This document shows positions 1-32,000 of a DNA stretch of 32,000 nucleotides, one piece after another (within the stretch, counting starts at the first letter, position 1; every line of letters starts with the position of its first letter). Below the pieces are notes generated by a model. That model did not search any database. It was not told the origin of the DNA and worked only from the letters and a program-made list of their open reading frames with translations. The translations under genes were made by a program, and so were the position numbers. The DNA comes from Sinorhizobium meliloti (GTDB lineage Bacteria > Pseudomonadota > Alphaproteobacteria > Rhizobiales > Rhizobiaceae): the NCBI RefSeq assembly GCF_017876815.1, contig NZ_JAGIOS010000002.1, positions 990,001-1,022,000 of the forward strand, written 5' to 3'.

Positions 1-400
1 GGACGCCTATGTTTCCTTTGTGCGTGAGAAGCCGCTGCTCGAGGCGGTGGCCTCCTCGCTGACGGAGCTTTTTGCGCCGAAGATCCACTCGGAGCGCATT
101 GCCGGGCTGCTGGAGCACTACGCCTTCGCCGATGACGCCGCACTCGCCTATTTCCGCCAGAGGCTGGCGGAGGCGCCCCGGGATGTCGAGTTCGGCCTCG
201 CCTATGTCCTTGACCATGCCGACACGCGGGAAAAGCAGGACGCGGCCGCTCAGGCACTCACCTTCAAGACGGATGTTCTCTGGGCCCAGCTCGATGCACT
301 TTATTCGGCCTATGTCACGCCGGGGCGCATTCCGCCGGGGGCCTGGGACGGCCGGGAGGGGGTGATCCGCGAGCCGAGAGCGCGGGAGGCCGCGGAATGA
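1..400 (+). CDS. pqqC: Pyrroloquinoline-quinone synthase PqqC, C-terminal part (5' end upstream of window; codons phased from nt 2)
   Basis: Translation DAYVSFVREKPLLEAVASSLTELFAP...DVLWAQLDALYSAYV resembles PqqC C-termini. Stop TGA 398-400 overlaps the pqqD ATG (ATGA). pqqD and pqqE follow in canonical order. Confidence 0.9.
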   Translation, partial: DAYVSFVREKPLLEAVASSLTELFAPKIHSERIAGLLEHYAFADDAALAYFRQRLAEAPRDVEFGLAYVLDHADTREKQDAAAQALTFKTDVLWAQLDALYSAYVTPGRIPPGAWDGREGVIREPRAREAAE

Positions 401-693
401 CGGCCGACGCGCCCGTGATTTCAGGATCGAGCGTCGTCAAGCTGGCACGAGGGGTCCGGCTGCATGAGGATCCGGTCCGCGGCCAGACAGTGCTGCTGGC
501 TCCGGAGCGCGCCATGGCCGTGGACGACATCGCCGTCGCCATCGTTCAGGCTCTCGATGGCGAACGGAACCTCGACCGGATCGCCGCCGACTTTGCCGAG
601 AAGTTCGACGCCCCCGTCGAAGAGATCGCCGAGGATGTCAGGACTTTCGTCCAGGAGCTCTCCGTCCGCCGCATGCTGGAGATCGTCCAATGA
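397..693 (+). CDS. pqqD: PQQ biosynthesis peptide chaperone PqqD (98 aa)
   Basis: Small acidic protein (..LHEDPVRGQTVLLAPERAM..LDGERNLDRIAADFAEKFDAP..) between pqqC and pqqE. ATGA overlaps at both ends (397-400, 690-693). Confidence 0.9.
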   Translation: MTADAPVISGSSVVKLARGVRLHEDPVRGQTVLLAPERAMAVDDIAVAIVQALDGERNLDRIAADFAEKFDAPVEEIAEDVRTFVQELSVRRMLEIVQ

Positions 694-1817
694 GCGACAC
701 TATCGCCCGGCCAGCCGAAACTGCCCGCACCTTGCCGCGCATTCTTCCGCCGATGGCCATGCTGGCGGAACTGACGCATCGCTGCCCGCTCGCCTGCCCC
801 TATTGCTCCAATCCGATCGCCCTGACGCAAGCCAAGGAAGAACTATCGACAGAGGAGTGGACAGGCGTCTTCGCGCAAGCCGCCGATCTCGGCGTCCTGC
901 ATCTGCACCTGTCCGGCGGGGAGCCTGCCGCGCGTCGGGACCTTGTCGAAGTGACGCAGGCGGCGAGTTCGCTCGGCCTTTACACCAACCTGATCACCTC
1001 CGGCGTGGGACTGACGGAGGCGAGGATGAACAGCCTCGCCGATGCCGGACTCGACCATATCCAACTTTCCATCCAGGGCGTTTCTCCCGAAAGCGCCGAT
1101 CGGATCGGCGGGTACAAAGGCGGTTATGAACGGAAAATGGCGGTTGCAGGCTGGGCGGCCGATGCCGCTATACCGCTGACGCTGAACGCCGTCTGCCACA
1201 GGCAGAACATGGGCGAGATCGATGAGATGATTGAGCTGGCTATCCGGCTGAAGGCGCGCCGCATCGAAGTCGCCACCGTGCAGTTTCACGGTTGGGCCGA
1301 GCGCAACAAAGAGGTTCTCATGCCGACCCGCGAGCAGGTCGAATGCGCTACGCGAAGCGTCGCCGAAGCACGCGAGAAATATCAGGGCATATTGGTGATC
1401 GACTATGTGCCCGCCGATTATTATTCGAAGTATCCGAAGGCCTGCATGGGCGGCTGGGGCCGCGTCGGCTTGAACATCACGCCGTCCGGGCGGGTGCTTC
1501 CATGCCATGCCGCCGAAACCATTCCGAGCCTCTCTTTCGAGAACGTGCGCGAAAACTCGCTTTCCAGCATCTGGTACGAGAGCAATGCGTTCAATGCCTA
1601 TCGCGGCGAGGACTGGATGCCGGAGCTCTGTCGGAGCTGCGAGCGCAAGAAGGTGGATTTCGGCGGCTGCCGCTGCCAGGCGATGGCGCTTGCCGGCGAC
1701 GCGAGCGCAACGGACCCGGTTTGCATCCGGTCTCCGCTTCGCGATCGCCTGACGCTCGAAGTGGAACAGCTTTCGGCACCGTCGGTCGTGCCGATGAATT
1801 ATCGCGGCCGGGCATAA
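690..1817 (+). CDS. pqqE: PQQ biosynthesis radical-SAM enzyme PqqE (375 aa)
   Basis: N-terminal radical-SAM motif CPLACPYCSN (CxxxCxxC). C-terminal SPASM-like Cys cluster (CRSCERKKVDFGGCRCQA). Operon position after pqqD. Confidence 0.95.
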   Translation: MSDTIARPAETARTLPRILPPMAMLAELTHRCPLACPYCSNPIALTQAKEELSTEEWTGVFAQAADLGVLHLHLSGGEPAARRDLVEVTQAASSLGLYTNLITSGVGLTEARMNSLADAGLDHIQLSIQGVSPESADRIGGYKGGYERKMAVAGWAADAAIPLTLNAVCHRQNMGEIDEMIELAIRLKARRIEVATVQFHGWAERNKEVLMPTREQVECATRSVAEAREKYQGILVIDYVPADYYSKYPKACMGGWGRVGLNITPSGRVLPCHAAETIPSLSFENVRENSLSSIWYESNAFNAYRGEDWMPELCRSCERKKVDFGGCRCQAMALAGDASATDPVCIRSPLRDRLTLEVEQLSAPSVVPMNYRGRA

Positions 1818-1833
1818 CCGTTAACGGTGTCGG

Positions 1834-1865
1834 CACGCTTCACCGGTTGGAAACGGTGAAGCGTG
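1834..1865. terminator. Bidirectional hairpin between convergent pqqE and the tautomerase gene
   Basis: Perfect 12-bp stem cacgcttcaccg (1834-1845) / cggtgaagcgtg (1854-1865) with an 8-nt loop, in a 68-bp convergent intergenic gap. Confidence 0.6.
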
Positions 1866-1885
1866 GCGGGCAGATTTTGCCGGCT

Positions 1886-2125
1886 TCAGGATCGGGCCGT
1901 CTCGTCGCGCTGCCGGCGGAATTGCACTGTCGGGAGGCCACCCCAGCCCCAGTTATCGAGCTCGACTTCCTCGATAACCACATAGGTGGATTCGAGCGGC
2001 TTGTTCAGGACATCAAGGAGCACTTCGCTGACGCCCTTGATGATCGCGGCCTTCTCCTCTGCGGTGACCGAGTTGCGGCCGGGTGCGCTTCCCTCGCGGG
2101 TAACCTGTACGGTGACGATAGGCAT
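1886..2125 (-). CDS. 4-oxalocrotonate tautomerase family protein (79 aa)
   Basis: Begins MPIVTVQV (catalytic Pro1 signature of the 4-OT superfamily). Size about 80 aa. SD AGGAG upstream of ATG 2125. Confidence 0.8.
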   Translation of the reverse strand: MPIVTVQVTREGSAPGRNSVTAEEKAAIIKGVSEVLLDVLNKPLESTYVVIEEVELDNWGWGGLPTVQFRRQRDETARS

Positions 2126-2179
2126 GACAGTCTCCTTTGCGGCTTTGGTTCGTGTTTCGTCGCGGGGCCGATATGCCGT

Positions 2180-2893
2180 TTACCAGCGTCCGGCGTTCTG
2201 ACCGCCGTCGACATGGAGGATCTCGCCCGTGATGAATCCCGCATGTTCGAGGTAGAGGACGGCATCCACGACGTCGCGAATTTCGCCCATCCGGCCGACC
2301 GGGTGCAGGCCGGCGAGCGTCGAATGGGTCTCAGCCGGATGCATCGGGGTCTTGATTACCCCGGGGGAAACCGCGTTGACGCGAACGCCGCTTCTGGAAA
2401 ACTCCATCGCCAGCGACCGGGTCACCGCGTTCAGGCCACCCTTGGTGAGCGACGCGAGCGCTGAGGGCATGCCCACCATCGGCTGATCGACGAGGCTGGT
2501 GGTGATGCTGACAATATGACCCGAACCCTGCTTCAGCATTTCCGCCGCGGCTCGCTGGGTGATGTGGAAGAAGCCGGCGACGTTCACCCCGAGATTGTGG
2601 TCGTAATCCTCCTGGGTCATCTCGACGAACGGCTTGGCGAGGAAAACGCCGGCATTGTTCACCAGAGAGTCGATGCGGCCGAAGCGCTCGATTCCCTCGC
2701 GCACGATCCGGTCGGCGGTCTCCGGTTTGCTGATGTCGCCGGCGACGGTATGGATATCCGGGTCGGCGCTCGGCTTGATGGACCGGGAGGTCGCGACGAC
2801 GCGGTAGTTCCGGTCACGATAGGCGCGAACCAGTCCGGCGCCGATGCCTTGGGAGGCGCCGGTGATGACGACGACTTTCTGTTGGTTACGCAT
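2180..2893 (-). CDS. Short-chain dehydrogenase/reductase (SDR), 237 aa
   Basis: VVVITGASQGIGAGL (TGxxxGxG), NNAG motif, SPGVIKTPM. Start re-set to ATG 2893 (MRNQQK..) with SD AAAGGA; the tracked 284-aa ORF has an implausible N-terminal extension. Confidence 0.85.
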   Translation of the reverse strand: MRNQQKVVVITGASQGIGAGLVRAYRDRNYRVVATSRSIKPSADPDIHTVAGDISKPETADRIVREGIERFGRIDSLVNNAGVFLAKPFVEMTQEDYDHNLGVNVAGFFHITQRAAAEMLKQGSGHIVSITTSLVDQPMVGMPSALASLTKGGLNAVTRSLAMEFSRSGVRVNAVSPGVIKTPMHPAETHSTLAGLHPVGRMGEIRDVVDAVLYLEHAGFITGEILHVDGGQNAGRW

Positions 2894-3034
2894 GATGTGA
2901 TCCTTTCTCGATTGCAGCGGCCGCTTCCTGCGTCCGCCCTCCGCCCTCGGCGTTGGTGCAATCGAAATTAGATCGATGCGTCTCTTGGGAGAATTGCCGC
3001 CATTTGATCGACACTCAACCGAATATCGGCACAA

Positions 3035-3967
3035 TCAGGTAAGCGTGCCAGCCTCCGCTGCCATGCGCGCAAATTCGGAGCGCAGACGCGGCGCCGCAAA
3101 GTCGACAAATGCGCGGACCTTGGGGACCGACATGCGGCCCTGCGGTGCGATGAGATGCGCCGGCAGGGGCGGATGCTCGGCATCGGCGAGCACGATTTCG
3201 AGGCGCCCGTCTCTTACATATTCCGCGACGTGATAGGAATAAAGCCGCGTCAGGCCGCGCCCGGCAGCCGCCGACGCGGCGGCGGCGCGCACGCTGTTGA
3301 CTATGCACCTCGGCGTAAACTGGATCGTTCTGGGGATGGAAGAGCCCTTCGCCGGTGTGAAGCTCCAGGCCTCCAGACCGAAATTGGTGAAGGCCAGGAT
3401 TTGGTGCTTGGCGAGATCGGCCGGTTCTCCGATGCGGGGGTGATTGGCGAGGTAGCGAGGCGAGGCGACTACGACGCGCCGCACATCGCCGCCGAGCCGG
3501 GTGGAGATGAGCGATGAATCCGCCAGTTGACCGATGCGCAGCGCAATGTCGACGCCTTCGTCCACCAGGTTGACGAAGCGATCGAGGAGAAGAAGGCGGA
3601 CCGAAACGGTCGGGTAGAGATCGAGGAAATCATCCAGGATGGGGCGAAGTATCTCCTCCCCCAGGATTGGTGGCGAGGAAATCGTCAACATCCCGCGAGG
3701 GGCGGAGCGTTCCCCTCCTGCGAGCATGTCCGCTTCCTCGAGATCGGTCAGTACCCGTCGGCAGGCGGCCGCATAGCGTTGGCCTGCTTCGCTCAGTTTG
3801 AGGGTGCGGGTCGTCCGATGCAGAAGCTCGACGCCCACATGCGCTTCCAGGAAGCTCAAGGCGCGGCTCACCGCCGTCGGCGAGCGCTTCAGGCGGCGGG
3901 CCGCCCCGGCGAGGCTGCCCTCGTCGATCGCCGCGACGAAAACTTTCATTGCATCGATGCGGTCCAT
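3035..3967 (-). CDS. LysR-family transcriptional regulator (310 aa)
   Basis: N-terminal HTH MDRIDAMKVFVAAIDEGSLAGAARRLKRSPTAVSRALSFLEAHVGVELLHRTTR, followed by a LysR substrate-binding-like domain. Start re-set to ATG 3967. Divergent from the DJ-1 gene. Confidence 0.9.
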   Translation of the reverse strand: MDRIDAMKVFVAAIDEGSLAGAARRLKRSPTAVSRALSFLEAHVGVELLHRTTRTLKLSEAGQRYAAACRRVLTDLEEADMLAGGERSAPRGMLTISSPPILGEEILRPILDDFLDLYPTVSVRLLLLDRFVNLVDEGVDIALRIGQLADSSLISTRLGGDVRRVVVASPRYLANHPRIGEPADLAKHQILAFTNFGLEAWSFTPAKGSSIPRTIQFTPRCIVNSVRAAAASAAAGRGLTRLYSYHVAEYVRDGRLEIVLADAEHPPLPAHLIAPQGRMSVPKVRAFVDFAAPRLRSEFARMAAEAGTLT

Positions 3968-4160
3968 ATTCTGCCGATCTCCGGGACAGTGACTGCTGTA
4001 GAGCGAGTATTCACCCCAAAACGGCAATACGCAATGATGGCAAAGCTGTACTGGCCGGCCATCCTGCGGGAGCCTCGCCAATATACGGTCACGGCTCGAG
4101 AATAGGCTGCGTATCCGCGCGATCCTGCGTTTGGAAACGCCTCAACGAAGGAGAATGACC

Positions 4161-4835
4161 ATGAAGATCCTGATGGTTCTGACTTCGCATGACCGGCTCG
4201 GCAACACGGGCAAGCCGACCGGCTTCTGGCTGGAGGAGTTTGCTGCGCCCTATTACGTGTTCAAGGACGCCGGGGCAGAAGTCACGCTCGCTTCGCCCAA
4301 GGGCGGCCAGCCGCCGATCGATCCCAAGAGCGACGAGCCAGCCAGCCAGACTGCAGCGATGGGGCGGTTCAAGGACGACCCCGCCGCCAGGAAAGCATTG
4401 GCAAATACTTTGAAGCTAGGTGAAGTCAAACAGGAGGACTACGACGCGGTGTTCTATCCGGGCGGACACGGTCCGATGTGGGACCTCGTCAATGACAGGA
4501 ATTCCATCGCCCTTATCGAAGGCTTCTACGACGCGGGCAAGCCGGTCGCCGCCGTCTGCCATGGCCCGGCTGTCCTGACGCAGGTCACTCATCTCGGCGA
4601 GCCCATCGTCAAGGGAAGGCGCGTCACGGGCTTCACCAATTCCGAAGAGGAGGCCGTTCAACTGACCGATGTCGTGCCCTTCCTGGTCGAAGACGAACTG
4701 AAGCGCCTCGGCGGGCGCTACGAGAAGGCCGAGGATTGGGCCGACTTCACGGTTGTGGACGGCAGGCTGGTCACCGGCCAGAACCCGTCTTCGTCCACTT
4801 CCGCCGCCAGCGAACTGCTGAAGCTTCTGCAGTAG
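4161..4835 (+). CDS. DJ-1/PfpI family (type-1 glutamine amidotransferase-like) protein, 224 aa
   Basis: MKILMVLTSHDRLGNTGKPTGFWLEEF.., nucleophile-elbow AAVCHGPAVL, C-terminal GRLVTGQNPSS. SD GAAGGAG 4147-4153 before ATG 4161. Confidence 0.85.
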   Translation: MKILMVLTSHDRLGNTGKPTGFWLEEFAAPYYVFKDAGAEVTLASPKGGQPPIDPKSDEPASQTAAMGRFKDDPAARKALANTLKLGEVKQEDYDAVFYPGGHGPMWDLVNDRNSIALIEGFYDAGKPVAAVCHGPAVLTQVTHLGEPIVKGRRVTGFTNSEEEAVQLTDVVPFLVEDELKRLGGRYEKAEDWADFTVVDGRLVTGQNPSSSTSAASELLKLLQ

Positions 4836-4861
4836 TCTTCCTCGTCGGGTGGCATGACGCT

Positions 4862-4886
4862 GCAGAAGGCCCGTGCGGCCTTCTGC
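4862..4886 (+). terminator. Hairpin downstream of the DJ-1 gene
   Basis: gcagaaggcc (4862-4871) / ggccttctgc (4877-4886), 10-bp stem with 5-nt loop, followed by aattcgat. Confidence 0.55.
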
Positions 4887-5007
4887 AATTCGATACAGAT
4901 CCCCTTGTTACGAGACACAATCGGGATACCTCGCTCTGGTCCCATGCTCCGCGTGTCAAGCGCGACCGCCGCCGCAAGAGGCGCAGGTCCAATGCAGAGG
5001 GACGAAA

Positions 5008-6756
5008 ATGATCCTTTTCACAATAGCTTATCTCGCAGGTGCGCTGACAATCCTCAGCCCCTGCATCCTCCCGGTCTTGCCTTTCGTGTTTTCGCGGGCC
5101 GGCCAGCCCTTCGCCAGGAGCGTTCTTCCGATGCTCATCGGCATGGTTCTCACATTCGCGGGCGTGGCCACACTCGCCGCGCTTGGTGGTGACTGGGCGG
5201 TACAGGCGAATGTGGCCGGGCGGTATGCGGCGATCGCAGTGCTGGCCGGTTTCGGCGTGACCCTGCTTTCGACGCGGGCCGCGGCCCTGTTCACTCGTCC
5301 GGCCGTCGCACTCGGCAGCCGGCTCTCACAAAAAATGGCCGGTCAGCCGCCGAGCGTCGGAGCGTCGCTCCTTCTCGGTGTTGCAACCGGACTTCTTTGG
5401 GCGCCCTGCGCGGGCCCAATTCTGGGCCTGGTGCTGACCGGCGCCGCCCTGCACGGTGCCAATGTCGAGACCACGCTTCTGCTGGCGGCTTATGCTGCCG
5501 GTGCGGCGACTTCGCTGGCCTTGGCCGTTCTTGCCGGAGGGAGAGTGTTTGCGGCGATGAAGCGCTCACTCGGCCTTGGCGAGCGGCTCCGGCAGGGCCT
5601 CGGCATTGCCGTGCTTGCAGGCGTTGCCGCAATCGCGCTCGGGCTCGATACGGGGCAGCTTGCGCGCCTCTCCTATGCAAGCACCGCGGCCATCGAGCAG
5701 TCGCTCCTCGACGGTGTGCGGGGCGACTCCGTCGAGGACAGGGCGTCAACTGCCGTCGGCGGCGAGGGACCGGCCTACCGCAGCGACTTGCCGGTGGAAG
5801 GCATGTTCCCGCCGCTGGACGGCGCCGTCGAGTGGGTCAACTCGAAGCCTTTGAGCGTGGAACAGCTGCGCGGCAAGGTCGTTCTCGTCGATTTCTGGAC
5901 CTACTCCTGCATCAACTGCATCCGTACGATCCCCTATGTCCGCGCCTGGGCCGAGAAGTATCGGGACCAGGGGCTGGTGGTGATCGGCGTGCATGCGCCT
6001 GAATTCGCCTTCGAAAAGCGCATCGCCAACGTCAGGAGCGCAGTGACGGATTTCGATATCCGCTATCCCGTTGCGATCGACAACGATTTCGCGATCTGGC
6101 GCGCCTTCGGCAACAGCTACTGGCCCGCGCACTATTTCATCGATGCAGAAGGACGGATCAGACACCATCACTTCGGCGAGGGCGATTATGCGCGGTCGGA
6201 GCGCGTCATACAGGAGCTGCTGGCGGAAGCGGCGGGGAGCCGCCGCGGCGACAATGGTTTCGTGCAGCCGGATGCGACGGGTGCCGAAGCCGCGCCCGAT
6301 CTCGCCAATCTCCAGTCCGGCGAGGATTATGTCGGCTACATGCGTGCTTCGAACTTCGTGTCGCCGGAGCGTGTCGCAGCCGATGCGGCGCACGAGTATA
6401 CCGCCGGCGAGCCTCGGCTCAATCAATGGAGCCTCGCCGGCAACTGGACGGTTGGTGCAGAGCAGGCGACACTCAATCGCGCCGGGGGCGCAATCACCTA
6501 CAGGTTCAGCGCGCGCGATCTGCACCTTGTCCTCGGCCCTGGGGAAAACGGCAGGAGGGTGCGCTTTCAGGTGAAGGTCGACGGTGCTGCACCGGGCCCG
6601 GATCACGGTTCGGACATTGATTCCGACGGCTATGGAACGGTGGGAGAGACGCGCCTCTATCAGCTCGTACGGCAGTCGGGGGAGGTGCGGGAACGAACGT
6701 TCGAGATCCGCTTTCTCGAACCCGGCGTCGAAGCATTCGTTTTTACGTTCGGATGA
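5008..6756 (+). CDS. DipZ-like fusion: CcdA/DsbD-type thiol-disulfide transporter, TlpA-like thioredoxin domain and a C-terminal beta-rich domain (582 aa)
   Basis: Membrane domain with the two conserved Cys (LSPCILP, WAPCAGP). Redoxin domain with CxxC (FWTYSCINCIRT). Start re-set to ATG 5008 (MILFTIAYLAG..) behind SD GAGGGA. Confidence 0.85.
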   Translation: MILFTIAYLAGALTILSPCILPVLPFVFSRAGQPFARSVLPMLIGMVLTFAGVATLAALGGDWAVQANVAGRYAAIAVLAGFGVTLLSTRAAALFTRPAVALGSRLSQKMAGQPPSVGASLLLGVATGLLWAPCAGPILGLVLTGAALHGANVETTLLLAAYAAGAATSLALAVLAGGRVFAAMKRSLGLGERLRQGLGIAVLAGVAAIALGLDTGQLARLSYASTAAIEQSLLDGVRGDSVEDRASTAVGGEGPAYRSDLPVEGMFPPLDGAVEWVNSKPLSVEQLRGKVVLVDFWTYSCINCIRTIPYVRAWAEKYRDQGLVVIGVHAPEFAFEKRIANVRSAVTDFDIRYPVAIDNDFAIWRAFGNSYWPAHYFIDAEGRIRHHHFGEGDYARSERVIQELLAEAAGSRRGDNGFVQPDATGAEAAPDLANLQSGEDYVGYMRASNFVSPERVAADAAHEYTAGEPRLNQWSLAGNWTVGAEQATLNRAGGAITYRFSARDLHLVLGPGENGRRVRFQVKVDGAAPGPDHGSDIDSDGYGTVGETRLYQLVRQSGEVRERTFEIRFLEPGVEAFVFTFG

Positions 6757-7018
6757 AGAAGAGGAGAGTTCATGCACATTCCTGTAACCGGCTTTACCTC
6801 GTGGTACTGGCACCTGCGCCTGGGATACGGATCCACGCGAACCGTCGAGATTGCCGCCCTCTTCGCCGCCCCAGCACCTCCAGCGGCATCCGCGCGGCGT
6901 TGACGGCGACATTCCGTCCATGCTGTACTCTATGTCCTAGATTGACGGATTTACGTCATTTGAGACATTGCGGTTTCACCCTACTATCGAGGCTCAAACC
7001 AACCGATTGGAGCCTCAC

Positions 7019-7822
7019 ATGACCCAGCATTCAAAAGGCACCGCGCTCGTTACCGGCGCTTCCTCCGGCATCGGTGCGATCTATGCCGATCGCTTGGCGC
7101 GCCGGGGATATGATCTGATCCTCGTCGCCCGAAACCAGACCCGCCTCGATGAACTGGCCAGGCGTCTTACCGACGACACCGGGCGCTCCGTCGAAGTCGT
7201 GGCAGCGGACCTTCGCAAGAGGACCGACGCCGCACGCATCGAGAAGGTGCTACGCACCGATGCCAGCATCACCATGCTGGTCAACAATGCCGGCGTCGGT
7301 GCAACCGGGCCATTGCTCGCCTCGGATGTCGACAAAATGGAGGAGATGATCGCGCTCAACGTCAACGCGCTGACGCGGCTGACCTATGCCGCCGTGCCTG
7401 GCTTCGTAGCACGCGGCTCGGGTGCGATCATAAATATTGCTTCGATCGTCGGGATCGCGCCGGAAGTGCTGAACGGCGTGTACAGAGGAAGCAAAGCGTT
7501 CGTCCTCGCCTTCACGCTGTCGCTTCAAAAGGAGCTTGAAGGCAGGAACATCCGCATACAGGCCGTTCTCCCTGGCGCGACGGCCACCGACTTCTGGGGA
7601 ATTGCCGGCACACCTGTCGAGCATTTGCCGAACGAGATCGTCATGCCCGCCGAGGATATGGTCGACGCCGCGCTCGTGGGCTTCGATCTCGGTGAACCGA
7701 TCACCATTCCATCGCTTCCCGACGCTGCCGATTGGGAGGCCTATGAAGCGGCGCGCCAGAAGCTCGTCCCGAACCTCTCTCTCAGTGTTCCCGCCGCGCG
7801 GTATCGGGCTGCGGCTGCATAG
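7019..7822 (+). CDS. Short-chain dehydrogenase/reductase (267 aa)
   Basis: ALVTGASSGIGAIYA (TGxxxGxG), NNAG, catalytic YRGSK (YxxxK). ATG 7019 behind GGAG. Confidence 0.85.
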   Translation: MTQHSKGTALVTGASSGIGAIYADRLARRGYDLILVARNQTRLDELARRLTDDTGRSVEVVAADLRKRTDAARIEKVLRTDASITMLVNNAGVGATGPLLASDVDKMEEMIALNVNALTRLTYAAVPGFVARGSGAIINIASIVGIAPEVLNGVYRGSKAFVLAFTLSLQKELEGRNIRIQAVLPGATATDFWGIAGTPVEHLPNEIVMPAEDMVDAALVGFDLGEPITIPSLPDAADWEAYEAARQKLVPNLSLSVPAARYRAAAA

Positions 7823-7917
7823 CGCTGCCCATACTGTGGCGGGTCGAGAAGTCCGTGTAGCGGTTTATCTCCTGCGCGAATATCGTGCGCAGGAGAATTC
7901 CAGCAAGGAAGTCGCCC

Positions 7918-8865
7918 ATGCATAGAATCGGCTTTGTCGTTTTCCCGCGATTCCAGCTCATGGGTTTTGCGGCAGTAACCGCCTTCGAGATGGCGAACCT
8001 CGCCCTTGGCGAGACGGTCTACGAGATAGAACTGCTTTCCGAAGCCGGCGGCGAGGTCAAGTCGTCCGCCGGCTTCGGTGTCCTTACGAAGACTTTCGAT
8101 CATACCGCTTACGACACTGTGATGTTCGGCGCCGGCGTGCAGATCGAGCCGATGACACCAGGTCTGGTGGAGTTCGCGCGTCGTTCCTTCGAGACCGCAA
8201 GGCGGGTGGCGGCGCCGTGCACCGGCGCCTTCGTCCTTGCCGAATCCGGACTACTGGACGGACGTCGGGCGACGACGCATTGGGCCTTTGCGCGCCAGCT
8301 GCAGGATCGCTTCCCGGCCGTTAAAGTCGAGGAAGACCGGATCTTCATCGTCGACGGAAGCGTGTGGACATCGGCCGGAATGACGGCGAGCATCGATCTC
8401 GCACTCGCGATGATCGAGAAGGACTACGGCCAGGGCGTCGCTCGCTCGGTCGCCCGCAAGCTGGTCGTCTATCACCGGCGTGCCGGCGGCCAATCGCAGT
8501 TCTCGGCATTGCTCGAGTTGGAACCGAAGTCCGACCGTATCCAAAGGTCGATCGATTACGCCAAGGCGAACCTCCGGCGGGGGTTGTCGGTGGAGGAACT
8601 GGCCGATGCGGCGGGCCTGAGCGCCCGCCAATTCAGCCGTGCCTTCCGCGCCGAAACAGGGCAGTCGCCTGCCAAGGCGGTGGAGACTCTCCGAGTCGAG
8701 GCGGCTCGGCTGATGATGGAGCAGGGCCGGCACTCGATGGACGTGATTGCGGAGGAAACCGGTTTCGCCATTGCCGATCGCATGCGCCGGGCCTTTCTCC
8801 GCACGCTCGGGCAGCCGCCTCAGACGATCCGCCGGAACGCCCGCGAGAGCGCGTCGGTGCCGTGA
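7918..8865 (+). CDS. GlxA-family regulator (N-terminal DJ-1/PfpI-like domain fused to AraC-type HTH), 315 aa
   Basis: MHRIGFVVFPRFQLMGF.., APCTGAFVLAESGLLDGRRATTHW. C-terminal AraC HTH (LSVEELADAAGLSARQFSRAFRAETGQSPAKAVETLRVEAAR). SD AAGGAAG before ATG 7918. Confidence 0.85.
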   Translation: MHRIGFVVFPRFQLMGFAAVTAFEMANLALGETVYEIELLSEAGGEVKSSAGFGVLTKTFDHTAYDTVMFGAGVQIEPMTPGLVEFARRSFETARRVAAPCTGAFVLAESGLLDGRRATTHWAFARQLQDRFPAVKVEEDRIFIVDGSVWTSAGMTASIDLALAMIEKDYGQGVARSVARKLVVYHRRAGGQSQFSALLELEPKSDRIQRSIDYAKANLRRGLSVEELADAAGLSARQFSRAFRAETGQSPAKAVETLRVEAARLMMEQGRHSMDVIAEETGFAIADRMRRAFLRTLGQPPQTIRRNARESASVP

Positions 8866-8902
8866 GGTCTGGCGCGAGTGAATTGTAGCCTACTGTATCG
8901 GC

Positions 8903-8923
8903 GCCCGTGAACTGTACACGGGC
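8903..8923 (+). terminator. Hairpin plus T-rich tail after the GlxA-family gene
   Basis: gcccgtg (8903-8909) / cacgggc (8917-8923), 7-nt loop, followed by tttcaatt. Confidence 0.5.
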
Positions 8924-9005
8924 TTTCAATTGCAGTCGGGCGGGCTCACAATCGAGATACATGACCATCGCATTCCGCAGCTGTGGTTCACACAGGAGAA
9001 GTTCG

Positions 9006-10052
9006 ATGACAGGGGAATTCAATCTGCGGCGGCGGCGGTTCATGGGAGTGGCGGCATTGACCGTCGCTGCGGCGCATTTCGGCGTCGGACGCGCCGCCCT
9101 CGCAAAATCAACGAGTGACGCTCGCATTCCGGCGACAACGCCGGGGACAAATACATCTTTCGCTGCGATAAAGCAGATTGACGCGGGGGTCCTCAACATA
9201 GGGTATGCGGAGGCGGGCGCGAGCGATGCGCCTGTGGTCATCCTGCTGCATGGCTGGCCCTATGACATCCACACCTATGTCGATGTGGCGCCCCTGCTCG
9301 CGAAGGCGGGCTACCGGGTCGTCGTTCCTTATCTGCGCGGCTACGGCACGACGCGTTTTCTCTCCCCCGATACACCGCGCAACGGCCAGCAGGCGGCGAT
9401 CGCCGCCGATATCGTCGCCCTGATGGATGCGCTCGGCATCGAGAAGGCCGTCATCGCCGGCTGCGATTGGGGCGCGCGAACCGCCAATATCATCGCCGCA
9501 CTCTGGCCGGAGCGCTGCAAGGCGTTGGTTTCGGTGAGCGGCTATCTGATCGGCAGCCGTGAAACCAATAAAAAGCCTTTGCCGCCGAAGGCGGAGCTTG
9601 CCTGGTGGTACCAGTTCTACTTCGCCACGGAACGCGGGCGCGCGGGCTATGAACAGTACCGGAAGGACTTCGCCAAACTCATCTGGCAGCTCGCATCGCC
9701 GAAATGGAATTTTGACGACGCCACCTTCGATCGAAGCGCTGCGGCCTTGGACAACCCGGATCATGTCGATATCACCGTCAACAATTACCGCTGGCGGATC
9801 AGCCTTGCCGACGGCGAGAGCAAATATGACGGGCTGGAAAACAGGCTTGCCGAACTGCCGGTGATCGGTGTTCCGACGATCACATTGGAGGGCGATGCCA
9901 ACGGCGCTCCGCATCCGGAGCCAGCGGCCTATGCGAAGAAGTTCTCCGGCAAGTACGAGCACCGGCTGATCTCGGGCGGCATCGGTCACAACCTGCCGCA
10001 GGAAGCCCCACAAGCCTTTGCCCAGGCGGTCGTCGACGTCGATCGCCTCTGA
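9006..10052 (+). CDS. Tat-exported alpha/beta hydrolase of the Asp-nucleophile (epoxide hydrolase/dehalogenase-like) class, 348 aa
   Basis: Twin-arginine signal NLRRRRFMGVAALTVAAAHFG..ALA. HGWP oxyanion motif (LLHGWPYD). Nucleophile elbow GCDWGA. Start re-set to ATG 9006 behind SD CAGGAGAAG. Confidence 0.8.
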   Translation: MTGEFNLRRRRFMGVAALTVAAAHFGVGRAALAKSTSDARIPATTPGTNTSFAAIKQIDAGVLNIGYAEAGASDAPVVILLHGWPYDIHTYVDVAPLLAKAGYRVVVPYLRGYGTTRFLSPDTPRNGQQAAIAADIVALMDALGIEKAVIAGCDWGARTANIIAALWPERCKALVSVSGYLIGSRETNKKPLPPKAELAWWYQFYFATERGRAGYEQYRKDFAKLIWQLASPKWNFDDATFDRSAAALDNPDHVDITVNNYRWRISLADGESKYDGLENRLAELPVIGVPTITLEGDANGAPHPEPAAYAKKFSGKYEHRLISGGIGHNLPQEAPQAFAQAVVDVDRL

Positions 10053-10269
10053 TCGCCTTCGCCTGCGGAGCAATGTCTTCGTATCGAACTGTATCCGCAG
10101 GCGGTCCGTGAGGCTTGGCTTACAATTTCAGCCCCTTGCGAAACATCCCGTACACGTGCGGGGCGGCATATGTCTCTCGACAGTCGGACGAGGCATGAAG
10201 CTTCCGTCCCGCATCGTCAACGGAGAAGGCACATGGCGCCTTGCGCCTCCCAAACAAGAGGAGAATGAC

Positions 10270-10935
10270 ATGACCACCGCAATCAACAGCGAAAGAGCCC
10301 GGCCGGTCGATATGAAGCTCGAAGTTATCGTCGTGCCCGTGTCGGATGTCGACCGCGCAAAGGAATTCTACGCGAGCCTCGGCTGGAGGCTCGACGCCGA
10401 CTTTGCCGGTGCCGACGGCTACCGCGTGATACAATTTACCCCGCCCGGATCCGGTGCCTCGGTCATCTTCGGAAGGCATGTGACCGATGCGGAGCCCGGT
10501 TCTGCGCAGGGACTGTACCTCATCGTCTCCGACATCGAGGCCGCCCGCGAGGAGTTGCGCGGTCGCGGCGTCGACATCAGCGAGGTATTCCATGCGGGCG
10601 ACGTGAATGCCGGCAGCGACGAGCCCTATCTGTTCGGGACGCATCGTGCCGGCGGCCGTGATCCCGAGCGCCGCAGCTATCGTTCCTACGCATCGTTCCG
10701 CGATCCGGACGGCAATGGCTGGCTGTTCCAGGAGGTCACCGCGCGATTGCCCGGGCGCGTCGACCCGGACGGAACGGCGTTCAGTTCGGCTGCCGATCTC
10801 GCAGCCGCGTTCCGCCGCGCCGAAGCGGCCCACGGCGAGTACGAGAAGCAGCTCGGACACAGGGACGAGGACTGGTCCATCTGGTACGCCGATTACATTG
10901 TCCGGGAGCAGACCGGCGAGGCGCAGCCAGCCTGA
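10270..10935 (+). CDS. VOC (glyoxalase/bleomycin-resistance/dioxygenase) family protein, 221 aa
   Basis: MKLEVIVVPVSDVDRAKEFYASLGWRLDADF.. is typical of VOC folds. Start re-set to ATG 10270 behind SD AGAGGAG. Confidence 0.75.
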   Translation: MTTAINSERARPVDMKLEVIVVPVSDVDRAKEFYASLGWRLDADFAGADGYRVIQFTPPGSGASVIFGRHVTDAEPGSAQGLYLIVSDIEAAREELRGRGVDISEVFHAGDVNAGSDEPYLFGTHRAGGRDPERRSYRSYASFRDPDGNGWLFQEVTARLPGRVDPDGTAFSSAADLAAAFRRAEAAHGEYEKQLGHRDEDWSIWYADYIVREQTGEAQPA

Positions 10936-10965
10936 GACACTGCAGGCTGAAACGATGGTGCATAG

Positions 10966-10995
10966 CGGGGCGGCCGAGACCGCCCCGTTCGTTTT
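10966..10995 (+). terminator. Rho-independent-type terminator after the VOC gene
   Basis: cggggcgg (10966-10973) / ccgccccg (10980-10987), then the T-rich tail ttcgtttt. Confidence 0.7.
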
Positions 10996-11056
10996 GCTAA
11001 GCCGCCGGTCTTGCGGATCCGGCCGGGGTCGATAGTTCCTCAGGCAGTACTCCGAG

Positions 11057-11156
11057 CACTTCCAGGTAAAGTGTGTAACGGGTTTCCGTCCGCAGGTGCG
11101 TCGTTTCAAAGGGCTAGAGAGTTCCACTGTTTCATTGAAACAGTGGAACTCTCTAG
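11057..11156. repeat. Interspersed rhizobial intergenic repeat (RIME/REP-like): conserved 47-nt module plus a 43-bp near-perfect palindrome
   Basis: 11057-11103 matches 26456-26502 at 38 of 47 positions by hand alignment (core gtttccgtccgca[g/a]gtgcgt). 11114-11134 (ctagagagttccactgtttca) is the exact reverse complement of 11136-11156. Confidence 0.75.
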
Positions 11157-12470
11157 GGAGAGCTCCGCCGCAAGGCCGCCACCGTCGCGGTTGCGCAAGG
11201 TCAGGGAGCCGCCGATGACCGTCGCGAGCTGCTGGGCGATTGCGAGGCCGAGCCCGGTCCCGCCCGTATCCCGGCTGCGTGATTGCTCCAGGCGGAAGAA
11301 GGGCTGCAGAACCGCTTCGAGCTGGTCTTCCGGAATGCCGGGACCGCGATCGAGGACCTTTATGGTCACGGTGCCCTCGGGGCGGCGCTGAACCTCGATC
11401 TCGGCGCTGCCGCCGAATTTCAGCGCATTGTCGATCAGGTTGGTGAGAATCCGTCTCAAGGCGTGCGGCCGGGTCACGATTGCGCCGTCACCCAATTCGG
11501 CGACCGTGACGGCCTTGCCGGTGTCCTGATAATCATACGCCAAACTCTCGATGAACGAGGCGAGATCTATGCGAGAAGCCTTTTCGTCCTTGCCGTGGGC
11601 GCTGCGCGCATAGGCAACGCCCTCCTTGACGAGACGTTCGACCTCGTCGAGGTCCGTGATCAGCTTGTCTCTTTCGATGGACGCTTCGGCCATTTCCGCG
11701 CGGAGTTTCATCCGGGTGATCGGTGTTTGCAGGTCATGCGAGATCGCGGCCAGTATCTGCACGCGCTCCTCCAGATACTGCGCGATGCGATCCCGCATCG
11801 CGTTGAATGCCGTCGCCGCATAGGCGACTTCCCTCGGTCCGGTCTCGCTGAGGCGCGGCGTCCTGCTGTTCGGATCGAGCGTGTCGGCGGCCTTCGCCAG
11901 ATCGGCGAGCGGGCGGGTGGCCTGGCGCACGGCAAACCAGCTGCACAGGACCAGAAGGGAAAGCTGAGCGACGAGGACGTAAGGCAGCCAGTCGGCAACC
12001 GGCATGACGCCCCTTGGCGTGATGTCTATCGTCAGCGGCTCGCCATCACTCAAGCGAAGGTGGGCCTGAAGACGGCGGACGCCGCCGGGAATGGATTCGA
12101 CCTCGATCGGGTATTTCGCGCCGATTGCAGCCCGGACCTTGTCGGCGACCTCGACGTCGGCCTCATTGAGCACGCGACTGCCCGGAAGGCCCCGCCCCAG
12201 GACGAAGCGGTAGGACCCGCGCTCGAGCCGGCCCAGCCAGGCGGCGCGTTCGGTCGCGGGGAGCCGGTCGAGAATGGCGATCGACGTCGCGACGTCGGTT
12301 TCGAGCGTATTGAACATCACCGATCTGGCGGCGATGTAGCGTTCCGAAAACAGCGCCGCAAACGACATGGCGTGGGCGATCGTCAGGCCGGCGAGAAGGA
12401 TAACGAAAAGCCGCGCCCTGAGTGTGCGCGGCCATAGGTGAATACCATGGAGAATCGACCGCGCCGCCAT
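11106..12470 (-). CDS. Sensor histidine kinase (EnvZ-like: 2 TM, HAMP, HisKA, HATPase_c), 454 aa
   Basis: H-box AAISHDLQTPITRM, N-box LTNLIDNALKFG, G-boxes LDRGPGIP and GGTGLGLAIA. Two hydrophobic segments flank a periplasmic-size domain. ATG 12470 overlaps the regulator's TGA (TGATG). The last ~17 codons lie inside the repeat at 11106-11160. Confidence 0.9.
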   Translation of the reverse strand: MAARSILHGIHLWPRTLRARLFVILLAGLTIAHAMSFAALFSERYIAARSVMFNTLETDVATSIAILDRLPATERAAWLGRLERGSYRFVLGRGLPGSRVLNEADVEVADKVRAAIGAKYPIEVESIPGGVRRLQAHLRLSDGEPLTIDITPRGVMPVADWLPYVLVAQLSLLVLCSWFAVRQATRPLADLAKAADTLDPNSRTPRLSETGPREVAYAATAFNAMRDRIAQYLEERVQILAAISHDLQTPITRMKLRAEMAEASIERDKLITDLDEVERLVKEGVAYARSAHGKDEKASRIDLASFIESLAYDYQDTGKAVTVAELGDGAIVTRPHALRRILTNLIDNALKFGGSAEIEVQRRPEGTVTIKVLDRGPGIPEDQLEAVLQPFFRLEQSRSRDTGGTGLGLAIAQQLATVIGGSLTLRNRDGGGLAAELSLESSTVSMKQWNSLAL

Positions 12471-13207
12471 CAGCGGGGCTCCATGATCTCGACCGGCACC
12501 GAGAAAACATAGCCTTCGCTGCGGACGGTCTTGATATAGGTCGGTTCCCGAGCATCGTCGCCGAGGCGCTGGCGTACCCGGCTGACCAGGAGATCGATCG
12601 ATCGGTCGAAGAGCTCGGCCTCGCGCCCCTGTGTGAGGTTGAGGAGCTGATCGCGGTTGAGGACGCGCTGCGGGTGGTCGACGAAGACGCGCAGCAGCCG
12701 GTATTCGGCGCCGCTGAGTGCAATCGCAGTACCATCCGCATCGATGAGATGCCTTGCCGTCGTGTCCAGCTTCCATTGGCCGAAACGCAACAGCTGACCT
12801 GCCTCCGAGACCTGCAGGTTCGCTGGCAGCATCCGCGCGCGCCGCAGGACCGCCTTGATGCGGGCGAGCAGTTCGCGCGCCGAGAAGGGTTTGGCGATAT
12901 AGTCGTCGGCGCCCATTTCCAGCCCGATGATGCGGTCCATCTCGTCCGAGCGGGCGGTCAGCATGACGATGGGCGTCGCCTTGTGTCTGCCGACGCGCAG
13001 CTCGCGGCTCAAGACGAGGCCGTCGTCGCCCGGCATCATCAGATCGAGGATGATCAGATCGACTGTATTTGCCTCGAGGAAGGTCCGCATCTGCCGCCCG
13101 TCGGCAACGGCGGTCACCCGCAGACCGTTCTTCTTCAGGTAAGCGGACACAAGCTCGCGGATTTCCCGATCGTCATCGACGATCAGGATGTGATCGATGT
13201 GCTCCAT
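12470..13207 (-). CDS. OmpR-family response regulator (245 aa)
   Basis: Receiver domain ILIVDDDREIRE.., LIILDLMMPG. Winged-helix C-terminus (YIKTVRSEGYVF). Coupled to the downstream kinase. Confidence 0.95.
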   Translation of the reverse strand: MEHIDHILIVDDDREIRELVSAYLKKNGLRVTAVADGRQMRTFLEANTVDLIILDLMMPGDDGLVLSRELRVGRHKATPIVMLTARSDEMDRIIGLEMGADDYIAKPFSARELLARIKAVLRRARMLPANLQVSEAGQLLRFGQWKLDTTARHLIDADGTAIALSGAEYRLLRVFVDHPQRVLNRDQLLNLTQGREAELFDRSIDLLVSRVRQRLGDDAREPTYIKTVRSEGYVFSVPVEIMEPR

Positions 13208-13298
13208 GGCAAGACACCCCTTTGACCGCCATTTCTTATCAGAACGAGAATGCCGTGACAGCAGTATTCATCGGCTCGTGCCTGTGGCAATGCAGCGG

Positions 13299-14633
13299 TC
13301 AACGCAAGGACCGGAAAGCGGCACGCAGCTCGGCGCTGAAGAGATCCGGCTCTTCCCAGGCGGCGAAATGTCCGCCTCTGTCCACGCGGTTATAGTAGAT
13401 GAGATTGCGGTACGCCCGCGCCGCCCAGCTCTTCGGCGGCCTGTAGACCTCGCCGGGGAAAACCGTCACTGCCGCCGGGATCACGATCTCGGCCAGCTTG
13501 TTGCCGACTGCATTGTTCTCCCAGTAGATCCGCCCGCTCGAGGTCGCCGTGTTCGTCAGCCAATAAAGCGTGATGTTGTCCAGAATCTCGTCGCGGCTCA
13601 ATACGCGTTCCGGTTCGCCGCGGGTGAACACCCAGTCCGCGAGCTTGTCATAGAACCATGCAGCCAACCCGGCGGGCGAGTCGGCAAGACCATAGCCGAC
13701 TGTTTGCGGACGCGTTCCCATGATCGCCGCATATCCGAAGCCCGTCTTGAGAAAGGCTCTGGCCTCGTCGAACACCGCCCGTTCCTCCGCGGTCAAATTC
13801 GCAGGTGCAGGATCTCCGCTTCTCAGCGCTTTGGCAATTTCCGGCGGAATGGTAGTTGAGCGCTCGACCCTGTTCACATGGATGCCGAGCAGGCCCGATG
13901 GAGCCTGGCGGCCCATCGCGTCAGAAATGATGGCACCCCAGTCTCCGCCCTGCGATACGTAGCGCGTATAGCCGAGACGCTTCATCAGGACGTCCCAGGC
14001 GCGCGCGACCCGCTCCGGGTTCCAGCCGGTGCCTTTCGGCTTTTCGGAAAAGCCGAAGCCGGGGAGGGACGGAAGCACGAGATGGAAGGCGTCGCCCGCG
14101 GTCCCTCCATGTGCCGTCGGATCGGTCAGCGGGCCGACGACCTTCAGCAACTCGAAGATCGAACCCGGCCAGCCGTGGGTCATGATGAGAGGCAATGCGT
14201 TCGCATGAGGCGAGCGGACGTGGATGAAGTGAATGTCCAGACCGTCGATATCTGTCAGGAACTGCGGCAAGGCATTGAGTTTTGCTTCGGCCTTACGCCA
14301 ATCATAGGCCGTCTCCCAGTAGTCCAGCAGTGCCTGAAGCTTCGCAAGCTGCACGCCCTGGGACCGGTCTTCGACCGTTTCCGGGTCGGGCCAGCGTGTC
14401 GCGGCCAGCCGGCGGCGCAGACCGGCGAGTTCTGCCGCCGGAACGTCCACTCGAAACGGGCGGATGTCGCCATCCTTGAATGGCACCGCGGTGCCCGCTT
14501 GGGCGACTGCCGCCGAAGGGCGAAACGTCGCGAGGGCCGCCACCGTGGCTCCGTTCAGGAGCAGAGACCGGCGGGAGAGCACGGAGCCGCCGTTTGTTGT
14601 CGCGCCGCTTTCTCGGAGGTTCTCAGCATCCAT
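13299..14633 (-). CDS. Tat-exported epoxide hydrolase family protein (N-terminal EH domain plus alpha/beta fold), 444 aa
   Basis: Twin-arginine signal LSRRSLLLNGATVAALATF..AVAQA. HGWPGS motif. Asp-nucleophile elbow QGGDWGA. Overall microsomal-EH-like layout. Confidence 0.85.
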   Translation of the reverse strand: MDAENLRESGATTNGGSVLSRRSLLLNGATVAALATFRPSAAVAQAGTAVPFKDGDIRPFRVDVPAAELAGLRRRLAATRWPDPETVEDRSQGVQLAKLQALLDYWETAYDWRKAEAKLNALPQFLTDIDGLDIHFIHVRSPHANALPLIMTHGWPGSIFELLKVVGPLTDPTAHGGTAGDAFHLVLPSLPGFGFSEKPKGTGWNPERVARAWDVLMKRLGYTRYVSQGGDWGAIISDAMGRQAPSGLLGIHVNRVERSTTIPPEIAKALRSGDPAPANLTAEERAVFDEARAFLKTGFGYAAIMGTRPQTVGYGLADSPAGLAAWFYDKLADWVFTRGEPERVLSRDEILDNITLYWLTNTATSSGRIYWENNAVGNKLAEIVIPAAVTVFPGEVYRPPKSWAARAYRNLIYYNRVDRGGHFAAWEEPDLFSAELRAAFRSLR

Positions 14634-14642
14634 GACGGACGC

Positions 14643-15044
14643 TCACTTGACCGGAACGACGAGCGGGGAGCCTTTTTCGACGATATATGTCGCGAGCTCC
14701 GATGCCTTGCCGTTGCCGACGTTTTTCGCGAGATGAGCCGCCCCGGCCGGAATGAACAAGGCGTCGCCGGCATGAAGCGTGACCGGCGCTCTCCCCTCGA
14801 GCTGATATTCCAGCGAGCCTTCGAGCACATAGGCCACCTCTTCGCCCGGATGGGAGTGCTTGATGGAGACTGCACCGGGATCGAAGTCGACGCGCACCTG
14901 GACTGTTTCTCGGCCCGGCTGGCCGAGATCGTGTTGCAACAGGTCGGTGCGGTGAAGTCCCGCTTGTTGAGCCTTAGCCGCTTGCAACGCCAACCCACTT
15001 CCAACGACCAGCAGCGCGGCCGCCAAGATCCGAGACGTTTTCAT
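14643..15044 (-). CDS. Exported cupin-domain protein (about 133 aa)
   Basis: Signal peptide MKTSRILAAALLVVGSGLALQAAKA. Cupin motif IKHSHPGEEVAYVLEG...H. Start preferred at ATG 15044 (SD AAGGA 8 nt upstream); in-frame alternatives at 15053 and 15065. Ends 9 nt before the EH gene start. Confidence 0.8.
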   Translation of the reverse strand: MKTSRILAAALLVVGSGLALQAAKAQQAGLHRTDLLQHDLGQPGRETVQVRVDFDPGAVSIKHSHPGEEVAYVLEGSLEYQLEGRAPVTLHAGDALFIPAGAAHLAKNVGNGKASELATYIVEKGSPLVVPVK

Positions 15045-15714
15045 AGAGGTCATCCTTTCCCGCATTGGCCGAGGCCCGTCCTCGATGCCAGTGCGGCTAT
15101 TTGAATGACTGCGTGTATTGACGATGTGTCGGCCGGGCGGGACTTTTGTAACGGCATGTGTCAGCGGCGAAGGCGCCAGCCGAGCAATTGCGGAGGAACG
15201 GCCTTCGCGCAGCGACGCCGACGATGGTCGCGCTATTCGCCGGCCCCGCCCGCATCAAATCCGATCGAGGCTGCGCCACGGCGCCTGGCGGTCCAGGATG
15301 GTCGATCCGGGGCACCAGATCGACGAGCGGTTCCATGGGCTCGCTTGCTGGCGCCACAGCGGACCGAACCACAGAAGCACGAGCGCCGTTCCCAGCGGGA
15401 GGGCCGGGATAGCGATGAACAATGCCGTTTGCATAAGCTTTGTCGGTCACGCGAGTGACCGCTCCTATCGGCCGTCGTGCGGCCTCTCGATTCTTACAAC
15501 CGGATGGCCCCAAGAAAGTTCCTTGCAGTAGGTCGCGATCAAGGAAAGGCTGCAGTCGCTCAGCGGCGACATCCCCCATATTAAGGCCCGAGACCTCGCA
15601 TCTGCGGCAATGGGAAATACCATTGGCGAGGACGCCGAGCTGCAGAGCGGAGACCGGGTGCCGCAATTCGTTAAATGAGGGTTGGTGGGCGAGCCGGTAT
15701 TTCTCGTGCTGTGC

Positions 15715-15740
15715 GGAACGATTCACTCAGGCCGCAGGTT
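15715..15740 (+). promoter_or_regulatory. EcfG/RpoE2-type general-stress promoter upstream of the DUF4142 gene
   Basis: GGAAC-gattcactcaggccgca-GGTT (N17), ending 25 nt before ATG 15765. Confidence 0.6.
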
Positions 15741-15764
15741 AGGTGGCCTTCGGAGGTATCCCCG

Positions 15765-16268
15765 ATGAGAACCCTCAACGCCACCCTCGCCGCGATAGTG
15801 TTGTGCCTCGCGCCTTTCTTGGCCGTGTCCGCTCGGGGCGAGCCCTTGCAGCCCCAGGAATTCGCGCGGAGAATGTCGATGTCGAACCTCTTCGAGATGG
15901 AGGCGGCAAAACTCGCGCGGCAACGCGGCAAAGGGCGCGAGGTACTGGAATTCGCCGAGCGGATGCTTGCGGATCACGCGCGAGCCGGCAAGGAACTGAC
16001 AGAAGCCGCACGAAAGGATGGCGTGGAATTTTCCCAGTCGCTCGACAAGGCCGGCGAGGAGAAGCTTGCCGCGCTGCGGGCGCTCAGCGGTGCCGCCTTC
16101 GACCCGGCCTACCTGTCCTCCCAGGTTACTGCGCATGAAGATGCTCTGGAGCTTCTCAAGAATTACGCGGAGCAAGGGGAGGCCGGCGCGCTGAAAGCCT
16201 TTGCCGAGTCCACTTATCCGACGGTCAGAACCCATTTGCTCCAGGTTCAGTCCATGACATCCCAGTGA
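15765..16268 (+). CDS. DUF4142-like exported protein (167 aa)
   Basis: Signal peptide MRTLNATLAAIVLCLAPFLAVSA. All-helical repeats (NLFEMEAAKLARQRG.., FAERMLADHARAGKEL, FDPAYLSSQVTAHEDALELL). SD GGAGG before ATG 15765. Confidence 0.75.
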   Translation: MRTLNATLAAIVLCLAPFLAVSARGEPLQPQEFARRMSMSNLFEMEAAKLARQRGKGREVLEFAERMLADHARAGKELTEAARKDGVEFSQSLDKAGEEKLAALRALSGAAFDPAYLSSQVTAHEDALELLKNYAEQGEAGALKAFAESTYPTVRTHLLQVQSMTSQ

Positions 16269-16405
16269 GCGTTCCCGAGGGGTTCGAGGTGGGCCTGCCA
16301 GGTGGGCCTGCCATCGACCCGAACACCCGTCAGTTATGTCCCCGGGCTAAACACTCGTCACAGGGATCCAGCCAGACCAAGTCCTTGGCTGAAAGAACTC
16401 TTCCC

Positions 16406-16452
16406 GCGCCGCAGACGCGGCGCTGCTGGATCTCTGTGACAAGCACAGAGAT
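16406..16452. terminator. Two adjacent hairpins in the convergent DUF4142/BON intergenic region
   Basis: gcgccgc (16406-16412) / gcggcgc (16417-16423), and atctctgtg (16430-16438) / cacagagat (16444-16452). Confidence 0.45.
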
Positions 16453-16547
16453 GAGGAGGAGAGATTGCAGTCATCCGACACGTTCCTGGGCCGTGCAGGC
16501 GGTACACACTTTTCCTGCAAGAGCCATTTTCCCCGGATGCCTGCCTC

Positions 16548-17234
16548 TCAGGCGATGTTGCGGTCGGTGTTGCCGGCATTCCAGCCGGGTGATCCTCCCG
16601 ATGGGCGGATGCGAAGGTTGTTCTGGACATGCTTCACGCCGGAGACGGCTTCGGCGCAGTCCTCGGCGCGGCGTTTGGCCCATTTGGAATCGACCAAACC
16701 GCTCAGCTGGACTTCGCCATTGGTGACCGAGACCGCGATATCGGAGGCGTCGAGCATTCCTTCGTCGCTGAGGCGATCGCTCACGTCTTCCTGGATGCGG
16801 GCGTCCGAACGGGTGTAGCCCTTGGGACCTTTGCCGCGATGCTGATCCAGCTCGCGTCTGCGCTCGGCGTCCTCGTCGCCCAACCAGGACGCGACTTCGT
16901 CGCTGGCGCGTTCGAGAAAGCCGCGCTCCCCGTAGCCCCTGCCGCGATCGGGATACCCCTCGCCATAGTCATCGTCGCGGTAATAGCCTCCACCGCCGAA
17001 GTAACCTGGGCCGTATGCGCGTTCCCGTTCCCAGCTGTCATCGTGCCCGCGATATGTGCCGGAACGGCCCGGCTCGGCGCCGGCAAAATACTCCGGGCTC
17101 CCGTAATCCGTAAGCCGCGGACCGGCAGTCAGGGCGCGGCGCCTCTCGTCCTCGTAGGATCTGCCGCGCCGGCGCCGGTCCGACTCGGGATAGCTCTCGT
17201 AGACGTCGCGGCTCCAGCTCCTGTTCCTGGCCAT
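16548..17234 (-). CDS. BON-domain stress protein with a disordered R/D/E/G/Y-rich N-terminal half (SWFGD-like motif SWLGD), 228 aa
   Basis: C-terminal BON-like segment (IQEDVSDRLSDEGMLDASDIAVSVTNGEVQLSGLVDSKWAKRRAEDCAEAVSGVKHVQNNLRI). Low-complexity GYG/YYRDDDY region. SD AGGAGG before ATG 17234. Confidence 0.8.
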   Translation of the reverse strand: MARNRSWSRDVYESYPESDRRRRGRSYEDERRRALTAGPRLTDYGSPEYFAGAEPGRSGTYRGHDDSWERERAYGPGYFGGGGYYRDDDYGEGYPDRGRGYGERGFLERASDEVASWLGDEDAERRRELDQHRGKGPKGYTRSDARIQEDVSDRLSDEGMLDASDIAVSVTNGEVQLSGLVDSKWAKRRAEDCAEAVSGVKHVQNNLRIRPSGGSPGWNAGNTDRNIA

Positions 17235-17270
17235 GATCTCCTCCTTGGCTTGGTTCGTCGACGTCGGTCA

Positions 17271-17295
17271 AACCCGCGAGCGGTCACTCGGTTCC
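17271..17295 (-). promoter_or_regulatory. EcfG/RpoE2-type promoter for the BON gene
   Basis: Minus strand reads GGAAC-cgagtgaccgctcgcg-GGTT (N16), ending 37 nt before ATG 17234. Confidence 0.6.
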
Positions 17296-17350
17296 GGCGC
17301 AATGAGAGCTCCGGCGCAGGCCGGGGCATGTCGCGGAAGCAGGACCGTCC

Positions 17351-17375
17351 GGAACCTTCGGCGGCCGACACGGTT
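17351..17375 (+). promoter_or_regulatory. EcfG/RpoE2-type promoter for the small membrane ORF
   Basis: GGAAC-cttcggcggccgacac-GGTT (N16), ending 25 nt before ATG 17400. Divergent from the BON promoter. Confidence 0.55.
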
Positions 17376-17399
17376 GGCTGCATTTGAGGAGATACGACG

Positions 17400-17573
17400 A
17401 TGTTGACAAACTATTTCTGGCTTTTTGTCACCGGCGGTGGCGCCTTCATACTCGGCGCTGCGGTCGCCTATGCCATCTTGAAGCAGAGGCCGCTCTCGCG
17501 TGCCGAAAAGCAGGCGCAGAAGCAGAAGGTCGAGGAACTTTACGAGCAGTCGCCGGAGAACCGGCCCCGCTGA
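17400..17573 (+). CDS. Small single-pass membrane protein, 57 aa (absent from the ORF track because it is under 60 aa)
   Basis: My translation: MLTNYFWLFVTGGGAFILGAAVAYAILKQRPLSRAEKQAQKQKVEELYEQSPENRPR. SD GAGGAG 17386-17391, 8 nt before the ATG. One TM helix plus a charged tail. Has its own GGAAC promoter. Confidence 0.6.
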   Translation: MLTNYFWLFVTGGGAFILGAAVAYAILKQRPLSRAEKQAQKQKVEELYEQSPENRPR

Positions 17574-17655
17574 TCGCCGGGCGGCGAGACGACTGCCACG
17601 GGAGGCTTCCTGAACGAGCGAAGCACGCGAGGAAAGGGCCTGCGGCGCTTTGCAG

Positions 17656-17680
17656 GGAACAAGGTTCTAAATGGCTCGTT
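17656..17680 (+). promoter_or_regulatory. EcfG/RpoE2-type promoter for the three-gene membrane-protein operon
   Basis: GGAAC-aaggttctaaatggct-CGTT (N16; full consensus), ending 50 nt before ATG 17730. Confidence 0.7.
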
Positions 17681-17729
17681 TGATTGCGTAGACGATAACG
17701 ATCCCCGTTATGCATGGGAGGAGCCGACA

Positions 17730-18308
17730 ATGACCAATGACACAAGCGGCCGAGGGTCCGGCGATCCCTTGGGCAGGCCTTTGACGGCCGCGCAAGGCAT
17801 CGAGCGCGTAAGCGGCGTGCAAGCTGGTGACACGGGCGGACAGGGCGAGGCGGGTGACCGCAGCCTTGAGAACGCCGTGCGTGAAGACGTGAACGAGTTC
17901 AAAGAGTTCGCCAGTGAACACACGGAGCAGGCAAAGGCGGCGGTCGGCCGCGCCGTGGAGGATGAGAAGAACGTCGCTGCACGGCAGTTGAGCGGTGTTG
18001 CTGCGGCACTCGAGAAGGTCGGAAACGAGCTAGAACAATCGGATCAACGGGCCATCGGCCGCTATGCAAAGCAGATCGGCACGTCGCTCCAGGGCTTCGC
18101 GCGCAAGGCCGAGGGCCGCAATCTTGGTGAGATCGCCGGAATGGTCGAAGATTTCGGCAGAAAGCAGCCACTCGCCTTCCTCGGCATGGCGGCAATCGCA
18201 GGACTGGCCGCAAGTCGGTTCCTCACCGCTTCGCCTCCACGCCGGGACGGACGGGATGCTTCGGGACGGACCCGTCAATCAAGCGAGAAGGAACCCTATA
18301 ATGGCTAA
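17730..18308 (+). CDS. Tail-anchored stress protein (disordered N-terminus, helical middle, C-terminal TM; ElaB/YqjD-like architecture), 192 aa
   Basis: SD GGGAGGAG before ATG 17730. Helical A/E/K-rich core. C-terminal hydrophobic segment PLAFLGMAAIAGLAASRFL. Confidence 0.7.
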   Translation: MTNDTSGRGSGDPLGRPLTAAQGIERVSGVQAGDTGGQGEAGDRSLENAVREDVNEFKEFASEHTEQAKAAVGRAVEDEKNVAARQLSGVAAALEKVGNELEQSDQRAIGRYAKQIGTSLQGFARKAEGRNLGEIAGMVEDFGRKQPLAFLGMAAIAGLAASRFLTASPPRRDGRDASGRTRQSSEKEPYNG

Positions 18309-18720
18309 TCATCGGGATGAGCGCCCCCTGACGGAACTGATGACCGGTCTGGTGGCGGATATATCCGGTCTTTTCCGGAAGGAAATCGACCTCGCGAAAG
18401 CCGAGGCCTCCGAGAATCTGAATCGAGCGGTCGGCAGCCTCGAGACGCTGCTCGTCGGGCTGATCTTTGCCATAGGCGCCGTAGGCGTGCTGCTCAGTGC
18501 CGTCGTCCAGGGTCTTGGCGCCTTCCTCGTGGCTCAGGGCATGACCGAAGCGAATGCCGATGCGTTGTCAGCGGCCATCGTCGGCGTGGTCGTCGCCTTG
18601 CTTGCCTGGGCGATGATTTCGCGCGGCCTCTCGGCGCTCAAGGGCAGCAGCATCCAATTCGATCGGACGGCCGCCTCCCTGCAGCGCGATGCGAACGTGG
18701 TGAAGGAGAGACTGCAATGA
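18301..18720 (+). CDS. Two-TM 'phage holin family'/YqjE-like membrane protein (139 aa)
   Basis: MANHRDERPLTELMTGLVADISGLFRKEIDLAKAE.., then two long hydrophobic helices. ATG 18301 overlaps the upstream gene by 8 nt. The tracked 218-aa ORF is over-extended. Confidence 0.75.
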   Translation: MANHRDERPLTELMTGLVADISGLFRKEIDLAKAEASENLNRAVGSLETLLVGLIFAIGAVGVLLSAVVQGLGAFLVAQGMTEANADALSAAIVGVVVALLAWAMISRGLSALKGSSIQFDRTAASLQRDANVVKERLQ

Positions 18721-19691
18721 ACGATTCCGCACACACGCACTCCGCCGCCGAACTGCAGCGCGAGATCGAGGCCGACCGCCAGCGAATTGAGGAAAAGCTC
18801 CACGAAATTCAGGAGCGCATGTCGCCGGGAGAACTGATGGACGAACTGCTCGAATATGCAAAAACGAGCGGCGGGTCCGAATATCTGAGCAATCTCGGCG
18901 TGGCGCTCAAGTCAAACCCGATCCCGGTTGCCCTGATGGGGGTGAGCCTCGCCTGGCTGATCGCCAACCCGGCCTCGCGCGCGCCGCGACAGGGGGAGGG
19001 GAATGACGGCGCGGATGACTATCCGCTTGCACCCGTAAGGGGCTCCGTCCGGCGAGTGGGTCCGGTGGAGGCGAGCTTCGGCGAGCGCTACAGTCACTTC
19101 ACGGATGAAAGCGGCAGCCGCTTCCGCGCCCTTACGGACGAAGCCGGCCGGCGGGCCGGCCACTTCGTCGACCCCGCCGGAAAGGTCTATCGCGGCTTTA
19201 CCGACGCGGCAGGCAAGCAGATCGAAGATATCAGGGACGAGACCGGCGCCCTGTTCGACGAGGCGTCCGGCTGGGCGTCCCGGACGTGGAGGCAGGTGAG
19301 CGCCGCGGCGGGACGGATGTCCGACTCGGTAACGGGAGCCGGCAGATCTCTCGCCGGCAGCATGCAGAATGCCGGCCGGTCGCTCGAAGAGCAGGGCGCG
19401 CATCTCAACGCGGCCATCTTGAGGCACTTCCGCGACCAGCCGCTTGTCGGCGGAGCGCTCGCCTTTGCCGTCGGTGCAGCGATAGGGGCGGCGCTGCCCC
19501 ATAGCGAGGCCGAGGACGAGGCGATAGGCGAAATGGCCGAAGATGTGCGGTCCAATCTGGCGGCCAGGGCGAATGCCGGAGTGGCGCAAGCCATGGAGGC
19601 TGGGCAGGAAATCCTCGACAAGGCCGGCGATGCGGCGCTGGAAGCGCATGACGCAGCCAAGGATCGCCTGCAGCAGTCGGTCCGGGAGTAG
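18717..19691 (+). CDS. DUF3618-like membrane protein (324 aa)
   Basis: N-terminus SAAELQREIEADRQRIEEKLHEIQERMSPGELMDELL (DUF3618-like). Two TM segments. Internal TD[EA][AS]G quasi-repeats. ATGA overlap with the upstream gene at 18717-18720. Confidence 0.75.
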   Translation: MNDSAHTHSAAELQREIEADRQRIEEKLHEIQERMSPGELMDELLEYAKTSGGSEYLSNLGVALKSNPIPVALMGVSLAWLIANPASRAPRQGEGNDGADDYPLAPVRGSVRRVGPVEASFGERYSHFTDESGSRFRALTDEAGRRAGHFVDPAGKVYRGFTDAAGKQIEDIRDETGALFDEASGWASRTWRQVSAAAGRMSDSVTGAGRSLAGSMQNAGRSLEEQGAHLNAAILRHFRDQPLVGGALAFAVGAAIGAALPHSEAEDEAIGEMAEDVRSNLAARANAGVAQAMEAGQEILDKAGDAALEAHDAAKDRLQQSVRE

Positions 19692-19738
19692 CCCTCCCTC
19701 GCGGCCATTTCCATACGGAAATGAGTAGTTTGAAATGG

Positions 19739-19771
19739 CGGAGCGTTTCAGTCAAACACTGAAACGCTCCG
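19739..19771. repeat. REP-like hairpin / probable terminator after the stress operon
   Basis: cggagcgtttcagt (19739-19752) / actgaaacgctccg (19758-19771), 14-bp stem with 5-nt loop. Preceded by a smaller hairpin, catttcc/ggaaatg, at 19706-19723. Confidence 0.6.
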
Positions 19772-19855
19772 TTGCTGCATCTTTCCTGATCAGAGCTCCC
19801 CCACCCGCGAATCTGCGCTCTTGTGGCAGCCGGCGCTTACGCCCGTCAATGCCGC

Positions 19856-19901
19856 AAATCGTTTTGCAAATCGTTTTGAAAAACGATTTGCAAAACGATT
19901 T
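19856..19901. promoter_or_regulatory. 46-bp perfect AT-rich palindrome (4 copies of an AAATCGTTTT-type half-site); candidate operator array overlapping the LacI-family gene promoter
   Basis: aaatcgttttgcaaatcgtttt (19856-19877), ga, aaaacgatttgcaaaacgattt (19880-19901); the arms are exact reverse complements. It ends 21 nt before ATG 19923. Confidence 0.6.
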
Positions 19902-19922
19902 ATCCTCGATTATTCAATAGGC

Positions 19923-20927
19923 ATGACAACGATTGCCAAAGTCGCCAAACGAGCGGGCGTATCTCTGACCACGGTCTCGCACGTGTTGAATCATGCAGAC
20001 CGCGTTTCGGCGGAAATGCGTAGAAGGGTGGAAGTGGCGATAGCGGAGCTCGGTTACGTACCGAACCCCCAGGCACAAAGCCTGCGCACGGGGCGGACCA
20101 ACCTCGTGGCGATGCTGATCCCGGATATCCGCAACCCCTTCTATCCGGAACTCGTAAAAGCGGCCCAGTCGGATCTCCAGGCGATGGGGCTGGATCTACT
20201 GATCTTCAATACCGACGTTCCCGGCGGTCACTCGCAGGAACATAGCCGGCAATATCTGAGGCACATACGAAACCGCCGGATCGACGGATTGATCGTCGGC
20301 GATTTTGCCCTGCATGACATGCACGACGCATTGATCGGCATAGACGTCCCCACCGTCTTCATCGGCGACCTGCCGAATGCAGCCGTCGACAGCGTCAAGA
20401 TCGACGATTTCGGCGGCGGTTATCAGATGGGCGCCTACCTTGCGAAGAGAGGCCACAAGCGCATAGCCCATGTCACGGGCCCGTCTTTCTTTGCCGAGGC
20501 CATGGCAAGAGCGGCGGGTTTCGAACAGGGCCTGCGCGATCACGGCGTGGAGCCACTCGCCGAACTGCGGCGCGAAGGCACCTATCTTAGTCCGTCCGGC
20601 CGGGAAGCCGTGGAATGGCTGCTGGCGACCAGTGGCGATCACCTACCTTCAGTCGTCTTTTTCGGCAATTTTCTCATGGCGGCGGGGGCGATTGCCGAAT
20701 TCCATGACCGCGGCGTCCGTATTCCCGACGACGTTTCGATTGCCGTTTTCGGCGACCAGCCCCAGCTCGAATATGTGCGGCCGCGGATCGCGCGTGTCGG
20801 CAACACCCCTTCGCTGCTCGCGCACCGAGCAACCGCCATGCTGCTCGAACGGTTGTCGGGCGAGTATTCAGGGTCGCCCCGCTCGGAGGTGATCCCCTGC
20901 ATCCTTCACGCCTTCGATACGGCGTAG
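19923..20927 (+). CDS. LacI-family transcriptional regulator (334 aa)
   Basis: HTH MTTIAKVAKRAGVSLTTVSHVLNH, then a periplasmic-binding-protein-like sugar-binding domain. Start re-set to ATG 19923; the upstream part of the tracked ORF merely translates the palindrome. Confidence 0.9.
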   Translation: MTTIAKVAKRAGVSLTTVSHVLNHADRVSAEMRRRVEVAIAELGYVPNPQAQSLRTGRTNLVAMLIPDIRNPFYPELVKAAQSDLQAMGLDLLIFNTDVPGGHSQEHSRQYLRHIRNRRIDGLIVGDFALHDMHDALIGIDVPTVFIGDLPNAAVDSVKIDDFGGGYQMGAYLAKRGHKRIAHVTGPSFFAEAMARAAGFEQGLRDHGVEPLAELRREGTYLSPSGREAVEWLLATSGDHLPSVVFFGNFLMAAGAIAEFHDRGVRIPDDVSIAVFGDQPQLEYVRPRIARVGNTPSLLAHRATAMLLERLSGEYSGSPRSEVIPCILHAFDTA

Positions 20928-20987
20928 GGCGAAGCCGCCCTCCGGAGAGGAGCCGGGGGGTGTTTACCAGCAAAACGGGAGGAATTA

Positions 20988-22343
20988 ATGAGTGACAGAG
21001 AGAAGGTTTTTCCGACACTGACCCGACGCGGCCTGCTGAAGGGCGGTGCGGCGGTCGCCGGCGGTATCGTCGGCCTCGGCGGATTTCCCTACATCAACCG
21101 CTTCGCCGTACGCGCCCAGGAAGCACCGCTGAAATTCTGGCAGTTCTACGCACCCGGCGGGCCGGTGGCGAGCCAGGTCGCATGGTTCGAGAAGACGGTC
21201 GCCGACTGGAACGACAGCCACCCGCAGAAGATCGAACTCGAGTTCATTCCGAACTCCGAATATATCAGTGGTCCGAAACTGGCGACTGCCTTCGCCTCCG
21301 GCGAGGGACCTGACATATTCATCATCTCGCCGGGCGACTTCCTGCGCTACTATAATGGCGGCGTCCTCAAGGATCTGACCCCCTTCATCGATGATAAGGC
21401 CAAGGCGGACTTTCCCGAAAGCGTCATCGCAAACCGCATGGTGGACGGCAAGATCTTCGGCATCCCGATGGAAGTCGAGCCGATGGCGATGTACTATTCG
21501 GTCAAGGCTTTCGAGGAGGCCGGCCTCAACGAGAACGATGTTCCCAAGACATGGGAGGCGCTGCTTGAGGTCGCAAAGAAGCTCACGACTCCCGAGCGCT
21601 TCGGAGTGATGTTCGAGACCCAGCCGGGATATTACCAGAACTTCACGTGGTATCCGTTCCTTTGGCAGGGCGGCGGCGAATTCCAGACGGCCGACGGCAA
21701 GAGCAGCTTCGATTCGCCGGCAACGGTGCAAGCGCTCAAATTCTGGCAGGATGCGATCAACAGTGGGGTGGCGCCCCGCCAGATCATGGGTGCGGGCGGG
21801 CACGATACCATTGCCAACCTCGCATCCGGCTATGTCGCAATGCAGAATGTCGGCATCTGGGGCATTTCACAGCTTCAGAGCAACGCCAAGGATTTCCAGT
21901 ATGGCGTCTTCCGGCTGCCCACGCCGCCGAACGGCAAATATGTGACCGTCGGCGGCGGATGGGCATTCGTCGCCAATGCAAATGGCCACAACTCCGACGC
22001 GGCGGGCGAGTTCTGCGCCTGGGCCCTCGCCTCCATGGATCAGGGCTCTGTCAACCGGGTCGCCAACTGGTGCACCAAGGGCAAATCAGACATGCCGCCG
22101 CGCAACAGCGCGCTGAAGAGTGGCGGCGGGGCCTTCTCGACGGGTATGATCGGCAAATTCGCCGAGGAGATTCATCCCGGGACGCGGGCCGAGCCGCGCG
22201 TTCCGCCGGAGGTGTACAAGATCATCTCCGATGCGATCCAGCAGACGCAGCTAGGCGGCGCCGATCCGCAAGCGACGGCGACGGCCGCCTCTCAGCAGCT
22301 CGACGCGTTTCTCGCGAGCTATCAAGGCGCGCCGATCCTTTGA
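20988..22343 (+). CDS. Sugar ABC transporter substrate-binding protein (451 aa)
   Basis: Tat-like signal TRRGLLKGGAAVAGGIVGLGG. Family-1 SBP features (WNDSHPQKIELEFIP.., DIFIISPGDFLRYY). SD GGGAGG before ATG 20988. Confidence 0.9.
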   Translation: MSDREKVFPTLTRRGLLKGGAAVAGGIVGLGGFPYINRFAVRAQEAPLKFWQFYAPGGPVASQVAWFEKTVADWNDSHPQKIELEFIPNSEYISGPKLATAFASGEGPDIFIISPGDFLRYYNGGVLKDLTPFIDDKAKADFPESVIANRMVDGKIFGIPMEVEPMAMYYSVKAFEEAGLNENDVPKTWEALLEVAKKLTTPERFGVMFETQPGYYQNFTWYPFLWQGGGEFQTADGKSSFDSPATVQALKFWQDAINSGVAPRQIMGAGGHDTIANLASGYVAMQNVGIWGISQLQSNAKDFQYGVFRLPTPPNGKYVTVGGGWAFVANANGHNSDAAGEFCAWALASMDQGSVNRVANWCTKGKSDMPPRNSALKSGGGAFSTGMIGKFAEEIHPGTRAEPRVPPEVYKIISDAIQQTQLGGADPQATATAASQQLDAFLASYQGAPIL

Positions 22344-22400
22344 CGGCCACACCGGCGGCCGCACCGGATGCGGCCGCCTCAGTAAGCTGGACATGATGCC

Positions 22401-23344
22401 ATGACAACGATTGCCCAATCGGCCGCGCGGCGCAGGCACGCCGGCCGAACCCGCCTTTCCGCCAAACATCGCGAATGGATCGCGGGCTATCTCTTCGTGC
22501 TGCCGGATGCGCTGGGGCTGTTCATTTTTCTCGGCGTCCCGATGGCGCTATCCCTGGTGCTCAGCGTCTTCGAGGTCAACGGTTTCGGCGGTTACTCCTT
22601 CGTCGGCGCCAGGAATTACCTGCGCATGTGGAACGACCCGCTGTTCTGGAAGGGAGCGAGGGTCCCGCGCTCTACGCCGCCATGCTGGTCCCGCTGCTCT
22701 ACGTATGCGGGCTGGGTCTTGCCCTTCTCGTGCAGCGTACCGATCGCTTCAACGCGATCATGCGCTCGATGTTCTTTGCGCCGCACATGGTCAGCCTCGT
22801 CGTCGTCGCGCTCGTCTGGCAATTCATGGTCGTCGACAAGATCGGCGTTGTCAGCAGGCTGACCGCCGCTCTCGACATCGGCGGCATCTCCCTCCTCGGC
22901 GATCCCAACTTCGCGCTGATCACCATCGTCCTAGTCAGCGTCTGGTTCCTGATGGGATTCTACATGCTGATCTTCCTGGGCGGTCTGCAGGACATTCCCC
23001 GTCAATATTACGAGGCGGCGATGATCGACGGGGCGGGTGCCATCGCCCGCTTCTGGTTCATCACGCTGCCGCTTCTCAAGCCCACGAGCTTTTTCGTGAT
23101 CATGGTGTCCATGGTCGCGGCCGTCGCAGGCGCGCAGGCCTTCGACATCATCTACGTCATGACCAAGGGCGGGCCTGCGAACGCCACGTCGGTGCTGATC
23201 GTCTATATCTATCAGCAGGCTTTCGGTTTCGGCGCCTTCGGCTATGCGGCAGCCATGGCCTCCATCCTGGTCGTGGCGCTCATGATCGTGACGGCTGTTT
23301 TCTTTGCTCTGACGCGGGGAGGACGGTTCCATCATGAGCAGTAA
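22401..23344 (+). pseudogene. Sugar ABC transporter permease (MalF/UgpA-like) interrupted by a -1 frameshift near 22660-22667
   Basis: The N-terminal ~85 aa are in the frame of 22401 (..AGYLFVLPDALGLFIFLGVP..ARNYLRMWNDPLFWKG). The remainder is in the frame of 22475 (ALYAAMLVPLLYVCGLGLALLV..EAAMIDGAGAIARFWFITLPLLKP). The two frames join at ggtCCCgcg. Confidence 0.75.
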
Positions 23345-24182
23345 GCGTCCCCAGCCATTTTTCTCCCGATCGCAGGTCACGCTGGTCCGTGGCCTCTGGA
23401 TGGTGGTGACGGCGATCCTCGCCTTCATGACGCTCTTTCCGCTCCTCTGGATGGTATCGATCGCCTTCAAGCCGGCCGCCGAGTCGTTCTCTTCGAACCT
23501 TATCCCGCAGGCACCGACGCTCGACAACTTCATCTATGTACTGACCGGCGTTCCGTTCATCCGATACATGGTCAACAGCTTCCTCGTGTCCGCCACGGTC
23601 ACGGTCGTGGCGCTGTTCTTCCACACCATGGCCGGTTATGCGCTGGCGCGGCTGAGATTTCCCGGCCGAGAGGTGATGTTTCTCTCAATCTTCTCGACGT
23701 TCCTGGTCTCGCTGCCGGTGATCATCGTGCCGCTCTTCGTCATCGTCAAAGCCATGGGCATGCTCAACTCCTACGCAGGATTGATCATCCCGGCGATCTT
23801 CAATGCCTTCGGCATCTTCCTTCTCAGGCAGTATTACCTGTCGCTGCCCAAGGAGATCGAGGAAGCCGCCCGCATCGACGGCGCGGGTTACTGGCGGATC
23901 TACTGGAGCGTCATCCTCCCGCTCAGCCGCCCAATCATGTCGGCACTGGCGATCCTGTTTTTCCTGGCCAACTGGAACTCCTTCCTGTGGCCGCTCACCA
24001 TCACCTCGGACCCCGATCTCTGGGTCGTCCAACTCGGGATTGCGAATTTCAAGAGCCAGTATTCGGCGTCCTGGAACTACATGATGGCCGCTTCCACGAT
24101 CGTCGCCATTCCGACCCTCATCCTCTTCGTGATCTTCCAGAGGCAGATCATGGATTCCCTCAAGACCAGCGGGCTCAAGTGA
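23334..24182 (+). CDS. Sugar ABC transporter permease (MalG/UgpE-like), 282 aa
   Basis: EAA-loop region EEAARIDGAGYWRIYWSVILPLSRP. Six hydrophobic segments. Overlaps the upstream permease by 11 nt. Confidence 0.9.
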   Translation: MSSKRPQPFFSRSQVTLVRGLWMVVTAILAFMTLFPLLWMVSIAFKPAAESFSSNLIPQAPTLDNFIYVLTGVPFIRYMVNSFLVSATVTVVALFFHTMAGYALARLRFPGREVMFLSIFSTFLVSLPVIIVPLFVIVKAMGMLNSYAGLIIPAIFNAFGIFLLRQYYLSLPKEIEEAARIDGAGYWRIYWSVILPLSRPIMSALAILFFLANWNSFLWPLTITSDPDLWVVQLGIANFKSQYSASWNYMMAASTIVAIPTLILFVIFQRQIMDSLKTSGLK

Positions 24183-24212
24183 GCTGCGAGCGATTACACA
24201 GGAGCAATTCGA

Positions 24213-25409
24213 ATGACCAATGCCGGCCTCTCGCCCCTTCGCGGTCTCGCGAAGCTGCGCAAAGCGAAAACGCGCCGCTTCTCCAGCCATGACCGCACCG
24301 GCGGCAACGACGACAGGCTGCACATCGAACCCGGCAAGACGGTGGTGATCGGTGAATACGAAGGTGCCGGCATCGTCACCCATATCTGGGCGACGCTCGC
24401 ATGCGAGAGCGAGGACTTCCTGCGCAAAATCGTGCTCAGGGCCTACTGGGACGGTGAGACGGAGCCGAGCATCGAAGCGCCTGTCGGCGACTTCTTCGGC
24501 ATGGGCCATGCCCGCACCGCCAATTATACAAGCCTGCCGATGCAGGCCAGCCCGGAGGATGGCAAGGCCTTCAACTGCTACTTCCCCATGCCCTTCGGCT
24601 CGCAAATGAAGTTCACCGTCACCAACGAGGCCGAACACGACGTCCTCTTCTACTACTATATCGACCTCGAGCTTCACGATGTCCTCGAGGAGGACATGGG
24701 CCGTTTCCACGCACATTACCGTCAGGCACGGCCGGCGGGTATGAGCGAAGCCGGGCTGACCAACGAACAGTTCCTTTTCGGCGGCGAGAACGTCGATGGT
24801 CGAGAGAATTACACGATCCTTGAGGCCGAAGGGCGCGGCCATTACGTCGGCGTACTCTACAGCGTATACTCGCGGCGCCGTTCCGAGGTCTGGGATTGGT
24901 ATGGCGAAGGCGACGACATGATCTTCATCGATGGCGAGCAGGGACTGTCGGTACCGGATACCGTGCGCAAGCCCGATCCGCGCATCGGTCCGAAGGCGGC
25001 GTTGATCGAACCGCGGCCCGAGTCTGAACCAGGTGCCAACGACGCCTGGCCACCGACCCTGCACGGCACGGGCACGGAAGACTATTTCAACACCGCCTGG
25101 TGTCCGACCCAGGATTATAGCGCGCCCTACCACGGCATCATCGCGGCCGGCGGCCCCAACTGGACCGAACCGGTAACGCTCTACCGCTGGCACATCGAAG
25201 ATCCCGCCATCTTCCACAAGGCCATTCGGGTGACGATCGAACGGGGCCATGCCAACCGCCGCGGCGACGATATCTCCTCCGTAGCCTTCTGGTACCAGGC
25301 AGAGCCGCATAAGCCCTTCGGCAAGTTCCCCGATGTTGCGGACCGGGTACCGACTTATCGCCGCCCGTTCCACAACATGGAAGCGGCAATGAAAAAGGCG
25401 AGAGGCTGA
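24213..25409 (+). CDS. DUF2961 / glycoside hydrolase family 172-like protein (398 aa)
   Basis: [62 protein letters not shown] ... [13 protein letters not shown] are the blocks I associate with DUF2961. SD AGGAG before ATG 24213. Confidence 0.8.
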
Positions 25410-25410
25410 G

Positions 25411-26502
25411 ATGGCCAGCGTTGAAATAAGGAATGTGGTCAAGCGCTTTGGTGCGCTGGAAGTCGTCCATGGTGTCTCGGCAGAGATCGCCGACGGCGAA
25501 TTCGTCGCGATGGTCGGCCCGTCGGGCTGCGGCAAGTCCACCCTTCTGCGGATGATCGCGGGCCTTGAGGAAATCTCCGACGGAGCGGTCGTGATCGGAG
25601 GAGATATCGTCAATGAGGTCGCTCCGAAAGACCGCAATATTTCGATGGTCTTCCAGAACTATGCGCTCTACCCGCACATGACCGTTGCCGAGAACATGGC
25701 CTTCGCGCTTCGCTTGGCCCGCCTCCCTAAGGACGAGCAGAAGAGGAAGGTGGGCGAAGCGGCTACCATGCTCGGCCTCGACGGCCTGCTCGACCGGTAT
25801 CCGGGGCAGCTCTCCGGCGGTCAGCGCCAGCGCGTCGCCATGGGGCGGGCCATCGTCCGCCGTCCTGAAGTCTTCCTGTTCGACGAACCCCTGTCAAATC
25901 TCGACGCAAAGCTCCGAGTGCAGATGCGTGCCGAGATCAAAGGTCTGCACCAGCGCCTTCGCACCACCAGCATCTACGTGACGCATGACCAGATCGAAGC
26001 CATGACGATGGCCGACCGCATTGTCGTGATGCGCGACGGCAACGTCGAGCAGATCGGGACGCCGCTGGAGATTTTCGACTATCCTCGCAATCTCTTCGTC
26101 GCGAGCTTCATCGGCAGTCCCTCGATGAACTTCATCCAAGGCGAGGTCGTTGACGGTACGTTCCGAGCGCCCGGCGGCATCACCATTCCTGCTCCCCATC
26201 TGGCCCCCAAGGGGTCGGCCGTCGCGGGAATAAGGCCGAACAAGCTGCAGATCGGCACTACCGGCCCCTTCGCCAAGGTGCTGATCGCGGAACCGACGGG
26301 CGACGAAACACACCTTTTGGTGGAGCTTGGCGGAGCGCAACTGGCCATGTTGCTTCGCGAACGCACCAGCCTCGCACCCGGTGACGAGATCGGCCTCGCC
26401 TTTGCCTCCGCTGATGTTCACTTCTTCGACGGTCAGACCACCCTGCGGCTTGGAGCGCTTCCCGGAGAAGTGCGAAACGGTTTTCCGTCCGCAAGTGCGT
26501 AG
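25411..26502 (+). CDS. Sugar ABC transporter ATP-binding protein (MalK/UgpC-type), 363 aa
   Basis: Walker [10 protein letters not shown], signature LSGGQRQRV, Walker [11 protein letters not shown]-loop YVTHDQ, C-terminal TOBE-like regulatory domain. The last ~15 codons lie in a repeat copy. Confidence 0.95.
26456..26502. repeat. Second copy of the 47-nt interspersed repeat module (without the large palindrome)
   Basis: cgcttcccggagaagtgcgaaacggttttccgtccgcaagtgcgtag matches 11057-11103 at 38 of 47 positions, in the same orientation. Confidence 0.7.
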
Positions 26503-26570
26503 AACCAGCCGCGCGACCTCACCGCCAGTGGGCGCCGGTCAGGCCGGGCCCTGACGCTGCGGAGGAGCAG

Positions 26571-26595
26571 GGAACAAATACCGTGAAAGCCGGTT
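26571..26595 (+). promoter_or_regulatory. EcfG/RpoE2-type promoter for two small-protein genes
   Basis: GGAAC-aaataccgtgaaagcc-GGTT (N16), ending 27 nt before ATG 26622. Confidence 0.6.
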
Positions 26596-26621
26596 GAGTC
26601 GCGAAGCGGAAAGGAGCGACC

Positions 26622-26966
26622 ATGTCCAAGCCGGCAAGCAATTCTGCGCAGGTGCGCGGCGACATCCAGCATGGAAGGACGGGTGACAAGAGGCGCGGCT
26701 TCGATCCCGCGGCGGCGCCGCTCGAGACTGACGACGAAGCAGGCGGTACGCCTCCCGGCAGTGAAGCGGTCCGAACCGCCAGGGCCGGGCAGGCGGAGGG
26801 GAGGCCGGCCGATACCTCTACCGAGTACAACGACGCGATGCGGCCGCTTGCAGCGGCGGAGACCGCCGGACCGAACAGGCAACGGCTGGGGCTGAGCCTG
26901 GCCATTGTAGCCATGGCCATCGTGATAGGCGGCTTGATCTACGCCGGCGGGCTTCTCTCGCCGTGA
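26622..26966 (+). CDS. Small stress-regulon protein, disordered with a C-terminal TM anchor (114 aa)
   Basis: SD AAGGAG 26611-26616. N-terminus ..GDIQHGRTGDKRRGFDPAAAPLETDDEAGGTPP... C-terminal TM LGLSLAIVAMAIVIGGLIYAGGLL. Confidence 0.65.
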   Translation: MSKPASNSAQVRGDIQHGRTGDKRRGFDPAAAPLETDDEAGGTPPGSEAVRTARAGQAEGRPADTSTEYNDAMRPLAAAETAGPNRQRLGLSLAIVAMAIVIGGLIYAGGLLSP

Positions 26967-27005
26967 AAGCGGTTCTTCAAACAAGCCAATCGAAGGAGTC
27001 TCCAA

Positions 27006-27197
27006 ATGCCTGACCGTCGACGCCCATCGAAAGATCCTCTATCGGAACTGGCCGCTCGCGAGGAAGCCATGTATTTGCGGCGCTCGTCGATGCGCTTTCT
27101 CGAATGTGCGATTCATCTCTGCGTGACGCATATGACGCTTCAGGAGGTGGCCGACCTGCTCGAGAAGGAAGCTGCGCAGCTTCGCCGCTTCGGATGA
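27006..27197 (+). CDS. Small hypothetical protein (63 aa)
   Basis: SD AAGGAG 26993-26998 upstream of ATG 27006. Lies 39 nt downstream of the previous gene. No recognisable family. Confidence 0.45.
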   Translation: MPDRRRPSKDPLSELAAREEAMYLRRSSMRFLECAIHLCVTHMTLQEVADLLEKEAAQLRRFG

Positions 27198-27244
27198 GGT
27201 CCGGCAGGGACGGGTCGTCAGCTCCTACGCGACGGTGAATTGCC

Positions 27245-27266
27245 CCTCTGGCCTGAAGGCCAGAGG
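27245..27266. terminator. Bidirectional hairpin between the convergent small-protein unit and the methyltransferase gene
   Basis: cctctggcc (27245-27253) / ggccagagg (27258-27266), 4-nt loop. Confidence 0.55.
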
Positions 27267-27292
27267 CTCGGCTTCCCAGTCGCAGCCGTCAT

Positions 27293-28087
27293 TCAATCCA
27301 GTCGCGCCTTGTTCCCGACATCTGCCGAACCTCCGAGGATCCTCAGGGTGGGCTCGTCCAGATACGGGCGCTCGCCGCGCCGCAGGAGATAGACTTCCCG
27401 CTCGGGATTGGCTTCGATGACGAAGCCTGCGCTTCGCAACATCGCCTCGACGCCGGCGCGGTTGGGAATGAACCAGTTGGTGGGGTCATCCGCGAAGCGG
27501 TGTTCGACGAAGAACAGCTTCGGATGGTCGGGCCGGTCGAAGATCTCCCACTCCCGGAAATCGTAATCACCCTTGAGGCTTGCAACGGAATCCGACCCGC
27601 GCTGCATGCACTGGAAGAGCATCTGGTCGCCGACGACGTGCTCGTAGAGAAGGTCGAGTGCCAGCAGCGGATGGCGTAGGTGATAGAGAACGCCCATGAA
27701 GATGACTAGGTCGAATCTCTCGCGAAGGCGTGCCGCGTCATAGACCGACATCAGCCTGTATTCGATGTCGACCCCCGCCTGCTCCGCGGCAAACTTCGCC
27801 TGCCGCAGATAGTGCGGGTCCGAGTCGATGCCGAGTACGCGTCCGGCATTGCGGCGTTTCATCTCCTGTGCGTAGAACCCCGCATTGCAGCCGATGTCGA
27901 GGACGCTCCTTCCTTCGAGGTCCTCCGGCACGACATGCCTGAAGGCCTTCCACTTCACCGCGGGATAGTCGCCGAGAAAGTGACCGGGCGCCGTCTCGAT
28001 GCCCCCGATCCGCATGTTGTGGAACCAGGGACCGAGCGCCGCAATCTCTTGCGCGATGACCGTTCGGTCTTTCGTCTGTTGAACCAT
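27293..28087 (-). CDS. Class I SAM-dependent methyltransferase, CmoB/DUF1698-like (264 aa from ATG 28087; alternative GTG start at 28093)
   Basis: GPWFHNMRIGG.. N-terminal block, SAM motif I VLDIGCNAGFY, VIFMGVLYHLRHPL, C-terminal WFIPNRAGVEAMLRSAGF; the layout parallels CmoB. The ATG lies 2 nt after the upstream stop (TGATCATG). Confidence 0.8.
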   Translation of the reverse strand: MVQQTKDRTVIAQEIAALGPWFHNMRIGGIETAPGHFLGDYPAVKWKAFRHVVPEDLEGRSVLDIGCNAGFYAQEMKRRNAGRVLGIDSDPHYLRQAKFAAEQAGVDIEYRLMSVYDAARLRERFDLVIFMGVLYHLRHPLLALDLLYEHVVGDQMLFQCMQRGSDSVASLKGDYDFREWEIFDRPDHPKLFFVEHRFADDPTNWFIPNRAGVEAMLRSAGFVIEANPEREVYLLRRGERPYLDEPTLRILGGSADVGNKARLD

Positions 28088-28089
28088 GA

Positions 28090-29130
28090 TCACAGATCCT
28101 GACTGACGATGGAAAGTTGCGGCTGGCGCCGGGTGCGGCCGGACCGGCGTTCAGCGCGGCTTCCGCCAAGTGCGCTCTGGAACCAGGTGATCGTATGCGT
28201 CAGCCCGTCCTCCAGAGGAACTTTCGGCTCCCAACCGAGAAGCTTCCTGGCGCGCGCGATATCGGGACGGCGACGCTGCGGATCGTCCGCCGGCAGCGGC
28301 TCATGGACGATCGTCGAGGCCGTCTCGATCCTGGAGAGGACCAGCTCCGCCAGTTCAATGACGGTGAATTCTCCGGGATTGCCGAGGTTCACCGGTACCG
28401 CAGGGTTCTCCTTACGGTTCATCAGCCGGATCAGTCCGTCCACGAGATCGGAGACGTAGCAGAAGGAGCGCGTCTGCTCGCCACTGCCGTAAACAGTGAG
28501 CGGCTCGTTCTTCAGCGCCTGGACGATGAAGTTCGAAACGATCCGTCCGTCATTGGGGCGCATATGCGGACCGTAGGTGTTGAAGATGCGAGCGACCCGC
28601 GTGTCGACGCTTCCCGCCCTCAGACTGTCGAAGCACAGGGCTTCGGCCGCGCGTTTGCCCTCGTCGTAGCAGGCCCGCGGCCCGGTGCAATTGACGTGGC
28701 CCCAGTAGTTCTCCTGCTGCGGATGCTCCTCGGGATCGCCGTAGATCTCGCTTGTGGAGGCCTGCAGAAACGTGGCCCCGTGCCTTTCGGCGAGCCGCAG
28801 GAGATTTCCCGTCCCGGTCACGCTGGTCATCATCGTGTGGATGGGATCGGCCTGGTAGGACGGCGGCGAGGCCGGGCAGGCCAGATTGTAGATCTGGTCG
28901 ACCGGTTCATCGATGTCGATTTCATCGCAGACGTCCTGTTCCACCATGGCGAAATAGGGGTTCGCCTGCAGGCCGATGAGATTGGCAGGGGAGCCGGTGA
29001 GATAGCTGTCGAGGCAGATCACCCGGTTGCCGGCGCCTAGAAGTGCTGTACAAAGGTGCGATCCGACAAAGCCGGCCCCGCCGGCAACCAGGATGATCTT
29101 TCCTCGGCTTGCTTTGTTTCTTTTAGCCAT
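28090..29130 (-). CDS. UDP-glucuronate decarboxylase (UDP-xylose synthase, UXS)-like extended SDR, 346 aa
   Basis: Rossmann motif VAGGAGFVGSHL, ASTSEIYGDP, catalytic YDEGKRAAE (YxxxK), RIFNTYGP, GEQTRSFCYVSDLV. Start re-set to ATG 29130 behind SD AAGGAG. Confidence 0.85.
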   Translation of the reverse strand: MAKRNKASRGKIILVAGGAGFVGSHLCTALLGAGNRVICLDSYLTGSPANLIGLQANPYFAMVEQDVCDEIDIDEPVDQIYNLACPASPPSYQADPIHTMMTSVTGTGNLLRLAERHGATFLQASTSEIYGDPEEHPQQENYWGHVNCTGPRACYDEGKRAAEALCFDSLRAGSVDTRVARIFNTYGPHMRPNDGRIVSNFIVQALKNEPLTVYGSGEQTRSFCYVSDLVDGLIRLMNRKENPAVPVNLGNPGEFTVIELAELVLSRIETASTIVHEPLPADDPQRRRPDIARARKLLGWEPKVPLEDGLTHTITWFQSALGGSRAERRSGRTRRQPQLSIVSQDL

Positions 29131-29149
29131 CGGCCGTTCTCCTTTCGGG

Positions 29150-30268
29150 TTAAACCGGAAGCCGCCGCTCGGAACGCCTGGTGGCGAGACCGGTCCTGGC
29201 GGCGACGCTTTCGATTGCCTCGACAAAGGTCCGTGCGCGCGCCGCGGAACTGTGCGCGGCGGCGACGCGTCGATAGGCGCAATCGGCAAGTGCTTTGCGT
29301 TGTTCTTCGCCGAGCCTCGTCAATGCCGTGACGACATCGGCGCTGTTCTGCGCGATGATCACGGCCTCGCCGGCCGGGAAGAAACTTTCGATCCCCTCCC
29401 ACCAGTCGCTGACGAGCGGCGTGCGGCACGCGGCCGCCTCGAAGAGGCGAACGCTTGGGGACCAGCCGGCTGCCACCATGTCGGCTCGCGTGACGTTCAG
29501 GGTGAATCGCTGGCGGCTGTAGAATTCAGCATGTTTGCCGGGCGGCAGATGTTCGATGCGCTGGACGTTTGCGGGCCAGTCGATGTCATCAGGATAGCTC
29601 GGCCCGGCCACGACGAAGCGCATGTCCGGCAAGCGCCGCGCCGGCTCGATCAACAGGCGTTCGAGCGCGGGCTGCCTGTCGGGGCTGAAGGTGCCGAGAT
29701 AGCCGAGGTCCCACTCCGTGGCCGCACCGGTATCGCGATAGGCGTCGAGGTCGACGGCGCAATAGAGGGGTACCGGCCGCCGCGCCGCGAACTCGTCCCG
29801 CAGCCGGTCAAGCGTTCTGCCGCCGGAGAAGGAAAAATAAATGTCGAACGCCGCAACCTGTCTTCGCGCGAGAAACTCCTCGTCGCCGCGCTCGAGCTTG
29901 GCGAGCGTCACGGGCGTGTCGATGTCGTAGAAGCACAGGCGTTTCGGTCCGAGATCCGCGACCACGTCGATGACCTCCACCCCATCAGGCACATAGGAGC
30001 CGATGACGACGGCATCCGCGCCGAAAAGCCTGTGCGCATGCTTGGAGACGAGTTCGTACGGGTCCGTGTAGAACACGAGGTCGCAGAAATCCGGCGCGGC
30101 CAGATCGCGGTTGCTCGCATACCAGGGCACGTCCCGTTCCAGGAACGTCACCTTGTGCCCGGCAGCGTCGAGCGCGCGAAGCAAAGCACGATAGGTCGTC
30201 GCATGACCGTTGCCCCACGAGGAGGACAGCGAGAGACCGAGAATGACGATGTCGAGCGGTCGCTTCAT
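29150..30268 (-). CDS. CgeB-like glycosyltransferase (GT-B fold, Glyco_trans_1_2-type), paralog 3, 372 aa
   Basis: MKRPLDIVILGLSLSSSWGNGHATTYRALLRAL.. and C-terminal ..SPSVRLFEAAACRTPLVSDWWEGIESFF, paralogous to the two upstream genes. ATG 30268 is in an ATGA overlap with the upstream stop. The tracked 571-aa ORF is over-extended. Confidence 0.8.
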   Translation of the reverse strand: MKRPLDIVILGLSLSSSWGNGHATTYRALLRALDAAGHKVTFLERDVPWYASNRDLAAPDFCDLVFYTDPYELVSKHAHRLFGADAVVIGSYVPDGVEVIDVVADLGPKRLCFYDIDTPVTLAKLERGDEEFLARRQVAAFDIYFSFSGGRTLDRLRDEFAARRPVPLYCAVDLDAYRDTGAATEWDLGYLGTFSPDRQPALERLLIEPARRLPDMRFVVAGPSYPDDIDWPANVQRIEHLPPGKHAEFYSRQRFTLNVTRADMVAAGWSPSVRLFEAAACRTPLVSDWWEGIESFFPAGEAVIIAQNSADVVTALTRLGEEQRKALADCAYRRVAAAHSSAARARTFVEAIESVAARTGLATRRSERRLPV

Positions 30269-31350
30269 TCGGCAGCCTCCATGCGGTGCGCCCGCCGCAA
30301 GACGCGATCCACCTCCTCGGCACGATGCGCATAGGTATGCTCGGCGAGAACGCGGCGGAGCGCCCGCTCGCCGATCTCCCTGGCGCCGGCAGCCGTCAGC
30401 TTCTGCATCAGTTCGGCGACGTCCCGGCCGTCTCTGGCGACCAGCACTTCTTCTCCGGGCTTCAGGAAGAGCTCGATGCCCTCCCAGTAGTCGGTGATCA
30501 GGCAGGCGCCGGCGCCCGCGGCCTCGAAGACGCGGGTTGCCGGCGAGAAGCCGTTTTCGGCCATGCTGGCGCGTGAAATATTCAGGACGGCATTCGGCGT
30601 CGTGTTGAAGGCATTGTGGTCGGCGGTCGGGACGTGTCCGATATAGGCGACATTCGGGGACAGAGACTTGTCGTGCCACCCGGATCCGCCGAGCAGGAAA
30701 CGCCGCTGCCAGAGCTTTTGCGCCGGCTCGAGGAAGAAGGCCTCCACGCGCTCCTCCCGATCTGGCAGGCGGTTGCCGAGGAAGGCGAGATCGGCGACAA
30801 AGCGCGGATCCGGCGGCACCGGATGGTGCGTCTCGGGATCGACGGCATTGTAGATCGGAACGCATTCGCGGGCACCGAGCACGCGATAGGCGTCGACCAC
30901 GGGATCGCCGCCGCCATAGGTCAGCACAAGATCCAGGGAGGAAAGCGCGCGGCGAAGCGGGTGGTCGGGTGCGGCCTTGAGCTCGGCCAGAGTGGCTGGT
31001 GCATCGACATCCCAGAAGATTTTCAGCGCCGCCGAGTCTGCCGCGGCCATCACCTCGGCAAGCAGCAGCTCGTCCTCGAAGCCGACGCCGCTCGCCTTGA
31101 CGACGATCTCCGCCTTGGCTGCTTCCTGCGCCACTCGCTTCAACGCCTCGACGGTCCCGTCATAGACGACGACCCTGCACCAGGAGGGCGGGTCGATATC
31201 GCGGTGCTTCTGCCGATCGTAGACATCAGGCTCGTAGAAGGTGATCTGATAACCCCGTTCGGCAAGCGCACGGAGCAGGCCGCGATAATAGGTGGCCGCG
31301 CCGTTCCAGTAGGCCGAAACGAGACTCGATCCGTAAAATGCCAGTCTCAT
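30265..31350 (-). CDS. CgeB-like glycosyltransferase, paralog 2, 361 aa
   Basis: MRLAFYGSSLVSAYWNGAATYYRGLLRAL.., ..SPATRVFEAAGAGACLITDYWEGIELFL. SD GGAGGAGG. ATGA overlap with the upstream gene at 31347-31350. Confidence 0.8.
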   Translation of the reverse strand: MRLAFYGSSLVSAYWNGAATYYRGLLRALAERGYQITFYEPDVYDRQKHRDIDPPSWCRVVVYDGTVEALKRVAQEAAKAEIVVKASGVGFEDELLLAEVMAAADSAALKIFWDVDAPATLAELKAAPDHPLRRALSSLDLVLTYGGGDPVVDAYRVLGARECVPIYNAVDPETHHPVPPDPRFVADLAFLGNRLPDREERVEAFFLEPAQKLWQRRFLLGGSGWHDKSLSPNVAYIGHVPTADHNAFNTTPNAVLNISRASMAENGFSPATRVFEAAGAGACLITDYWEGIELFLKPGEEVLVARDGRDVAELMQKLTAAGAREIGERALRRVLAEHTYAHRAEEVDRVLRRAHRMEAAE

Positions 31351-32000
31351 ACCTCGACCTCCTCCGAAATGATCTGTCGCGCGCCGGAGCGCGGCCTGTA
31401 GGAGGCCACGATGGCGAGCAGCTCGTCGACGCGATGGCTGCATGTGTGGCGCGCCCGGACCGTCTCCAATCCGCAGGCGGTCATCTCCGCGGCGAAGTCC
31501 GGTTCGGCGAGCAGCTGGCGCAGAAGGCGCGTCATCTCCTTGCCGTCCTTGGCAAGGCAAAAATCCTTGCCCGGCCGGAAAAGCCCTTCAGCATCGGTCC
31601 ATGGCGCCGAAATCAGCGGAATGCCGCAGGCAAGCGCCTCGAAGACGCGGATTGTCGGTATTCCCGGCAGAGCCTCGACATAGGGCCGGCGCGGAATGTG
31701 CACGGTGACCCGATGCTCGGCGAAAGCCCGCGGAACGGCGGCATTGGCGAGCCAGCCGCCATAGTCGATTTTTGCGGAGCGCAAGGCCCTGAGCGCGGCC
31801 TTGGGATATCGCACGCCGCGGACGGTCGTCCTGAGCTTCAGCTTTTTCGCCGGTTCGACCAGAAAGGACATGATCTCGCTGCTGCGCTCGTCGTCGCCCC
31901 AATTGCCGATCCAGATGAGCTCGCCCCGCTTCTCCACTTCCGGCATCGGGTGGAACAGCGAGGTATCCGCAGCCTCGTGCCAGGTATGGACATGCCTTCC
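31347..32000 (-). CDS. CgeB-like glycosyltransferase, paralog 1, C-terminal part (5' end beyond the window edge)
   Basis: The frame stays open to nt 32000 (..HVHTWHEAADTSLFHPMPEVEKRGELIWIGNWGDDERS..). C-terminal block IRVFEALACGIPLISAPWTDAEGLF is paralogous to the two downstream genes. Confidence 0.75.
   Translation of the reverse strand, partial: GRHVHTWHEAADTSLFHPMPEVEKRGELIWIGNWGDDERSSEIMSFLVEPAKKLKLRTTVRGVRYPKAALRALRSAKIDYGGWLANAAVPRAFAEHRVTVHIPRRPYVEALPGIPTIRVFEALACGIPLISAPWTDAEGLFRPGKDFCLAKDGKEMTRLLRQLLAEPDFAAEMTACGLETVRARHTCSHRVDELLAIVASYRPRSGARQIISEEVEV

Follow-up and report, generated by a model that had tools for sequence, protein, structure and literature searches.

Among known systems, close analogues of the gene cluster SMb20238 to SMb20254 of Sinorhizobium meliloti are the mycobacterial polymethylated polysaccharides (MGLP and MMP) with their glucosylglycerate primer pathway (GpgS/GpgP); the mycobacterial system and the cluster both appear to pair soluble cytoplasmic GT-B transferases with a SAM-dependent O-methyltransferase, without export genes. 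The cluster would resemble GpgS/GpgP in deriving a primer from a phosphorylated acceptor through a glycosyltransferase (GT) and a phosphatase of the histidine phosphatase family, and SMb20250 matches GpgP weakly (E 1e-7). In contrast to the mycobacterial system, the S. meliloti cluster uses GTs of the CgeB type (PF13524), presumably starts from an inositol phosphate instead of 3-phosphoglycerate, and has no acyltransferases but carries additional enzymes for sugar tailoring as well as a pyruvyl transferase. The pathways to mycothiol and bacillithiol, which begin with Ino1, MshA or BshA and a phosphatase, also find echoes in the cluster, namely Ino1, a GT4 enzyme and a phosphatase, and BshA and MshA were among the best structural matches of the GTb model described below. 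The deacetylase, ligase and acetyltransferase of those pathways are absent, whereas four further GTs and a methyltransferase (MT) are present.

Other likenesses are more partial. The CgeB/spore-crust genes of Bacillus subtilis have PF13524 in common with the cluster, a likeness at domain level, and in both cases a glycan assembled without lipid-carrier export goes with dormancy or stress resistance; S. meliloti, however, is Gram-negative and non-sporulating, with no crust proteins and with three to four tandem paralogues. On the same replicon, the uxs1-uxe-aps locus (SMb20458 onward) directs an arabinose-containing polysaccharide under the control of c-di-GMP and CuxR, and likewise has a UXS paralogue feeding UDP-pentose to GTs. 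Its GT set differs, its regulator is CuxR/c-di-GMP as opposed to RpoE2, and it contains neither a TIGR04290 MT nor Ino1. Clusters for orthosomycins (everninomicin, avilamycin) share an EvdMO1-like O-methyltransferase, a UXS-type decarboxylase and GT4-like GTs, with AviGT4 as a fold match, but these are actinomycete antibiotic clusters that also encode oxygenases, polyketide assembly and resistance, whereas the SMb20238 cluster is widely conserved and stress-regulated. No paper naming the product of the cluster was found in the literature, and the cluster is best regarded as a variant form of known glycan biosynthesis that is still uncharacterised.

Gene arrangement and enzyme families

The window, a stretch of 32,000 nucleotides, contained at 27293-32000 a region 100% identical to an S. 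meliloti pSymB record, with five co-directional minus-strand ORFs corresponding to SMb20238 to SMb20242 (Table 1). The nearly gapless arrangement described in the original prediction was recovered, with all four junctions at the positions it gave: TGAtcATG between the MT and UXS genes (28092-28085), a TAA stop (29152-29150), the 19-nt gap and an ATG at 29130 between UXS and GTc, and ATGA overlaps at 30268-30265 (GTc/GTb) and 31350-31347 (GTb/GTa). These five genes close an operon of eight genes, running from SMb20245 to its 3' end at SMb20238, which starts beyond the window and forms the core of the roughly 17-gene cluster.

Table 1. Features of the five-gene region at the end of the window.
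Feature	Coordinates	Strand	Length	Description
SMb20238	27293..28087	-	264 aa	SAM-dependent methyltransferase, TIGR04290; last operon gene
SMb20239	28090..29130	-	346 aa	UDP-glucuronate decarboxylase (UXS) family protein
Intergenic gap	29131..29149	-	19 nt	AAGGAG ribosome-binding site of the UXS gene, read directly in the sequence
SMb20240 (GTc)	29150..30268	-	372 aa	CgeB-like GT; PF13524, 128 bits
SMb20241 (GTb)	30265..31350	-	361 aa	CgeB-like GT; PF13524, 134 bits
SMb20242 (GTa)	31347..32000	-	C-terminal 217 of 376 residues	cut by window end; PF13524, 131 bits

Upstream in the operon, SMb20245, its first gene, encodes a GalE-like SDR and SMb20244 a CDP-tyvelose-2-epimerase-like SDR, while SMb20243 matched the MshA model weakly and over its C-terminal part only (43 bits, cut-off 462). 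In all, the cluster encodes five GTs, including one GT4 and three CgeB-type enzymes, along with Ino1, which scored 556 bits against the mycothiol-type INO1 model, under the cut-off of 638, and a histidine phosphatase. A polysaccharide pyruvyl transferase with an FrhB-like partner is also encoded.

All three GTs scored far above the PF13524 cut-off of 25 bits, upholding their identification as CgeB-like, and blastp of all three pairs showed that their proposed paralogy is real: GTb and GTc were 35% identical (E about 1e-57 to 1e-59), GTa and GTb 28% (E 1e-23), and GTa and GTc 25% (E 1e-15 to 1e-17). Two shared sequence blocks had been reported. The C-terminal one (R.FEA...L.S..W...E..F) was present in GTa, GTb and GTc alike; the N-terminal block of GTa lies past nt 32000 and so could not have been visible in the window, and was found in full-length GTa in an identical pSymB record, where the complete gene is present. 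The HMM search assigned the GTs to no characterised pathway. The AlphaFold model of GTb (pLDDT 87, pTM 0.86) had GT4 GT-B enzymes as its closest structures (TM about 0.7), and the predicted fold is thus GT4-like GT-B. Its best structural matches were sucrose-phosphate synthase, PglA, BshA, GlgM and MshA, and the acceptors of the top matches are mostly soluble, being lipid-linked for PglA and PimA.

SMb20239, which had been called a UXS-like decarboxylase, proved to be a bona fide member of the UXS family, aligning with human UXS1 over residues 11-321 (367 bits, E 7e-109), including the STSEIYGD and YDEGKR motifs. It is named rmlB in the strain 1021 annotation and UDP-xylose synthase 2 (Uxs2) in UniProt.

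Recurrence across genomes and general-stress control

A CgeB-like GT lay near the MT in each of the 47 loci whose 10-kb flanks were complete, and 36 of these held the GTa, GTb and GTc trio. The trio and MT occurred together in Alphaproteobacteria, Acidobacteriota, Verrucomicrobiota, Bacteroidota and Actinomycetota, so that the association extends across phyla and outside close relatives. Other components had a narrower distribution. UXS orthologues were near the MT in 34 of 54 alphaproteobacterial loci and true orthologues in that class only, the sole match elsewhere being a generic SDR of 27% identity; the pentose of the original prediction is therefore not a conserved feature of the cluster. 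Similarly, Ino1 was within 10 kb of the MT in 29/54 alphaproteobacterial loci, in no other group and in none of 16 acidobacterial loci, so inositol cannot be a universal primer. The S. meliloti version is without a B12-radical-SAM enzyme, a nucleotidyltransferase and a fourth GT found elsewhere, and may be a reduced form.

The mapped transcription start of SMb20245 is preceded by GGAACAC-N13-AGGTTT (supplement of PMC3616915), a sequence also read directly here and equal to the GGAAC-N18-TT RpoE2 promoter. Upon rpoE2 overexpression all genes from SMb20238 to SMb20248 increased, by log2 0.78 to 2.56 (supplement of PMC6180224). The operon is transcribed from this promoter of RpoE2, an EcfG-type general stress sigma factor, and the expectation of a GGAAC-type general-stress promoter upstream was correct and already published (PMC3616915, PMC6180224). 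In other genomes GGAAC-N15-17-GTT preceded the genes that come first in a module (SDR 17/38, Ino1 19/29, Zn-ADH 12/19) and hardly ever internal genes (GT4 0/46, MT 1/80, GTd 2/42). General-stress control is conserved in Alphaproteobacteria.

Proposed product and competing explanations

With a probability of about one half, the cluster is a cytoplasmic, RpoE2-induced assembly line for a methylated oligosaccharide or glycoside that recurs in several phyla. Judged by their families, the GalE-like and CDP-tyvelose-2-epimerase-like SDRs and Uxs2 would supply nucleotide-sugar donors, Uxs2 forming UDP-xylose. The GT4 enzyme and the three CgeB-type GT-B enzymes, whose fold, paralogy and strict synteny were established, would then add sugars sequentially to a soluble cytoplasmic acceptor. 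In Alphaproteobacteria this acceptor is probably a phosphorylated primer derived from inositol 3-phosphate and dephosphorylated later, as suggested by the Ino1 and histidine phosphatase of the cluster and by analogy with mycothiol and glucosylglycerate synthesis, which pair a synthase with a phosphatase. Finally, the TIGR04290 enzyme would O-methylate the glycan with ordinary SAM as donor; its resemblance to EvdMO1 points to this role, as does a protein elsewhere that is a natural fusion of a GTc-type GT (56% identity) and a TIGR04290-like MT. Such a pathway would yield a methylated hetero-oligosaccharide or glycoside, probably including xylose in rhizobia, that would accumulate in stationary phase or under heat or salt stress as a protectant.

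A less likely explanation is that the cluster makes or decorates a cell-surface polysaccharide (LPS or EPS), with priming, flipping and export provided by loci elsewhere in the genome. The NDP-sugar epimerases, decarboxylase and five GTs have the look of surface-glycan genes, and the pyruvyl transferase with its FrhB-like partner, together with a GT9-like protein in some cluster versions, is typical of surface glycans and counts against a cytoplasmic reading; pSymB is, moreover, rich in polysaccharide loci, and xylose has been reported in S. meliloti glycans. Against this, the original prediction had seen no export genes, which the annotation of the identical pSymB record confirmed for the window: it lists no Wzx/Wzy, ABC polysaccharide exporter, priming transferase or chain-length regulator, the only ABC transporter belonging to a LacI-controlled sugar-uptake operon. 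Nor are any of these annotated in or beside the whole S. meliloti cluster, including the part past nt 32000, or present among the genes recurring near the MT (80 loci, eight phyla; for the non-rhizobial loci the check for transporters covered the conserved genes plus a small number of ORFs in the gaps). No transmembrane segment was predicted in any cluster protein. For the five products this agrees with the original prediction: Kyte-Doolittle maxima (19-residue window) were 1.29-1.44 for the MT and three GTs, and the 1.75 of UXS is its Rossmann GxGxxG strand. A soluble pathway lacking its own exporter is thus supported for the entire cluster, while its placement inside the cytoplasm was deduced from the missing export genes; the lack of a cis-encoded exporter is no proof that the product stays in the cytoplasm, since many S. 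meliloti polysaccharide export systems are encoded elsewhere.

Cytoplasmic glycosylation of a protein by the GTs, in the manner proposed for CgeB-type enzymes and the spore-crust proteins of Bacillus, with the MT capping the glycan, is improbable. Crust glycan assembly takes place in the mother-cell cytoplasm, and the CgeB/YkvP domain of the three GTs (databases name them 'spore maturation protein CgeB') and the lack of lipid-carrier machinery would fit, but there is no conserved acceptor-protein candidate nearby, the cluster's only unknown protein, SMb20248, being near the MT in 10/80 loci, and Ino1, the phosphatases and the nucleotidyltransferase point to a small-molecule primer. Equally improbable is a specialised natural product, an oligosaccharide or cyclitol akin to the orthosomycins or aminocyclitols, that may be released and would have an ecological instead of a protective role. 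The enzyme mix does recall everninomicin/avilamycin and cyclitol pathways through the orthosomycin likenesses given above and through the B12-radical-SAM enzyme, Ino1 and inositol-dehydrogenase-like oxidoreductases in the clusters of many genomes; yet aminotransferase, polyketide part and resistance or efflux genes are missing, and an MT more than 60% identical between phyla and alphaproteobacterial stress control fit a housekeeping stress function better.

The methyltransferase

The label 'CmoB-like' given to SMb20238 in the original prediction reflects similarity only. The protein passed the cut-off of TIGR04290 (377.7 bits against 300), a family of unknown function classed as a 'hypothetical equivalog', and the HMMs gave it no other assignment; the CmoB models reached 70-71 bits (cut-offs 209 and 275). 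A CmoB-type tRNA-modifying or carboxy-SAM-dependent alkyltransferase yielding a carboxymethylated product is accordingly very improbable, even though Methyltransf_9/DUF1698, the CmoB family, is the best Pfam match, the protein goes under the name 'tRNA (mo5U34)-methyltransferase' in several sources and the GVLYHxRxP motif is common to both. Of Tyr200, Lys91 and Arg315, the carboxy-SAM ligands of CmoB, two are unmatched: the motif includes the Tyr200 equivalent, but PWFHN replaces the PWRKGPF of CmoB (Lys91), and SMb20238 is about 60 residues shorter, the alignment ending ahead of the C-terminal region with Arg315. The YHxRxP motif also occurs in EvdMO1, a plain SAM-dependent sugar O-methyltransferase that, among PDB sequences, aligned with SMb20238 over nearly its full length (E 1e-10). 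Neighbours of the MT were never tRNA genes and always included GTs. An alternative GTG start of SMb20238 lies at 28093.

Gene layout and stress control of the operon

Many pSymB records of S. meliloti matched the cassette with 100% identity, strain 1021 (NC_003078.1 242403-247110) was 99.3% identical over it, and the cassette proteins were present on hundreds of S. meliloti contigs. Locus names were fixed with microarray tables pairing locus tags with products, as SMb20238 (the methyltransferase, MT), SMb20239 ("rmlB," the UXS-like gene) and the three glycosyltransferases (GTs) SMb20240 (GTc), SMb20241 (GTb), and SMb20242 (GTa). The five minus-strand genes read from the sequence in the original prediction were confirmed by a six-frame ORF listing and direct translation, and the four predicted junctions were all located in the sequence. 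A hydropathy scan of the five proteins gave zero membrane-helix candidates, as anticipated.

Coordinates of features in the window, with one gene of the cluster from scan locus L008
Feature	Position	Strand	Observation
General-stress "island"	15255-27197		Holds the six sites of the next row
GGAAC-N15-17-GTT sites	15498-15522, 17003-17025, 17271-17295, 17351-17375, 17656-17680, 26571-26595		
pqqB-E	1-~1900		Pyrroloquinoline quinone synthesis
ABC sugar-uptake operon	19922-26502	+	LacI-regulated
GH172-family protein	24213-25409		Within LacI operon; no obvious signal sequence
SMb20236	26622-26966	+	114-aa protein, hydrophobic C-terminal segment
63-aa ORF	27006-27197	+	Between SMb20236 and MT gene; converges on operon end
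Cassette SMb20238-SMb20242	27293-32000	-	Five genes
TGAtcATG junction	28092-28085	-	
19-nt gap	29149-29131	-	Contains AAGGAG ribosome-binding site
ATGA overlap	30268-30265	-	
ATGA overlap	31350-31347	-	
SMb20248	L008 4025-5773		Outside the window

The operon start had been placed past nt 32000, where identical pSymB records indeed put SMb20245, SMb20244, SMb20243, and the remainder of GTa. These four genes are co-directional, with overlapping or nearly abutting junctions, the first three encoding a GalE-like SDR, an SDR similar to CDP-tyvelose 2-epimerase (E 7e-82) and a GT4, respectively. A 114-aa "hypothetical" ORF preceding SMb20245 in some records covers the divergent promoter region and was rejected as probably spurious. 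Scanning around the operon end for sigma-70 promoters and intrinsic terminators found none.

Two GGAAC sites lay in the divergent intergenic region upstream of SMb20245, one of them as GGAAC-N18-TT (GGAACACTCCCGCGAAAGAGAGGTTT), the consensus for the general stress sigma factor RpoE2 being GGAAC-N18-19-TT (PMC3738161). SMb20245 has two transcription starts, one of them preceded by the RpoE2 motif exactly as in the sequence, and the rpoE2-dependent genes include SMb20242, 43, 45, 46, and 47 (Schlueter et al., 2013, PMC3616915). On rpoE2 overexpression, all of SMb20238-SMb20248 were up, with log2 values of 0.78-2.56 (Lang et al., 2018, PMC6180224, supplement). Based on motif, mapped start and sigma-factor induction, the operon belongs to the RpoE2/EcfG general stress regulon; the GGAAC-type promoter guessed earlier was correct, its start and induction having already been published (PMC3616915, PMC6180224).

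Beyond the operon, the cluster of about 17 genes (SMb20238-SMb20254) contained Zn-dehydrogenase and Gfo/Idh/MocA oxidoreductases (SMb20246/SMb20247; weak best matches to inosose/inositol dehydrogenases), the 582-aa SMb20248, which has no family match in Pfam or NCBIfam, an inositol-3-phosphate synthase (Ino1, SMb20249; 556 bits, short of the 638-bit cut-off of the INO1 model), and the histidine phosphatase SMb20250. A glycoside-hydrolase-like (GH-like) gene annotated "beta-xylosidase" follows, and then genes for an FrhB-like protein and a polysaccharide pyruvyl transferase. The cluster is bordered on one side, at some distance, by hydroxyproline catabolism genes and on the other by a LacI-controlled ABC sugar-uptake operon. 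The lack of Wzx/Wzy, ABC exporter and priming transferase that the original prediction gave for the visible part extended to the whole cluster and its flanks: no flippase, polymerase, polysaccharide exporter, priming transferase or chain-length regulator was annotated within or beside SMb20238-SMb20254, and the hydropathy scan gave no membrane-helix candidate in any cluster protein. A standard Wzx/Wzy or ABC-dependent polysaccharide locus, with its annotated priming transferase and flippase/polymerase or ABC exporter, was therefore rejected.

Enzyme families of the cassette

The SMb20239 protein aligned with human UXS1 over residues 11-321 (367 bits, E 7e-109), and the catalytic motifs STSEIYGD and YDEGKR were both aligned with those of the human enzyme (expected STSE.YGD and YxxxK). 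Full-length similarity and motifs place it in the predicted UDP-glucuronate decarboxylase/UDP-xylose synthase family; UniProt names the strain 1021 product "UDP-xylose synthase 2."

SMb20238 is a member of TIGR04290, scoring 377.7 bits (E 1.6e-113; cut-off 300) over profile positions 2-225 of 226; this NCBIfam "hypothetical equivalog" is a function-unknown family. The earlier description of the MT as CmoB-like stood as a fold-level resemblance including a common GVLYHxRxP motif, while nothing was found to support carboxy-SAM chemistry. Scores on the CmoB models NF011650 and TIGR00452 were 71.1 and 70.1 bits, far below the cut-offs of 209 and 275, and the Rossmann core alone aligned. Of the carboxy-SAM carboxylate ligands in CmoB, namely Lys91, Tyr200, and Arg315 (E. 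coli numbering), the MT keeps one, the Tyr200 equivalent within GVLYHLRHP. In a residue-level alignment the CmoB lysine motif PWRKGPF is PWFHN in the MT, and the alignment stops short of the CmoB C-terminal part with the arginine. The tyrosine motif recurs in EvdMO1, a SAM-dependent sugar O-methyltransferase whose alignment spans residues 6-223; because of this recurrence, and because the CmoB lysine and C-terminal part are unmatched, the resemblance was read as one of fold only, and chemistry of the CmoB or carboxy-SAM type was rejected. More distant TIGR04290-like MTs were fused to N-terminal TPR repeats or a C-terminal DUF4214 domain (P0289, P0296, P0319, P0286, P0356, P0399), which suggests other, protein-interaction-dependent uses of the catalytic domain.

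The three GTs scored 128.2, 134.0, and 130.8 bits on PF13524 (Glyco_trans_1_2, the CgeB/YkvP domain; gathering score 25), and "CgeB-like" refers here to this shared domain. S. meliloti does not sporulate. The proposed paralogy was borne out, at 35% identity for GTb-GTc (E about 1e-57 to 1e-59), 28% for GTa-GTb (E 1e-23), and 25% for GTa-GTc (E 1e-15 to 1e-17), and the C-terminal R.FEA...W...E block was common to all three. The N-terminal block attributed to all three is present in full-length GTa, although it could not have been seen in the window, which holds only the last 217 residues of that protein. Reading the EX7E motif by eye from the alignment, the second Glu was present (R.FEA) and the residue eight positions upstream was not Glu.

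No NCBIfam model scored above its cut-off for any of the three GTs, and a PDB sequence search with GTb as query gave no match, so that a structural model and fold search were required. The AlphaFold model of GTb (pLDDT 87, pTM 0.86) had a GT-B fold, and its best structural matches were GT4 enzymes, with TM values of 0.68-0.74 at 12-16% identity: sucrose-phosphate synthase, PglA, BshA, GlgM, MshA, the tll1591 glucosyltransferase, and PimA. Acceptors among these top matches are mostly soluble and cytoplasmic, those of PglA and PimA being lipid-linked. GTb is thus predicted to adopt a two-Rossmann-domain GT-B fold nearest to GT4 structures.

A search of 50%-identity cluster representatives, which contained many fragments, returned a 659-aa protein joining a GTc-type domain (56% identity to GTc) to a TIGR04290-type MT (45% identity). 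Such a natural fusion is direct evidence that the two enzymes act on the same substrate.

Conservation and modular structure across phyla

The MT family comprised more than 8000 90%-identity clusters at E <= 1e-20, and about 200 50%-identity clusters at E <= 1e-30. Scanning one genome per GTDB species with a 10-sequence MT alignment revealed at least 583 MT loci. Every MT in the best 80 of these was at least 61% identical to that of S. meliloti; the loci came from Alphaproteobacteria (Rhizobiales, Rhodobacterales, and Acetobacteraceae), Acidobacteriota, Verrucomicrobiota, Bacteroidota, Actinomycetota, Myxococcota, Gemmatimonadota, and one Comamonadaceae genome.

With the S. meliloti cluster proteins and gap-derived proteins of other loci as queries, the 80 loci showed five recurring modules: [SDR, SDR, (B12-radical-SAM), GT4, GTa, GTb, GTc, (UXS)]; [Ino1, His-phosphatase, fourth CgeB-like GT, nucleotidyltransferase, MT, GH-like protein]; [pyruvyl transferase, FrhB-like protein]; [Zn-ADH, GFO]; and [GT9-like protein, HAD phosphatase]. 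The TIGR04295 radical-SAM gene was found in 20 of the best 80 loci, and the one copy tested, from an acidobacterial locus (L037), scored 590.8 bits (cut-off 400). The S. meliloti cluster lacks this gene, SMb20244 abutting SMb20243, as well as the nucleotidyltransferase and fourth GT seen elsewhere. The GH-like gene was tightly linked to the MT in 58 of the best 80 loci. Its place varied: the two SDR genes of the operon flanked it in Rhizobium, Phyllobacterium, and relatives (L011, L013, L015, L019-L022, and others), whereas in most other phyla it lay directly 3' of the MT, and in S. meliloti next to the histidine phosphatase. Homologues of SMb20248 adjoin Ino1 in 10 of the 80, e.g., in Sorangium and Bryobacteraceae.

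Full 10-kb flanks were available for 47 loci; one or more CgeB-like GTs lay near the MT in all 47, the GTa+GTb+GTc trio in 36, a phosphatase in 29, UXS in 25, and Ino1 in 21. True UXS orthologues and Ino1 occurred near the MT in Alphaproteobacteria only (34/54 and 29/54 loci), the sole "UXS" match outside this class being a generic SDR at 27% identity; acidobacterial loci carried the radical-SAM enzyme and a HAD phosphatase in place of UXS/Ino1.

The EcfG-type motif GGAAC-N15-17-GTT, searched within 350 nt upstream of each gene, was much commoner before the first genes of modules (first SDR, 17/38 loci; Ino1, 19/29; Zn-ADH, 12/19) than before internal ones (GT4, 0/46; MT, 1/80; fourth GT, 2/42), against a chance expectation that we estimate at ~2% per interval searched. 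The motif-positive loci were all alphaproteobacterial, the class that possesses EcfG. This distribution argues that general-stress control of the cluster is conserved and not specific to S. meliloti; no statement of this was found in the literature.

Proposed pathway and its alternatives

Gene annotations, RpoE2 dependence and the promoter were already known, and both the MT family and the radical-SAM family already existed at NCBI as equivalogs of unknown function. New here are the connection of the five genes to a ~17-gene exporter-less cluster, the cross-phylum conservation and modular structure of that cluster, the GT-MT fusion, the GT4-like fold, and the conserved EcfG promoters. No discussion of the function of the cluster genes was found in the literature searched, and the two regulon papers show them in supplementary tables only (PMC3616915, PMC6180224). 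That literature had nothing on TIGR04290, TIGR04295, "rhizo-twelve," or Rta_06860, and nothing relevant that links CgeB with inositol-phosphate synthase and a methyltransferase. "Rhizo-twelve" may be the NCBI name for this cassette, and no conclusion here rests on it. Of the locus tags SMb2023x, SMb2024x, and SMb2025x, SMb20231 alone appeared in a main text of the literature searched, in a single paper, and the cluster genes were absent from general stress response papers on Bradyrhizobium and R. etli.

The cluster is best seen as an uncharacterised variation on known pathways of glycan or glycoside synthesis rather than a new kind of system. Family memberships, tight operon structure, RpoE2 dependence, cross-phylum synteny, the GT-MT fusion and the lack of export or membrane parts in cis form the basis of a model, to which we give a probability of about 0.5, of a soluble assembly line making a stress-induced methylated oligosaccharide or glycoside. 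The SDRs and Uxs2 (SMb20239) would tailor nucleotide sugars, SMb20244 hinting at a CDP-hexose and Uxs2 at UDP-xylose; the GT4 and the three CgeB-type GTs would add sugars in turn; and the MT would O-methylate the product with SAM. In Alphaproteobacteria the acceptor would probably derive from inositol 3-phosphate, to be dephosphorylated later by the histidine phosphatase, a synthase-plus-phosphatase logic like that by which mycothiol or glucosylglycerate is made; the similarity of SMb20250 to glucosyl-3-phosphoglycerate phosphatase is weak (E 1e-7). This inositol-primed version is tentative. Equally speculative is an unrecognised class of cytoplasmic O-methylated hetero-oligosaccharides, built by CgeB-type GTs, inositol-phosphate-primed and xylose-containing in Alphaproteobacteria, that might build up as general-stress-controlled desiccation or osmotic protectants; they would be, widely and outside the actinobacteria, what the polymethylated polysaccharides are in mycobacteria.

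A surface glycan whose export machinery is encoded elsewhere is favoured by the pyruvyl transferase and GT9-like genes, yet it is doubtful, because priming and export genes are consistently missing across phyla, with none among the genes recurring in the best 80 of the at least 583 loci. CgeB-style protein glycosylation in the cytoplasm is unlikely, no conserved acceptor protein having been seen. The enzyme mix is like that of orthosomycin pathways, but the breadth, conservation and stress control of the cluster make a specialised oligosaccharide or cyclitol natural product improbable. CmoB-type chemistry, given the ligand comparison of SMb20238, deserves hardly any credence.

The soluble assembly-line model concerns a cluster that is conserved, strongly constrained and stress-controlled, its MT alone being >60% identical across phyla. 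To our knowledge, functions have been assigned to only a minor part of the general stress regulon of Alphaproteobacteria, and among protective sugars of rhizobia trehalose alone is well established. Identifying the product could expose a new stress-protective carbohydrate, with consequences for how well rhizobial inoculants survive in dry soil and on seed; it could also give CgeB-type GTs their first biochemical role outside spore formers and assign a function to the "hypothetical equivalog" families TIGR04290 and TIGR04295. With a known inducing sigma factor and a host as amenable to genetics as S. meliloti, the system is directly testable.

The window was itself rich in the general-stress motif, its nine occurrences of GGAAC-N15-17-GTT comparing with 1.8 expected and 0/100 shuffles reaching nine. 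Several sites lay directly 5' of small genes, namely SMb20236, ndiA, a BON-domain gene and two small hypotheticals. The array probe for the SMb20236-MT intergenic region was up by log2 2.57 on rpoE2 overexpression, above every operon gene (PMC6180224). A link between the LacI-regulated uptake operon and the glycan cluster next to it is possible but uncertain. The pqq genes at the opposite end of the window, with various regulators and a DipZ-like gene after them, are unrelated to the cassette.
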